A stretch of 64,000 nucleotides of DNA from Magnetococcales bacterium (GCA_015232245.1 JADGAB010000001.1:1388-65387), one strand, 5' to 3'. Shown: positions 1-64,000, numbered from the stretch's first letter. The notes: a model not told the origin generated them from the sequence alone. Numbers and translations are program-made.

Positions 1-370
1 CAGCTTTCACTGGGTGTTGAAGCAGGCTCCGAAAATGGCCGAGGCCCATGTGAATCTGGGGTTTGCCCTGCTGGGGTTGAACCGGGTCAAGGCGGCGGAG
101 GATTTTTTCCGGGGGGCCATCGAATTGCGACCCTTTCAGGCCAACGCCTATTACGGTCTGGCCCAGACCCTGGAGGTGCGGGGGGAACTGCGGGAGGCAT
201 TGGGAGCCATGCGGACCTTCATTCATCTGACCCGCTCGGACGATCCGTTTCTGCCCAGGGCCCGGGCGGCCCTCTGGGAGTGGGAGAGCAGGCTCAAGGG
301 GGCTCCGCAGCAAACCCCGCAGGGGCCACCCAGGGAAACACCCGCCGACAAGCCTCATGGATCTGGATAA
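1..370 (+). CDS. TPR-repeat protein, 5'-truncated by the window edge
   Basis: TPR helices (AEAHVNLGFALLGL..A...F..AIELRP; ANAYYGLAQTLE..G...EA). Confidence 0.8.
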   Translation, partial: SFHWVLKQAPKMAEAHVNLGFALLGLNRVKAAEDFFRGAIELRPFQANAYYGLAQTLEVRGELREALGAMRTFIHLTRSDDPFLPRARAALWEWESRLKGAPQQTPQGPPRETPADKPHGSG

Positions 371-434
371 CCAGCGAGAATAAAGAAATTTTCTTGAAAG
401 TGAGAGGGGATTTTCCTGTTCTTGGGAAGATCGG

Positions 435-1439
435 TCACGGGGTGTCCGGGGTCACCCGGTGGAAGGCTGCGTCGATGTAGTCCACGATGGCGGAGATCTG
501 TTCGGAGGAGAGGATCTCTTTCCAGGCGGGCATGGAGCTTCCTTCCAGGCCCGAGGTGATCACCTGCGTCAGTGAGCGGCGGGTCTGCCCCTGCATGAAG
601 GCGTCATCCGTGAGGTTTCTGGGGTGGGGTTCCAGGAACTGACCGATCCAGTTCTTGCCGGTGCCGTCCGCGGCATGGCAAAAGGCGCAATTCTTCTGGA
701 ACAGGCTCTCTCCCAGGCGAACCGTCTCGCTGATTTTCGGGGGCAGGGACGGGGCCTTGTCGTGTCGCGCATAGACCGATGCTCCGGAGACCGCATCCAC
801 CTTGGGTTCTTCGCCGGGGGTGAAGCCGGCCCGGGGATAGGAGACCGCCCGGGACTCCCAGACCGGCTCGTCCTTCTCCACCCGTCCCCAGTCGTGACAG
901 GAGATGCAGGCGTTGAGATAGATCCTCTTGCCCCGGCGTTCTTCGGCGGTCAGGGACTCCTCGGGCCGATCCATGGGGATCTCTCCCCGGGCGAAGGGAA
1001 AGGCTTCCGCATAGCGTTCATGGTTTTCCCAGCCATTGGCGGGAGTGTGGTAGCGGGTGTTTTCCGCCTTGCGGATCATGAACTCCTCCCGCACGAATCC
1101 GGCCACGCTGGCAATCTCCGCGGGGGTGAGAATGGTGACAAACCCCATCATCGCCGTGTGCGGCACGCCCTGGTCAATGGAGGCGATCATCCGTTCCAGT
1201 GGCAGGGTGTCCGGATCGGTGGTCACGAAATTTCTGGGTTTGGGATTCAGGTAGGTGGTCGCCAGAGTGCGGGCGTCTCCCGAATAGCCGTGACAGAAAT
1301 AACAGCGAAAATTGTAGATCTTGCGCCCCTCCTCATGGCGATCTTCGGCCCGAAGCTCCTGCCGGGAGGCGACCAGCAGGAGCAGGGCAACGCCAAGAGC
1401 AGACCAAAGGGGCTGCCGGGAGCGAAATTCGTCACTCAT
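435..1439 (-). CDS. Periplasmic triheme c-type cytochrome
   Basis: Signal peptide; CYFCH, CISCH, CAFCH; PxPRN motifs; MPAW distal-Met motif. Confidence 0.9.
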   Translation of the reverse strand: MSDEFRSRQPLWSALGVALLLLVASRQELRAEDRHEEGRKIYNFRCYFCHGYSGDARTLATTYLNPKPRNFVTTDPDTLPLERMIASIDQGVPHTAMMGFVTILTPAEIASVAGFVREEFMIRKAENTRYHTPANGWENHERYAEAFPFARGEIPMDRPEESLTAEERRGKRIYLNACISCHDWGRVEKDEPVWESRAVSYPRAGFTPGEEPKVDAVSGASVYARHDKAPSLPPKISETVRLGESLFQKNCAFCHAADGTGKNWIGQFLEPHPRNLTDDAFMQGQTRRSLTQVITSGLEGSSMPAWKEILSSEQISAIVDYIDAAFHRVTPDTP

Positions 1440-2548
1440 TTGCCGGGGGGTTGCTCCGCTGGAGTGGCGGCCTTCTCCGGCGCGGCAGTCTCGGGAAGCT
1501 CTCCGGTCAGACCCGGCTTGATGAAGGCGATAAAGACATATTCGGCGATGTTGGCGATCTCCTGCCGGGTGAGCACGGTTTGCCAGGCGGGCATCTCGGA
1601 GCGGGGGGTGCCGATGGAGATGACCTCGAACAGATGGGGCCGGTTGAGCTTGTGCCGGGAGGCGGAGTGCTGGAAATTCCTGGGCTTGGGATTGATGAAG
1701 GCCGCGCGGGGGCCGTGGCCGTCGCCATCCTTGCCGTGGCAGGTGGCGCAGTTGACCATATAGAACTCCTTGCCCCAGACCGGATCCCCTTCCAGTTGAT
1801 CCGGCAGGGGATTGAACATGGTCTTGGGATCCAGGGGAGGGGTGGCGTCGTGCTGGTGACCGGTCATGGCATGGTCATGCGCTTCGGCGGCGGGTTGCGC
1901 CTCCCCGTTGGGAAACATGAATGCGAAGCGGATGTAATCCACCGTGGACTGAATCTCTTCCTTGGAGAGGCGCTCGTTCCAGGCGGGCATGGCGGTTTCC
2001 GACCGGCCATAACGGACCGAAAAGATCATCCGATCCCGGGTAAGCTCTTTTCTGGCCTCATCCGTGGTGAAGTTCCGGGGGGCGGGGGTGAGGCCGCTGC
2101 GGGCCCAGACCGCGGTATCTCCCCGATCCCCGTGACAGACCGAACAGTGCCTGGCGAAAATCTGCTGACCCACGGAGTGATCCTTGCCGATGGCGCTGGG
2201 CATGAGCCTCTCCCGGATGAAATCGCTCAACGCATCGATCTGGATGGCGGAGATGGTCTCTTTCCAGGCGGGCATGGCGGTTCCCGGACGGCCATCCCGG
2301 ATGGAGGTGATCACCCGTTCCCGGGTCAAATCCATCATGCCGGACGGATCGGTGAAACGGCGCGGGGGCGGGGACATGCTCTTTCCGAGGGTGGTGTTCC
2401 CCTCGCCCTTGAGTCCGTGACAGGTGGCGCAGTATTTTCGGTAGAGTTCCGGAGTGGACATCTCCTTGACCTGGGGGGAGGCGTGGGAATCCAGGCCACC
2501 GACAAGAAAAAACAGGATGAACGCTGCAAATATCCGGACTGGTGACAT
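1436..2548 (-). CDS. Periplasmic triheme c-type cytochrome (three tandem class I domains)
   Basis: Start moved to MSPVRIF (signal peptide); CATCH, CSVCH, CATCH each followed by PxPR[RN]F and MPAW; ATGA overlap with the next gene. Confidence 0.9.
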   Translation of the reverse strand: MSPVRIFAAFILFFLVGGLDSHASPQVKEMSTPELYRKYCATCHGLKGEGNTTLGKSMSPPPRRFTDPSGMMDLTRERVITSIRDGRPGTAMPAWKETISAIQIDALSDFIRERLMPSAIGKDHSVGQQIFARHCSVCHGDRGDTAVWARSGLTPAPRNFTTDEARKELTRDRMIFSVRYGRSETAMPAWNERLSKEEIQSTVDYIRFAFMFPNGEAQPAAEAHDHAMTGHQHDATPPLDPKTMFNPLPDQLEGDPVWGKEFYMVNCATCHGKDGDGHGPRAAFINPKPRNFQHSASRHKLNRPHLFEVISIGTPRSEMPAWQTVLTRQEIANIAEYVFIAFIKPGLTGELPETAAPEKAATPAEQPPGK

Positions 2549-2649
2549 GCCGTCTTTTCTCCAGAGAGGGTTGGATCTTCGAGTTGACGCATGGTACAGG
2601 GTGTGCAATAACTGCACCAGGAAGCAACGGCAGCATTGGGAGGATTGTG

Positions 2650-4005
2650 ATGAAATCAGGAGTGATGGTGCGTGTGCTGTGGTGTCTGCTGGCTCTGTCC
2701 GGCGCGTTGATCAACGGGGGGTGCGGGGAGTCGAAACAGCCCAAGGTGTTGGATGCGCTTGTTTTTCCCAGTCCTCCGGATGAGGCCCGTTTCCAGTTCG
2801 AACGGACGTTCCGCTCCAGCGCCGACGTGGAACCCAAGGACAGGAAGTCCATGGCCATGATGGAAATGCTCACCGGAAACGCCGGACTGGAGGGGGGTAC
2901 GGGGTTCAGCAAACCCTACGGGATCGCGGTACGCAAGGGGATCGTCTATGTCTCCGACACCATTCATCGCTCGGTGCTGCGCTTTGATCCCGAAAATGGG
3001 AATTTCCGGGAGGTGGGCAAGGAGGAACCCGGCGTGCTGGCCAAGCCCATGGGGATCGCCCTGGACAAGGCGGGGAACCTCTATGTGATGGATGCCACCA
3101 AGAAGTATGTCATGATCTACAGTCCGGAGGGCAAGTACCTGCGGGCCGTGGGCGGCAAGAACTTCTTTGATCGTCCCTCGGCGGTGGCGGTCAATCCCGA
3201 AGGCACCCGGGTCTTTGCCGTGGATACCAGTTCTTCCCAGGGAAAGCCGGAATCTCATCGCATCCGGGTCTTTGATGGTCAGAGTGGGGGACATCTTTAC
3301 GACATCGGCAAACGGGGCGACGGACAGGGGGAGTTCAACCTGTTGCGGGATGCCAGGGTCTCTCCGGACGGATTGCTGTATGTGGTGGATGGAGGGAATT
3401 TCCGCGTTCAGGCATTCACCCAGGAAGGCAAGTTTGTCCGATCCTTCGGAGGGGTGGGGCGGCAATTGGGTCAGTTCGCCCGTCCAAAGGGGATCGCCGT
3501 GGACACCGAAGGCAATCTGTACGTCTCCGACGCCTCCCACGGCAACTTCCAGATCTTCAACAAAGATGGGCAACTGCTTCTCTTCGTGGGGGACCGGGGT
3601 CCGGAAACCGAACGGGCCAAGTATCTGCTTCCGGCCATGATCGACGTGGATGAGGATGGCCGGGTCTATCTGGTGGATCAGGGATATCGCAAGGTGGATG
3701 TCTATCGTCCCGCCGCCCTGGGTGAGAAGGAGGGGTTCCTGGGGCGGGCGTTTGGCAAACTGGAGAACCTGAAGCCGGTCAAGGAGAAAGAGAAAGAGTC
3801 GGGCAAGGCCAAGGAGCCTGAGAAGGCCAAGGAGCCTGAGAAGGCCAAGGAACCTGAGAAAGCCAAGGAGCCTGAGAAAGCCAAGGAGCCTGAGAAGGCC
3901 AAGGAGCCTGAGAAGGCCAAGGAGCCTGAGAAGGAAGAGAAGAAGGAAGAGAAGAAGGAAGAGAAGAAGGAAGAGAAGAAGGAAGAGAAGAAGGAAGAGA
4001 AATAA
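2650..4005 (+). CDS. NHL-repeat beta-propeller protein (probable lipoprotein) with charged repetitive tail
   Basis: GGGAGG RBS before ATG 2650; NHL repeats (FSKPYGIAV, LAKPMGIALD, FDRPSAVAV, FARPKGIAVD..GNLYVSD); GGC after a hydrophobic stretch. Confidence 0.85.
   Translation: MKSGVMVRVLWCLLALSGALINGGCGESKQPKVLDALVFPSPPDEARFQFERTFRSSADVEPKDRKSMAMMEMLTGNAGLEGGTGFSKPYGIAVRKGIVYVSDTIHRSVLRFDPENGNFREVGKEEPGVLAKPMGIALDKAGNLYVMDATKKYVMIYSPEGKYLRAVGGKNFFDRPSAVAVNPEGTRVFAVDTSSSQGKPESHRIRVFDGQSGGHLYDIGKRGDGQGEFNLLRDARVSPDGLLYVVDGGNFRVQAFTQEGKFVRSFGGVGRQLGQFARPKGIAVDTEGNLYVSDASHGNFQIFNKDGQLLLFVGDRGPETERAKYLLPAMIDVDEDGRVYLVDQGYRKVDVYRPAALGEKEGFLGRAFGKLENLKPVKEKEKESGKAKEPEKAKEPEKAKEPEKAKEPEKAKEPEKAKEPEKAKEPEKEEKKEEKKEEKKEEKKEEKKEEK
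3805..4002 (+). repeat. Coding tandem repeats: 7 x 18 bp (KAKEPE) then 6 x 12 bp (KEEK)
   Basis: AAGGCCAAGGAGCCTGAG x7 (minor variants) at 3805-3930; AAGGAAGAGAAG x6 at 3931-4002. Confidence 0.95.
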
Positions 4006-4007
4006 TA

Positions 4008-4036
4008 GAAAAAAGCCGGTATCTGAACCGGTTTGT
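4008..4036. terminator. Possible bidirectional intrinsic terminator
   Basis: AAGCCGGT/ACCGGTTT stem with an A-run on the left, between convergent genes. Confidence 0.45.
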
Positions 4037-4085
4037 CAGGTTTGTGCCGCCATCCGGGAGTCTCTCCCGGATGGCGGCATGCGTT

Positions 4086-5840
4086 TCAGGAAGTGGCGTC
4101 GATCTCCTGATTGATGGCATCCATGTCATCCAGATGGATCGAGATCTTTACCTGGTTGCGACCGTTGCGTTTGGCTTCGTAGAGCAGATCGTCGGCTTTT
4201 TTGATCAGATCATCCACCTTGTTGACCTCCGTGGCGGGAATGGTGGCCACCCCGATGCTCACCGTCACTTTCAGATTGTCCACCAACATGGCTTCCACCT
4301 GACGACGGAATCGTTCTGCGACAATATAGGCCCCCCGGGGGCTGGTGTCCGGGAGAATCACGCAGAACTCTTCGCCGCCGTACCGGCAGGGGGTGTCCAC
4401 CTTGCGGAAATGTTCCTTCATGGTGCGGCCAAGGGCCTGCAATACCCGGTCCCCCTGATCGTGGCCGTAAGTGTCGTTGAATTTCTTGAAATGATCCACG
4501 TCAAAGAGCAGAAACCCGAGGTAATGATTGTAACGATGGGAGCGTTTGATCTCTTTTTCCAATATCTCCATCAGACCTCGACGGTTGTACAACTGGGTGA
4601 GGGCGTCGGTGATGGAGAGTTCCCGCAGTTTGTCCTCCAGTTTCTTTTCGTCGGTGACATCCCGGATCATGATGGAAGTGCCGATGGGGAGTTGATTGGC
4701 CGCGTGAATCGTGGCGGCGTGGAGTTTCAACGCCCGATTGTTGAAAACCAGCAGATTGGGCATGTCGTGTCCGCCCTGGGTGACGAACCTGCGCAGATAC
4801 TCCGGATCGTTCACCAGATTTTCCCACCCGGCGGAACGGATCTGCTCGAAGTCCTTGCCGAGGAGACGTTCCGCGGCGGGATTGACCAGCACCACGTTCT
4901 GTTGACCATCGGTGACCACGATCCCTTCCTGGGCGCCGATGATGATGGTGGAGAGCTTGTCCTGTTCCTGTTGCAGTCCGGTGTAGGTCAGAAGCAGTCG
5001 GTTGGCCATGTCGTTGAAAGTGATGGTGATCTCACTGATTTCGTCATGTCCGGGGACGTGGACCTGCTCTTCCAGATGCCCACTGGCCACCCGGGCCATG
5101 GCCCCCCGGATCTGTCCGAGGGGCTTGATGAGAAATCTCCGGATCATCAGATAGATGAGCAGCAACACAAAGAATATCGCCATGATGGCCACCACCAGGG
5201 CCTCTTTCCGGGTGGCTTCGATATCGATTTCCACCTGGGCCAGAGAGGTGGTGATCATCATCACCCCACGGGGATTTTGAGCGTTGCCGTGGCATTTGCC
5301 GCACTTTTCGTCCCGTTCGATGGGGGCCAGATAGGTGACTCGATCCTCATCGTTGTGCTCGTGCAGCAGGGTGACGATGCGATTGTTCTTCAAAACGGTC
5401 TGCAGATCCGGATTGTCCGGTTCCAGCACCTTGGTGGAGGTTTCATGGTCCCGGGGGGTGAACTCCTCTTCTCCGAGGCGGCGGTTGACATCGCGAATGG
5501 TGGTGTTGTCGAGAAAAGCCTCCTGACCGTTGATGCGCAGAATGCGGAAATCCAGCACTTTCGGGTTTTTGCGGATGTCCCGGGTGAATTCCTGGGCGAT
5601 ATGGGCATAGCCGGCCTTCATGATGGTGCGCAGCGCGCTGCTGATGTTGCCGATCATCAGGATCATGGTGCGTTCGTTCTGTGCCAGGATGGTCTCTTTT
5701 TGATGGACGACGAAAAAATGAATGAAACCCAGCATCACCAGGGTCACGGCGCTGGCGGTCGAAATGAGCACCCGGGCGCTGATGCTGACAGAGAATCTGG
5801 GCCTGGCAATCGGGGGCCGGGATGGGAGAGGTGTGTTCAT
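4086..5840 (-). CDS. Membrane-bound diguanylate cyclase (periplasmic heme-c sensor, HAMP, PAS, GGDEF)
   Basis: Two TM helices; periplasmic CGKCH; HAMP (PLGQI..AMARVASG.L); PAS (NPAAERLLG); DVDHFKKFNDTYGH, RKVD I-site, RYGGEEF. Start uncertain (5840 or 5873). Confidence 0.92.
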   Translation of the reverse strand: MNTPLPSRPPIARPRFSVSISARVLISTASAVTLVMLGFIHFFVVHQKETILAQNERTMILMIGNISSALRTIMKAGYAHIAQEFTRDIRKNPKVLDFRILRINGQEAFLDNTTIRDVNRRLGEEEFTPRDHETSTKVLEPDNPDLQTVLKNNRIVTLLHEHNDEDRVTYLAPIERDEKCGKCHGNAQNPRGVMMITTSLAQVEIDIEATRKEALVVAIMAIFFVLLLIYLMIRRFLIKPLGQIRGAMARVASGHLEEQVHVPGHDEISEITITFNDMANRLLLTYTGLQQEQDKLSTIIIGAQEGIVVTDGQQNVVLVNPAAERLLGKDFEQIRSAGWENLVNDPEYLRRFVTQGGHDMPNLLVFNNRALKLHAATIHAANQLPIGTSIMIRDVTDEKKLEDKLRELSITDALTQLYNRRGLMEILEKEIKRSHRYNHYLGFLLFDVDHFKKFNDTYGHDQGDRVLQALGRTMKEHFRKVDTPCRYGGEEFCVILPDTSPRGAYIVAERFRRQVEAMLVDNLKVTVSIGVATIPATEVNKVDDLIKKADDLLYEAKRNGRNQVKISIHLDDMDAINQEIDATS

Positions 5841-6459
5841 AGGGTTTCTACTGGTTCCGCTGGGGGTTGGCATGTCGGCAAAAGAACGTCAACGCCACAG
5901 CATAGACCATTTTGGAGCGATTGTCATTTTTCTGCAACGCATCCGGGGGATGGATTGGGGCGCGCGGGCGAGCAGATCCGTTGGACGAGGGTGTTTTTGC
6001 AAAACTGAAAATTGAGAGTGGATCCGACGCAGCCAGAGCCGGAAAGATACGGAACAGGCGCATGGCCAATAACGAGGAACCATGGCGGTTCCATGCGGTC
6101 TCTCCGATGATGCCAATACTGGATATTATTGTAAAGATACAATAAACTCTCTTCCATGCCGACGGGGGACAGGGCAGCGCGGGGATGCAACCTGCGCACA
6201 CCATGGAGTGGGCCATCCGGCAGACTTTGGCGACAAGGTAAACCCTTACAACAAAACCACGCCGCTTTCCAGTCCACCCTTTTCGTCGAGTTGCAGCCAG
6301 CGATATCCGATGCCAGCCACGCTGGAGATGACCTGTCCGGCCCCTTGCACAAAAGCCACAGAGGTGGCCGGAGCCCCCAGAAACCACTGCTCTCCGATCT
6401 TAATGAAGTGTTTTCAACAAACCGCAAGCGCTTTTTTATGGCGCGCCAGACTCCTGCCG

Positions 6460-6759
6460 TCAATCCCGATGTCGCCAGTAACCGTCGTCATGGTGGTGAT
6501 GTCTGTGTTCTCTCCAATGGCGGTGCCGGGGGGGAGTCGGTTCCGAATGGTAGACGTGCTCTGGATACCCGTGCCAATGGCGGGGCGCGTATCTGTGAGT
6601 GACCATCCGCTGGGTTTGTGGTTCTTCCCAGGGTTCTGACCTGTTCATCAGGGCATCGTTCAAGATACCGATTCCGATCTCCAACCCGGTCCCGGCATGG
6701 GCCCAGGAAGGAATCGCCAGACAACCGGCCACAACCATTGCCGCAGTCCAATTTTTCAT
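6460..6759 (-). CDS. Small secreted His/Arg-rich protein
   Basis: GGAAGGAG RBS; signal peptide ending AHA; C-terminus RHRHWREHRHHHHDDGYWRHRD. Confidence 0.7.
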   Translation of the reverse strand: MKNWTAAMVVAGCLAIPSWAHAGTGLEIGIGILNDALMNRSEPWEEPQTQRMVTHRYAPRHWHGYPEHVYHSEPTPPRHRHWREHRHHHHDDGYWRHRD

Positions 6760-6906
6760 CTGACTCTCCTTCCGGACATTGGATTCATTACAGATTCTTG
6801 TAGGGGGGCGTTGGCCGCCCCCCCGGAGAAAGACCGGCCCGGCATTGTCGCCGGGAACCTGGCGTTCATTTCCGGTCTTTAGTGCTTCGTCGGCAACCGA
6901 CAAACA

Positions 6907-7374
6907 CTATTTCTTGGTGTTGGCATCCTTCGTTTCAGCCGGCGTGGGGGTGACGGCTTTGGTGTCTCCCTTGGCGGCGGCATCGGTTTTGTTCTTGTTC
7001 GCCTCCTGCGGGACACTCTTCTTGGCATCCTTGGCATCCGCCGCCACCACTTTGGCATCCTTGGCGGTCTCCTTGGCGGTCTCCTTGGCGGTCTCCTTGG
7101 CGGTCTCCTTGGTCTCTTTCGCGTCCGCCACGGTCACACCCTTGCCGTCAGCCGGAGGAGGGGTTTTCTTGTTGTCGGCCTGGGTGGTACCCTTCGCTTC
7201 CTGGGCCAGGGCGGGTTTGGCGGCTTCCTGGGCAGAGACCTTTTTCCCTTCGGCCACAGCAGCCACCCGTTGTCCGGCAGTGGCGGTCGGGGATGTCTCG
7301 ATGCCAGCGATGGCAACACCCGTCATGACAAAAGAAGCCGCCAGCACCGCCACCCGCATTGCAATCTTGTTCAT
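6907..7374 (-). CDS. Secreted low-complexity Lys/Ala/Thr-rich protein with KETA repeats
   Basis: AAGGA RBS; signal peptide ending AIA; (KETA)x4 encoded by a 12-bp tandem repeat near 7062-7110. Confidence 0.75.
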   Translation of the reverse strand: MNKIAMRVAVLAASFVMTGVAIAGIETSPTATAGQRVAAVAEGKKVSAQEAAKPALAQEAKGTTQADNKKTPPPADGKGVTVADAKETKETAKETAKETAKETAKDAKVVAADAKDAKKSVPQEANKNKTDAAAKGDTKAVTPTPAETKDANTKK

Positions 7375-7641
7375 CTTCTTTTCCTTTATGTGATATGGTT
7401 CATGTCGTCCAATCGACTCTGATTTTTTGTTCAACCGACTTGTGCATCGGTCTTGCTAACTTGGACGGACCCCGTTTTTGATATTGTCGCCTCTTTTTGA
7501 ATTTTTTTGCCGATTCTCTCCGGACACCGGAACCAGAGGGGATGGCGGGAGGGGGCTTTCCTTTCCGGAGCGGGTTGGCTAGAATTTCGATTGGCTGCAA
7601 CCTGCTTTTTTTATTCGCCTTTTTCTTGAAGAGAAGACCCA

Positions 7642-8514
7642 GTGACCGAAGGTGCGAAAGATTTCCGGGAGCTTTTCCTGCAACAGTGGCAACGTCTGGA
7701 GACCCTTGCCCTGCGCCGGTTTACCGATGCCAATCTGGCCGATGAGGCGATGCTCTTTACCCAGGAGGCCATGGCGAAAAACGACTGGGGCCCCTTGCGG
7801 GCTTACGAAGGTCGGGCCACCGCCTCGTTTGCCACCTTTTTCACCCAGATCGCCTGGCGCATGCTGGAAGACTTTGCCCGCGCCCGTTTCGGACGGGTTC
7901 ATGTACCCCAATGGATTGTCGATCAGGGACCGTTTCTGGAGCAGGTCTATCGACTGCTTTGTCTGGAGCGCATGCCGGTGGCCCACGTCATGGAATTCTT
8001 GCGCGGCTCCGCGCCGGGAGGGCGCAGCGAGGTGACCATCTGGGCGGCCATCAACGCTGTGCTGAAACGGGCCACCGATTGTGGCAAGTCGTCGGTCTCC
8101 GAGGTGGCCACCGAGGACGAATTCCTGGACGATCTGGCCGGACCAGGCGCCACACTGCACCGTCTCTCTCCGGAAGAGATCAAAATGGTGGAGCAGAGGG
8201 AAGAGATTCTGCTGGCGGTCCACCGTTTTCTCACCTGTGATGCCCGATCGTCATCGACAGGTTCGGCAGGTCGGGCAGTGCTTTCGAAGATGCATGCCGC
8301 TCTTCAGTTGAGCAGCGAGGAGCGTCTGCTGCTCAGGTTGTTGTACCAGGACGGTCTGGATGTGGAGGCCACCGCCCGACTGCTTGGTTTGAATGCCAAT
8401 CAGGTGTACGGTCGCCAGCGACGCCTGCTGGCCCGCATCCGCAAGGCCATGGAACAGGCCGGATTGGCGGAAACCGTGCAAGCCTTGCTGGTGACGGAAG
8501 AAGAGGCGGAATAA
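7642..8514 (+). CDS. ECF-type sigma-70 factor with long sigma2-sigma4 linker
   Basis: Region 2 (FATFFTQIAWRMLEDFAR); region 4 HTH (LSSEERLLLRLLYQDGLDVEATARLLGLNANQVY). Confidence 0.85.
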   Translation: MTEGAKDFRELFLQQWQRLETLALRRFTDANLADEAMLFTQEAMAKNDWGPLRAYEGRATASFATFFTQIAWRMLEDFARARFGRVHVPQWIVDQGPFLEQVYRLLCLERMPVAHVMEFLRGSAPGGRSEVTIWAAINAVLKRATDCGKSSVSEVATEDEFLDDLAGPGATLHRLSPEEIKMVEQREEILLAVHRFLTCDARSSSTGSAGRAVLSKMHAALQLSSEERLLLRLLYQDGLDVEATARLLGLNANQVYGRQRRLLARIRKAMEQAGLAETVQALLVTEEEAE

Positions 8515-8635
8515 CGGGCGATATTTTTGACCCTTGTTGCCGTCTATAGAGATGGAATGCTCCTTGTCTGGGCATGACCGGAACCAGGGGGCAGGATTGT
8601 TGAACTTCTCAATCTGGGTATTTCATGGTGGGACG

Positions 8636-9526
8636 ATGAATGTTTTGCCAATCCGCAAGTCGCTGGAAAAGGAACCGGGCGAACACCTGTCCGTGCTGCT
8701 CACTCTGGCGACCAGGGGCGCAGAGGCAACCGAGGGGGCCTGTCCTGCTCCAGAGAAATTGGCGGCTCTGATCGAGGGGCGTTTGCCATCCGGTCAACGG
8801 GCCGGGATGCTGGAACATCTGGACCTTTGTTCCGACTGTTATCGGGCATGGCTGGGAACCGCCGCGTTGCAGCCCCCCCGACAGGTGGGCCAGGTGGTCT
8901 TGTTCCGTCGTCCGTTGGTCTGGCCGACATTGGCCGCCCTGGCGCTGGCGGCGGGTCTGTTGCTGGTATGGATGCCCTGGAATCCCTTTGCCCCGGATGT
9001 TGCCGGCATGCTCACGCAAGCCTATCAGACCGCTTTGCTCCAGGGTGGGCCACGCACTGCCTTGTCCGACATGCCCCTGGCCCTGTCGGACAAAGGCAAG
9101 ACCCTGGCGCTTGGTTTTGCCAATACTCAAGACCCTGTTCCGATTCGGCAAGCTTTTGTCACGGGTGTCGCTCTGGGTTGGGAAGAGTTGCATGGTCGCG
9201 CGACCCAGGCGACGCCATCCGTGGCCCCGGAGTGGCTGGTTTATCACCATCTGGGCCGCTGGACCATTCTGTTGCAGACCCTGTGTCAGACAACTCCGCC
9301 GCCGTCTGTCGATCTTTTGCGTCAACAGGCCCCTCTCGGCGCCGCCCTTGGGGCGCTTCTGGACAGGAGGGAGGCGACCGGCGAGGCCGAAGCGCGCATT
9401 CCCCGCCGTGAGTTGGAGTTCTTGAATCAACTGCTCAACACTTCCGCCTCCGCGGAACCGGCCCATCGTCTTTGCCGTCAGATCCGGGAAGCCTGCGCCA
9501 CCATCACCGAGGGATTGGCGTTGTGA
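8636..9526 (+). CDS. Zinc-binding (zf-HC2/ZAS) transmembrane anti-sigma factor
   Basis: CP..E.LAALIEG.L...HLDLCSDC (HxxxCxxC), then one TM helix; directly downstream of the sigma factor. Confidence 0.85.
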   Translation: MNVLPIRKSLEKEPGEHLSVLLTLATRGAEATEGACPAPEKLAALIEGRLPSGQRAGMLEHLDLCSDCYRAWLGTAALQPPRQVGQVVLFRRPLVWPTLAALALAAGLLLVWMPWNPFAPDVAGMLTQAYQTALLQGGPRTALSDMPLALSDKGKTLALGFANTQDPVPIRQAFVTGVALGWEELHGRATQATPSVAPEWLVYHHLGRWTILLQTLCQTTPPPSVDLLRQQAPLGAALGALLDRREATGEAEARIPRRELEFLNQLLNTSASAEPAHRLCRQIREACATITEGLAL

Positions 9527-11355
9527 GGTCGGGAAGGATTTGGGCGCTCGGGATTTTTCTGTCGGCGACCCTTTTGCTGGCAGCCGGAGCCTCCATGGCT
9601 GAACCGACTACCGGCAGCGATGTTTTTGCCCTTTTGGAAAAAAAATACGGGGTGATCGATCCGCTCACCCATCCTCTGGTGGCCCGCGTCCAAAAAATCT
9701 TTGTCCGGGTGCAGGACGCGGCGGACAAACGGGGCAATCGGATGCCTCGACTGAGTGTGCTGAACAGACCGGAGGTTCCCTGGGCCTTTGCTCTGCCGGA
9801 TGGGAATATCATCCTCTCTTTGGGTGCGGTCCGGTTGTGCTACAGGAGTGTCACCCAGGCGGAAGGGGATACCCGTATCGCCTTTGTTCTCGGCCATGAG
9901 CTGGCCCACCTGACCAAAAACGATTTCTGGGAGATGGAGGTCTATCAGGCCATTGCCGGGTCTGGTCAGTCGGGGGACTCCCGTTCCCTGACGGTGCCTG
10001 AGGAGCTGCGTCAACGGCAGGCGGTCCTTTGGAACCAGGAGACCGAAGCGGATGATCTGGGGTTTCTGTATGCCGGCATCGCCGGATATCCGGTGCAGAC
10101 CCTGCTTGTCCATGAGGACAAATCCCGGGAGAATTTCTTCTCTCTGTGGAACCAGCAGGCCAGGGGTGATCCGACTCTGCGCGATCTGCATCCGCCACCC
10201 GACAGGCGGGCCGCGTTCTTGCGGGGACGACTGGACCGGTTGACACGATCCATGGCCTTTTTCCGTTTTGGGATGCGTCTGGCGGCGTTGGGCCATTGCG
10301 AGCAGGCCATTTTGCTCTTTCGTCATTTTTTGCAGGTTTTTCCCTCTCGGGAGGTTTTCAACAACCTGGGAGCCTGTCATCTGCAGCGGGCGCGGAAGGG
10401 GCTGGAAGCCACGGCAACCGGGGGCTCCGCCTACTGGTTGCCGCTCCTGTTCGACGCATCCACTCGCGCGGAAATCCTGACCGCCGGACAGCCGATTCAT
10501 CTTCGGGAGGAGCCTTTGCCCCTTCCACCGGTTCTGCCCGACAAGACCGGACACGAACTGGAACAGGCGGTGGATTATCTGGAACAGGCCGTGACCATGG
10601 ATGCCACCTATTTGCCGGCCCGTCTGAATCTGGCCACCGTCCATTTTTATCGGGGAGAGATGTTGAAGGCCCGCAGCGTGGTGAAGGAGGCCCTCCGTCT
10701 GGCCCCGAACAGTCGGGATGTGGCGGGTTGGCACGCCTTGATTTTTTTTCTGGACAGCCAGGAAAATGGTCTGGGGGCAGCCGCCCTGCCGTCATTGACC
10801 CGTCTGGCCAGTCAGGGGGATGCCCCGGCATCTCTCATCTACAACCATGCGGTCCTGACCAGAGAATTGGGCAAAAACAATCGCTCCAACTGGCGTCGTC
10901 TGGCCGCCTTGCTGACCCCTCTGCCGGCCCGCTATGCCCGGATGGCCTGCCAAATGGCCAAGGTCTCCTGTCCGGCTGCGCAGACCAGCCAGGAAAAACG
11001 GTTTCCCTGGCCTCTGCCTGTTCAGCCCGGCGCAGACCTCGACACCGGAGCGCGGGAGAAACTCTTTTCCGGTTGGCTTGTCACTCCGCTGGGCTGGCTT
11101 GAAGAGAAGCAGCCGGGAATCGCCTATCGGCGGGGAGAGGACCTGGAAGTGCTGGACCGGGATGGCTATGTGGCCATGGTGGTGTTGCGGGGCGGCATCC
11201 TGGGAACCACCCAGTTGCTCAAGAAAAAAATGGGCAATCCAACCCATGTCCGTCCCATGGCCGAAGGAGAGCTGTGGAGCTATGGCGATCAATGGGCGGT
11301 GCTGGTCCGGGATGGCCGGTTGCGCGAAGCCTGGGTGGTGGGGAACAAACCGTGA
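9523..11355 (+). CDS. Exported M48-family zinc metallopeptidase with TPR repeats
   Basis: GTGA overlap with anti-sigma stop; signal peptide; AFALPDG, LGHELAH (HExxH), ETEAD, HP; TPR helices. Confidence 0.88.
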   Translation: MRSGRIWALGIFLSATLLLAAGASMAEPTTGSDVFALLEKKYGVIDPLTHPLVARVQKIFVRVQDAADKRGNRMPRLSVLNRPEVPWAFALPDGNIILSLGAVRLCYRSVTQAEGDTRIAFVLGHELAHLTKNDFWEMEVYQAIAGSGQSGDSRSLTVPEELRQRQAVLWNQETEADDLGFLYAGIAGYPVQTLLVHEDKSRENFFSLWNQQARGDPTLRDLHPPPDRRAAFLRGRLDRLTRSMAFFRFGMRLAALGHCEQAILLFRHFLQVFPSREVFNNLGACHLQRARKGLEATATGGSAYWLPLLFDASTRAEILTAGQPIHLREEPLPLPPVLPDKTGHELEQAVDYLEQAVTMDATYLPARLNLATVHFYRGEMLKARSVVKEALRLAPNSRDVAGWHALIFFLDSQENGLGAAALPSLTRLASQGDAPASLIYNHAVLTRELGKNNRSNWRRLAALLTPLPARYARMACQMAKVSCPAAQTSQEKRFPWPLPVQPGADLDTGAREKLFSGWLVTPLGWLEEKQPGIAYRRGEDLEVLDRDGYVAMVVLRGGILGTTQLLKKKMGNPTHVRPMAEGELWSYGDQWAVLVRDGRLREAWVVGNKP

Positions 11356-11433
11356 TTGGCTTTCTGCTGGTTGCCGGGGCCAGGGACCACCCCGCAGCCT
11401 CTTGAAGGCGTATTGCGGGGTGGCCTGATCGGT

Positions 11434-13080
11434 TTAATGGTTGGACAACCCCTTGATCCGTTTAACCTCATTCTCCATTCTTGGCAACAGTATTTTCCTA
11501 TAGGCCATATAACCAAATATGTTTGGATGCACGGTTCCGGTAAACTCGAGTTCCACGGCCTCGGAGGCGTCCAGCCAGTTGAAGTAGGAGAGGAATTCTC
11601 CCTCGGGTCCCTTGGCGCAGATGCCGCCATGGCGGGTGGCCTCCATCATGCCGGCATTATAGATCCAGTTGATCTTTTCTTTTCTGGTACTTCTTGCTTC
11701 TTCCGCATTTCCATCGGACACCATCCTCTCGATAGTTCTGTTGAGAGGCTGCAGAATATGTTTGAACGCGCATTGGTACTCTTTATCCGAGAGGTTGCCA
11801 TGCCCGATGATGCTGAAACGCCCGGCCCGATTGAATATAGAGGAGTTGCAGAATTTCTCTCCGGTTTGATCGTGGGTGGGATCCGGATATTCCGAGATCA
11901 ACACAGAGGTTGGCTGCAAGCGTGTTCGGATTGCCGAGCGCAACAGGACGAAATTATTTTCCAGCAACTCCATCTTGTCGTTCACGCGATAATCTTTCCA
12001 AGAGACGTTCGGACCTGCTTTGTTTATCAATTCTTTCTCGCAGTCATGATCATGCGGCTTGGCAATCAGGTTTTTCAGCACCGGTCCGAAGCCGACGTCG
12101 TTGCCACCAATGGAGATCAGCACCAGATCAGGCTTGCGGAGAGATGCGCACTCTCTCTGCTCCGCATTGTATCGGTCTTGTGGACACAAAGCCGCGATGG
12201 CATCCTCAAGTTGTGGTTTCAAGGGATGTTTTTTGTCAGGTCGATCGACACCGGCAAATGGAGTTAACAACCCGCCATCTTTATGCTCTCCTCCCTGGAC
12301 GTTTCCTTCCTCAATGGTCCTGATTTCGGCCCCGGAGCAGGTGAAGTTCAGCATGGTGACTGAAATCTCCTTGTCATCTTCTGACAATATAAAGGCGGCC
12401 TGATTGAATCCGGAAAACATGGATCGGTGACAACGCCGATCAAGCCACTGTTCCTCCACCCAGTAACTCTCATTGGCGACCACATAGGCATTGACATCCG
12501 GTACACCTTCCCCGGAGCCGAACGAATCTCCCAACGCGACGATGACCAGATCCCTGGGAGTCAGAATTTTTTGATCACTCCCCAGCGTCACCCTGTTTTG
12601 ATCCATGACCACCAGTTTGACAGGCATGTGCCCTCGGCCCTCTTCGTTCAAGGTCACAGTAATGGTTTTGGGATCACAGGATTCAATGGTTCCTGGGTCA
12701 GGCTTGCCATCCACCCACCACTGACAAAGGAGATTTTTCTGTTGCAAGCCCTTGGGCAGTCTGGGCGTCAGGAGGATCTCCCGTTTGCGATCCAGAGGAT
12801 AATCCTTTTGATAGCTGTGGGAATACGGATTCCAGGTGGTGTCATAGGTCTCTGTGGTGGGAGAGGGATATTTGGTTTTTTGATGGGTCAGGTCACTGGT
12901 GATCACCTGTAAATCCTGTCGGTACCGATTCACTTCGTTTTTTGCGAGCATGCGGAATCGATGGACCACCTCCCAATCGATTCCTACAGGTTCAGCCAAG
13001 GCATTGCCAAAAGGGAATGCGATTGCCAAGGCGAGAGTTGGCAGTATGTTTTTTGCAGGCATTGCGTTTACTCCAGGCAT
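11434..13080 (-). CDS. Secreted SGNH/GDSL hydrolase (SEST-like)
   Basis: Signal peptide; ALGDSFGSG, CSGA, SIGGNDVG, VHPN blocks. Confidence 0.85.
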   Translation of the reverse strand: MPGVNAMPAKNILPTLALAIAFPFGNALAEPVGIDWEVVHRFRMLAKNEVNRYRQDLQVITSDLTHQKTKYPSPTTETYDTTWNPYSHSYQKDYPLDRKREILLTPRLPKGLQQKNLLCQWWVDGKPDPGTIESCDPKTITVTLNEEGRGHMPVKLVVMDQNRVTLGSDQKILTPRDLVIVALGDSFGSGEGVPDVNAYVVANESYWVEEQWLDRRCHRSMFSGFNQAAFILSEDDKEISVTMLNFTCSGAEIRTIEEGNVQGGEHKDGGLLTPFAGVDRPDKKHPLKPQLEDAIAALCPQDRYNAEQRECASLRKPDLVLISIGGNDVGFGPVLKNLIAKPHDHDCEKELINKAGPNVSWKDYRVNDKMELLENNFVLLRSAIRTRLQPTSVLISEYPDPTHDQTGEKFCNSSIFNRAGRFSIIGHGNLSDKEYQCAFKHILQPLNRTIERMVSDGNAEEARSTRKEKINWIYNAGMMEATRHGGICAKGPEGEFLSYFNWLDASEAVELEFTGTVHPNIFGYMAYRKILLPRMENEVKRIKGLSNH

Positions 13081-13357
13081 GGTTGCATAGGACGTTCCAG
13101 CAAGAGAATGTGTTCTGTGGCTCCTGCTTGGTATTAACTTATTGTATTTTTATGCAACTGTCAATTCCCGTATTGCATAAAAAACAATTTTTATGAGCCT
13201 ATGTTATTTAATTCTGGTCTGTGGTTTGCATGCAAGAGCTAGATAAAGTTATGGATTGAATGAGTAAAGCGGTTTTCATGGGAGAAAATGAATTCAGAAT
13301 GTCTGTCTGGCAAACACTTCAGTAGGGAGTGAAGCGAAGAGTATCTTTTGCCGCAAC

Positions 13358-14095
13358 TCACAAACGGCGCGCCTTGAGAAGAATGACCGGTTCGATTGGA
13401 ACATCGGCAAAGCCTTTGTAAGTCGCGGTTTTCACGGCGGCGATTTTATCGACGATCTCCATGCCGACCGTGACCAGTCCAAAGACCGCATAGCCGAAAG
13501 ATTGCGTGGTGTGATCCAGGAACGTATTGTCCACCAGATTGATGAAGAATTGAGATGTGGCGCTGTCCACCGCAGATGTGCGGGCCATGGCCAGGGTGCC
13601 GCGTTTGTTCGACAAACCATTATCCGCTTCGTTCTTGATGGGGGTATTGGGGGTTTTTCCGAGCATGTCCTGTGTCAGACCACCGCCCTGAATGACGAAG
13701 TTCGGGATGACGCGATGAAAAATCAGGCCGTCATAGAATCCGGAGTCCACATAATTCAAGAAGTTCTGCACGGTGATGGGGGCCTTTTTGGTATCCAGTG
13801 CAATCACGATGTCGCCAAGGGATGTGGTCAGGACCACCATGACAGGCATGAGGGTGCTGAGATGATCACCGATCGCGGCGGCGGTTTTTCGCGTCGCATC
13901 CGCGCTTACCGCGCCGTCGATCAAGGCGTCTCCTCTGAATCCGAACAGATAACGCATGATCAACACCCCATCGGTCAGGGCGTCGTATTTGCCATTGCCA
14001 TCGACATCCAAAGTGCATGAACTGTCTGCTGTTGCGTTGACAGAAACAACTGAAAATAATACAAAAAATAAGAATGTCGCAATGCGGTTCAACAT
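13358..14095 (-). CDS. ppiA: Periplasmic cyclophilin-type peptidyl-prolyl isomerase with extra N-terminal dockerin/EF-hand-like domain
   Basis: [58 protein letters not shown]; signal peptide [11 protein letters not shown] (alternative start 14143). Confidence 0.9.
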
Positions 14096-14600
14096 GAATT
14101 TATTGTGCGATACACCATAAGATTTATATTCGTTTTTTGGCATGGCTTTTTCTCGATTGTTCATGTGGGGATCGATTTTGAGCTTATGCCTCCTTCCGCT
14201 TTTTGTAAAGCCATCCGGAATGTGTTTCAGGTGGCATCCTGAGGATGTCCCGCCTCGCATTCAGTGGGGGATATGCGTGATCCAGTTGGAAAACAAGAAA
14301 AAATTCGCATTTTTGTTCGCAAGAATGGAAATCCCAAAGATAACATAATTATATAATAAGTAAATAATTGTAACGCCACGAAATAGCACGTTAATAGACT
14401 AAAAATACATCACAAGATAAATTAACAAAAGTCAGAAAGAAATTTCATCATCTGTGTGTTGTGACAGGTTGACAAGGCGTGAATTCAAGGTTACGTTTGA
14501 ATTAAGATGATTAAAAATCAGGAATCGATGAGAAGGTAATCATTTCCTTTAAAATTAGGTATGGTATTCAACAAGCGCTATCCTTGAATAGGAATATAAA

Positions 14601-15563
14601 GTGCTACCAAATGGATTGACATATATTTATAACAGGTTCTTCTTGAGTCGTTTTGGTGCGCGATGTACAATCTTTGTCACCAATGCGGTTCTTTGTTATG
14701 TCTTGCTATTGTTGTTAAATGTGACGCCAGCAACAGGAGCGTCATGCGTTCTGTTTGAGCAGCAGCCGCAGCTGCAATGCTCAGATATTGATGAGACCAA
14801 AAACATGCCGATCCGCTCTACTGTAGTGGCTACAAGAATTATTAACGACGAAACGAAGATAAAAGATATTCGTGAGTCCATGTGCTCGCTTTACGATAGG
14901 TTGGAGAATCAGAAAACCAAGCTGAACAATCTGCCATACAAACCGTTTCTTCTTGAATTGACAGGAAAAAACGGAAAAACCTGGAGTATGCACATTGGCT
15001 GCTTCCAGGATCAAGCAAAAAGCAAAATTGTGTTGCAGGATATTCGAAACCGCCAACCCGACCTGAAAGGCTCGCAAAGGCCTTACCCGTTTCCTGTGTC
15101 TCTGGAGATGGTATCCAGAAAAAGAGATGTGGTTGTTGCAAGTCAGCAAGAAGGCGAGGACTCTTATGACAAAATAATTCCAGGGAGATACACCCAGGCA
15201 AAAGATGTTATTGATGGCCGAATTGATAAAGAAGTCACTTTTTTTATGGTTGGAGGTAATGAAAGAAAATACACTACTAAAAATGTAGAAAAATATATTT
15301 ATGATAAATTTGGCAAGGAATCGGTTGATCTTCGGTTTGATAAATCGGACCAGCAGGAAAAAATTGTCGTAAAACTCAAGAGTACACCAATTCTATTGTC
15401 TGATTTGTATGCCATGGCCGCTGAAATCACCACGGATTTTCGGAGGAACGGTCTGTCCTGCTCTGAGGCTGTGGTTTTGCGGGGCAACGAAGCTGGCATA
15501 AGGATATGTGAGTACAGTGAACGTAAAGAGGACTGTCGATGTTCCGTCAAGTTTCAGCCGTGA
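14601..15563 (+). CDS. Exported protein with SPOR-like and POTRA-like segments
   Basis: Hydrophobic N-terminus; WSMHIGCFQDQAKS (SPOR-like); LLSDLYAMAAEITTDFRRNG (POTRA_2-like); abuts tpsB. Confidence 0.6.
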   Translation: MLPNGLTYIYNRFFLSRFGARCTIFVTNAVLCYVLLLLLNVTPATGASCVLFEQQPQLQCSDIDETKNMPIRSTVVATRIINDETKIKDIRESMCSLYDRLENQKTKLNNLPYKPFLLELTGKNGKTWSMHIGCFQDQAKSKIVLQDIRNRQPDLKGSQRPYPFPVSLEMVSRKRDVVVASQQEGEDSYDKIIPGRYTQAKDVIDGRIDKEVTFFMVGGNERKYTTKNVEKYIYDKFGKESVDLRFDKSDQQEKIVVKLKSTPILLSDLYAMAAEITTDFRRNGLSCSEAVVLRGNEAGIRICEYSERKEDCRCSVKFQP

Positions 15564-15565
15564 GG

Positions 15566-18349
15566 ATGGTCTCCTTGAAAGACTGGCATTGGGTGCTGGT
15601 TCTACTGTTGATGGGACCATTTGCCAACGTCAATGCTGGAGATGGTGCCAACAGGATACCTGTTTCTCCACCTTCTGGATTGTTTGACTATCGTTCTCTT
15701 GGTTCTTCTGACGGCAAAAAAAATGAACAATACTTTACGTTGCCCAAAGAGCTTGAACTTTTTGGAAACAAGAAATATCTCGAATCACTGTGTGTTAATT
15801 TCAATGGTCTCAGTATTGATTGGTCGAGATGGGTGAATTTGTCTGACAAAATTGAAGATGCCGATAAAGGGACCCAATACGAAGGAAAGGTTATGGGGGT
15901 ATCTATCCTGAGTAAGTATTTTCATGATTTTTTCAGCAGTGATAGTCGTTTCGATGAAGACAAATGTCGTTCCTTGAATAAAGACAACTCTGTGTTTGTT
16001 TCCGATAACATAAAAGCATCAATAAAGAATCAACGTCTGTTGCTGCAGTTTTTCAATGGGACAAATCCAAGTAGCCGTTGGATCTCTCTTTGGAGTGTCA
16101 CACAGTTTGTCAGATGTGTTACCCATAATTATCGAAGGGATGGTTCTATAGAAGAAAGCATTAAGCAATGCAAACTGGAGCCGGAAGACAATGCAGACAA
16201 TTTCCTGACCAGGGCGTTATACCCAAACGATAATGGAGCGCCTCAATACTTTCTGTCCCGCGCGTTTCTTCCCTACCAGAATCTCTGCGGGGTAAAAATC
16301 AATCCCGAAGGAGACCCTGCCAAGGATGATAAAGTTCATAAACAGATCGAGCTTTGTCAGACACCGGAATTGGTTCGTGTGGAGCTTGTGGAGGGTCGTG
16401 TCAACAATATTAAAATTAGTAGAATAAATAATAATAAAGATAATAAAGATAATAAAGATGGTGCTGCCGTTAAAGATAATAAAGCAAGGTTGAACTCTGG
16501 CACGTTATTTGATTTTCTTGGTTCAAAAATACCTGAACCTTACACGGCAACCACGCGAATCGAAGGGGCACGTGGTTTTTTTAAAGGGTTATGTAAAAAA
16601 GATTATTCTGATGATGAGGTAGAAAAAAACTATAAAATATACTCGATAATCGTAAAAGAATTTAAAGACATAACGGTTGACAATGATGTTATTACGAAAA
16701 TAATAAAAAAGGCGCTTTATAATGATAAAAAGCCTGACAAGAAAGATTTTGCAGATTTTTGTCATGTTGTGGGAATGATGCTGGATGATGATATGTTTGA
16801 AAAGACCAATAATATTTATTGTGCATTAGTCAATAACGGCTTGGTCGAGCCTGATGAAGCAATGGATCAATTCTGTGCCAGGTTTAACCCTGCAAAGGAC
16901 GCCATTTCGTTAAAACTTGAGAATATTTTGAAGCCTCTCAAGGGTGAGGAACCGCTCACCAGGTTGGAATTGGATCGGGCCTTGGTGAGAGCAAGTGATT
17001 TGCCTGGCATCCACATTGAAGGGACATTGAAGCCCCCTGCTGATGCTGAAAATAAACAGGAAAGAGATACAACTGATTTGGATGTGGATTGGACGCTCCA
17101 ACGATGGAATTTTGCTGTCGGGAGAGATAATTTTGGCAATAAATCTCTTGGGCCGAAAATGACGTGGTATCGGCTTGATCTGAACTATGTGCTTACTCCT
17201 GGAGATGTGATTTCCTGGCTGTTTGTCAATACATCAACGAAATCCCAACTGCGCTACAATCAATTGGATTACCGCCTTCCTTTTGGCGATCATGGCTGGT
17301 TTGGTCGTATCGGTTCGACCATTGACAAGGCCAATCTTGGTGGCATTTATCAAGAATACGATGTCAATACAAAGAATATATCTTGGGAAGTTGCTCTGGG
17401 GTATTCTCTCCAGCGTGATCGACACATGAAAATGATCTTTGAGGGCGGATTGCATTCTGGAGACGCCAATTCGACACTGTTGGGAGCCAACTTCACTCAC
17501 GATAAGGTAACCAACGGATTTGTCAAATTGGATGTTGAACATCATCGTTTGATTCAAGAGCTTGGCACAACCCAGGACACGGAAATTCCCGGTACTGAAG
17601 ATCTTGTGCTTACCATGAAGGTCGCGCACGGATTGAGGTGGAACAACCACTTTACAGTGGCCAATGATACCAGTTCCTCACGTCCTGACGCAGGCCCGGA
17701 TTACTCCCAATTAAGAATGACACTTAAAGGAATGCGTGAATTCCAAAAAATATCAGGCGATCCGGGTCGGTTTAGCATGGGTGACCTGGTCAACAGTATT
17801 TTGCCAACCACGACTACACGTTTATACGCATCAGGAGAAGTTGCGGGACAGTTGAGTTCTCAGCCATTGCTTTCGTCGGAAGAGATGAGTTTCGGAGGGA
17901 GAATGTTTGGTTCCTCCTATGATACAGGAACGATCGCTGGAGACAATGCGATCGCTTTTAAAGGAGAAATTGGTTACAAATGGTTGAATGGCTATATAAT
18001 CGGTACAGAAATTGTTGATAGGCCGCCTGTTGACCATTATGAGTTGGCACCATTCGGATTCATGGAATCCGCGCTTGCATGGAACAGAGATTCACGTGAC
18101 AAGGAATTGAATATCGACTACAAAAATCTTAATGACGGTGGAGTTGGTCTGCGGTTTAAACTGCAGCCGGAATATTTCAGAAAATTATTAGGCGAGAATA
18201 AAACATTCAAAGTTCCATTCATACACCAATTTTCCGCAGAAGGTACATACGCCTGGCCCATGGGAGGAAAAAACAGTTCCAGTGAAGTCCATGACAGAGT
18301 GTTTCGTTTTGGGCTTATGTTGCAAGCGTATATTCCCGAATGGCATTGA
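15566..18349 (+). CDS. ShlB/FhaC/HecB-family two-partner secretion transporter (TpsB), enlarged
   Basis: Signal peptide; POTRA elements (VTHNYRRDG, SRAFLPYQ, VELVEGRV, LELDRAL...DLPG); DNFGNKSLG; barrel motif LLSSEEMSFGG...YDTGTIAGD; G.GLRF strand. Confidence 0.85.
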   Translation: MVSLKDWHWVLVLLLMGPFANVNAGDGANRIPVSPPSGLFDYRSLGSSDGKKNEQYFTLPKELELFGNKKYLESLCVNFNGLSIDWSRWVNLSDKIEDADKGTQYEGKVMGVSILSKYFHDFFSSDSRFDEDKCRSLNKDNSVFVSDNIKASIKNQRLLLQFFNGTNPSSRWISLWSVTQFVRCVTHNYRRDGSIEESIKQCKLEPEDNADNFLTRALYPNDNGAPQYFLSRAFLPYQNLCGVKINPEGDPAKDDKVHKQIELCQTPELVRVELVEGRVNNIKISRINNNKDNKDNKDGAAVKDNKARLNSGTLFDFLGSKIPEPYTATTRIEGARGFFKGLCKKDYSDDEVEKNYKIYSIIVKEFKDITVDNDVITKIIKKALYNDKKPDKKDFADFCHVVGMMLDDDMFEKTNNIYCALVNNGLVEPDEAMDQFCARFNPAKDAISLKLENILKPLKGEEPLTRLELDRALVRASDLPGIHIEGTLKPPADAENKQERDTTDLDVDWTLQRWNFAVGRDNFGNKSLGPKMTWYRLDLNYVLTPGDVISWLFVNTSTKSQLRYNQLDYRLPFGDHGWFGRIGSTIDKANLGGIYQEYDVNTKNISWEVALGYSLQRDRHMKMIFEGGLHSGDANSTLLGANFTHDKVTNGFVKLDVEHHRLIQELGTTQDTEIPGTEDLVLTMKVAHGLRWNNHFTVANDTSSSRPDAGPDYSQLRMTLKGMREFQKISGDPGRFSMGDLVNSILPTTTTRLYASGEVAGQLSSQPLLSSEEMSFGGRMFGSSYDTGTIAGDNAIAFKGEIGYKWLNGYIIGTEIVDRPPVDHYELAPFGFMESALAWNRDSRDKELNIDYKNLNDGGVGLRFKLQPEYFRKLLGENKTFKVPFIHQFSAEGTYAWPMGGKNSSSEVHDRVFRFGLMLQAYIPEWH

Positions 18350-18365
18350 TCTGGAGCAGAATCAC

Positions 18366-21300
18366 ATGAGAGATTTCTCCTTAATGTCGAACAGAAAAAC
18401 AGCCAAGGTCGACGAGCCTTTTTTCCATGGTCGCACCTTGAAAGCGCTGACCATTCTCCTCGGCTTGGGGTATGGGTTTGGGATTGTGGAACAGTGCCAT
18501 GCCATGCCTTTGGATGGCCAGGTGGTCTCCGGTGCCGCGACTCTGGTCCAATCGAAAAATACTCTGAATGTGGAACAGTCCAGCGGACGGGCGCTTATTG
18601 ACTGGCAGTCGTTTGGCATTGGCAGTGGGGAGAAGGTCAACTTCAAGCAGCCAACCGCCGATTCTATTACTGTCAATCGGGTGTTGGGTTATGATTTTTC
18701 TTCGATCAGCGGTTCCTTGACCGCCAACGGCAGAGTGGTGCTGGTCAATCCCCATGGAGTGATCTTTCAGGACGGCGCCCAAGTCGATGTGGGTGGGTTG
18801 ACCGCCACCACACGGTGGATCACCAAAGATGATTTTGATGCGGGTCGCTTGAGTTTCAATGCGCTCGATGGCGCCGATGGCATGGTGATCAATCGAGGTG
18901 TCATTGCTCTTGCGCCTGGTGGTGCTGTTGTTCTGGCCGCATCTCATGTGGAAAATACCGGAGTGATCAAGGCCAATCTGGGACGGGTTGCTCTGGGGGC
19001 CGGGGATGCCTTCACCCTTAATTTCGATGGAGACCGGTTGTTGAGCTTTGCTGCTCCAGCCTCTTCCAGAGTTGGCAAGGCGTTGGAGGTTATCAATAAA
19101 GGGACCATTCAGGCAAATGGCGGATCTGTTCTGCTGACCACCAACGCCGCAGAAGCGGTGGTCAATTCGGTGGTGAGTATTGGCGGCAGAGTGGAGGCCC
19201 ACGCTGTCGATTTTCAGGATGGTCGGATTATTCTTCATGCTGGCAGTGGTGCTGCCACCGTGTCTGGAACGCTCGATGCGTCCGGATCGACCAAAGGTCA
19301 GAAAGGTGGGAATATCCAGGTGTTGGGGAATCAGGTCCAACTTACGGAATCCGCACACCTGGATGCCTCTGGAAATGCCGGAGGTGGAACCATTCTGATC
19401 GGTGGTGATCAACATGGTGATAATCCTGATATTCAGAATGCCAGACAAACCATGGTTGACAAGGGCGCCACCATTGCAGCCAATGCCACTCACAATGGTG
19501 ATGGGGGACGGGTTGTTGTCTGGTCGGATGAAAAATCCGGCTTTTATGGGAAAATCTCGGCGCGTGGCGGTGAAAATTCTGGCAATGGTGGCTTTGTCGA
19601 AACATCCAGCAAAAAATTGCTGGAATTCAACGGACAGGTGGATGCCGTCGCTCCCAGAGGCAGACCAGGAACATTGCTGCTGGATCCCTCGGATATTACC
19701 GTGGTTACAGCAGGAGCGAACTCCACTACAGCAAACGTGGACCAGTTTGCCGATGCGGATGGGGCCGGAGGATCAAAAATTGCTCCCGCTACACTGTCTG
19801 GCGCGAATGCAAACATACAATTGCAGGCCACCAACGATATTATTTTTAATGACCCCATTTCGCTCAATCCAGGATTCAGCCTGACAGTCCAGGCAGGCAG
19901 ACATATCAGCGTCAACAACTCCATCACCACCAGCAATGCGGCAATCCATCTGGAAGCGGATTCTCCTCATTCATCTGTTGGTGCGGCCAACGGAATTGGT
20001 ACGTTGACCATTGCTGCGACTGGCTCTTTGAGCACAAGTGGTGGCAATGTCACCTTGATTGGTGCCGATTTTTCCATTCTTGGTGCCATTAATGCTGGCG
20101 CGGGAAATGTGACGATTGCCTCTTCCCGGTCAGGTGCGGCAGGCGATATTACCATCGGTTCCGGTATTGTGTCGCTTGCGGAACTGCAAAAAATCACGTC
20201 AACCGGTACGGTATCCATTGGCAAAGCCACGACCAAAGGTACGGATGGCGCCGGAACCGGCGCAGTGACGCTGCAAGGCAGTTCGATCACCGTGGATGCA
20301 ACATCCCTGGATTTAAGCGGACAAAATTTTGCTCTCAAACTGGATCCGTCCTCTGCAATCAATCTGGGCAGTTTGACCATCGCGACAAACGCCGGACTTA
20401 CGTTCAACGCCTCGACAACCATGACCGGAGCGCTGACCGTCAACACCCATGGAGGTGATATCACCTTCAACAATTCATTGGATGGCACCCAAAGCGTCAC
20501 CCTGACCGCCGGAGGCGGCAATGTCACCTTTGCGGACCATGTGGGCAGTACCATACGTCTGGGTGATCTGACCATCAAAAGCGCAAATAATGTCACTGCA
20601 GCGGATATCAAGTCGGCCTTTTTGACCCAGGAGAATGGCTCCGGCGCAACGACCATTAATGGTGTTGTGGATGCCAGTCTGGCAGTCAGCATAACAGCCA
20701 ACAACGGGATTACCCTTGGGTCAGCAGTGACCATGAAAGGGGATCTGACTTTGATCACCACTGGAGGGAACATCAGCCTTAATACTCTGGATGGCAACCA
20801 GAATGTCACCCTTACCGCCGGAACCGGCAATGTGACGATGACCGGCAATGTGGGCAGTACCACGCCTGTTGGCAATCTGACGATCAACAGTGCTCATAAT
20901 GTCACGGCGGCGGGAGTCAGGGCGGCGAGTTTAAGGCAAACGACCGGCAGTGGTACAACGACATTCAATGGTGTCGTGGATTCCAGTGGAGCGGTGAATC
21001 TTGCCGCCGATGGCGGGATCACCTTCGGGGCGGCAATGAGCATGAATGGACCCAGCGTTCTGGTCACTGCGGGAACCGCTATCAATTTCAATGGTACTGT
21101 GAACGGCAGCCAGAGTCTTACCTTGACCGCCGGGGGCGGCAATGTGACTTTTGCTGCCGATGCGGGAGGAACTGCGCGTTTGGGTGATCTGACCATCATC
21201 AGTGCGCAAAATGTCACGACGGCAGGGATTAAGGCCGCCACGGTAACACAAAATGCCGGAACCGGAACCACAACGTTCAATGGTATTGTAGACGCTGACA

Positions 21301-24300
21301 GTACGGTGAGCATCACCACAAATAATGATGTCACTTTTGGTTCGCCGATGACCATGAAGGGTCCACTTAGCGTGAAGACCTCTGGAGGTGGCGGAAACAT
21401 CAATTTCAACAGCACTCTGGATGGCGCGCAGAACTTTACCTTGACGGCAGGGACAGGCAACATCCATTTTGTTGGCGCGGTGGGTTCCATTACACCGCCC
21501 GTGACAGGCACCATTGTCAGCGCAAAGGATGTCACAGTCGATTCCACGTTAAGAATGAGCTCGCTGACCCAATCGGCGGGTACCGGGACCACCCTTTTTT
21601 CGGATGCCATAACGCTTACAACCGGTGGATTGAATCTGACCGGAAAGAATTTTACCTTTAACGGTACAGTAAATACGTTGACGGCAGCACAGGGTGGTAC
21701 GGTGACCATTGCCAACTCGGGTCTGTTGACCATCAACAAAAACATGAGTCTGGATGGTACGTTTACGCAAAACGGTTCCGGGTTGGTGGCTCTTGGAGGG
21801 AATATCACCACCACCAATGATCCCATATCTATTGCCAGAGATGTGACCCTGACTGGTAATATCTTTCTCTCCACCGGCGGGAACGGGCCTGGAAACATCA
21901 ACTTTGCCGGCACAATCGATGGCGGGGATGTGAACAGTCTGACACTCTTCTCCGGGGATGGAACAGTGACCCTTGGCGGCAGGATCGGTGGCACAACAAA
22001 ACTGAGCGCTTTGACGATCAATGGGACGACGGGCACGGGCGTCATTTCTTTGGGCGATATCGGCGGCGCCTCAGCAGGGGTGACCGGAAGCACGACAGTC
22101 GGCAATGCCAAGACCACCGAAATTACGCTCACGGGAAGCAGTTACAAAACCACCGACGCACAAACTTACGCGGGTCCGGTTGCATTAGGCAATAATGTGA
22201 CCATGGATACCACAGGTGCGGTAGCTGGTGTCGGTGTGGTGACATTCACAGCAACAATCAACTCGAAAGCGTCCGAAAATCGCTCTTTGACTATCGCATC
22301 CGGCGACAGTGCCACCACGATTCAAGGGGTGATTGGCAACACCACCAGACTGAGCGCCTTGACGATCAATGGCACGGGTGGCAATGGCATGATCACCTTG
22401 AACAGTATCGGCGGTGCGCTTCCAGGGATAACAGGCGCCATGGTGCTTGGCAACGATACCACCACTGGAATTGCGCTGAAAGGAACGACCTACAAGACCA
22501 GCGGGTCACAGCAATATATGGGCGCGATCACCCTGGGTGCGGATACCTTGTTTGATACCTTCGCAGCGCCTGCGGGGACGGGAACGGTAAAATTCAACTC
22601 AACCATCAAATCGGACGGGAGTACAGGTCGCTCTTTGAGTGTCGTCTCGAACGATAGCCCAGTGACATTCGCGGGAGACATTGGCGGTGAAACCAATGGG
22701 ATCTATCGGTTCAACATTGATAATGGCCGTGGGGATGTGACGCTGCATAATGTCCGTCTGGTATATTCCGGCACGAACAAGCCGCAACTCAACATTCATA
22801 ATAATAGCGCTCCTGGAAGCAAAATCATTATTGGCAGCACAATCAACCTGAGTGCCGTCAATAATTCAGGCGGAACAGTTGATTTTGGTCAATCGGATAT
22901 TGTTCCGGAAAATCCAGGTTCGACACTGGAAATCAATACCAGCGGCAGCATCGGTGGGGATGTGAAGCTTGGAAAGGTCACTCGTAATAGTTCTGGAGCC
23001 TATTTTGATGGTTTTACGGTTAATATGAATGGGGCAGATTCGAAAAGTTCCGGAACCCTGACCATCAATCAAGGCGCCATTTCCGTGGATGGCGACTCGG
23101 GAACGCGGGTACAGATTGTCGGCAACATACTGGCAACTAAAGATCTGGTCATTGAGACCAATCCTGCCTCCAGCAATACGCTGAACTCTGGTACAATCGA
23201 TCTAAGCAAAGCTGGTTTCAATGGCAACTCCTCCACAGTCACGCTGAGAACTTCCGGGGCTGACGACAAAGATGTGGCACACAGTCATGTGGCGGGGAGT
23301 GTGCTTTTGGGGGTTGTCGGGAGTGCAAATCAGCCCCTGGGGCCTGTCCGGAGCAGTACCGAAATGCATAGCGCCCTCACTGTGGATGTGAGAGGAGCAA
23401 CATCCGGGACTGCAATATCCGGGACTTTGACGTTGTATGGGGATGTCTGGCTTAATAATGATCTTGATTTCACGAGAGCGGATAAGGTAGTATTGAGTGC
23501 ACCAGAGATTAAAGATTCGCTTCCTGAGATCACGATTGACACCTATGATAACACGATAGCGGGAGGGAGCGCAGGACGTGTTCGTTTTTCCCCATCCGGG
23601 AGTATCGATGGTTCTCGCTCCCTGCGCATCAACGCCTGGGCAGATGCTGCCAACACAGGCGGAAATGTTGATTTGCCGTCCATTGGTAAGACAACACCGC
23701 TGACCGGCTTGACGGTTGATGGAGGGACAGTCACTTTGAATGGCAACATTTCCACCGATAAAGGCCATGTCACTTTTCATCAGCGATCAGGAGATTCCGC
23801 CGTAATAAAAATGGGTGAGCATTTTTATCTGCCTGAATCTAAATCTGAGCCGGAGATATCCACTGCTCCGGTTTTCAGAATCGTCACTCACGGAGGGAAT
23901 ATCTCTTTTCAAAAACTGATCGCCCAGAATGACAAACCTTCGGCGATGGACAAGAATTATTTGAATGTTGAGTTGTTGGCCGGGGAATCCGGTACAACAC
24001 GTCAAACCAAGCGTGACGGAGGTACAATCACCGGCGACCTGGATGTCTGGAACGCCACTCTGACCGGTTCTGGCGGGGCGTTGACCGGACAGATTCACAG
24101 AGCGTTTGGGGAATTCAAGTATCCGAATCTCAGAGGCTGGGCTGCGGCACAAACCATCTTCGCATCCCCGACGCTTGGGAAAAGCTATATTTTCACCTTT
24201 AATGGGATACCGGTACCAGGATACGGCAAGCCCCAGGGCCCCACGAATGGTTATGACAACCTCACCCGTGGATCGGTGGATAATATACCCAACAGGACTT

Positions 24301-25439
24301 CGAATAAAGATTGGATGTTGGATTCGTCGAAAAATCCTGCGCTATATAGCGATATGGTGAAATGGAAAGATGAATATGAACAGAAGCAATTACGGGTAGT
24401 TAAAGAGTTTAAAACAGAAAGGGTTAATTATAAAAAATATTTAGATAGTTTTATGAAAGCTATGAAGAAAAATAATAATCATGCGATAGTTGTTGGTGTT
24501 GGGACGGGTATAAGTAAGGAGGAAAATGGTGGATTTTATTTGGAGCCGTTAAGGAAAGGGCCGGAATATAATGCGTGTATTGTCGGGAAGGCTCTTTCTA
24601 ATATAGGTTATCACGTGTTAAGATTGATAACTCATGAGTCAAAAGATGGTGCGGATACTTGTTTGGACAAAAATGAAAAGCATTTCAATTTGCCTACATG
24701 GCAAAATTTCCTGGAAGCGGTTAAAGCATTCTCGGAAGCATCGAGTAAAAGTGGGAAGGTACAGAAACTAATTATTTATTTTTCTGGGCATGGGATTTTA
24801 CATGAAGGTCATGGCTATTTGGTGGCGTACGATGCTGGAATCAAGACGATGCAGAATGTGGTCTCTTTGGAGCAAATCAAGAAGGTATTAGAATTACCAT
24901 TCGAGAATAAAACAGAAGGACGGCCTAGTGTTATGCTTATGCATGATTCGTGCTATCCTGCCGATATGTCTCTCGTGGATAAGACGGAGTGCAAGGAAAA
25001 GTTTGATCCAGCATCAGAAGTCTTGGACTCCTCTGGTGCATTCATGTCAATTACAACTACCTATCCGTTTGTTGGAATATCCAAAAAGAAAAAGGAATTT
25101 AAACCATCTGTTTCTCTATCAAGCTTGATAGAAACAAAGGATATGAATAATAACGAGCTTGTTAAAGGGGCTGAAGAATCAACAAGTACTTTCTTTTCTG
25201 AGCTTTTTGTGAAAGCATTAACAAAGCAAGCGGAGAATTCAGGGCCGGTAGGTGTATCTAGGATTTATGAATTAATACGTGAAGGATTTAATGGAAAGAT
25301 AGAGATTGAGTCGGTCGATGAGAAGCAAAATTTGTCGTTACAGTTTTTTGAGTTTGAGCCTAAATTTGGGTTTGTTTCAAAAGACAAGGATGTGTGCACT
25401 GAAAGGAAGAGAGCGAATTTCTTTATGACGCCAAGATAA
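18366..25439 (+). CDS. Filamentous haemagglutinin-like TpsA exoprotein with C-terminal caspase-like (peptidase C14) domain
   Basis: GGAG RBS; TPS domain (IDWQSFGIG, GRVVLVNPHGVIF, GTLLLDP); beta-helix repeats; C-terminal HAIVVGV, IYFSGHG, MHDSC. Confidence 0.9.
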   Translation: MRDFSLMSNRKTAKVDEPFFHGRTLKALTILLGLGYGFGIVEQCHAMPLDGQVVSGAATLVQSKNTLNVEQSSGRALIDWQSFGIGSGEKVNFKQPTADSITVNRVLGYDFSSISGSLTANGRVVLVNPHGVIFQDGAQVDVGGLTATTRWITKDDFDAGRLSFNALDGADGMVINRGVIALAPGGAVVLAASHVENTGVIKANLGRVALGAGDAFTLNFDGDRLLSFAAPASSRVGKALEVINKGTIQANGGSVLLTTNAAEAVVNSVVSIGGRVEAHAVDFQDGRIILHAGSGAATVSGTLDASGSTKGQKGGNIQVLGNQVQLTESAHLDASGNAGGGTILIGGDQHGDNPDIQNARQTMVDKGATIAANATHNGDGGRVVVWSDEKSGFYGKISARGGENSGNGGFVETSSKKLLEFNGQVDAVAPRGRPGTLLLDPSDITVVTAGANSTTANVDQFADADGAGGSKIAPATLSGANANIQLQATNDIIFNDPISLNPGFSLTVQAGRHISVNNSITTSNAAIHLEADSPHSSVGAANGIGTLTIAATGSLSTSGGNVTLIGADFSILGAINAGAGNVTIASSRSGAAGDITIGSGIVSLAELQKITSTGTVSIGKATTKGTDGAGTGAVTLQGSSITVDATSLDLSGQNFALKLDPSSAINLGSLTIATNAGLTFNASTTMTGALTVNTHGGDITFNNSLDGTQSVTLTAGGGNVTFADHVGSTIRLGDLTIKSANNVTAADIKSAFLTQENGSGATTINGVVDASLAVSITANNGITLGSAVTMKGDLTLITTGGNISLNTLDGNQNVTLTAGTGNVTMTGNVGSTTPVGNLTINSAHNVTAAGVRAASLRQTTGSGTTTFNGVVDSSGAVNLAADGGITFGAAMSMNGPSVLVTAGTAINFNGTVNGSQSLTLTAGGGNVTFAADAGGTARLGDLTIISAQNVTTAGIKAATVTQNAGTGTTTFNGIVDADSTVSITTNNDVTFGSPMTMKGPLSVKTSGGGGNINFNSTLDGAQNFTLTAGTGNIHFVGAVGSITPPVTGTIVSAKDVTVDSTLRMSSLTQSAGTGTTLFSDAITLTTGGLNLTGKNFTFNGTVNTLTAAQGGTVTIANSGLLTINKNMSLDGTFTQNGSGLVALGGNITTTNDPISIARDVTLTGNIFLSTGGNGPGNINFAGTIDGGDVNSLTLFSGDGTVTLGGRIGGTTKLSALTINGTTGTGVISLGDIGGASAGVTGSTTVGNAKTTEITLTGSSYKTTDAQTYAGPVALGNNVTMDTTGAVAGVGVVTFTATINSKASENRSLTIASGDSATTIQGVIGNTTRLSALTINGTGGNGMITLNSIGGALPGITGAMVLGNDTTTGIALKGTTYKTSGSQQYMGAITLGADTLFDTFAAPAGTGTVKFNSTIKSDGSTGRSLSVVSNDSPVTFAGDIGGETNGIYRFNIDNGRGDVTLHNVRLVYSGTNKPQLNIHNNSAPGSKIIIGSTINLSAVNNSGGTVDFGQSDIVPENPGSTLEINTSGSIGGDVKLGKVTRNSSGAYFDGFTVNMNGADSKSSGTLTINQGAISVDGDSGTRVQIVGNILATKDLVIETNPASSNTLNSGTIDLSKAGFNGNSSTVTLRTSGADDKDVAHSHVAGSVLLGVVGSANQPLGPVRSSTEMHSALTVDVRGATSGTAISGTLTLYGDVWLNNDLDFTRADKVVLSAPEIKDSLPEITIDTYDNTIAGGSAGRVRFSPSGSIDGSRSLRINAWADAANTGGNVDLPSIGKTTPLTGLTVDGGTVTLNGNISTDKGHVTFHQRSGDSAVIKMGEHFYLPESKSEPEISTAPVFRIVTHGGNISFQKLIAQNDKPSAMDKNYLNVELLAGESGTTRQTKRDGGTITGDLDVWNATLTGSGGALTGQIHRAFGEFKYPNLRGWAAAQTIFASPTLGKSYIFTFNGIPVPGYGKPQGPTNGYDNLTRGSVDNIPNRTSNKDWMLDSSKNPALYSDMVKWKDEYEQKQLRVVKEFKTERVNYKKYLDSFMKAMKKNNNHAIVVGVGTGISKEENGGFYLEPLRKGPEYNACIVGKALSNIGYHVLRLITHESKDGADTCLDKNEKHFNLPTWQNFLEAVKAFSEASSKSGKVQKLIIYFSGHGILHEGHGYLVAYDAGIKTMQNVVSLEQIKKVLELPFENKTEGRPSVMLMHDSCYPADMSLVDKTECKEKFDPASEVLDSSGAFMSITTTYPFVGISKKKKEFKPSVSLSSLIETKDMNNNELVKGAEESTSTFFSELFVKALTKQAENSGPVGVSRIYELIREGFNGKIEIESVDEKQNLSLQFFEFEPKFGFVSKDKDVCTERKRANFFMTPR
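20440..21620 (+). repeat. About four degenerate ~100-aa repeats inside TpsA
   Basis: Recurring [LV][DN]G.Q..TLTAG.GN[VI].F...G....G.LTI.SA.NVT. Confidence 0.75.
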
Positions 25440-25497
25440 CCTCTTGTAAGGCAGAAACAAATATCAGTTTGTCAATATAGAATCCTTGGAGGTAACT

Positions 25498-25761
25498 ATG
25501 AAAAAGAAAAATGGTGTTGTTATTTTTTTTCTGGTAACTTTTTTTCCTGTTACTGTAATATCTGGTGAAGTATATAGAGGCAATGTTTTGTGTTATTCGT
25601 CTTGCAAGAGAGTCGAAAATAATATAATTTCTTGTGCCAATCCTGCGGCGACTCTAACAGAGGAACAGATGAATCAGTATGGGTTGGTATATGTTCCAAA
25701 TACAGAAGCTCCAACCGTTGGTGATCAAACAGACAGGAATAAATGGCAAGGGTCTAAATAA
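25498..25761 (+). CDS. Small exported Cys-containing hypothetical protein
   Basis: GGAGG RBS; signal peptide MKKKNGVVIFFLV; AT-rich. Confidence 0.7.
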   Translation: MKKKNGVVIFFLVTFFPVTVISGEVYRGNVLCYSSCKRVENNIISCANPAATLTEEQMNQYGLVYVPNTEAPTVGDQTDRNKWQGSK

Positions 25762-25850
25762 TAATTGCATTCTGCTGATAGTAAATTTTATAACTATAGT
25801 TTAATGTTCTATGTAATATATCTCAAGCAAGCAAGGAGGTATGTAATGCT

Positions 25851-26780
25851 ATGACGGGTAGTGATACAAGCCAACAAGACAGTATGAGCAGGTTTCAATT
25901 GGTTTCAGTAGAAAACGCTGCAAAGTTTAGTTTTGTTATGACAAGCACAATCGCTGCGGCGTCCGGACTTAAATATTATCATGTATATTTTTATTACCAT
26001 AAGATACCATTCCTTAATCTTAATCTTTCTCTTCACGAAATTCTTTTTAAAGCGTCAATTCTTGCATTTGATAATATCAAAGACCTGGATTGGAAATGGA
26101 TACTGATAAGTGTTATTGTTACAGTATTGTCAGGGTTTCCTTTGTTGCCGGAGATATTTGTTAAAAACAGAGGGGTAAGAGAAATAATATCAATTATAAT
26201 TCCATGTATTGTTTTATATTCTTGGTTTCATGTTGGAGAAATTATAATTAAAAATGGTGAGCAAAATGCTTTGAGGCGTTATGTGCATGAGATTGTTTTG
26301 AGAAACACAAGTTTGCCTAAGGTTGTTTTTGAAGGTTCACTGGAAGATATCTCTGGAGAAGGAGGTCAGAAAGTAAATTTAAAAAATAATTGTTATTTTT
26401 TGTTGCATCAGGATTCGACCAGTATATACTTAATGCTTGATCCTGTAATAAATAACAAAGAGTGGGAATATGATATTGGTGTAAGCGCTGAAGATGTTGG
26501 CAGGCTTGGCGAAAGAAGTAGGAAATTATGTGAAGAAAGTTGTAATTACAAGGACACTTCGGAGTGTATCGATGAGAAATTTGAAGAATTGTGGTCGAAA
26601 AATAGATATGAATTGTATAAAAAGAAATATAACGACTACATGACTATTGAGAACGATGCAAGAATCATTCAAACGAAGATTAAAATAACTCAAATTCCAA
26701 TCAGGAATTTGAATTATTTACATATTTCGCCAATAGGAACACCACTTGGGCAAGGGTGTAAAACAGCTAAACGTTTATAA
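25851..26780 (+). CDS. Hypothetical membrane protein (N-terminal TM helices, soluble C-domain)
   Basis: AAGGAGGT RBS; 309-aa ORF in AT-rich DNA; about three hydrophobic segments. Confidence 0.75.
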   Translation: MTGSDTSQQDSMSRFQLVSVENAAKFSFVMTSTIAAASGLKYYHVYFYYHKIPFLNLNLSLHEILFKASILAFDNIKDLDWKWILISVIVTVLSGFPLLPEIFVKNRGVREIISIIIPCIVLYSWFHVGEIIIKNGEQNALRRYVHEIVLRNTSLPKVVFEGSLEDISGEGGQKVNLKNNCYFLLHQDSTSIYLMLDPVINNKEWEYDIGVSAEDVGRLGERSRKLCEESCNYKDTSECIDEKFEELWSKNRYELYKKKYNDYMTIENDARIIQTKIKITQIPIRNLNYLHISPIGTPLGQGCKTAKRL

Positions 26781-26952
26781 ATCTTTTTGAAAGTTTCTTG
26801 GCTGATCAGTGCCCTGCATAAATCTTTTGGCTTGAGATGGGCTTTCGTTTCATGGAATACCCACCATGCTGGCCTTGCAGGAATTGAGGCTATTTGGAGG
26901 TGTCACTCTCTGATCCCAGCCATGCACACCACCTGGTTGATGTGCAAGGCCA

Positions 26953-29061
26953 TCAAAATCCCGACTCGCGGATCAAAACCGCCAGCATGGAGCGCGCCAC
27001 CCGGTCCGCCAGGCTGCGGGCCGGACCGCTCATGACCAGGGTGCCGCGCTGCTGGACAAGAATTGTGGCATCCTGGTCAATCCCTTCCAGAGTGATGCGA
27101 TAGAGCGCCTGTTCGGGAAGGCGCTGGTCGTGGATATCGCGTACCGGGATTTCCCCGCCGTGACTGGCGGCCAATAGCGGATCCGCCAGATGGCGGACGT
27201 TGCTTTTGTCCAGGGTGGTCACAAGACAGTCGATGGCGGAGGCGTCCGGATTGTCGGGATGAAAACGGGCGGATTGCCCCTGGACTACCCGGGCCAGATC
27301 CACCTCGGTCAGATAGGCGTGCATGACCGGAGGGCCAATGGCCAGAACCCCTCCCAGTCTCTCCCGATTGGAGAGCCATTGTCCGGGTTGCAGATCCGGC
27401 GTCAGATCCACCACCCGACCGGAAAACGGCGCCGTGATGCGATTTCTGGCCGCTTCCTGTTCCAGGCCCACCCCTTCGGTAATGGCGGTTTCCAGCTCCT
27501 GATGCAGCACCTGGCTGCGTCCCAGCAGCAAAGGATCCACACCAACCCCGGCCCATTCCCATTCCAGCATCTGGCGTCGTTTGGCGTTCTGACGACGACG
27601 ATGGTCGAGATCCGGATTTTCCAGTTCGAACAACAGTTCTCCGGCGGCGACGGTTTGACCTTCGGCGACTTTCAGCGCTTTCAATCGCCCCGGACTGGAC
27701 GCGAAAAGGGCGGCGTGACCCTGACCGTGCAGCATGGCCGGCGCGGTGATCCGGGTATTCCAGGGAACGAACAGAATCAACAGGGCGATCATCCCCACCC
27801 CGGCCCAGATGCGGGCGCGTCCTCCCCGCATGAACTCATGACGTCGCATCCACCATACTCCCAGTTCCTGGCCGATGGGCATCAGAATGAACCAGACGAT
27901 CTCGACCCCAAAGAGAAAGATCCCTACCGCCTTGATGAAAAAATGATACACAAAAACCGCGATTCCCAGAAACAGAACCAGCCGGTAGAGCCAGGTGGCG
28001 AAGGCAAACAGGATCAAACCGATCCGACGCCCCCATGGAAAGGATTCCGGAGGAGGCTCTCCCGGCCTGAAGAGTTGTTCACGCAGCCACCATCGGGCCA
28101 AAGCCCCGGCGCGCTGGTGGAGATTATGGATATCCAGATGGTCCGCCAGCAGATAATAGCCGTCGAAGCGCAAGAACGGCGAGATGTTGATCAGAATTGT
28201 GGAGAAAAAGGTCGTGGTGCTCAGCAAAAAGGCCATGCCTCGACCCATGCCATCCGGGAGCAGATTCCAGGCCAGCAGGGCCAGGATGGCCACCATCATT
28301 TCGGCGGTCACTCCGGCGGCGGCCACGGCGAAACGCTTTTTCGGGTCGGCCAGTTTCCACGCTTCGGTGGTATCGGTGAACAGCACCGGCCAGAGCACCA
28401 GAAACGCGATCCCCATGGTCGGCACCCGACAACCGTGACGCCTGGCGGTCAGGGCATGACCCAACTCGTGGATCACCTTGACCACAGACAAGGTGATGCC
28501 ATACCAGATCATCCCCTCCCAGGTCAGGGTCAACAGCAGGGAGTGGACAAACAGCTCCCATTGACGCAACAACAGAATCGCGCCGATGACAAAAGCGCCA
28601 CTCATGAAATAAAACGTCTGGCGGCTGTATAAAAAAGAGACCCAGGGCAGCGCCGCCGCCAGAAAGGCGTCCGGTCGCACCAAAGGAATGCGAAAGTAGA
28701 GATAATGGTGCAACAGCCAGGTGGTCCACTGGTGGCGGCTCTTTTCGGCCCGGAGCACCAGTCGGGCGGTATCCTGGGGGGTGATGCTCCGCGACAGTTG
28801 ATGGGTGCTGAGAAAACGGGCCACCGCCTCGATATCTTGTCGGGAGAGACGCAGGGTGGTCTCCTGCGTCAGACAGGCGAGGATCTCTTCCGGGTTGCCC
28901 AGGGACCAGCGGGCGAGGATTTCGAACGCGGCCCGATCCACCCGGTGGAATTGATGACGCGCCGGGTCGTGCAGGGTCCAGGAGGGAGCGCCGTCTGCGG
29001 CCAGAGGCCCCGGGAACAGGATCAGATCCTCCCGCAGGGGCGGCAGGGGCAACGCCTCCAT
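26953..29061 (-). CDS. M50 (site-2) metallopeptidase fused to HlyD-type membrane-fusion domain, N-terminal PqqD-like region
   Basis: Start MEALPLPPLREDL overlaps upstream TGA; HELGH (28456-28470); NISPFLRFDGYY; many TMs; lipoyl-like halves VAEGQTVAAGELLFEL and ITAPFSGRV. Confidence 0.88.
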   Translation of the reverse strand: MEALPLPPLREDLILFPGPLAADGAPSWTLHDPARHQFHRVDRAAFEILARWSLGNPEEILACLTQETTLRLSRQDIEAVARFLSTHQLSRSITPQDTARLVLRAEKSRHQWTTWLLHHYLYFRIPLVRPDAFLAAALPWVSFLYSRQTFYFMSGAFVIGAILLLRQWELFVHSLLLTLTWEGMIWYGITLSVVKVIHELGHALTARRHGCRVPTMGIAFLVLWPVLFTDTTEAWKLADPKKRFAVAAAGVTAEMMVAILALLAWNLLPDGMGRGMAFLLSTTTFFSTILINISPFLRFDGYYLLADHLDIHNLHQRAGALARWWLREQLFRPGEPPPESFPWGRRIGLILFAFATWLYRLVLFLGIAVFVYHFFIKAVGIFLFGVEIVWFILMPIGQELGVWWMRRHEFMRGGRARIWAGVGMIALLILFVPWNTRITAPAMLHGQGHAALFASSPGRLKALKVAEGQTVAAGELLFELENPDLDHRRRQNAKRRQMLEWEWAGVGVDPLLLGRSQVLHQELETAITEGVGLEQEAARNRITAPFSGRVVDLTPDLQPGQWLSNRERLGGVLAIGPPVMHAYLTEVDLARVVQGQSARFHPDNPDASAIDCLVTTLDKSNVRHLADPLLAASHGGEIPVRDIHDQRLPEQALYRITLEGIDQDATILVQQRGTLVMSGPARSLADRVARSMLAVLIRESGF

Positions 29062-30395
29062 CAGATTCCCAGCCACTGCCGCATCACGGCCAGGGGACGG
29101 CGCATCAGCCAGTAGGCCAGCGAGACCCGGGAGCCGTCGATGCGCAGGGTGCCTTTCAGACCCACCCTGGGAGAGTCCCGGCCCGGATCGACGCTGGCCC
29201 GCAGACGGTAGGCGTAGGCCCCGTCCGGGCGCTGCACAGCCTCGTAGGCCAGATGCCGCAATCGGCCTGACACCGGATGCAGAGGATCGATGTTCAAAAA
29301 CAGCGTGACCGGCGCCGCCGATGCGAGGGTGATCAGATCGCCCACCGCCAGCCAGGCTTCCACTTCGGTTTCGTCCTCCATGGCGATGGTCATCACCCGT
29401 TCGCCGGTGACCACCGGACGACCGATCCAATCATAGGGATCGTTGAAAATGGCCACCCCGGCCCGGGGCGATTTGATCTGAATCCGGGCCAGCAGATCCC
29501 GCAGATAGTCCACCTCCTGACGGCGCTCCTCGATCCGTCCGGCCAGGATGGCCATCTGGGTTTTGCTCTTGACATCCAGGATCGCCTGTTGCGCGGTTTG
29601 ACGGTATTCCGCCTCCACGGTCTCCAAAGTTTTGAGGGCGACCTCCAGCTTGCCACGCAGAGTGGTGTCATCGAGATTGAAAATCGGCTGACCCGGCGCC
29701 ACGGTTTCGTTGGGACGCACCTGAAACTGATCCACCACCCCATCCATAGGGGCGCGCACCACAGCCGGATCCATCGCCACCATCTCGGCAGGCGCCAGCA
29801 CCGACAGCTTGACCGGCACCATCAGAATCCCTGCCAGGATCAACAGCAGCAGGAGGGGTCTGGCACGCTTGCGCACCGACAGGCCTCTTTTCCAGGAGAC
29901 CGGCACCTGCTGACAGACCATCACCATGGCTCCGGTTTCGGCCAGATGGGCCAGAAAAATCCGTTCCATCTCTGTCCAGTCATCCTCTCCGGGGCGGGTC
30001 AGCAGCATCAGGCCGCATCTGTCCCTGTTGCTGCCCGGACGCAGGACCACCAGCCAGCCATGTTCCGGCAGCCACTCGGCCCAGCCCGACTGCAGGGAGT
30101 CGGGAAGACGGGCGGCGTTCCAGGAGGTTCCTTCCGGTGTGGAATCCTGGTTGAGCAGCGGAAAAATCTTCTCCAACCATTGGATGAAAGGGGCATCCCG
30201 TTGGGGTTCCGTCACTCCGGACATGGCCATCACTCGACCGGTTTCGTTCCACAGGACGGCTTGACGATAGGGCACGAGCAGATGGGTTTCGTTGACCAGG
30301 ATGTAACGGGTTTCCGCCAGGGAGACGGATTGTCGCAGACGCTGTTGCAGATGGATCAGCAGGGCCAGAGGGTTGGGGGTGGAGGGTTCGTTCAT
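29061..30395 (-). CDS. HlyD/RND-type periplasmic adaptor with N-terminal GAF-like region
   Basis: VRAPMDGVV...VRPNETV..GQPIF; coiled coil; IKSPRAGVA; one TM. Confidence 0.85.
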   Translation of the reverse strand: MNEPSTPNPLALLIHLQQRLRQSVSLAETRYILVNETHLLVPYRQAVLWNETGRVMAMSGVTEPQRDAPFIQWLEKIFPLLNQDSTPEGTSWNAARLPDSLQSGWAEWLPEHGWLVVLRPGSNRDRCGLMLLTRPGEDDWTEMERIFLAHLAETGAMVMVCQQVPVSWKRGLSVRKRARPLLLLLILAGILMVPVKLSVLAPAEMVAMDPAVVRAPMDGVVDQFQVRPNETVAPGQPIFNLDDTTLRGKLEVALKTLETVEAEYRQTAQQAILDVKSKTQMAILAGRIEERRQEVDYLRDLLARIQIKSPRAGVAIFNDPYDWIGRPVVTGERVMTIAMEDETEVEAWLAVGDLITLASAAPVTLFLNIDPLHPVSGRLRHLAYEAVQRPDGAYAYRLRASVDPGRDSPRVGLKGTLRIDGSRVSLAYWLMRRPLAVMRQWLGI

Positions 30396-31195
30396 GGTGG
30401 CGGTGCGGGAGGGGTGATCTCGGCCTTGCCGCTCATGCCGGCGATCAGTTCCGGAAACTGCCCCACCACTTCGCCGATCACCTTCACCGACTGGCTCACC
30501 GGATCCACCCGCGCCCCGACCCGCGCCACCTTGACCGGATAATGACGCCCGGTTTCATCGATGACCACCTGGAACGGGGTTCCCTGTCCCAGCCAGGCGA
30601 GCCAGCGGGAGGGGACGATCAACTCCAACTCCAGCATCTGGTCGTCGAGGATTTCCAGAATCGGCTGGCCGGTCTGGACAAACTGCTGTTCCCGGACTTT
30701 CTGCTCCACCACCCGACCGGAGAATGTGGCGGATACGGTGCACTTGTTCAGCGTGGTGGACATGACGTTGACTTCGGCGCGGCTCTCTCCCGCCTTGCTC
30801 TCCGAAAGGGAGAGATCCAGGGCGCCGACGGATTTCAGTTCCAGCAGACGGCGATTGGTGGCCAGATTCTTTTCCGCTCCGTTGTAGACCGCCCGGGCCT
30901 TTTCCAACTGGGATTTCTGGATGGCACAATCGAGCAGGATTAGGGTGTCGCCTTTCTTGAAGCGCTCCCCTTCCCGAAACGGGAGTTTTTCCACCTTGGC
31001 CGCCACCTCGGCAGAGAGCGTGGTGAACTGGCGCGGCACCAACTGGGCGCGGATGGCGTTGGGCATGGCGGCCAGTCCCGTGGGTGACGGGAGAGGTTCC
31101 GCGGCCTGGAGAGGCTGGATCGTCAGCAAGAGAGCGACGACCAGACCTCGTGCCGGTCCGATCGGAAAGCGTTGCCAGAAAGATGCGGCACTCAT
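30392..31195 (-). CDS. Efflux RND periplasmic adaptor (membrane-fusion protein)
   Basis: TLSAEVAAKVEKLPFREGERFKKGDTL; ATFSGRVV; RVDPVSQSV; AGMSG. Confidence 0.88.
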   Translation of the reverse strand: MSAASFWQRFPIGPARGLVVALLLTIQPLQAAEPLPSPTGLAAMPNAIRAQLVPRQFTTLSAEVAAKVEKLPFREGERFKKGDTLILLDCAIQKSQLEKARAVYNGAEKNLATNRRLLELKSVGALDLSLSESKAGESRAEVNVMSTTLNKCTVSATFSGRVVEQKVREQQFVQTGQPILEILDDQMLELELIVPSRWLAWLGQGTPFQVVIDETGRHYPVKVARVGARVDPVSQSVKVIGEVVGQFPELIAGMSGKAEITPPAPPP

Positions 31196-32835
31196 TTCTT
31201 GGCAGGGGGCTTGGGTGACGGGGGCGGTTCTTTCTGTTGTGTCTGCGCGTCATCCATGGTCAACCGGTCCATGCCGATGGAGATTCTTTCCGTCAGGGTG
31301 GGCAGATCCATGCGGGAGACATCTCCAAGATCCATGTCGATGCCCAGAGTGGCATGCAGTCGGCCCAGGGCGTTGTGCATCTCGGCCAGCGACAGGAAGA
31401 GTTTCAGACGGTTGAGGATCTCTTTGGACTGGGCGTCGATCAACTCCAACAGGCTGGCGGCATCCTGTTTCTGCCGGTTGACCACCTGCTGATGGATCCG
31501 TTGGGAGACATCGTAACGCATCTGCGCCCGGCTGAACTGGTTTTTGGTATATTCGAACTGCCGGTTGGCGATATGGATCTGGGCCAGAATCGCCATGCGC
31601 AGGGCCAGACGCCGGGCATGGGCCAGTTCCAGACCGGTATCGGCCAGACTCATCTGGGATGGCGCGGTGAGCAGATTGAAGAGATTGAAGGAGACTTTGG
31701 CCCCGGCGTCGCTCCAGGCTTTGTCCACCAGAAACGAGTTGCTGTCATATTGCCGTCCCAGATTGAAGGAGATTCCCGGCAGCAAACGGGCCACGGCCTT
31801 GCGGGTTTCGTCCATGGCGATGCGGGTTTGCAGGGCGCTTTCCCGCAGATCGGCGTTGAAAAAGAGTGCGGTCTCTTCCATCCGTTCCATGGGCATGGTC
31901 CAGGTGGGCACCTTCAGTTGGGCCTCCCTGGGCAGGGCCAGTTGCAGCGGGGTGCCGGGGGGAAGGTTGATCATGGCGGTCAACTCCACCTGGGCGGAAC
32001 CGAGTTCCATCTCCACGGCTTCCAACTGGGCCAGGTGTTCCAGCAGGTTTTGCTGGAATTGCAGGGCGTCCAGAGGCGCCCGCACTCCCTCTTTTTCCGC
32101 CTGACGGGCAGAGGCCAGGGCCGATTCCACCAGGGCGATGCTCTTCTTGACATCCTGTTGCAGCAGTTGCGCGGAGGCGGCGCGCCAGAACCTGCCCCGC
32201 ACATCCTGAACCAGTTGCTGGGCGATCTTGCGTTGCCGCTCCCGGGCGATGAGAATCCGGTTGGCCTCCTGATGGGCGGTGAAATAGCCCACCCCCAGAT
32301 CCAGGATGTTCCAGGAGAGGGTGAGATCCTCGGTGATCCGGTCCCGGTCCTGGGAGGTGGAAGGGACCGTGGAGGGGGTGCCCGCCGGCAGGGTCATGCT
32401 GGTGGATGCTCCATGATTGGAGCGTCCCGCGTAGCCCGCCGAGGTGACCAGTTTGGGCAGCATGTCGAAGGATGTGACCGTGAGTTGCTGATTGGCCTGC
32501 ATCTCTTCCAGGCTCTTGACCCGCTGCTCCAGGTTGAAGCGCATGGTGCGGGCAATGGCTTCGGGCAGGGTCAGGGGATGATCGAGTTTCTCCTGGGAGA
32601 ACATCTTCTGCCGGTCGGACTGGATCTGTTGATCGAGTTCCGGTTTGGTCAGGGGTTCCGGGCGGATGGCGCAGCCTCCGGCGAGCAGGGCGGCGACCAG
32701 GAGCATCGACGGCCAGACATGTCTGGAAGCGATCCGGTCAGAATTTTCGGCGGTCACGGGCATGAGCGTGATTCCATGGTTCGAGGTTGATATTCGATTC
32801 TTATCGGTGGAAACGGGCCTGGACAATAGCGTCAC
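31192..32835 (-). CDS. TolC-family outer-membrane channel (lipoprotein type)
   Basis: LLAGGC lipobox; LTLPEAIAR; MLPKL; LSWNILDLG; second OEP repeat LLPGISF; GTGA overlap with adhesin stop. Confidence 0.88.
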   Translation of the reverse strand: MTLLSRPVSTDKNRISTSNHGITLMPVTAENSDRIASRHVWPSMLLVAALLAGGCAIRPEPLTKPELDQQIQSDRQKMFSQEKLDHPLTLPEAIARTMRFNLEQRVKSLEEMQANQQLTVTSFDMLPKLVTSAGYAGRSNHGASTSMTLPAGTPSTVPSTSQDRDRITEDLTLSWNILDLGVGYFTAHQEANRILIARERQRKIAQQLVQDVRGRFWRAASAQLLQQDVKKSIALVESALASARQAEKEGVRAPLDALQFQQNLLEHLAQLEAVEMELGSAQVELTAMINLPPGTPLQLALPREAQLKVPTWTMPMERMEETALFFNADLRESALQTRIAMDETRKAVARLLPGISFNLGRQYDSNSFLVDKAWSDAGAKVSFNLFNLLTAPSQMSLADTGLELAHARRLALRMAILAQIHIANRQFEYTKNQFSRAQMRYDVSQRIHQQVVNRQKQDAASLLELIDAQSKEILNRLKLFLSLAEMHNALGRLHATLGIDMDLGDVSRMDLPTLTERISIGMDRLTMDDAQTQQKEPPPSPKPPAKK

Positions 32836-35800
32836 GTGATCGGGTTGTGGCCGGTCAGCAGTTTGACCAGGGCCAGGCTTTTGGCCAGCACTCCCTCCTG
32901 CCCGGCGGAGCGCAGTTGGGCGGTGAAGGCGGGTTTGCCCATGGCTTTGGCCACCGCCCGCTCCTGACCCGGGGCATGGTCCGGATGGAGGTGAGTTTTC
33001 TTCTGACCTGGGGCAAAGCTCTTTTCTTGCGTGCGAGGTTTGCCTCCCAGAAAGATCTTGAACTTCGTGGTGACTTCTTTGCCGTTTTTGTCTTGGGCCT
33101 TTACCGAGATCTCAATGGTTTGGTTCTTGCTGCCGAGTGGGGGGGTGCCTTCGAACCTGCCTGTGGCGACGTTGAACTTGAGCCAAGGGGGCAGAGGCTT
33201 TCCTTCGCCAGCCATGATGCTCAAGGTGGGTTTTTCGCCCTGGAAGGTGTCCTGGGGAATGGTGAAACTGAATTGTTTTCCACTGATTGCCGTTTGATCT
33301 GGAATGGTTTTATTGAGCTTCAGATAAGTGGTTTCACTGCTCTTGCCGGTATCCTTGGCGACATCGGCGGTTTTGGTTTCGGTGGTCGCGGTTTTGGTGT
33401 CCGAGGTGCTCTTTGTTTCGCTGCTCTTGCCGGTTATGGTGGCGATGGCGGCCAGTTGATTAGAATTAAGTGTTTTCTGGACGAGTGAAGTCAAAGTTTG
33501 ATCTGGTGTTGTTGAGGCTTTGTTCAATACGTCTGATGCGGCTGTGAACTGTGTGGTTGTTGACATGGCCGTTTCTTGAGATACGCCGTTGACTAACAAC
33601 GTCTTCACCAAACCTTGGTCGAAAAAATCACTTGGTATAAAGCCAACTCCTACAACATTCTCTGTAGACGCCTTTGCTCCTCCGTCAGAGTTCTTCAATG
33701 GGGATGTTGTCAATGTCCCGCTTGTGATCGTTGTCGAACCTGAATAAGTGTTGGTTGTTGTCAGGGGGCTGATTGAAAAAGAGCTGATGGAGGTAATAGG
33801 CGGGTTTGTGAACACGGAATTAAATGCGTCACCAGTGATTCCGTCCTTTCCTGAAAAGGTTAAACCCACTGGGGGGGTATTGTTGAAGAACTCATCGCTT
33901 GATGTAAGCGAATTTTTCGGGGTTTTGGATGCGAGGAAGGCTGCCTCGAAATTATCACTTGATTGGTTTGTAATTCTTAATTGTGGGGCAACTGGATCGT
34001 ATGTATAAACAGTAAAGAACGATGAATCTTTGGCTATGTTACCTGCTTTTGCTGTAATGTACAGGGTGCCCTTTGATGACAATGATGTGCTTAGATCGGT
34101 AAAAGTGGCTACACCATGGACGGCTTTGATTAGAGTTGTTCCGAACAAAACAGAATTCGTTGACGATGTGTCTCTAATTGTTACTTCTATGTATCCGTTA
34201 TAGTCATAAACGTCTCCATTTGGTTGATAGCATGTAACGATAGGCTGCTTTTTAAAGAGTTTAGAAACATTTTCATACTCTGGGGACTGTGTGAATGCTA
34301 TATAACTGAATGTGGGGCTTTTTTTGACCGCGACTGAAGTGTTCTCCGTGCTGGTCAACCCGTCTGACGAGGCCGTCAAGGTGAGGGTTTCGGGCGAGGA
34401 TGTCCAAAGGTCGGTGAACGTGGCGACACCATTGATGAAGATTGCCGTGGTTGGTCCGTTCAGGATGTTCTTGTCATCTTTCAGGGTTGCGGTTCCTTGT
34501 TTTGAGGTATCGACCAGGTTGTTGTTATCTGTTGCCGCGACTTGCACCGTGAAGCGGTTGCCTGTGCTCACTGTGGGAAGAGGCGGCAGCAGCACCAGTT
34601 TGCTGGCAGGGTTGGCGGTATCTTTCTGCATCGTCAGCGTCGCGGATGTGGTGATCGAAGTTTGGAACTGATCGTAGGCAAAGGCCTTGATCGTGATGGG
34701 GCCTGCAGGCAAAACGCCTTGCCCGGTCCATGTCTTCACAGGGGTGGACAAGGTAAGGTAGAAGTACTGATTATCTGTAGTATATGCAAACTGGTACGTA
34801 TAGTTGTCATCCTTCAACTCCACCCCATCCTGATCCATCACCTTGACCTTCAGAGTCACCACCTGGTTGAGCGTCGCAAACAGCGGGGTGTCCTCGGTGA
34901 AGACCAGTTTGTTCTTGGCCGTGGAGAGGGTGAGAATGGTGTTGGAGGCGTTGCTGGTCACATTTTCGTCCGTTCCCTGACCGTCCTCATAGCTCGCTTT
35001 GACCGTGACCTCATGGCCCACATCGTCGGGGGAGAGGGTATAGGAGGCGCGGGTTTCAAGGAATATCTCTTTGCCATCTCTTTGCCATTGATATTTAATA
35101 CTACTCAACATACCATCCACATCTGTCACTTTATCAACGGTCAGTGTATCCCCTTGCCGGGCGTTGATCATGCCCCGCGCATCGCTTGATGTGTTGACGA
35201 TGGTGACTACACCGGGATCGTTGACATTGGCAATATTCTCGGTGACCGGCACATAATTGATAGAGTACGGTGTCTGTCCGCCTCTTTTGTTGTTCTTTTC
35301 CTTAACACTGCCGAGATCGACTGTGACCCTGGATTCCGCTCCGTTCACCCCAGTGGTCGAAAACCCGCCTGCGTATGTATCATCGATGGCAAACAGAAAA
35401 ACCGGACTTTTGTTCTCATTGTAATTGAGCACCGGAAGAAAACGTATCTTGCTGGTTGCGGCAACAATCAGGCAGCCATCGCCCGGGTTGCCAATATTGG
35501 ACCAATTGTTACCGTCGCTGGAGTATTGCCATCTGCCAATGGAGTTGTCAGTCCTGATCTCAAGACTGTACGCGTCATTATAAATAGCCACCCCACGCAA
35601 ACTGGCGCCTTGATCGGCATCCAGAACATATCGTCCAACCAAGTCACTGATGGTCGCGCCAGATGGATTTGGGGTGTCCTCCATGGTCACCGGAAGTGAG
35701 ACACCTCCATAAGTGTTATTCCATTCCTCGGTCAGATCGGCTTGATTCCAGCTTGGGGCGGTGTTGGGATTGGTAACCGTGAAACTCTTGGCGGTTGCAT

Positions 35801-38800
35801 TGGCGGCCACGATGTTGCCAGCCAGATCCTTCACCTGATTCGCCGCAATCCCGATGGTGTAGGTGCCATAATCATCGCCATCCCAACTGCCTCCCGGCGC
35901 GGTGGCGGTGTAGGTCACCGTGTTGCCGGAGACCGTATAGCCGCTGATGGTCAGGGTATTGGATTTGGGGTCGGTGACCGTCACATTGCTTGTGTCAAAA
36001 GTGGTGGTGTCGATTCCTGCGCCGGTGTCCGCATAGGTCACGGCAAAGGTGAAAGAGGAACCGGTCGGCCCGGCCAGTTTGTCCCGCGTCACAGTGGCGG
36101 TGGGGGCGACGCCATCCACTTTGGCTTTGGAGTTGTGGGTCAGATTATAGGTGAGGATGGCATTGTCGATGACGCCGCTCGCATCCCGAATGGTGGCGTT
36201 GGTCAGCGTGATGCCGTTGGCGGTCACGTCGATGCCGTTGCCATCAAGATCGGAGTCTTGCACCGTGTAGTTGAACAAAAGCTTGGCAGAATCGCTGCCG
36301 CTGACATAGGTGGAGATGCGGTCATCCGTGCCGATCTTGAGCTTGAGCGTCGGTATGCCGGTGACGGTCACGGCCTGATCGAAGTTGACGGTGATGTTGA
36401 TCGTATCCCCGGCCTTGCAGGTGGTGTTGCCGTTGCGGGTGCCATCGTCGATGGAAACGCCGGTGATGTTGGCGACCGAATTGATGGCAATGGTCCGGGT
36501 GTCGCTGCTGGATGCTCCGTTTTTGTCCGTGAGCGTGAACGTTACTGTGCGATCTGCCGTGTTCGGCGTTTTCGAGGCGTTCTCATAACCAATCGCCCGC
36601 ACAGCTTCTTGCACGATGGCATTGGTGGCGTTTTCGTTGAATTGGACCATCAAGACTTGATTGTTGTTCTTCTCAAACCAGGATGTGCCTCCATTGAATT
36701 TTATGATCTTGCCAACAGTTATGCTGTTGTATTGGATTTCATTATCGGAGTCTTGTTTTGTTAGCCATGTAAAATTATTGATAGGATTTAATCGCAAAAA
36801 ATCAGTTATATCATTGTTCGAGGTGATTTGCACCTTCAAGGTGCCGCCGTTCCAGTCGTTGTCGCCATCCACATCGTTGATCATCGCCGCCGCATCGATG
36901 GGGAGGAAGTCGTTTGATTGCTCTGTATAGGTCAGGGTGGCGTCGTTGATGGAGAGCGTCGGAGCGTCGTTGACCGCCGTCACCGAGGTGGTGAGCTCTT
37001 TGGCCTCAAGGGAGATGGCCGAGGAGCCGCCCTTGTTTTTGGTGGGGATCATCGCCCGGGATTCTTCGGCGTTGGTGCTGGAAAAGCCGTAGTTATAGGA
37101 GCTGTCCAGGGCAAGCAGGGTCAGGGGGGTCGGGATGCCGTTGAAGTTGGCAGTCGGCAGAAAACGTATCCTGCTGTCGGCAGCAATGGCCAGGGATCCG
37201 AACGCATCATCCACGCTGCCCACATCGGCCCAGTGGCTGCCGTTGTCGCTGGAATATTGCCATTTCCCTTCGGTGGCGCTGTTGGCGGTATTGCCGACGA
37301 TGGCGACACCTTTCAGGGTGTCTCCTTCGTCGGCATCGACAAACCGCGCCTCGAAGAGATTTTTCACCGTCTCGCCGATTGGGGCTGTGGTGTCTTCCGC
37401 GATGTCGGCCAGGTTGGCGTTTGCCTGCAAGGAGGGGGCGTGGGTGAAGTTGACCATCAGGTCGAAGCGGCTGCGCTCGACCGACACGGGGTTCCCAGCC
37501 AGATCGGTCAGGTTGGGTTGGATCTCGGCAGTATAAAAGCCCGCATCGCTATCATCCCAGCTCCCCCCCGGAGCCTCGCAGGTATAGCTGACCTGGACCT
37601 TGGTGCCGTTGTTGCCATTGACTTTGAAGTCAGTGACCTTCAAGGGATTGCCGGGATCGCTTCCCCATATGCGCACATTGTTGGTACTGAAGGTCGAGGT
37701 GTCGATTCCCGAGCCGTTGTCGTCCTGGTAATTCACCACCAGCTCGAAGCTGTTGCCGGAGGGGTTGGTAAAGATTTGTTTCTGCGGATAGGGCTCTGGC
37801 CCGACCCCATCCACCGTGGCGTTGGCGTTGTTCACCAGGGCATAGGTCAAGGTCGCGTTGTCGGCTGTGCCGGTTGCGTCCTGAATCGTGGCGTTGGTCA
37901 GCGTGATGCCGTTGGCGGTCGCGTCGATGCCGTTGGTATCGTTGTCCGTGTCCTGCGCCGTGTAGGTGAAGACCAGCGATTTGCTGCCGCTGCCACTGGC
38001 GTAGGTGGCGGTTCTGGCCACCCCGCCCACATTGAGCGCCAGGGTGGGGGTGCCGGTGATGTTCACTGCCTGATCGAAACTGGCGGTGACGCTGATGATG
38101 TCCCCGGCCTTGTAGGTGGTGTTGTCAACACGGGTGCCGTTGGCAATGGCAACGCTGGTGATGTCGGCCACGGTATTGATGATGATCCGGCGCTCTGCGC
38201 GAATATAATCACTATTTCCAAGGTCAAAAACAACCACAAAGGCATGAGTGCTGGTGCGGTTATCGTCGCGATCCATATCCAACGCAAAGGGAGTGTTCGA
38301 TGTGTTGCGAAATACCAATGAACGGACCAATTCTTGGACAATGGCATTGGTGGCATTGGCATTGAAGGTGGTATAGATTACTCTGCTATCATGTCCGTCG
38401 AACAAACCAATCGACTGATTTTTGTAAAGAAGAACGTCTTTGTCAATAGTGAAGTTTCCTGAGGACAGGAGGCCCACTTGATCTCCGGCCAAAAGTTGGT
38501 CAACCGTGTAGTTGTAATTACTGTAAGTATCGCGTATTCCTGTGATCATTTTGCGACCGTTCCAGTAGGCGTCGCCGTCCACATTGTTCACGATGGCCGT
38601 TGGTTGGATCAGTATATCTCCGCTGTTTTCGGTATAGGTCAGGGTGTTTTCGTTGATGGTCAACGTGGGTTTGTCGTTGACCGCCTTGACCGTGATGGTG
38701 AAGGTCTGGGTCGCGCTTTGATCGACGCCACCGTTGGCCGTGCCTCCGTCATCGCTGATTTTTACCGTGACCGTGGCCGCGCCGTTGGCATCGGCAGCCG

Positions 38801-41800
38801 GGGTGTAGGTAAGCTTGCCTGTGGCATCGATGGCCGGCTGGCTGGAAAAGAGGGCGATGTTGTCATTGGTGACGGTGAAACTCAACGTCTGGGCGCTTTC
38901 GTTGGTCGCCCCCTTGCCGATGTCCGTGGCCCAACCGGTGACGCTCTGGGCGCCCGCGTCTTCGTTCACGGTCTGATCCGCGCCCTTGGTGAAAACGGGA
39001 ACATCGTTGACCGAAGTGATCGAGGTGGTGACATCCCGGGCTGTGGCGGCGATGGCCGTGCTGCCCCCTGTGGTGGTGGTGTTGACCGTCACCCGGCTCT
39101 CGCCAGAGGCGGTGGTGGAGAAACCAGAAGTATAGGTGTTGTCCAGGGCACGCAGGCTCAGGGGAGACGGGGTACCGTTGTAGTCGGCGACCGGCAGAAA
39201 ACGCACCTTGCTGGCAGCCGCGATGGCCAGTGCCGTGGTGCCATCACTCACGGTTCCCACATCCGCCCAGTTGGCGCCATCGCTGGAATATTGCCATTTC
39301 CCGGTCGTGGTGCTGGCGGTGTTGCCGACGATGGCCACACCGGTAAACGACGCCCCGTTGTCGGCATCGGTGAACAGGTTGCCAAACAGATTGGCAATCG
39401 TCTCTCCGGGGTTGGAGGCCGCATCCTCCGCGATGGCCGCAAGAGCGGCATTGCCGCTCAAGGAGGGGGCGGTGTTGTAGAATACGGCAAAGCTTTTGGC
39501 GCTGCTGTTGGCCGCCACCGCGTTGCCGGCCAGATCCTTGACCTGACTTGCGGCGATGCCGATGGTGTAGGTTCCGCTATCTCCGAGATCCCAACTGCCC
39601 CCGGGAGCGGTTACGGTATAGGTGGCCGTGGCGCCGCTGACGGTGACACCGCTCACGGTCAGGGTCGAGGAGTCGGGACCGGTGACGGTCACATCATTGG
39701 TATCGATGCTGGCGGTATCGAGGCCAGACCCTCCGGTGTCGGCATAGGTGACATCAAACGTGAACGATGTGCCCGTGGGTGGGATCAGATCGGCCCGCAC
39801 CGGTGTTGCCGCCGTGGGCGCGAGGCCATCCACCTTGGCGTTTGTGTTGTTCACCAGGGCATAGGTGAGGGTGGCGTCATCCACCGTGCCGCTGGCATCC
39901 CGAACGGTGGCCGAGGAGATGGTGATGCCGTTGGCGGTGGCATCCACGCCGTTGGTGTCGGTGTCCGTGCTCTGCACCGTGTAATTGAAAACCAATGATG
40001 TGCCGCCGCTGCCGCTGGCATAGGTGGCGGTACGGGTGACGCCGCCCACATCGAGCGCCAGGGTGGGGGTGCCGGTGACGTTCACCGCCTGATCGAAACT
40101 GGCGGTGACGCCGATGGTGTCCCCTGCCTTGTAGGTGGTGTTGCCGTTGCGGGTGCCGTTGGCAATGGCAACGCCGGAGATGTCCGCCACCGAATTGACC
40201 GCGATGGTCCGGGTGTCGGTGGCGATGGTGTTGCCACTGTCGGCCAGCGTGATCGTGACCGTGCGGTTGGTGGTGCCGGGAGTCTCCGAGGTGCTGCGAT
40301 AGGCGATGGCGCGTACCGCATCCTGGACAATGCTGTCCGTGGCGTTGCCGTTGAAGGTGATGGTCAGAAGCGCCCCATTGGTCACCACCCCGTCGTTGGC
40401 TGTGCCGCTGTTCTCGGAGATGGTCCCGACCGAGGTGCCGCTGTAGCGCAAATCGCTGCCGACCAGCGTGAAATTGCCGGATGTGAGGATGCTCAACTCA
40501 TCGGCGGCCTCGTTGTTGGTGGTGATCTGGGCCTTGAGGGTGCCGCCGTTCCAGTCGGCGTTTCCGTCCACATCGCTGGCGGTGGCTGCGGCGTCGATGG
40601 CCGTGGTTGCGGCGTTTTCCGTATAGGACAGGGTGGTGTCGGCGATGGAGAGCACCGGATTGTCGTTGATCGGGGAGACGGTGATGGTGAAGGTCTGGGA
40701 AGCGCTTTGGTTGACCCCGCTGTTGGTCGTGCCGCCGTCATCGCTCAAATAAACCGTCACCGTGGCCGAGCCATTGGCGTCGGCAGCCGAGGTATAGGTG
40801 AGTTTGCCTGTGGCATCGATGGCAGGCTGGCTGGCAAAGAGGGCGTTGTTGTCATTGGTGACGGTGAAGCTCAACGTCTGGGAGCTTTCGTCGGTCGCTC
40901 CCTTGCCCAGGCCCGTGGCCCAGCCGGTGACGCTCTGGGCGCCCGCGTCTTCGTTCACGGTCTGGTCCGCGCCCTTGGTGAAGAGGGGAGCATCGTTGAC
41001 GGACGTGACCGACGTGGTGACATCCCGGGCCGTGGCGGCAATGGCCGTGCTGCCCCCTGTGGTGGTGGTATCCACCGTGACCCGTGTTTCGCCTGAACTT
41101 GTGGTGGAGAAACCGGCGGTGTAGGTATCGTCCAAGGCTCTCAGGGTCAAGGCGGTCGGGGTGCCGTTGTAGTCGGCGACCGGGAGAAAACGCACCTTGC
41201 TGCCCGCCGCAATGGCCAGGGCATTGGCGCTGTCGTTCACCGTGCCGATGGCAAACCAATGGGTGGCGTCACTGGAGTATTGCCATTGGCCTTCCGTGGC
41301 GCTGTTGGCGCTGTTGCCGGTGATGGCCGCTCCGCCAAAGGCGTTGACCGTATCGCTGTCGGCGAACTTGCTGGCAAACAGATTGGTGATCGTCTCCCCG
41401 ACTGGCGTGGCGGCATCTTCCGCGATGGCGGTCAGGGAGGCATTGCCGCTTAAGGTGGGGGCGTGGTTGAAATCCGTCAGAAAACTCTTGGCGCTGGTAT
41501 TGGCTGTCACGGCATTGCCGGCCAGATCTTGCACCTGATTGGCGGCAATCCCGATGGTATAGGTTCCCTCGTCATCGATGCTCCAACCGCCCCCCGGCGG
41601 GGTCACGGTATAGGTCACGGTGTTGCCGCTGGCCGAGACACCGCTGATGGTCAGAAGATTGGAGGAGGGATCCGTGACCGTCACATCACTGGTATCGAAG
41701 GTGGTGGTGTCGATGCCCAGGCCGGTATCCGCGTAGGTGATGGCGAAGGTGAATGAATTGCCCGTCGGATTGCTGAAATCGGCCCGCACCGGTGTTGCCG

Positions 41801-44800
41801 CCGTGGGCGCGAGGCCATCCACCTTGGCGTTTGTGTTGTTCACCAGGGCATAGGTGAGGGTGGCGTCATCCACCGTGCCGCTGGCATCCCGAACGGTGGC
41901 CGAGGAGATGGTGATGCCGTTGGCGGTGGCATCCACGCCGTTGGTGTCGGTGTCCGTGCTCTGCACCGTGTAATTGAAAACCAATGATGTGCCGCCGCTG
42001 CCGCTGGCATAGGTGGCGGTACGGGTGACGCCGCCCACATCGAGCGCCAGGGTGGGGGTGCCGGTGACGTTCACCGCCTGATCGAAACTGGCGGTGACGC
42101 CGATGGTGTCCCCTGCCTTGTAGGTGGTGTTGCCGTTGCGGGTGCCGTTGGCAATGGCAACGCCGGAGATGTCCGCCACCGAATTGACCGCGATGGTCCG
42201 GGTGTCGGTGGCGATGGTGTTGCCACTGTCGGCCAGCGTGATCGTGACCGTGCGGTTGGTGGTGCCGGGAGTCTCCGAGGTGCTGCGATAGGCGATGGCG
42301 CGTACCGCATCCTGGACAATGCTGTCCGTGGCGTTGCCGTTGAAGGTGATGGTCAGAAGCGCCCCATTGGTCACCACCCCGTCGTTGGCTGTGCCGCTGT
42401 TCTCGGAGATGGTCCCGACCGAGGTGCCGCTGTAGCGCAAATCGCTGCCGACCAGCGTGAAATTGCCGGATGTGAGGATGCTCAACTCATCGGCGGCCTC
42501 GTTGTTGGTGGTGATCTGGGCCTTGAGGGTGCCGCCGTTCCAGTCGGAATCCGCATCCACATCGTTGGCTGTGGCCGCCGCATCGATGGCTGTGGCCGTG
42601 GCGTTTTCCGTATAGGTCAGGGTGGTGTCGCTGATGGAGAGGGTCGGGGTGTCGTTGACCGCAGCAAAGTTGACCGAAAACTGGGTCGAACCGGTGGAAT
42701 AGGCCGTGGACCCCCCGTTTGCGGAGGCGTTGCCGGTCTGGACCGTGTTGAAGGTCGAGGCGGTGCCGCTGGTCTGGTCCCATCTTTGGAAGGTGAAGTC
42801 CGCGGTGCCATACCAGTCGGCGGTGGGCACGAAACGGACGTAGGACGAACTGCCCAGCAGCAGGGCGGAATTGCCGGAAACCGTGCCAAAGGCGGTCCAG
42901 TTGCTGTCATCGGTGGAGAACTGCCATGTTCCCGTGCCTGTGGTGGTGGTCACTGCCAAGCCGCTTGAGGCTCCGGCGTCCACATCCCCGGTGGTGAGGG
43001 CGGGCAGAATGGCGGTGGAAATCTGTCGGCTGGCGCTGGTCAGATCCTCGGCGGTATTCAAGGTGTACGGCCCCCCGGAGAGGGTGGGGGCGTCGTTGAC
43101 CGCATTGACCGTGATGGTGAAGGTCTGGGAGGCGCTGGTATCCGCGCCAAAACCGAGATTGGTGCCGCCGTCGTCATGGATCCGCACGGTCACTGTGGCC
43201 GACCCGTTGGCATCGGCGGCGGGAGTGTAGGTGAGGTTGCCTGTGGCGTCGATGGCCGGTTGGGCGGAAAAGAGGCCGTTGTTGTCGTTGGAAACCAGGA
43301 AATCCAAGGCTTGGCCGTTTTCATCCGCCGGTCCCTTGCTCAAGGCTGTGGCCCAGGTGTTGACGGTCTGGGCTCCGGCGTCTTCGTTGACGGTCTGGTC
43401 GCCACCCTTGGTGAAGGATGGGGCGTCGTTGAGAGCGGTGACGGTCACATTCAACGTGTCGTCATCGGTGCCGGCGTTGCCGTCATCGGTCTGCAGACGG
43501 ATGGTGGCTGTGCCGTTGAAATCCCCGGTCGGCGTGAAGGTGAGCGCCCCAAGGGCGGTGTTGACCGCGCTCAACGTGCCGGAGAAGACCAGCGACGCAT
43601 CGTTGCTGCCATCCCCGGTGGTGAAATTCAAACCGGTCGTGCCCACGGAGACCGTGCCGTTGGTCACGGTCAGGGTGACGGTCTGATTGTCGTTGTTGGC
43701 GTCCGCAATGGAAATGCCGGTGATGGCGTTGCCCGAGGTGTCCTCCCGGAACGAAGGAGTGGAGGGAAGGGTGTTGACTGGCGCGCTGGCGACCGGTGTC
43801 GTGGTGTAGCTGAACCAGGTGAAGGCGATATCATCCGTGTAGGAGGTGGCGCCCGGTGTGAAGCGTACCTGAAAGGAGGAGAGCGGATCGTTGAAGCCGC
43901 TGCCCAGATCGGTGGTGGTGAGGGTCGTGGTATCGACCGTGGTGGCGCTGTTGGCCACGACATTGGAGGTGACGGTGCCCCCGGCGGCCAGTGTCCCCAC
44001 TACAGTGACATTGGCGTAGACGCTGCCATGGAAGCCATGCTGGAACTCGGTCAAGCGCACTCCGGTCAGGGTGAAACTGCTGGTGGAGGCGACCTGCCAG
44101 TAATAGACCGTGGCGTCATCGCCAATGATCGCAGAATCGAAATAGGCCCCATCGGAATACGGGGTGAGGTCGAGGGATCCACCGCCGACAACTCCGCCGG
44201 AAACCGTGAACGTGCTGTCACTCAGCGTCGCGCCGTTATCCGTGTAACTGGCCAGGCTGCCGTAATCGACCAGCGTGTTGCGGTAGGAGGCGATCCCCTC
44301 GGAGGTGATGAATACCGGAGTATCGATGTGTCCCGATGCGACCTCCAGATGCCAATCCCCCTTCAGGGCAGCCGGACCGGTGGCATTGTCGCTGGCCGCC
44401 ACGTCCGCGCCGGTGCGTTCCGCCAGGGTCTGAATGAATGTCTGACCATCCGCTCCCTTGGCCACATCACAGCCATAGATGAGCAGATCCCCGTCACTGT
44501 TCAAGGCCTGACCGATCCGTGCCAGTTCCGTCCGGATGCTCGGATCAGACAGAGTGGCCGTGGTCACCATGTCGTTGCCCACATGCAGACTCGCCTCGGA
44601 ACCGTGGGAGACCAGATGAATGGCATCATACCCGCCATGGGTTTGCGCCCATTGGGCCATTTGGCTCAGGCCGCTCACCCCGCTTTGCAGCAACTCCACC
44701 CCGACTCCGGGTCGGACGCTCTCTGCAAGCTTTTGATAATCGCTTGCCGAGGTGTCGATGAACACCACCTCTTTTTTGCCATTGTCCAGGGAGGGATCCA

Positions 44801-45053
44801 CGTCCCTGACATGCACAGGAAGCGCCGCCGCTGGAATCGGCTGGATGACAGTTGCATCGGTGGGAGAGTCCGCGTCATGGGAATCCGTTCCTGCCAGAAG
44901 GGCCCCATCGAACATGGCTCGGGGTTCCAATGCCTCCATGCGCAGACGGGAACCCCATGATCGATGCGTGTCCGGCTGGATTGACCGGGGAGCAAGAAAC
45001 GCCTGGTACAGTCGTTTCAGCAACGCTTTGTGGGTAGGCTGTATTGGATCCAT
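32832..45053 (-). CDS. Giant (~4070 aa) surface adhesin: LEPR-xLL-type N-terminal motif, DUF4347, cadherin/Ig-like repeats, C-terminal He_PIG-like domain
   Basis: LRMEALEPRAMFDG; DUF4347 (EVVFID, AIHLVSHG, LLIYGCDVA, TGADVAAS..TG...GDW.LE); VNDAP/NEDA linkers; LPPWLKFN...FEGTP; no Sec signal. Confidence 0.92.
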   Translation of the reverse strand: MDPIQPTHKALLKRLYQAFLAPRSIQPDTHRSWGSRLRMEALEPRAMFDGALLAGTDSHDADSPTDATVIQPIPAAALPVHVRDVDPSLDNGKKEVVFIDTSASDYQKLAESVRPGVGVELLQSGVSGLSQMAQWAQTHGGYDAIHLVSHGSEASLHVGNDMVTTATLSDPSIRTELARIGQALNSDGDLLIYGCDVAKGADGQTFIQTLAERTGADVAASDNATGPAALKGDWHLEVASGHIDTPVFITSEGIASYRNTLVDYGSLASYTDNGATLSDSTFTVSGGVVGGGSLDLTPYSDGAYFDSAIIGDDATVYYWQVASTSSFTLTGVRLTEFQHGFHGSVYANVTVVGTLAAGGTVTSNVVANSATTVDTTTLTTTDLGSGFNDPLSSFQVRFTPGATSYTDDIAFTWFSYTTTPVASAPVNTLPSTPSFREDTSGNAITGISIADANNDNQTVTLTVTNGTVSVGTTGLNFTTGDGSNDASLVFSGTLSAVNTALGALTFTPTGDFNGTATIRLQTDDGNAGTDDDTLNVTVTALNDAPSFTKGGDQTVNEDAGAQTVNTWATALSKGPADENGQALDFLVSNDNNGLFSAQPAIDATGNLTYTPAADANGSATVTVRIHDDGGTNLGFGADTSASQTFTITVNAVNDAPTLSGGPYTLNTAEDLTSASRQISTAILPALTTGDVDAGASSGLAVTTTTGTGTWQFSTDDSNWTAFGTVSGNSALLLGSSSYVRFVPTADWYGTADFTFQRWDQTSGTASTFNTVQTGNASANGGSTAYSTGSTQFSVNFAAVNDTPTLSISDTTLTYTENATATAIDAAATANDVDADSDWNGGTLKAQITTNNEAADELSILTSGNFTLVGSDLRYSGTSVGTISENSGTANDGVVTNGALLTITFNGNATDSIVQDAVRAIAYRSTSETPGTTNRTVTITLADSGNTIATDTRTIAVNSVADISGVAIANGTRNGNTTYKAGDTIGVTASFDQAVNVTGTPTLALDVGGVTRTATYASGSGGTSLVFNYTVQSTDTDTNGVDATANGITISSATVRDASGTVDDATLTYALVNNTNAKVDGLAPTAATPVRADFSNPTGNSFTFAITYADTGLGIDTTTFDTSDVTVTDPSSNLLTISGVSASGNTVTYTVTPPGGGWSIDDEGTYTIGIAANQVQDLAGNAVTANTSAKSFLTDFNHAPTLSGNASLTAIAEDAATPVGETITNLFASKFADSDTVNAFGGAAITGNSANSATEGQWQYSSDATHWFAIGTVNDSANALAIAAGSKVRFLPVADYNGTPTALTLRALDDTYTAGFSTTSSGETRVTVDTTTTGGSTAIAATARDVTTSVTSVNDAPLFTKGADQTVNEDAGAQSVTGWATGLGKGATDESSQTLSFTVTNDNNALFASQPAIDATGKLTYTSAADANGSATVTVYLSDDGGTTNSGVNQSASQTFTITVSPINDNPVLSIADTTLSYTENAATTAIDAAATASDVDGNADWNGGTLKAQITTNNEAADELSILTSGNFTLVGSDLRYSGTSVGTISENSGTANDGVVTNGALLTITFNGNATDSIVQDAVRAIAYRSTSETPGTTNRTVTITLADSGNTIATDTRTIAVNSVADISGVAIANGTRNGNTTYKAGDTIGVTASFDQAVNVTGTPTLALDVGGVTRTATYASGSGGTSLVFNYTVQSTDTDTNGVDATANGITISSATVRDASGTVDDATLTYALVNNTNAKVDGLAPTAATPVRADLIPPTGTSFTFDVTYADTGGSGLDTASIDTNDVTVTGPDSSTLTVSGVTVSGATATYTVTAPGGSWDLGDSGTYTIGIAASQVKDLAGNAVAANSSAKSFAVFYNTAPSLSGNAALAAIAEDAASNPGETIANLFGNLFTDADNGASFTGVAIVGNTASTTTGKWQYSSDGANWADVGTVSDGTTALAIAAASKVRFLPVADYNGTPSPLSLRALDNTYTSGFSTTASGESRVTVNTTTTGGSTAIAATARDVTTSITSVNDVPVFTKGADQTVNEDAGAQSVTGWATDIGKGATNESAQTLSFTVTNDNIALFSSQPAIDATGKLTYTPAADANGAATVTVKISDDGGTANGGVDQSATQTFTITVKAVNDKPTLTINENTLTYTENSGDILIQPTAIVNNVDGDAYWNGRKMITGIRDTYSNYNYTVDQLLAGDQVGLLSSGNFTIDKDVLLYKNQSIGLFDGHDSRVIYTTFNANATNAIVQELVRSLVFRNTSNTPFALDMDRDDNRTSTHAFVVVFDLGNSDYIRAERRIIINTVADITSVAIANGTRVDNTTYKAGDIISVTASFDQAVNITGTPTLALNVGGVARTATYASGSGSKSLVFTYTAQDTDNDTNGIDATANGITLTNATIQDATGTADNATLTYALVNNANATVDGVGPEPYPQKQIFTNPSGNSFELVVNYQDDNGSGIDTSTFSTNNVRIWGSDPGNPLKVTDFKVNGNNGTKVQVSYTCEAPGGSWDDSDAGFYTAEIQPNLTDLAGNPVSVERSRFDLMVNFTHAPSLQANANLADIAEDTTAPIGETVKNLFEARFVDADEGDTLKGVAIVGNTANSATEGKWQYSSDNGSHWADVGSVDDAFGSLAIAADSRIRFLPTANFNGIPTPLTLLALDSSYNYGFSSTNAEESRAMIPTKNKGGSSAISLEAKELTTSVTAVNDAPTLSINDATLTYTEQSNDFLPIDAAAMINDVDGDNDWNGGTLKVQITSNNDITDFLRLNPINNFTWLTKQDSDNEIQYNSITVGKIIKFNGGTSWFEKNNNQVLMVQFNENATNAIVQEAVRAIGYENASKTPNTADRTVTFTLTDKNGASSSDTRTIAINSVANITGVSIDDGTRNGNTTCKAGDTINITVNFDQAVTVTGIPTLKLKIGTDDRISTYVSGSDSAKLLFNYTVQDSDLDGNGIDVTANGITLTNATIRDASGVIDNAILTYNLTHNSKAKVDGVAPTATVTRDKLAGPTGSSFTFAVTYADTGAGIDTTTFDTSNVTVTDPKSNTLTISGYTVSGNTVTYTATAPGGSWDGDDYGTYTIGIAANQVKDLAGNIVAANATAKSFTVTNPNTAPSWNQADLTEEWNNTYGGVSLPVTMEDTPNPSGATISDLVGRYVLDADQGASLRGVAIYNDAYSLEIRTDNSIGRWQYSSDGNNWSNIGNPGDGCLIVAATSKIRFLPVLNYNENKSPVFLFAIDDTYAGGFSTTGVNGAESRVTVDLGSVKEKNNKRGGQTPYSINYVPVTENIANVNDPGVVTIVNTSSDARGMINARQGDTLTVDKVTDVDGMLSSIKYQWQRDGKEIFLETRASYTLSPDDVGHEVTVKASYEDGQGTDENVTSNASNTILTLSTAKNKLVFTEDTPLFATLNQVVTLKVKVMDQDGVELKDDNYTYQFAYTTDNQYFYLTLSTPVKTWTGQGVLPAGPITIKAFAYDQFQTSITTSATLTMQKDTANPASKLVLLPPLPTVSTGNRFTVQVAATDNNNLVDTSKQGTATLKDDKNILNGPTTAIFINGVATFTDLWTSSPETLTLTASSDGLTSTENTSVAVKKSPTFSYIAFTQSPEYENVSKLFKKQPIVTCYQPNGDVYDYNGYIEVTIRDTSSTNSVLFGTTLIKAVHGVATFTDLSTSLSSKGTLYITAKAGNIAKDSSFFTVYTYDPVAPQLRITNQSSDNFEAAFLASKTPKNSLTSSDEFFNNTPPVGLTFSGKDGITGDAFNSVFTNPPITSISSFSISPLTTTNTYSGSTTITSGTLTTSPLKNSDGGAKASTENVVGVGFIPSDFFDQGLVKTLLVNGVSQETAMSTTTQFTAASDVLNKASTTPDQTLTSLVQKTLNSNQLAAIATITGKSSETKSTSDTKTATTETKTADVAKDTGKSSETTYLKLNKTIPDQTAISGKQFSFTIPQDTFQGEKPTLSIMAGEGKPLPPWLKFNVATGRFEGTPPLGSKNQTIEISVKAQDKNGKEVTTKFKIFLGGKPRTQEKSFAPGQKKTHLHPDHAPGQERAVAKAMGKPAFTAQLRSAGQEGVLAKSLALVKLLTGHNPIT
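39789..40558. repeat. Copy A of a ~770-bp apparently identical direct repeat in the adhesin gene
   Basis: Matches 41778-42547 (offset 1989); identical shadow ORFs at 39851/41840 and 40082/42071. Confidence 0.9.
41778..42547. repeat. Copy B of the ~770-bp direct repeat
   Basis: Matches 39789-40558. Confidence 0.9.
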
Positions 45054-45079
45054 ATAACTCTCTTTAAAGTGTAGATATG

Positions 45080-45103
45080 GATATTTGATATTTATCAAAT
45101 ATC
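45080..45103. promoter_or_regulatory. Palindrome containing a perfect FNR/FixK-type box
   Basis: GATATTTGATA-TT-TATCAAATATC; core TTGAT-ATTT-ATCAA at 45085-45098, ~30 bp upstream of the adhesin ATG. Confidence 0.65.
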
Positions 45104-45462
45104 AGATGTTGATGAAATTTATATTTTATGACGCCTGGATGGTTTGGATTTTTTCAGTATATTGCATCAATAGGCCACCTGGCAAGCGCATTTTTATATA
45201 GTCAGGAATATATGTTCTAAAAAATATCTATATAAATCATCATATTGTATTGGACAGCCAACTGAATAACATGTTTTTGGTGTTTAATTGAGGTGTTTTT
45301 TTATGGTCTGAGTCTTTAGCAAGTAGACACCTGTAAGCAATATCTATAATAATGTTATTAAATTATAAAAATTATCAGGCAGGCAACATCAGAATACAAG
45401 GCGAACAAATACTTCAAGATTTGATGCGCGTTCCGATTTTTGTGAGTGTCGTTCGCATGCGC

Positions 45463-45501
45463 AAAAAAAATGCGGCAGACTCATTGAACGAGTCTGCCGC
45501 A
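45463..45501 (-). terminator. Rho-independent terminator of the DUF4189 gene
   Basis: TGCGGCAGACTC/GAGTCTGCCGCA stem followed by a T-run on the minus strand. Confidence 0.85.
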
Positions 45502-45567
45502 TGGCATCGCAGGATTGCTTTTGACTTGCCGCGGCATGACACCGCAGGCAGGCCATTTTGTATCAAT

Positions 45568-45948
45568 TTACTGATTGCAATCGGAAACGACCACTTTGCA
45601 TTTGGGCGAACCGCATTTTTCCACAGCGATTTTCTCTGCGGCGGCTTTGCTTTTTGCGCTGCCAACGCCACTGTATTTCTTCGTGACCGCATAGGCGCCG
45701 CACTCATTGTACGTGACCACAACCTTGCAGTTTGCTCCTTTGGCTTCCTTGCAATACTTCAAGGCGTTCTTTTTGGCATCCTTCTCACTGTCGCCGCCAC
45801 CGACACCGTAGGCGGGATCTCTCTCGCCAACGGTATCATCGCCGGCAATCGCCCCCCATTTTTCACCCGCGCTTGCCGGAGAAACGATCATGAACGCCAC
45901 AAACAACGCAGAAAAAAACATTGTCCCAGTTGCCAACACACGCTTCAT
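45568..45948 (-). CDS. Secreted DUF4189-family protein
   Basis: Signal peptide; WGAIA; A...AL..C....C......CGA.A...A...C....C pattern. Confidence 0.8.
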   Translation of the reverse strand: MKRVLATGTMFFSALFVAFMIVSPASAGEKWGAIAGDDTVGERDPAYGVGGGDSEKDAKKNALKYCKEAKGANCKVVVTYNECGAYAVTKKYSGVGSAKSKAAAEKIAVEKCGSPKCKVVVSDCNQ

Positions 45949-46170
45949 AGCCACGCTCCATTCCTCAAAAGTTGATAAAACAGACAGTCCATTCGGATTG
46001 ACACTCTTGGCCGACATGTTCCGTCCAGATGTTCATGGATCAACGCCAGAATCTGGATCGGAGGTTCTCCTTTTGAAGCATGTATATGCTGCTTCTCCTG
46101 CGAGAATCAAGGCTTTTTGACCCGGCGGCAGGGAGGTTGTCCGGGTCACATCATGGATGTGACCGGATTT

Positions 46171-48558
46171 TCAAACCTCTCCGTGACCCTCTGCGGTGAT
46201 ATACAGTTGATCCAGATGGGTGAACAGCTCTCGCCGCAGCGTGTCGAACTGATCCATTGACGTCGCCACCTGATCGATTTTCTGATCATTGACCAGCCCA
46301 ACCACGGTTCTGGCCATTTCGTGGACCGACATGTGTACCCGACCCAGTTCCTGATACAGTTCCTGTTGGCCAAAAGTGGCCATTCCTTGGGTGTCATACC
46401 ATTTGCCAAAATCGCACTCGTGGCCGCTGGCCACCTCTTGGGGCCGCAGACGGGCGCGTCCACGAATCACCTGTTCCAGGCGACCCAGCCATTTCATATG
46501 GGCCTGCTTGATGATGCGGACATCAAACGGCGGCTCTCCAACCTCCTTGCCCTGCATGGCCTGACGCAATGCGTCGCTGGTCTCCTTGGTGACCACGGTC
46601 AGTTTTCCGGAATGACGAATGGAGCCGTCCAGGTAATTGATCACTTGTATTGCATTCATCATCATCTTCTGGACTTCCACAGAGGCGGTATAGATCTCGG
46701 TGGAGGAGAACTGCATGTTGTTGGCGCAATTTTGCGCCCGGGCCGCGTGCTGGGCGACGCGCTCGGCGACCGAGGCCACATTGCTGGCCGCGCGGGCGAT
46801 CTCCGTGGTTCCCAGTGCCGCCTCTTCCGCGGCGTTGGCCACTTCGTTGGCGGCCTGTAGCAGTTCGGAGGCGTTGCGGGTGACCTCCTCGGTGGCCTGG
46901 TTGACCTGATCCATGGAGGTGGTGATCTTGTGTACCGACTGGGTTTGCTGGTCCACCGACCGGGCGATGGCCAGATTCATGTCGGCGATGGTCTGGATCA
47001 CTTTCACGATCTGATCCGCCGCATCGGCCACATGACGGGAACGGGTCTGCATTTCATCGATCCGTTCGCCGATGGTCTCGGTGGCATCCGCGGTCTGTTT
47101 GGCCAGCGCCTTGACCTCATTGGCCACCACCGCAAATCCTTTGCCCGCGTCTCCCGCGCTGGCCGCTTCGATGGCCGCGTTGAGCGCCAGCATGTTGGTC
47201 TGTTCGGCGATGGCGTTGATTTCACCGACCACACTGCGGATCTCCTGGGCCGCGCTGCTCAGATCCTGAATGGAACCCACCATCTCCTGGGCCTGATTGT
47301 TGGCCCCTTTGGATTGATCTTCGGCCATCAGACAACGGGTGCGGATATTGTTCTGCTCGTCGGTCACGCTGATCAGGGCGCCGGAAACCGCCTGAACCGA
47401 TTGGCCCACCTCGGCGAGGTTCTGGTTCACCTGGGCGAGATTGGAGCTCATCTCTTCCGCGGCGGCGGCCATGGTCTGAACATTGACGCTGGCCTGCTCC
47501 GATGCGGCGGCAATGGAGGAGACATCCCCGGAAAGTTCCGCAGCCGCCTGGGAGACATCCTCGACGTGCGCCTTGGTGATGTTGATCTCCTGGTTGAGTT
47601 TCTGGCTTTCCGCATCCAGGTGGTCGTTTCTTTCCACCACCTTTTCCGCCAGATCGAAGGTGGCATGGGAATCTTCGGCAAGCGTCCCTTTCAACAAGAG
47701 CTGCTCGTCCACCACGGCCATGATGGTTTCCGACTGCAGGCGAATGGTCCGTACCATCAGTGTCAAGCCGTCGGCCATCTGGTTGATCTTGGCGGCAATG
47801 GAGAAGATCTCGTCATGTTTTTTGGGAAGGGTGATCCGTTTGGTCAGGTTTCCCTGGGCCATCTCTCCGACCAGCTGCAGAATCTGGCCGATCGGCACGG
47901 TAATGCTGCGGGAGATGACATAGGCGAGCAAGAACATCACCAACAAGAATCCGGACATGGCGGCCATGAGACGGATCGATTTCAACCGGAATTCGGCCTC
48001 CACGTCATCCACGTACAGACCGGTACCGATGACCCACTGCCAGGGGGCAAATCCCTTGACGAACGAGATCTTCGGCTGGGGCTTGTCCGAATTTGGTTTT
48101 GGCCAGCGATAATCGACAAACCCGGAGCCGGATTGCTGAACGGTTTTGACAAACTCGATGAACAAAAATTTGCCGGTGGGATCCTTGAAGTTTGACAGAT
48201 CCGTGCCATCCAGTTGCGGCTTGTAGGGATGCATCACCATGTTGGGATGCATATCGTTGATCCAGAAGTACTCCACCTCCCGGTAGCGCAGCGACTTGAC
48301 CACCTGCTTGGCCTGTTGCTGGGCCTGCTCTCGGGTGAGTTCTCCTTTGGACTCCAGGGTCTGATAGTGCTGCAAGACGCTGTAGGCGCTCTCCACCAGC
48401 ACATTGGCCAGCATTTTTTTGTGTTCCAGCAGTTCGTTGTGCTCGATGGCAAGCTGGATCATGCCGCCTGCAAGAATGCCGGCAAAGATGACGATCAGCA
48501 TGATCCAGATGCGTGTTTTGACCCGCATCTGTTGCAACACCTTGAATATTTTATCCAT
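46171..48558 (-). CDS. Methyl-accepting chemotaxis protein (sCache_2, HAMP, MA, C-terminal CZB)
   Basis: EYFWIND...MHP..P.L.G...D..GK; [31 protein letters not shown]; [18 protein letters not shown]. Confidence 0.93.
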
Positions 48559-48749
48559 TGATTCACCCTTCCCACATCGTGACAGACAGAATCCGTGGTT
48601 TACCATGGGATAAGCAAACTACATACCCGGATACGCCTGTACTGTAAAGGGGTGAACCTGTGAATCGTTCATCCGATTTTGTTCTTTGGGACCGGACCAG
48701 GCAACCGTGCGGGTTGTGCAAAACCAAGCATGCACGGTTGCCCGGGGGA

Positions 48750-48932
48750 TCAGCGACCGATGCGGTCTTTGAGATGGACGTGAAAAGCCGGCCCCGAGGA
48801 GAAAATCGCCACCACCAGTCCGGTCAACACCACCAGCATGCCTGGCACGGCGTGGAACTCCAGGATGTGCATGACCCCTTCGATCAGGATCAGCAGGCCA
48901 AGCATGGCGAGATATTCATAGAGTGTGAACAT
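48750..48932 (-). CDS. Small 60-aa two-TM membrane protein
   Basis: AAAGGGGAAG RBS; MFTLYEYLAMLGLLILIEG... with two hydrophobic helices. Confidence 0.55.
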   Translation of the reverse strand: MFTLYEYLAMLGLLILIEGVMHILEFHAVPGMLVVLTGLVVAIFSSGPAFHVHLKDRIGR

Positions 48933-49144
48933 GATCTCTTCCCCTTTTGTGCTTGTGTGTTGTTGTAAACAGGATCCATCCCTTATGCATGGTCGGGATT
49001 TTGGATGATTATTTTCTAAAATTTCCTGTTTTGCAATATTTTTTTTAGAAAAATACCATTTTAAAGAAACGTATTGCAAAATTTGCAGATTTTGTGAAAA
49101 TTGTTTCTCAATGAGTCTTGACATCTCCAGCAGGAGTGCGCGCC

Positions 49145-51775
49145 ATGACCACCCGAACCGATGACACCCTGGATCTCAACGATTGGCTGCATCAGGGGTT
49201 GAGTGAGGAGGAGGCGGTCAGACGTTTGCAAGCCAACGGATACAATGAGCTGCCTTCCAGTCGGGGTCACAACCTTTTGGAGGTGGTTCTGGAGGTGTTG
49301 CGGGAACCCATGTTCCTGATGTTGCTGGCCTGCGGCGTGATCTATTTTTTCATGGGACGGGAGCACTGGGGAGATGCCCTGATCCTGATGGGATTTGTCG
49401 TATTGATCATCGGGATCACGGTGGTGCAGGAGTGGCGAACCGAAAAGGCGCTCACCGCCTTGAAGGATCTCTCCTCTCCGCGCAGTCTGGTGTTGCGGGA
49501 CGGGCGGAGGCGGCGGATAGCGGGACGGGAAGTGGTGGCGGGAGATTTGATGTGGGTTGTGGAAGGGGATCGGATTCCTGCGGACGCGGTGGTCAGACAG
49601 GCGCTCAATCTGACGGTGGACGAATCCCTGCTGACCGGCGAGGCGATGCCGGTGCGCAAGGGGGCAACGGATGGTCGTGTGGAGCGGATCCGTCCCGGGG
49701 GTGAGGATTTGCCGTTTCTGTTTTCCGGCACTCTGGTGACCCAGGGGCAGGGGGTGGCGGAAGTGGTGGCCACCGGGAAGGGCACCGAATTGGGCAAAAT
49801 CGGCCAATCCTTGATGGAACTCTCTTCGGAGAACACCCCGTTGCAGAGGGAGACCGGGCGGCTGGTGACCCTCATGGCCATGGTGGGATTGACTTTGTGT
49901 GTTGTACTGGTTGTGGTGTACGGCCTGTCAAGAGGCAACACCCCGGCGGCCTGGCAGCAGGGGGTGCTGGCGGGGATCGCCACGGCCATGGCTGTTCTGC
50001 CTGAGGAGTTTCCGGTCATTCTGACCATTTTTCTGGCCTTCGGAGCCTGGCGCATCGCGCAGAAACAGGTGCTGACCCGTCGCATGCCCGCCATCGAGAC
50101 GCTGGGCGCGGCCACGGTGTTGTGTGTGGACAAGACCGGCACCCTGACGCAGAATCGCATGACGGTGCGGCAGTTGTGGAGCTGGCAGACCGGCGAAACC
50201 TGTGATTGCGCTGTGGCGGAACAGCAGGATCTGCCCGAGGCGTTCCATATCCTGATCGAATACGCCATTCTGGCCAGCAGGCAGGATCCTTTCGATCCCA
50301 TGGAGAAGGCTCTGCAGGCTCTGGGCGCATCCAGGCTGGAGGGGACCGAACATCTGCATCCCGATTGGCGATTGCTGCGCGAATATCCCCTCTCCCGCAA
50401 GCTGCTGGCGCTCTCCCAGGTGTGGCGGACCGCCGATTGGCAACAGCGGGTGGTGGCGGCCAAGGGTGCGCCGGAGGCCATTGCCGATCTGTGCCATTTG
50501 AGCGATGCCGAGCGGGAGGTGTTGGATCGGCAGGTGGTGGCCATGGCGGCCCAGGGTTTGCGCATGCTGGGCGTGGCCAGGAGTGTTCTGCCGGCTCAAG
50601 GGGCGTTGCCTGAGGATCAGCACACTCTGGATTTTGAACTACTCGGCGTGGTGGGGTGGGAGGATCCTTTGCGACCCACGGTTCCGGCGGCCATTGCCGA
50701 GTGTTACCGGGCCGGCATTCGGGTGATCATGATCACCGGGGACTATCCGGGTACCGCCGTTCACATCGCCCGTCAGGCAGGCATGACGGACACCCGCGAG
50801 GTGATCACCGGAGGAGAACTGGTCGCCATGGATGATGCGACCCTGGCGGAACGGATTGCCCGGGTCAACATCTTCGCCCGGGTGGTGCCGGAGCAGAAAT
50901 TGCGGATTGTCCTGGCGTTGCGGGCCATCGGTCAGGTCGTGGCCATGACCGGGGACGGAGTGAATGACGCTCCGGCCCTCAAGGCGGCTCATATCGGCAT
51001 CGCCATGGGGGGGCGGGGCACCGATGTGGCCCGAGAGGCGGCGGATCTGGTGCTGCTGGACGATGATTTCGCCTCCATCGTGCGCGCCGTGCGTCTGGGT
51101 CGGCGGATCTACGACAATATCCGCAAGGCGATTGCCTATGTGCTGGCCGTGCATGTCCCGATTGTCGGGCTGGCCATGACCCCGATTCTGCTGCTGGACA
51201 TGCCATTGTTGCTGTTGCCGGTGCATATCGTCTTTCTGGAGATGATCATCGATCCGGCCTGCTCCATTATTTTCGAGGCCGAACCGGAGGAGCCGGGCAT
51301 CATGGAGCGTCCCCCCCGCTCTCCGGATGAGCGTCTGTTTGGTCTGTCATCCATCGGATTGAGCCTGTTGCAGGGGGTGGTGGTGCTGGGGGTGTTGTGG
51401 ACCATCCTGGGGTTGGGGTACGCCTGGGGACACTCGGAAAACGCGGTGCGGGCGGGAGTGTTCACCACCATGGTGGTGGCCAATCTGTTTCTCATCCTGA
51501 CCAATCGTTCCTGGCAGCGCACCCTGATTGCCATCCTGCGGGTTCCCAATCCGGCCATGGTATGGGTCGTCGGAAGCGTGGCGCTGTTTTTGACGCTGGT
51601 GCTGACGCTTCCCTTCCTGTCGGAACTGTTCCACTTCGATCCCATGCATGGCCCGGATCTGCTGGCCTGTCTGGTGGCCGGAGTCGTGGCGATCCTTTGG
51701 TTCGAACTGCTCAAGGCGGTGCGGGGCGAAAGGCTCCGCTTTCCCGGCATCCGTGCCTTGCCGGCCAAATTCTGA
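49145..51775 (+). CDS. P-type cation-transporting ATPase (type II, probably Ca2+)
   Basis: DESLLTGEA, PEEF, DKTGTLT, KGAPE, MITGD, TGDGVNDAPALK. Confidence 0.95.
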   Translation: MTTRTDDTLDLNDWLHQGLSEEEAVRRLQANGYNELPSSRGHNLLEVVLEVLREPMFLMLLACGVIYFFMGREHWGDALILMGFVVLIIGITVVQEWRTEKALTALKDLSSPRSLVLRDGRRRRIAGREVVAGDLMWVVEGDRIPADAVVRQALNLTVDESLLTGEAMPVRKGATDGRVERIRPGGEDLPFLFSGTLVTQGQGVAEVVATGKGTELGKIGQSLMELSSENTPLQRETGRLVTLMAMVGLTLCVVLVVVYGLSRGNTPAAWQQGVLAGIATAMAVLPEEFPVILTIFLAFGAWRIAQKQVLTRRMPAIETLGAATVLCVDKTGTLTQNRMTVRQLWSWQTGETCDCAVAEQQDLPEAFHILIEYAILASRQDPFDPMEKALQALGASRLEGTEHLHPDWRLLREYPLSRKLLALSQVWRTADWQQRVVAAKGAPEAIADLCHLSDAEREVLDRQVVAMAAQGLRMLGVARSVLPAQGALPEDQHTLDFELLGVVGWEDPLRPTVPAAIAECYRAGIRVIMITGDYPGTAVHIARQAGMTDTREVITGGELVAMDDATLAERIARVNIFARVVPEQKLRIVLALRAIGQVVAMTGDGVNDAPALKAAHIGIAMGGRGTDVAREAADLVLLDDDFASIVRAVRLGRRIYDNIRKAIAYVLAVHVPIVGLAMTPILLLDMPLLLLPVHIVFLEMIIDPACSIIFEAEPEEPGIMERPPRSPDERLFGLSSIGLSLLQGVVVLGVLWTILGLGYAWGHSENAVRAGVFTTMVVANLFLILTNRSWQRTLIAILRVPNPAMVWVVGSVALFLTLVLTLPFLSELFHFDPMHGPDLLACLVAGVVAILWFELLKAVRGERLRFPGIRALPAKF

Positions 51776-52037
51776 CTTCTCCCACGGAAGGGCTTCGGCC
51801 ATTGCGTGTTTTTTCTAAAAATAACAATAAAAATATGTATAATTTGTTGGCCAGCATTAGCATGCTTTGTGGTTCTCCATGAATTTTGCAATATACTCAG
51901 TTTGCCATTGAAAATGAGTCGCAATTCCAGTTAACATATGGTCATGAACAAGGGAGAAGCATTTTGCCATAGGAGAAGGTGACAGCATTCCAGGAAAGGG
52001 ATGCGGACTTCCGACTCCGATTTCAGGGATATCGAGG

Positions 52038-53669
52038 ATGTGGGCGATGCAGAAAATCCGTCTGAGAGTCTTGGTTCTGGGTTCGTTTTTGCTGGTGGTG
52101 GGCATGTTCGGGGTGTTGGTGGCCTATCAGATCCATGCCATGTCGGTGCTGGCCAACAGTCAGGACAAGGGCGCTGAACATTTCAAGCAGGCCATTGCCA
52201 TGCTGGAGGTGAGTCAACGCGCTGAACGGGTTTACACGGTGGCGGCGGATGCGGCGATCAACCGCAATCTGGAGGAGTCGCGGACGCAGCTCAAAGAGGT
52301 GGCTGCCCAGGCGGAGAAGGATCTGACCAAGGTTGCCAGCATTGCGGATACGGAGGTGAAGCGGCTCCAGTCTGCCAAACTGGCGCCCATGTACAAAAAA
52401 TACATCTCCACCATCGGGGAGGAGTACTTCGCCATCGTGGAGGCCTTGAATCGGGGCGAAGCGGATGCCGAGGAGAAGCTGCGTCGTCTGGATGGGGAGG
52501 TGGACGGGTTGCGCAACGGGGTTTTGGAAGTGCTGGCGTCCATCTCCACCGCGTTGATCGCCGAGGCGGAAGTGGCGGACGCCGGATTCGACGCGGCCAG
52601 AGGCGAGGCGGTTCGCTGGTCGATCGGGGTGTTGCTGTGTGTCCTGCTGGTGGCGCTGGCGCTGGCCATGGTCATCACCCGCATGATTTTGCAGCAGGTG
52701 GGTGGAGAGCCCCGGATGATTGCCGAATTGGCCCGGCAGGTGGCCGAGGGGGATCTGGCTGTGGTGTTCGATCCTGCCCGTCAGGTCAGCGGCATCGCTT
52801 TGGCCCTTCAGAGCATGGTGGAGAAGTTGCGGGAGATCATCGGGGAGGTGTCGCTGGCCGTCGAACAGGTGGCCATCAGCAGCAGCGCGGTTTCGGATAC
52901 TGCCCAGGGGTTGTCCCTGGGGGCGGCGGAACAGGCGTTTTCGGTGGAGTCTACGATGACGTCCATGGATGCACTGACCAACAGTTGTCAAGCGAACGCC
53001 GACAGTTCCGGCATGATCCAAACCATCGCCTTGAAGGCGGCCCAGGATGCGGCCAAAGGCGGGGAGGCGGTGGATCAGTCGGTTTCCGCCATGAAGGAGA
53101 TCGCCGCCCGGATCGGCATCATCGAGGAGATCGCCCGGCAGACCAATCTGTTGGCCTTGAATGCCGCCATCGAGGCGGCCCGGGCCGGGGAGCATGGCAA
53201 GGGATTCGCCGTGGTGGCCGCCGAAGTGAGAAAATTGGCGGAACGGAGTCAAACCGCAGCCGGAGAGATCAGTCACCTCTCCGCGTCGAGCGTGGGAATC
53301 TCCGAGCAGGCCGGATTGATCATCGGCAAACTGGTGCCGGACATCCAGGAGACGGCTGAGCGCATCCAGAGAATGTCGGATGGCAATCGGAATCAGCGGG
53401 AAGGGATGGCCGGGATCACCCAGTCCGTGCGCCAGTTGGATCAGGTGATTCAGAAAAACGCCGCATCCTCCGAGGAGTTGGCGGCAACCGCGGAAGAGTT
53501 GAACGCCCAGGCGGATATGATGCATCACGCCATCAACTATTTCACCCTGACCCGGACGGATGAACGCGTCGGGAGAGCAGAGCCCCGGAACTTGACCTCC
53601 GGACCCATCCGGGGGGGGCGGTCCTCCAACCCGATGCTGTTGCCTGCCCCGGCGGGAGAATGGACCTGA
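52038..53669 (+). CDS. Methyl-accepting chemotaxis protein (four-helix sensor, HAMP, MA)
   Basis: Two TMs; GGEP; [40 protein letters not shown]. Confidence 0.95.
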
Positions 53670-53861
53670 ACCAGTGTGGTGCGGGAGTGACTTGCCAGGG
53701 GGGTGTTTGCTTGAACTTCAGCCGCACTTTCCACCCTGGCGTTTCATCCCTATACTGCGGATCTTTGAACGAAGAGGAGACCAATGACGGCAGGCCAAAA
53801 GCATCGGACACAGCTACATGTCCGGTGCTTGCGGTTTTGAACACGGGAGCCTTTTTTCAGC

Positions 53862-54977
53862 ATGGGCAAGGGGCAGCAACAACCGGTTCTCCAGGACTGG
53901 TCGGGTGCAAGACGCCAACGGCGTCAGAAGCGCAGCGTTGCCGGACAAACCCTTTTTGACGGAAAGGGGTTCTCTCCAGGCCGGGGTGGGTTGTGGCATT
54001 TTTTTCTGTGGATGGTGTGTCTGATGGCCATGCTGATCCCTGACACTCTGCTGGCGGATGAGCCGCCGATCAGTCACGAGGTGTTGTGTCGCAAGAAGCC
54101 CCACTGTCATACCACCCTCATGGCCCGTCTGACCAATGCGCCGTTTCCCTTTGAGGGCAGGTCCGCGGACGGCAGTCGACCTTTCTTCGACCGAATCGAT
54201 CCAGAAACCGGTCAGCGTCTCCATTCGGTAAGCGATGAGGTCGCCTACCCGGAGTTCCCCCATTATCAGGACAACCGGGTGCTGATTCATCTGCCTCCCC
54301 ATTTCAAGCCAAAGGCCCCTTTGGAGATCCTGGTGTTTCTGCATGGCCACAATGCCGAGCTCAACCGTACCCTGGTGGAGGAGATGGCCCTGTTGCAGCA
54401 GGTGAATGCCGCCAAACGCAATCTGGTGCTGGTGGCGCCCCAAATGGTTCTGGATGGGGCAGACTCCAGTCCGGGCAAGCTGGGTCGTCCCAAGGGGCTG
54501 GAGAACCTGCTCAAAGAGGTCTCCCGGTTGTTGGGGAAGAAAATGGGCCGACGTTTCGCCGACCGGTTCGACCGGGCGCCGGTGATCCTGGCGGCCTACA
54601 GCGGCGGGTACCGGGCAACCGCCATGATTCTGGACAAAGGCTTCGCCGAAAAAAAACGACGCGACAAGCGGTTGCGGGGGGTGATTCTGGTGGATGCGGT
54701 CTACAGCGACTCCGACAAGTTTCTCACCTGGTTGCGCCAGCCGAAAAGACGGGGATTTTTTGTCAATCTGTACGGCCCCTCCAGCGCGCCCCTCTCGAAG
54801 CAACTGGAAGAGGAGTTCAAGAAATTCGGTCTGTCATGGTCAGATGGGCTCAAAGGCAGGATCAAGTCCGGCAACATCCTCTCGTTGTCTGTGGAGACCC
54901 ATCACAAATCGATCTTTCAGGCCGGTCCTCCCCATTGGCCACTGGCGGAGATTCTCAACAAGGTGGCGGTCCGCTGA
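53862..54977 (+). CDS. Exported alpha/beta-fold hydrolase
   Basis: VFLHGH oxyanion motif; AAYSGGY nucleophile elbow; LVDA; start uncertain. Confidence 0.7.
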   Translation: MGKGQQQPVLQDWSGARRQRRQKRSVAGQTLFDGKGFSPGRGGLWHFFLWMVCLMAMLIPDTLLADEPPISHEVLCRKKPHCHTTLMARLTNAPFPFEGRSADGSRPFFDRIDPETGQRLHSVSDEVAYPEFPHYQDNRVLIHLPPHFKPKAPLEILVFLHGHNAELNRTLVEEMALLQQVNAAKRNLVLVAPQMVLDGADSSPGKLGRPKGLENLLKEVSRLLGKKMGRRFADRFDRAPVILAAYSGGYRATAMILDKGFAEKKRRDKRLRGVILVDAVYSDSDKFLTWLRQPKRRGFFVNLYGPSSAPLSKQLEEEFKKFGLSWSDGLKGRIKSGNILSLSVETHHKSIFQAGPPHWPLAEILNKVAVR

Positions 54978-54999
54978 CGCCTGCGGGCAGGATCCGTTT

Positions 55000-57489
55000 T
55001 TATCGGGCGCCGGCTTCCAGTGTGTCCACTCCGGGAAGAAAGAGTTGATCAAGCTGTGCAAACAGCTCTTTGCGCAACTCGTTGAACTGTTCCACCTTGC
55101 CAAGCGCCTCGTCGCGCATGCGCTGATACTGCTGCGCCCCCGTCTCTTTCGGCTGATCTGTGGTCATATCCGTGTAGTTCAGGCTGTTTGAGGTATGCTC
55201 CGGAACGATTCCCCCTCCCTGTTGAAGCAAAACGATCACCTCGCGGGCCAGGGCGTGGATTCGGGCATGGGTGGTGCCCAGTTGCGCGAACATCGGCAAT
55301 CGACTCAACGGATTGTCTTTTTGTTGATCATACCATTGTCCCAGGGCGCAGGCGTGATGATCGGTCACCTCTTCGGCGCGCATCACCTCCTTGCCCCACA
55401 CCACGTTTTCCAGGGTGCCCAGCCAGGCCAGATGCACGGCTTTCAAGTGGGTGAGATCCACAAAGGAGTTCCCGATCTTGAGATGGGCCACGGATTGCCG
55501 CAGGGTGTCGGAGGACTCCTTGATCACCTCGGCCAGTTGACCGGTGTGATGGGCCGAACCGTTGGCGAAACTGGCCAGATGAAGCAGTTGCAAGGTTTTT
55601 TTCTGCACCAGGGCGGCATTGGCCAGCACATTGCCTGACAGTTGACGCACCTCTTCGGTCTTGAACAGCGCCCCGGAACTGCAATGGGTGGCTTCGGCGG
55701 CGTGGCTGGAGGCCTGTTCCACCTCTGAGGCGATCATGGCGGTACTTTTGGCCCCTTCCTGCACCAGTTGGCTGACATCCAGGGCGCTGGAGGCGATCTC
55801 GTTGGCCTGCCGGGTCACATTGCCTGTGGCGGATCGCACCATGGCCATGGACCGGGCAATCTCTCCCACCGCCTGATTCTGTTCCGTGACTGCCTGGTTG
55901 ATCTCCTGATTGTTCTGATCGATGGTGCCTACGCTGTCGGACATCTGTTGGAAACTTTCTGTGACCCGCTGGCTGTTCTTGCGGGTTTTTTCAATCAGGG
56001 AGGCGATCATGCGGGTGGCGTCATTGGTTTTTTTGGCCAGATCCTTGACCTCGTTGGCCACCACGGCAAAGCCGACGCCCGCCTCTCCTGCGCCCGCCGC
56101 CTCGATGGCGGCGTTCAGGGCCAGCAGGGTGGTCTTGTCGGCGATGTTCTTGATGGTGGAGACCATTTTCTGGATCTCCTGAATGGAGGATTCCAGATCT
56201 TGCATCACCCCCTGGTTGGCCGTCACCCGCTGACGCACCTGGGTGGACTCCCGGGCGGCCCGCTGACAGTGGTTTTGCACACCCGCCAACGAGGCGGTCA
56301 TCTCCTCGATTGCCGCCGCCACCACGTTGACCGAATCATCCACCATGGCGATGCTCTGGTTGACCATGGTGACGTTGCGGCTCATCTCCTCTGCGGAAGC
56401 GGCCACCGAGGTCATGTTGGCGCTGGCGTTGGCCGCGCCCATGGCCATGGCGCGGATGTTCTCCTCCATTTTCTTGACTGCCCGGGCAGAGGTTTCCACG
56501 TCCAGACTGGCTTCGATGGCTTTGCAACTGACGCCATTGGTATCGTTGTGCAACGCGCTGTTCTCCTCCAGCACAGCCCTGGCCAGTGTCAGCGAGTTGG
56601 CCGCGTCGCCGCTCAGATTCTGTCGCACGGTGATCAGTTCTCGGGTGACGGCCACATTGGTATCCGATTGAATCGTGATCATGCGCACGGTATGCAACAG
56701 TCCCTGTTGCAGATCCAGCACCGAGGCCATCAAACCCTCGGGTTTGCCGTGAGGATTGTCCACGCGGGCGGTCAACTCCCCCTTGGCCAGACGGTCCAGA
56801 AAATCGGCGATATTTTGTGGTTCCCCGCCGAGTTGCCGCAGAATGGAGCGGGCGATGTACCAGACCCCCGCCACGGAAATGAGCAGGGCGATGCCCATCA
56901 GTCCCAGCAATCCGCTCCGGAGCAGAGAGATCCGGTCGATGGCCAGTTCCATGTGGTTGAAGACAGCGTTTTTCTGTTCTTCGACAAAGGGGAGCAGCAC
57001 CTCCTGCATGGCGCTGGACTCCTTGTCGAAGTTCTCCATGTAGCGGTTGCCACCCGAGGCCCCTTCGTCGATATAGGCGGCTGCCATGATCTTGCCCATG
57101 GCGTAAAAGGCGTCCACCCGCTCCCGAAGTTTGCGCAGAATCTCATCGGCGAGGGCATTTCCGCGCAACAGGCGGGCCATGTCCGACAACCCGGAGAGGA
57201 ATGCCTGATAATTCTCTTCGGCCTGCTTGTAACCGTCATCCAGTCCGTCTTGCCCCCGGGTGGCGGAGATGTCTGTGAGCCACTGTTGAATCTGAATCAC
57301 GTTCTGCTGCATCCGCAGCGCCAGCACCGCGGCGTCCAGACGACGATGGCGCACATCCAGCATGCCATCCCGGGTGGTGTCGCTCACCCACCAGGACCAT
57401 CCTCCCAGAATCAGCAAAAAGCAGACAGGGATCGCCAAAGCCAGGGCAATCCTGGTGGCCACCTTGGCTTTCATCAACGCATGCAACAT
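55000..57489 (-). CDS. Methyl-accepting chemotaxis protein with C-terminal CZB domain
   Basis: QIQQWLTDISATRG sensor; LGGEP; [17 protein letters not shown]; HLAW, HHACALGQWY, HARIH. Confidence 0.92.
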   Translation of the reverse strand: MLHALMKAKVATRIALALAIPVCFLLILGGWSWWVSDTTRDGMLDVRHRRLDAAVLALRMQQNVIQIQQWLTDISATRGQDGLDDGYKQAEENYQAFLSGLSDMARLLRGNALADEILRKLRERVDAFYAMGKIMAAAYIDEGASGGNRYMENFDKESSAMQEVLLPFVEEQKNAVFNHMELAIDRISLLRSGLLGLMGIALLISVAGVWYIARSILRQLGGEPQNIADFLDRLAKGELTARVDNPHGKPEGLMASVLDLQQGLLHTVRMITIQSDTNVAVTRELITVRQNLSGDAANSLTLARAVLEENSALHNDTNGVSCKAIEASLDVETSARAVKKMEENIRAMAMGAANASANMTSVAASAEEMSRNVTMVNQSIAMVDDSVNVVAAAIEEMTASLAGVQNHCQRAARESTQVRQRVTANQGVMQDLESSIQEIQKMVSTIKNIADKTTLLALNAAIEAAGAGEAGVGFAVVANEVKDLAKKTNDATRMIASLIEKTRKNSQRVTESFQQMSDSVGTIDQNNQEINQAVTEQNQAVGEIARSMAMVRSATGNVTRQANEIASSALDVSQLVQEGAKSTAMIASEVEQASSHAAEATHCSSGALFKTEEVRQLSGNVLANAALVQKKTLQLLHLASFANGSAHHTGQLAEVIKESSDTLRQSVAHLKIGNSFVDLTHLKAVHLAWLGTLENVVWGKEVMRAEEVTDHHACALGQWYDQQKDNPLSRLPMFAQLGTTHARIHALAREVIVLLQQGGGIVPEHTSNSLNYTDMTTDQPKETGAQQYQRMRDEALGKVEQFNELRKELFAQLDQLFLPGVDTLEAGAR

Positions 57490-57516
57490 GGGCAACGCCT
57501 TTCCGGAATGCGATTT

Positions 57517-57530
57517 TTGATATAGATCAA
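57517..57530. promoter_or_regulatory. Perfect FNR/FixK-type box
   Basis: TTGAT-ATAG-ATCAA in the divergent MCP / radical SAM intergenic region. Confidence 0.65.
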
Positions 57531-57823
57531 TTTATTCTAAGGGAGAATCCGTGCAAGGTCCAGAGGTTGCGTTTGCATGGATCGTCGTTGGGAGTGTTGC
57601 CGACAGGCTGGAAATCCAGACATGGCTTTGATACAATCGAATGAGATCAGGGTGAGACTTTCCTGAATATCACACCTGACAAGCAGTGCGAGAAAGCATC
57701 CGAGAGGTAGTGCCGGCTTGTTTGTGATGACATGCGGATGAATTTTCAGGGTATTGGCCCGATCCGGAAAAGTCATGAATGGCAGGCTGGCTGCGGCTCC
57801 CTTGTCAATGAAAGTGATTGCAG

Positions 57824-60088
57824 ATGAATACATTGACCTTTGTCACCTATCTGACCCGGGACATGGAACTCATGCCGGTGGGGCCGTTGACCTTGGCCAC
57901 ATTGGCCCGACAACGGGGCTGGGATGTTTCCATGGTGGATCTGCCCCACGCCGCAGAGGAAGACGCCCTGGTCCAGACTCTGGCCGAACGCACCCTGGTG
58001 GGGTTGAGCACCTTGTGTTCCACCTTTCATCGTTCTTTGCAACTGGCCAGCCGGGTCAAGGCCCTCAATCCGGGTGTCACCGTGGTGATGGGCGGACCAC
58101 AGGCCTCGGCGGTGGCTGGAGTGTTGCTGCAACGCCATGAGTGCGTGGATCTGGTGTTTCAGGGGGAGGCCGAAGAGGGTTGGATCGCGTATCTGGATGG
58201 GACCCCTTTGGCGCAGATTCCGGGTCTGGTCTACCGCTGCGACGGCGCGATTCTGGAGAATCCGGCCCCGCCGCTGCTGATGGATCTGGATCGGCTGCCC
58301 ATGCCCGCCTTTGACCTCTACCGGCCATCGGGCATCAGCGTTCCCTTGGAAACCGGTCGCGGTTGTCCATTCGCCTGCACCTATTGTTCCACCAACGAAT
58401 ACTTCTCTCGTCGTTTCCGGGCCAAGAGTCCTGGGCGGATTCTGGCGGAAATGGATCAACTCAACACCCTGTACGGGGTGCAGACGTTCGATTTCATCGA
58501 GGACTCCTTCACGATCAACCGGCGCAGGATTATCGAATTCTGCACCGCCCTGCATAGGCATCATCGGGCCTATCATTGGCAGATCAGCGCCCGTCCCGAT
58601 CAGGTGGATGCGGAACTCCTGGAGCGGTTGCGGCATGCCGGCTGTCGTGGCATCTATTTCGGCATCGAGACCGGATCCCAGCGGCTGCAAAAGGTGGTGC
58701 GCAAGAATTTGCGGGTGGCCCGGGCCGTGGAGAATATCCTGATGGCCAAACAGTCGGGTCTGTTGGTGACCGTCTCGTTCATCATCGGGTTTCCGGATGA
58801 AACCGAAGAGGATCTGCGGGCCACGTTGCGGGTATTCGGCACACTGGCGACGCAGCCGGAGATGGTGGTCCAGATGCATCTTTTGACTCCGTTGGCCGGA
58901 TCGGCGCTGGTGTCGGCCCATCCGGAGCTGGCCTATGACGGCATGCCCACCGACTTCAACGAAAACGATGCCGGTTGCGATCTGCTCGCCCGGGAGGGGT
59001 TCCGGGGGGAGACCGGATTGTTCCCCCATCGGCACTATTTTGCCAATACCTCCCTGCCCCGATCCCGGTATCTGTTTCTGGCTTACGGGATACGGCTGTG
59101 CGGCTGGTTTTTTCCCAACTTCTTGCAGATGGCGTTCCGCTGGCGCATGGATGACTGGATCGATTATCTGCTGACCACTCCCGTCCCGGTGGAAATGGTC
59201 ACCGATCCCACCTTTCCCGATCCTGTGGAACTCTGGAGCGGTCGGGGTTATGCGGTGTGCGCCGGTTTTGCCCGCAGCGCCGACCTGCCGGGATTGCGTG
59301 AGGTGTTGGCCTATGATTGGGCCTATTGTCGGATCAGTCATCAGGAGGCGGAGTCTTTGGAGGTGATGTTGCCCCGTGTTTTGTCGGGACGCAATCCCGG
59401 GCGTTTGTTGCCGACTTTTCCCAGGGGATTCGATGATCTGGCTCTCTTCACGTTGAGCAGACGGGCATCGGGGATGATCGATGTGGCCATTCGGATGACC
59501 CCGGAGGCGCTCGAAGCCCGCGTTCAAGAGATTTGTGGCAGGTGTGGCGAGTGTTGTCTGGATGAGGACGGGTTGATGTGCGGCGTGGAGGAGTGGGGGA
59601 TCATCGCCGGATTTCTGGAGAGCCATCATCGACCGGTGCCGACCATCACCCCTTCGGCCTGGCAGGGTCTGGTGCTCGAAGGGGGGATCCGTTATCTGGC
59701 TCAACCCCTGGAAGGGGAGAGGAGCATGCACGATACCCAGGAGGAGGCCCGCATGGCGGCGGGAACCCATGGCTGGATCCGGCACGCCTGTGCCCATCTG
59801 GAGATCCAGGGTGAGGGGTATCGCTGCGTCATTCAGGAGGTGAAACCCGCCGAGTGCGTGGCCTATCCTTATCGTCCGGTTGGGGATGGGGGCCGGTACT
59901 GGCATCTGGAACCGGTCAGTGAAAAACCCAGGGGAGGCTGCTCCCTGCAGGGGCTGTTGCAGGAGAAACCTTTATTGCGCAAACAGTATCTGGAATGGGC
60001 GTTGAGTCGGCTGGATCGTCGTTCCGGGGCGAGCGCTCTGGGGTGGATGCACGCGGATGCGTGTGACGATCAGGATCGGCGCGCCTGA
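57824..60088 (+). CDS. B12-binding radical SAM protein fused to C-terminal CxxCxxCC (YkgJ-like) domain
   Basis: VGLS, VVMGGPQAS; ETGRGCPFACTYC; GIETGS; FIIGFPDET; CGRCGECC...CAHL..C.I...KP.EC..YP. Confidence 0.88.
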   Translation: MNTLTFVTYLTRDMELMPVGPLTLATLARQRGWDVSMVDLPHAAEEDALVQTLAERTLVGLSTLCSTFHRSLQLASRVKALNPGVTVVMGGPQASAVAGVLLQRHECVDLVFQGEAEEGWIAYLDGTPLAQIPGLVYRCDGAILENPAPPLLMDLDRLPMPAFDLYRPSGISVPLETGRGCPFACTYCSTNEYFSRRFRAKSPGRILAEMDQLNTLYGVQTFDFIEDSFTINRRRIIEFCTALHRHHRAYHWQISARPDQVDAELLERLRHAGCRGIYFGIETGSQRLQKVVRKNLRVARAVENILMAKQSGLLVTVSFIIGFPDETEEDLRATLRVFGTLATQPEMVVQMHLLTPLAGSALVSAHPELAYDGMPTDFNENDAGCDLLAREGFRGETGLFPHRHYFANTSLPRSRYLFLAYGIRLCGWFFPNFLQMAFRWRMDDWIDYLLTTPVPVEMVTDPTFPDPVELWSGRGYAVCAGFARSADLPGLREVLAYDWAYCRISHQEAESLEVMLPRVLSGRNPGRLLPTFPRGFDDLALFTLSRRASGMIDVAIRMTPEALEARVQEICGRCGECCLDEDGLMCGVEEWGIIAGFLESHHRPVPTITPSAWQGLVLEGGIRYLAQPLEGERSMHDTQEEARMAAGTHGWIRHACAHLEIQGEGYRCVIQEVKPAECVAYPYRPVGDGGRYWHLEPVSEKPRGGCSLQGLLQEKPLLRKQYLEWALSRLDRRSGASALGWMHADACDDQDRRA

Positions 60089-60092
60089 GCCG

Positions 60093-61067
60093 TCACATCT
60101 CCCACTCCCGCACCAGGACCATCAGGAGTGAACGCCACCAGCGTTCCAGCAGGGAACGGGGTTCGGCATCCAGGTGGAGAGTGCCCCGCAGCCGCCAATG
60201 GGCCCAGAGAGGAATCTCGTCGGCGGCGAGGCGGATGCGGAACAGGGCCCCTTCCGGCACGGCCACGTTGTTTTGCATGCGCACGGTGATGGGGCCTCCG
60301 GATTGGGCGTAGAGCAGGGGTTCGTCCAGTTGCGGGACCGGGGAGACGTCCAGTCGCTCCAGGTGGACGGCGACCGGGGAATATTCGGCCACGGCGGGAA
60401 TGAAACGTCCCCGCGCCCCGGCATGAACGCGTCCCAGGGCATCCTCTTCCAGATAGGCTTCCACGGTCAGATGGGTCAGATCCACCAGGGTGGCCAAATG
60501 GGCGCCGGTGCCCAGCCAGGTCCCTTCCGCCAGATCCGGGGGTACATCCGTGATGAGGCCGGTCGCCGGAGCGGTCAGAATCAGGCGCTGTTCATTGGCT
60601 TCGAGGCCCGCCAGGGTGGATGCGGAGCGGTTTTTCTCCTCCCGGGCGATGCGGGCCCGTCTGGCCCACTCCGTATGCAGTCCGGCCACGGCCATTTCCC
60701 ATTCGGAGTTGGCCTGGCGCACTCTGGCCAGTTTCTTTTGTCGTTTCAGGTCCGGGGAGACCAGTTCGAACAACGGCTCTCCCGCGTGGACCGATCCCGG
60801 GATGACAGTCCGGATTTTTTCCAATCTGGCCGCCTCGGGCGCGTAGAGGCGAATGAATGGCTCCCCCTGGGCGATGGCCAGACCGCAGGAGAAATCCACC
60901 ACCGTGGAGGCGAAGATCAGATAGAGAAACCAGGGGTGGATATAACCATAAAAATAGTAGCTGACCACCAACAGAAAGAGGTTCTGGGGTTTACGGGCCC
61001 GCAGCAGCCAATAGACCGCCAGGACCGGCAGAAAGAAGATCAGAAAATCCAGACTGTGGAAGATCAC
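60093..61067 (-). pseudogene. Chimeric ORF: MBOAT (AlgI/DltB-like) N-terminus fused to the C-half of an M50-HlyD protein
   Basis: First ~65 aa MIFHSLDFLIFFLPV...SYYFYG; remainder aligns by eye with the C-half of 26953-29061. Confidence 0.75.
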
Positions 61068-62197
61068 CGGAAGAACTCTCCGAGTTTCTCAAGGAAGTGT
61101 TCGGTATAAAACCGCATGTGCTGGGGCTTGATGTGGCCGGCATCCAGATAGAGCTCCCAGGAGAAGGCCGGATCCTGATCGAAATCATGATACCCCACCC
61201 CCTGTTCCCGGAGATAGGCGGCGAGTCCGGCCAGATAGTTGACCAGCACTTTTGGGGGATGCTGGGGGGAGCCATCCTGATTCGGCTGATGTTCCACCCG
61301 GACAAACACCAGTTTCAGATGCGCTCCCGCGGCCAGACGGATCATCTCCGGCAGAAAGGAGCGCTCCTTCCGGGCCGCGAAATCGTAGTGATCGATGGTG
61401 GAGGTGCGATAGGACTCTTTCGGCCTGGCCACCCGTTGATTGGCGGCGGAGAAGATCTCGTCCGCCAACCGGGCCTTGAAGGCCTTGCGTCCCTGATAGG
61501 CGGCGGTCATGGCCTCGGGTGTGGCCCGTTCCGGATGGACCAGCCGGTTCCACTGGTATTCCGGATAGCCGGGCAGGGCGAACAGCATGCCCAGGCTCTC
61601 CAGAAGCCATTGCCCCTGGACCCGCCAGCTCTCCTGGATCGGATAGACCCGGCGCAGCCACTCCCGGAGGCGATCCACCCAGGTTTTGTGATGATTGAGA
61701 ACCGCGAAAAAGCGGTCGTCGTCGGGGAGGAGATGCCGGGCGATCTTCTCCTGATTGATCAGGGTATTGGTCTCATCCGCCGGGCTGGTCAATTCCAGAT
61801 CCCGAAAGAAGACGAAGACGGCTTTCGGAGTGACGCCCGAGGCGATCAGGCTGTTTTTCAGCCACAGATACCACAACGACGACAAAGACCCCACCTCCCC
61901 CAGGATGTAACCCTTCTCGCCGTGACGCCGCTCGGCCAGCACCCCAGGATCGATGCGGGAGATCAGGGCCGAGGAGCCGATGAAGACGTAATCGGGTTGC
62001 AACTGAAGCAGCTGCTGACGGTGGGTGGCGTCGAACCGGCTGGCATCGGAACGGGGGGCCAGCAGGACCGGGGGAAGCAGCACCAGCGAAATGGCGATCA
62101 GGAGAGAGAGCGCCGACCCGGCGGGGAGACGCCACCGGGGACAAGGGATGGCATCCTCCTTCCCCGGGGGGACGGATGGGACGGAAGTCGGAGTCAT
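61064..62197 (-). CDS. Membrane-anchored SGNH-like protein (DltD/AlgJ-like)
   Basis: N-terminal TM; VFIGSS; C-terminal YLDAGH (DxxH); lies between ACP and MBOAT. Confidence 0.7.
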   Translation of the reverse strand: MTPTSVPSVPPGKEDAIPCPRWRLPAGSALSLLIAISLVLLPPVLLAPRSDASRFDATHRQQLLQLQPDYVFIGSSALISRIDPGVLAERRHGEKGYILGEVGSLSSLWYLWLKNSLIASGVTPKAVFVFFRDLELTSPADETNTLINQEKIARHLLPDDDRFFAVLNHHKTWVDRLREWLRRVYPIQESWRVQGQWLLESLGMLFALPGYPEYQWNRLVHPERATPEAMTAAYQGRKAFKARLADEIFSAANQRVARPKESYRTSTIDHYDFAARKERSFLPEMIRLAAGAHLKLVFVRVEHQPNQDGSPQHPPKVLVNYLAGLAAYLREQGVGYHDFDQDPAFSWELYLDAGHIKPQHMRFYTEHFLEKLGEFFR

Positions 62198-62209
62198 GAT
62201 GGTCCGGGG

Positions 62210-62461
62210 TCAAGCCGGCAGGGTCGCCAGTCTGGCGCGAATCAGCGGGATGGTTTTCAGATCGATGGCCTCCAGCAGATCGAAACGGACGCCGAATTCC
62301 GCCTCCAGACCCAGAATGATGTTGATGTGCTGCAGGGAGTCCCATTGCTGGGCGTCGCTGGTCTCCTGGGTGACGGCCAGACGGGCCACCTGTTCCACCG
62401 GGATGGCGAGCACACCGGCCAGCACCTTGAAAATACGCGCATCGTGTGCGGAGTGATTCAT
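62210..62461 (-). CDS. Acyl carrier protein
   Basis: WDSLQHINIILGLEAEFGV phosphopantetheine motif; ATGA overlap with the FkbH-like gene. Confidence 0.9.
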   Translation of the reverse strand: MNHSAHDARIFKVLAGVLAIPVEQVARLAVTQETSDAQQWDSLQHINIILGLEAEFGVRFDLLEAIDLKTIPLIRARLATLPA

Positions 62462-64000
62462 GGGGATCCTCGTTCGATGTAATCCGGCCAATGCAACGCC
62501 GTCCGGGTGAGATCCAGCGACCATCGGCTACCCCGGGGAGTGGCGTCGATCCTGTGAAAACCGTGTCCGGGAAGAAAACCGGCGGCGGGCTGATTTTTGG
62601 CAGTAGGCAAGAACTCTGCCAGCAGGCGTGTCACACCCCGGCTGACCGCCCAATCCGCCAGATGGGCGAGAAAGGCGGTCTCCACCGTGCGACCGATCAC
62701 CCGGCAACTGAGCAGAAAGGAGTCCAGCTCCGCCACCCCGTCCCCCTTGAGTTCCAGGATGGCCACCCCCACCAGACCATTATCGCCAAATTTGTCCACC
62801 ACCCGCAAGACGAAAACCCCCGCGTCCGGGTGATCCAGCAGCGCCTGCAGGGTGGATTCGTCGTGACGGCGGGTGGTGAGATTGAACTGATTGGTCTTGT
62901 GGAGCAGGTCCAGGGCGCGTGGAAACGACTGCCGATCCACCGGAGTGACCGTCACCCGCATGACCAGACCCCGGTAGTACTCCTCCATGGAACCGGCGGA
63001 CTCCTGCAACCGGGTCCGTTCGGTCTGCTGCCGGTACATCTCCCCCCGCTTGAGATCCTCCCGGGTCAGGGAGAGCTTGTCGAACACCCCCAGACGCCGC
63101 AACACCCCCGCATACCCCATGGGATCCCGGGGCAGCTCCGGCGTGAGAATCTCGGGACGGAGGCGACGCATCTGTTCCCGCTCCTGGGGGGAGTCGTCCA
63201 GAAAGACCAGGGCGTCGGTTCCCAGATTGAGTTCCAGGGCCATGGCGGCCAGATTGTCCGGCTTGGGCTCCCAGTTGATGCGCATGGCGGCGAAATGGTG
63301 TTCCCGCAGCACCATGTCCGGATGGTCCCGGAGCACGGCCAGGGCATCTTGCGGATTGTTCTTGCTGGCGATGGCCAGCAGGATCCCCCGTTGGTGAAAT
63401 TTCAGGATCTCCTCCTGGAACTCCCGGTAGACCCAGCCCAGCCCCGCGTGACCCAGGGCGATCCGCGCCATCCCCTCCTCGCCGATCACCCCGCCCCAGA
63501 GGGTGTTGTCCAGATCGAGCACCAGGCATTTGCGCACCCGGCCCAGCAGGGCATGCAGAAAGGTGGCCTGGGTGCGGGCCAGTTCCGGCATCACCTGGGC
63601 GGACAGGGGAGCCCGGGCCAGATAACGGAGTTTGTCGTCCTGCCAGCGGTCATAGCCCACCTGGGCGCAGACCCGATCGAAATCGAGCACGTACACCCCC
63701 GGAATCCGGGTCAGCCGCTGACCCAGAAGGTGGTTCAGATGCCGGATGGCCCGGCTTTGGGTCTGCCCGGCCATCCCTTCGAGAATGCCCAGTTCCGGAT
63801 GGGCGGGCTGGACGAAATTGTGGACGATCACCCGGCTGGCGCAACGGGCGCGAAACTGTTCCAGGGCGGTTTCCAGCTCCCGGACCGTGGCGTCGATGCG
63901 GCTTGCCACCTCCTCCGGGGAGAGGGTCAAAAAATGCATGGCCAGCTCCGGACAGGTGTCACGGAGTTGGCGCAAAATGAAGAGCGCGTCGTAGTCGCCG
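62458..64000 (-). CDS. fkbH: FkbH-like HAD-IIIC glyceryl transferase/phosphatase, 5' end outside the window
   Basis: KCLVLDLDNTLWGGVIGE, ASKNN, FLDDSP.ER, KTNQFNLTTRR, DKFGDNGLV, FLLSCRVIGR. Confidence 0.93.
   Translation of the reverse strand, partial: GDYDALFILRQLRDTCPELAMHFLTLSPEEVASRIDATVRELETALEQFRARCASRVIVHNFVQPAHPELGILEGMAGQTQSRAIRHLNHLLGQRLTRIPGVYVLDFDRVCAQVGYDRWQDDKLRYLARAPLSAQVMPELARTQATFLHALLGRVRKCLVLDLDNTLWGGVIGEEGMARIALGHAGLGWVYREFQEEILKFHQRGILLAIASKNNPQDALAVLRDHPDMVLREHHFAAMRINWEPKPDNLAAMALELNLGTDALVFLDDSPQEREQMRRLRPEILTPELPRDPMGYAGVLRRLGVFDKLSLTREDLKRGEMYRQQTERTRLQESAGSMEEYYRGLVMRVTVTPVDRQSFPRALDLLHKTNQFNLTTRRHDESTLQALLDHPDAGVFVLRVVDKFGDNGLVGVAILELKGDGVAELDSFLLSCRVIGRTVETAFLAHLADWAVSRGVTRLLAEFLPTAKNQPAAGFLPGHGFHRIDATPRGSRWSLDLTRTALHWPDYIERGSP

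Follow-up and report, generated by a model that had tools for sequence, protein, structure and literature searches.

A five-gene operon of a Magnetococcales bacterium would, in the reading to which we give somewhat better than even credence, encode a leader-guided, ABC-independent export machine for a giant cargo protein. The operon was studied within a 64,000-nt stretch of DNA (GCA_015232245.1 JADGAB010000001.1:1388-65387), referred to below as the window, which comes from a 76%-complete assembly of 481 contigs. Five minus-strand ORFs span positions 26953-45053 and code for proteins of 4073, 547, 267, 444, and 702 aa (Table 1). All five genes, as well as the overlapping stop and start codons that couple them (GTGA, ATGA, ATGA, and TGATG), could be read in the sequence as described in a first-pass annotation of this DNA. 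Its statement that the operon contains neither an ABC ATPase nor an RND pump also held: no ABC, RND, or SecA gene is encoded from 26953 to 45053, and no C39 or ABC domain was found by Pfam in any operon protein. Its parts list included all five genes and omitted the GAF-like domain, the cysteine-protease fold of DUF4347, the C-terminal motif, and the published sister module described below. Among the profile matches that it had proposed as a check, those to Peptidase_M50, HlyD_3, OEP, and DUF4347 were obtained, while the PqqD and LEPR models gave none.

The operon likely starts at the cargo gene, because a terminator-like hairpin (45470..45502) closes the gene located upstream, although the hairpin is weak evidence taken alone. 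That upstream gene codes for a small DUF4189 protein (45568-46017, minus strand). Promoter-like sites upstream of the operon were at chance level (3, compared to a mean of 2.7 in shuffled sequences).

Table 1. Features of the export operon and its surroundings (window coordinates)
Feature	Position	Strand	Description
Giant cargo gene	32832..45053	-	4073 aa; Pfam DUF4347, E 5e-52
LEPR tag ALEPRAMFDG, residues 41-50	44904..44933	-	sequence motif; candidate leader recognition sequence
DUF4347, residues 96-261	44271..44768	-	Pfam and fold; caspase/CHAT-like fold, His150 and Cys195
Last Ig-like (He_PIG) domain	33054..33311	-	E 6.9e-14
C-terminal motif GKPAFTAQL	32913..32939	-	family pattern G[RK]xx[LF]SEQL; candidate retention or export signal
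TolC-family outer-membrane factor	31192..32835	-	547 aa; Pfam OEP; lipobox
Adaptor 1	30392..31195	-	267 aa; Pfam HlyD_3; TIGR01730 above cut-off
Adaptor 2	29061..30395	-	444 aa; Pfam HlyD_3; GAF-like N-domain
RRE-M50-adaptor fusion	26953..29061	-	702 aa, ATG at 29061; Pfam Peptidase_M50 and HlyD_3
RRE/PqqD-fold domain, residues 5-92	28786..29049	-	fold match to RRE structures
M50 zinc site, HELGH (198-202) to NISPFLRFDG (292-301)	28159..28470	-	both motifs intact
Terminator-like hairpin ending upstream DUF4189 gene	45470..45502	-	1 found, shuffle mean 0.4

The last ORF of the operon can also be read as an 825-aa protein starting from TTG 29430; this reading was dropped, because homologues are ~700 aa long and align from ATG 29061. 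A structure model of the fusion protein (mean pLDDT 91.4, pTM 0.74) was compared with known structures. Residues 5-92 matched a lasso-peptide B1 RRE with its leader (6jx3_B; Z 10.8, rmsd 2.7, 82 residues aligned), TbiB1 (5v1u_A; Z 10.1), and PqqD (5sxy; Z 8.7). The model places strands within residues 14-41 and helices within residues 43-86, giving the three strands and three helices of the winged-helix fold. No match to PqqD or any other Pfam family was obtained for residues 1-95. Of the PqqD/RRE-like N-terminus proposed earlier, the predicted fold stood and the Pfam PqqD match did not, and the RRE assignment is by fold only. Structure comparison further showed that residues 182-376 resemble RseP (Z 9.0) and residues 431-689 resemble periplasmic adaptors (Z up to 14.3). 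When the PDB was searched by sequence with the fusion alignment, adaptor and biotinyl/lipoyl chains alone were returned, and Foldseek gave, among the matches listed, adaptors only. The intact M50 protease fused to an adaptor domain, another element of the first-pass annotation, was recovered in full: HExxH (HELGH, 198-202) and NxxPxxxxDG (NISPFLRFDG, 292-301) lie within a polytopic membrane domain, and both Peptidase_M50 and HlyD_3 match. An alignment of 85 sequences showed no variation at His198, Glu199, His202, Asn292, or Pro295, and HExxH was present in 268 of 268 fusion homologues checked. The closest named homologues, at 66% identity, are from Magnetococcales.

The best NCBIfam match of the RRE and M50 part was the daptide leader peptidase family NF041824 (E 3e-44; 151.7 bits against a cut-off of 300); the YydH/LiaK family NF058609 gave 28.3 bits against a cut-off of 225. 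According to the accessible part of a preprint on daptides, an RRE is fused there to a site-2 protease, MpaP removes the leader, and the leader carries the motif ELExMEAP (10.1101/2023.03.08.531785). MpaP/DapP and YydH/LiaK thus likewise have an RRE on a site-2 protease and a leader motif on the substrate, whereas the fusion scores below both cut-offs, carries an extra adaptor domain, and has no daptide enzymes nearby (none in the 64,000-nt window). The shared architecture could mean that the operon matures and exports a small RiPP-like peptide, the giant gene being a linked passenger. We consider this very improbable: no recurrent peptide-modifying enzyme was found near the fusion among neighbor ORFs of at least 90 codons, and the conserved leader-like motif is part of the giant protein, whose gene is, at most loci, either coupled to the operon or inserted in it.

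The cargo consists of a basic N-terminal region, the LEPR tag, DUF4347, Ig/cadherin-like repeats, a terminal He_PIG domain, and a conserved tail. Its middle is built of repeat blocks of ~660 aa (~2 kb) each, with weak Pfam Ig/cadherin matches. The LEPR leader reported in the first pass is present, and its place is 44904-44933 rather than ~44911-44945. No NCBIfam LEPR model matched the cargo at E <= 0.01; a regular expression found the motif in 94 of 121 N-termini, following a basic stretch, with a median distance to the start of 29 residues. A predicted complex of fusion residues 1-130 and a 40-residue LEPR segment scored 0.01 and speaks neither for nor against binding.

The DUF4347 domain was modeled with a pLDDT of 95.5. 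It resembled Tce1 (PA0256; PDB 9QPE) with a Z of 12.7 (rmsd 3.0, 146 residues aligned) and a CHAT domain with a Z of 8.4; weaker resemblances were to clostripain-type proteases, separase, and legumain. Of 121 aligned DUF4347 sequences, 114 keep His150 and 115 keep Cys195. The model therefore suggests a putative clan CD cysteine protease with a caspase-haemoglobinase fold and a His-Cys dyad, and makes DUF4347 a second candidate for cargo processing. Tce1, termed a putative cysteine protease in the accessible part of PMC13323088, shares the fold and the dyad; the copy in the cargo is instead N-terminal on a giant repeat protein.

The absence of a Sec signal from the cargo, noted in the first pass, was borne out, in that no 19-residue hydrophobic segment at KD >= 1.6 was found; neither was an RTX nonapeptide. 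At least three RTX repeats were present in 3 of 108 LEPR cargos versus 4 of 13 LEPR-less DUF4347 proteins. As for the uncleaved C-terminal signal that is typical of type I substrates, mostly behind RTX repeats, the cargo lacks the RTX nonapeptide and has a conserved C-terminal motif. Among 63 candidate cargo ends taken from related loci, of which two are not true cargos, 41 carry the motif, and a tail profile matched 33 of 121 independent C-termini, the window cargo included, and none of 700 internal windows. The tail could be a rival, type I-style export signal, which counts against the ABC-less export reading.

The outer-membrane factor encoded by the second gene is the TolC-family component expected of a type I system; it matched OEP with an E of 2.5e-30, yet is far below the TIGR01844 cut-off. 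Since its lipobox cysteine is residue 55 when counted from GTG 32835, the ATG at residue 25 is as plausible a start as the GTG. Adaptor 1 is a short periplasmic adaptor whose N-terminus, judged by eye, resembles a signal peptide. Adaptor 2 contains a GAF-like N-domain (residues 1-175, assigned by structure, with TM 0.84 to a GAF cluster), a membrane segment (181-199), and then a periplasmic adaptor. None of the three operon adaptors approached the type I model TIGR01843: they scored 22, 26, and 17 bits, the cut-off being 208.65. The hairpin span of the adaptors was nearly constant: 68 residues in 35 of 35 adaptor-1 and 77 of 78 adaptor-2 sequences, and 64 residues in 84 of 85 fusions. Such spans fit co-assembly of the three adaptors in one ring.

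The organization of adaptor 2 and the match of the M50 part to RseP also bear on a different function, in which the GAF input and the TolC/adaptor duct would control the M50 site-2 protease, which would cut a regulator or free the surface protein, and export of the giant would follow some unrelated route. Kamneva et al. (PMC4452313, accessible part) suggested that the GAF protein has a sensory function. This trans-envelope sensor appears improbable to us. No recurrent regulator or anti-sigma gene was found among neighbors shorter than 900 aa in 80 loci, no other export signal was detected in the cargo, and the predicted RRE fold together with the LEPR co-occurrence described next points to the giant cargo as the substrate of the fusion.

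The distribution of the fusion was determined in 401 Pseudomonadota genomes, with two candidates scored per genome. It was present in 81 (33 of 33 from the bacterium's own order and 48 of 368 others). A 40-residue LEPR profile, built from cargos adjoining the high-scoring class of fusion (see below) and applied to at most 18 candidates per genome, matched 57 of the 401 genomes, all of them among the 81 fusion-positive ones, and none of the 320 fusion-negative genomes. Outside the own order, the tag lay within 30 kb of the fusion in 26 of 29 LEPR-positive genomes. The co-occurrence of tag and fusion lends indirect support to leader binding by the RRE. DUF4347, unlike LEPR, occurred in 17 fusion-negative genomes, and 7 of the 20 LEPR cargos at the loci do without it; it was for these reasons dropped as a candidate secretion tag. 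The LEPR profile found no match in 8 of 37 genomes with the SecA-less subtype, which counts against ABC-independent, leader-guided export, though one of the eight, G238, has the tag on inspection. Because the genomes are related, these counts overstate independence. Within the own order, most genomes have at least two fusion copies, and DUF4347 ORFs reach 14,920 aa (G006/L196 and others).

Gene neighborhoods were surveyed in the best 80 of 597 confirmed genome loci, with 5 kb or more of downstream sequence available in 57; the loci frequently stopped short of the far side of the cargo. Adaptor 2 immediately preceded the fusion in 80 of 80 loci, and SecA was found in none. The gene before adaptor 2 was classified by a script as the cargo in 34 loci and adaptor 1 in 24; 9 of the remaining loci end too soon and 13 were unclassified, mostly because of cut cargo ends. 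ABC ATPase domains were present in 12 of 80 loci, in two of them directly behind the fusion on the same strand. One of the two genes codes for a stand-alone 277-aa ATPase and the other is a HlyB-like gene (L003) with its own RTX protein downstream. There is no RND or MFS pump in the operon; 40 neighboring ORFs that were scanned included a single gene for AcrB, which lies on the other strand and is accompanied by an adaptor of its own. The biggest true cluster of neighbors (<900 aa) comprised 14 of 80 loci. In the survey, no ABC, RND, or SecA gene is thus consistently linked to the operon, which supports the first-pass proposal of an ABC-less machine.

The fusion also matched 53 plasmid records, including E. 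coli and Citrobacter plasmids. The five-gene order is found on an E. coli plasmid, flanked by IS5 and IS1, and on a Kosakonia plasmid; on a Magnetospirillum plasmid the first gene is shorter. In the Kosakonia plasmid, three genes annotated as tail fiber proteins directly follow the fusion (L160:22128-24235).

A type I transporter acting in trans was sought in 40 fusion-positive genomes. Type I HlyD (TIGR01843) was present in 32, and the window genome itself has 8 type I HlyD matches and 11 ABC-exporter matches; both results count against ABC-less export. The other 8 of the 40 genomes had no TIGR01843 match. Four of these were set aside: G008, where a contig end cuts the fusion; G272, where the partner genes are absent from 20 kb around the fusion; G077, which has a stop codon within the fusion; and G121, which has no ABC exporter whatsoever and is for this reason likely incomplete. 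The four genomes kept (G031, G250, G330, and G338) are each 100% complete and have all five genes intact; neither a type I ABC nor a second SecA was detected in them. Their ABC exporters, in the 26 of 27 loci that were scanned, scored highest against MsbA-like or related families; none reached the PrtD cut-off, with part of the candidates scored in two of the genomes. C39 domains occurred there only as short stand-alone ORFs. One unclassified ABC exporter in each of three of these genomes counts against the ABC-less reading. From four complete genomes with an intact operon, in which no type I ABC was detected, we conclude that, by gene content, such a transporter is not generally required. The first-pass annotation had named an ABC transporter, linked or required in trans, as evidence that would speak against its proposal; what was found is one HlyB-like neighbor in 80 loci and four complete genomes without a type I ABC.

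A motor could still be borrowed from elsewhere. MacB-type ABC, RND, or MFS pumps, or the housekeeping SecA, are possible candidates in these genomes. The fusion would then only recognize and clip the leader, as a gate or release step; a MacB-type or other ABC transporter, or SecA/SecYEG, would move the cargo, possibly via a C-terminal signal, and exit would be through the TolC/adaptor duct. Export needs energy and the operon encodes no motor, the tail is conserved, type I systems are present in most genomes examined, and SecA is universal in those tested (see below), as would be expected if a motor acted in trans. The four complete genomes without a detectable type I ABC or HlyD argue against such a motor, as do the position of the single adjacent HlyB-like gene ahead of its own RTX protein, the presence of the five-gene cassette on plasmids of distant hosts, and the lack of a hydrophobic Sec-type segment in the cargo. 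On this evidence, we regard a borrowed motor as unlikely, though a serious alternative to ABC-independent export.

A relative of the operon contains a motor gene of its own. Fusion scores split into a high class (>600 bits), to which the window operon belongs, and a low class of about 235-313 bits. SecA_DEAD was searched in 55 of the 81 fusion-positive genomes, and housekeeping SecA was found in 55 of 55. In the 48 genomes from other orders, a single SecA was present in 34 of the 35 that have the high class only, a second SecA beside the fusion in 9 of the 11 that have the low class only, and two SecA in both genomes carrying the two classes. A second SecA in trans was therefore rejected as a general requirement for the high class, since 34 of its 35 genomes have a single one. 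L171 (G230) departs from the subtype rule: this low-class module has a LEPR cargo, and its genome showed no second SecA. The tag follows the subtype: it is mostly ALEPRxMFDG in the high class, while in five located low-class cargos an acidic residue precedes LEPR and MFDG is missing; several low-class cargos exceed 6,600 aa, with N-termini outside this comparison. The window genome also holds a SecA-type sister module, on contig C5. Besides this one SecA-type module, contigs C441, C341, C5, C451, C471, C423, and C278 contain at least two further fusions of the SecA-less subtype, three additional paralogues of TolC, and two additional DUF4347 proteins; a LEPR cargo and a TolC are encoded divergently on C451.

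The low class is the module described in silico by Kamneva, Poudel and Ward in 2015, a set of GAF-HlyD, M50-HlyD, and HlyD genes with a truncated SecA (PMC4452313, here and below in its accessible part). The authors remarked on the absence of an ABC, suggested that SecA serves as the ATPase and that M50 forms the inner-membrane pore, and called the biological role unknown; the accessible part names no cargo, leader, or RRE. The window operon has the same GAF-HlyD, M50-HlyD, and HlyD genes, which are sometimes accompanied by OEP in the published module, and likewise no ABC. It differs in lacking a SecA-like gene, in its in-operon TolC, and in its separate score class, and is, judging by these genes, the SecA-less sister of the published cluster. 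The idea that M50 takes the place of an ABC pore is thus already published for the SecA-containing sister, whose SecA-like ATPase is a further point in favor of a borrowed motor.

Two-partner secretion and a paralogue were noted elsewhere in the window. A low-GC region converging on the export operon carries a two-partner secretion pair (15539-25439, plus strand), whose members are a transporter of the ShlB type and a TPS protein of 2385 aa with a caspase-like C14 domain at its end. The next gene codes for a 309-aa protein (25851-26780, plus strand) without a Pfam or NCBIfam match. In a 324-aa chimeric-looking ORF (60093-61067, minus strand), ~65 residues that we take to resemble the N-terminus of an MBOAT/AlgI protein are fused in frame to the adaptor portion of a paralogue of M50-HlyD (34% identity to fusion residues 442-699). 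The two halves were never matched together in 13 genomes of the genus, and the ORF is for this reason probably a misassembly or a private deletion.

By its defining features, as read from the genes, the module is outside type I secretion. The operon contains no dedicated HlyB/PrtD/LssB-type ABC, and the one found adjacent in 80 loci has its own RTX cargo. Type I systems for giant adhesins (HlyBD-TolC, LapBCE/LapA, SiiCDF/SiiE) share with it a TolC-family channel, adaptors, and a giant Ig/cadherin-repeat cargo without a Sec-type segment; the module, in contrast, has no ABC, three short-hairpin adaptors below the HlyD cut-off, no RTX, and an N-terminal tag. The nearest mechanistic analogy is to peptidase-containing ABC transporters (C39-ABC, adaptor, and TolC), which function, for example, in microcin V export, and in which the inner-membrane component carries a fused protease that recognizes and cleaves an N-terminal leader. 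Unlike them, the module has an intramembrane M50 and an RRE, no nucleotide-binding domain, and a cargo of ~4,000 aa rather than a peptide.

We infer the following steps of leader binding, cleavage, and export, including the energy source, the mixed adaptor ring, the N-first direction, and retention by the tail. The RRE of the fusion would bind the N-terminal LEPR tag of the cargo, and cleavage of the leader would take place in the M50 site, at the inner membrane. The three adaptors and the TolC-type channel would assemble into an envelope-spanning conduit, through which the unfolded giant would pass to the cell surface, N-terminus first, and the conserved C-terminal tail would retain it there. 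As a driving force, our preferred guess is co-translational feeding combined with the folding of Ig/cadherin repeats outside; the sister would use its truncated SecA. DUF4347 may be a self-processing protease, but only an accessory one, because some cargos lack it. M50 proteins are known as proteases and not as channels, which counts against export without an ABC.

In its fullest form the proposal is more tentative, and we would sooner doubt than accept it as a whole. It describes an unnamed secretion type in which an RRE reads a RiPP-style LEPR leader, an intramembrane protease both cuts and gates, and the cargo is threaded N-first through a three-adaptor ring and TolC. In place of a dedicated ATPase, translation and folding outside would drive the passage, and the C-terminal tail would hold the cargo at the surface; the SecA-containing sister would be a motorised version for still larger cargos. 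The module is possibly a new secretion type.

In the literature searched, the LEPR motif is mentioned in passing. The accessible part of a 2026 preprint reports N-terminal LEPRxLL domains on two giant proteins of a symbiosis, 20,000 and 36,000 aa long, that reach the partner cell; their export was modeled through TolC, SapC, and HlyD, and the term "M50" does not occur in that text (10.64898/2026.03.19.712371). The module is likewise undescribed in the accessible parts of PMC7716237, PMC6963963, PMC13723633, PMC10868602, PMC8262886, and 10.1101/2023.11.21.568195. The SecA-less form is undescribed in the literature searched, though figures S8 and S13 of PMC4452313 may include SecA-less homologues. 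No experimental study of any module member was found in that literature, outside of which most subscription journals lie, and this counts against our preferred reading. The module is real, widespread, and experimentally untouched. If it is indeed a leader-guided, ABC-independent export machine, it would provide an export route for giant LEPR-tagged proteins and a function for the LEPR motif, RiPP leader logic would have been reused in protein secretion, and the SecA-less operon would be a minimal five-gene system open to direct testing.
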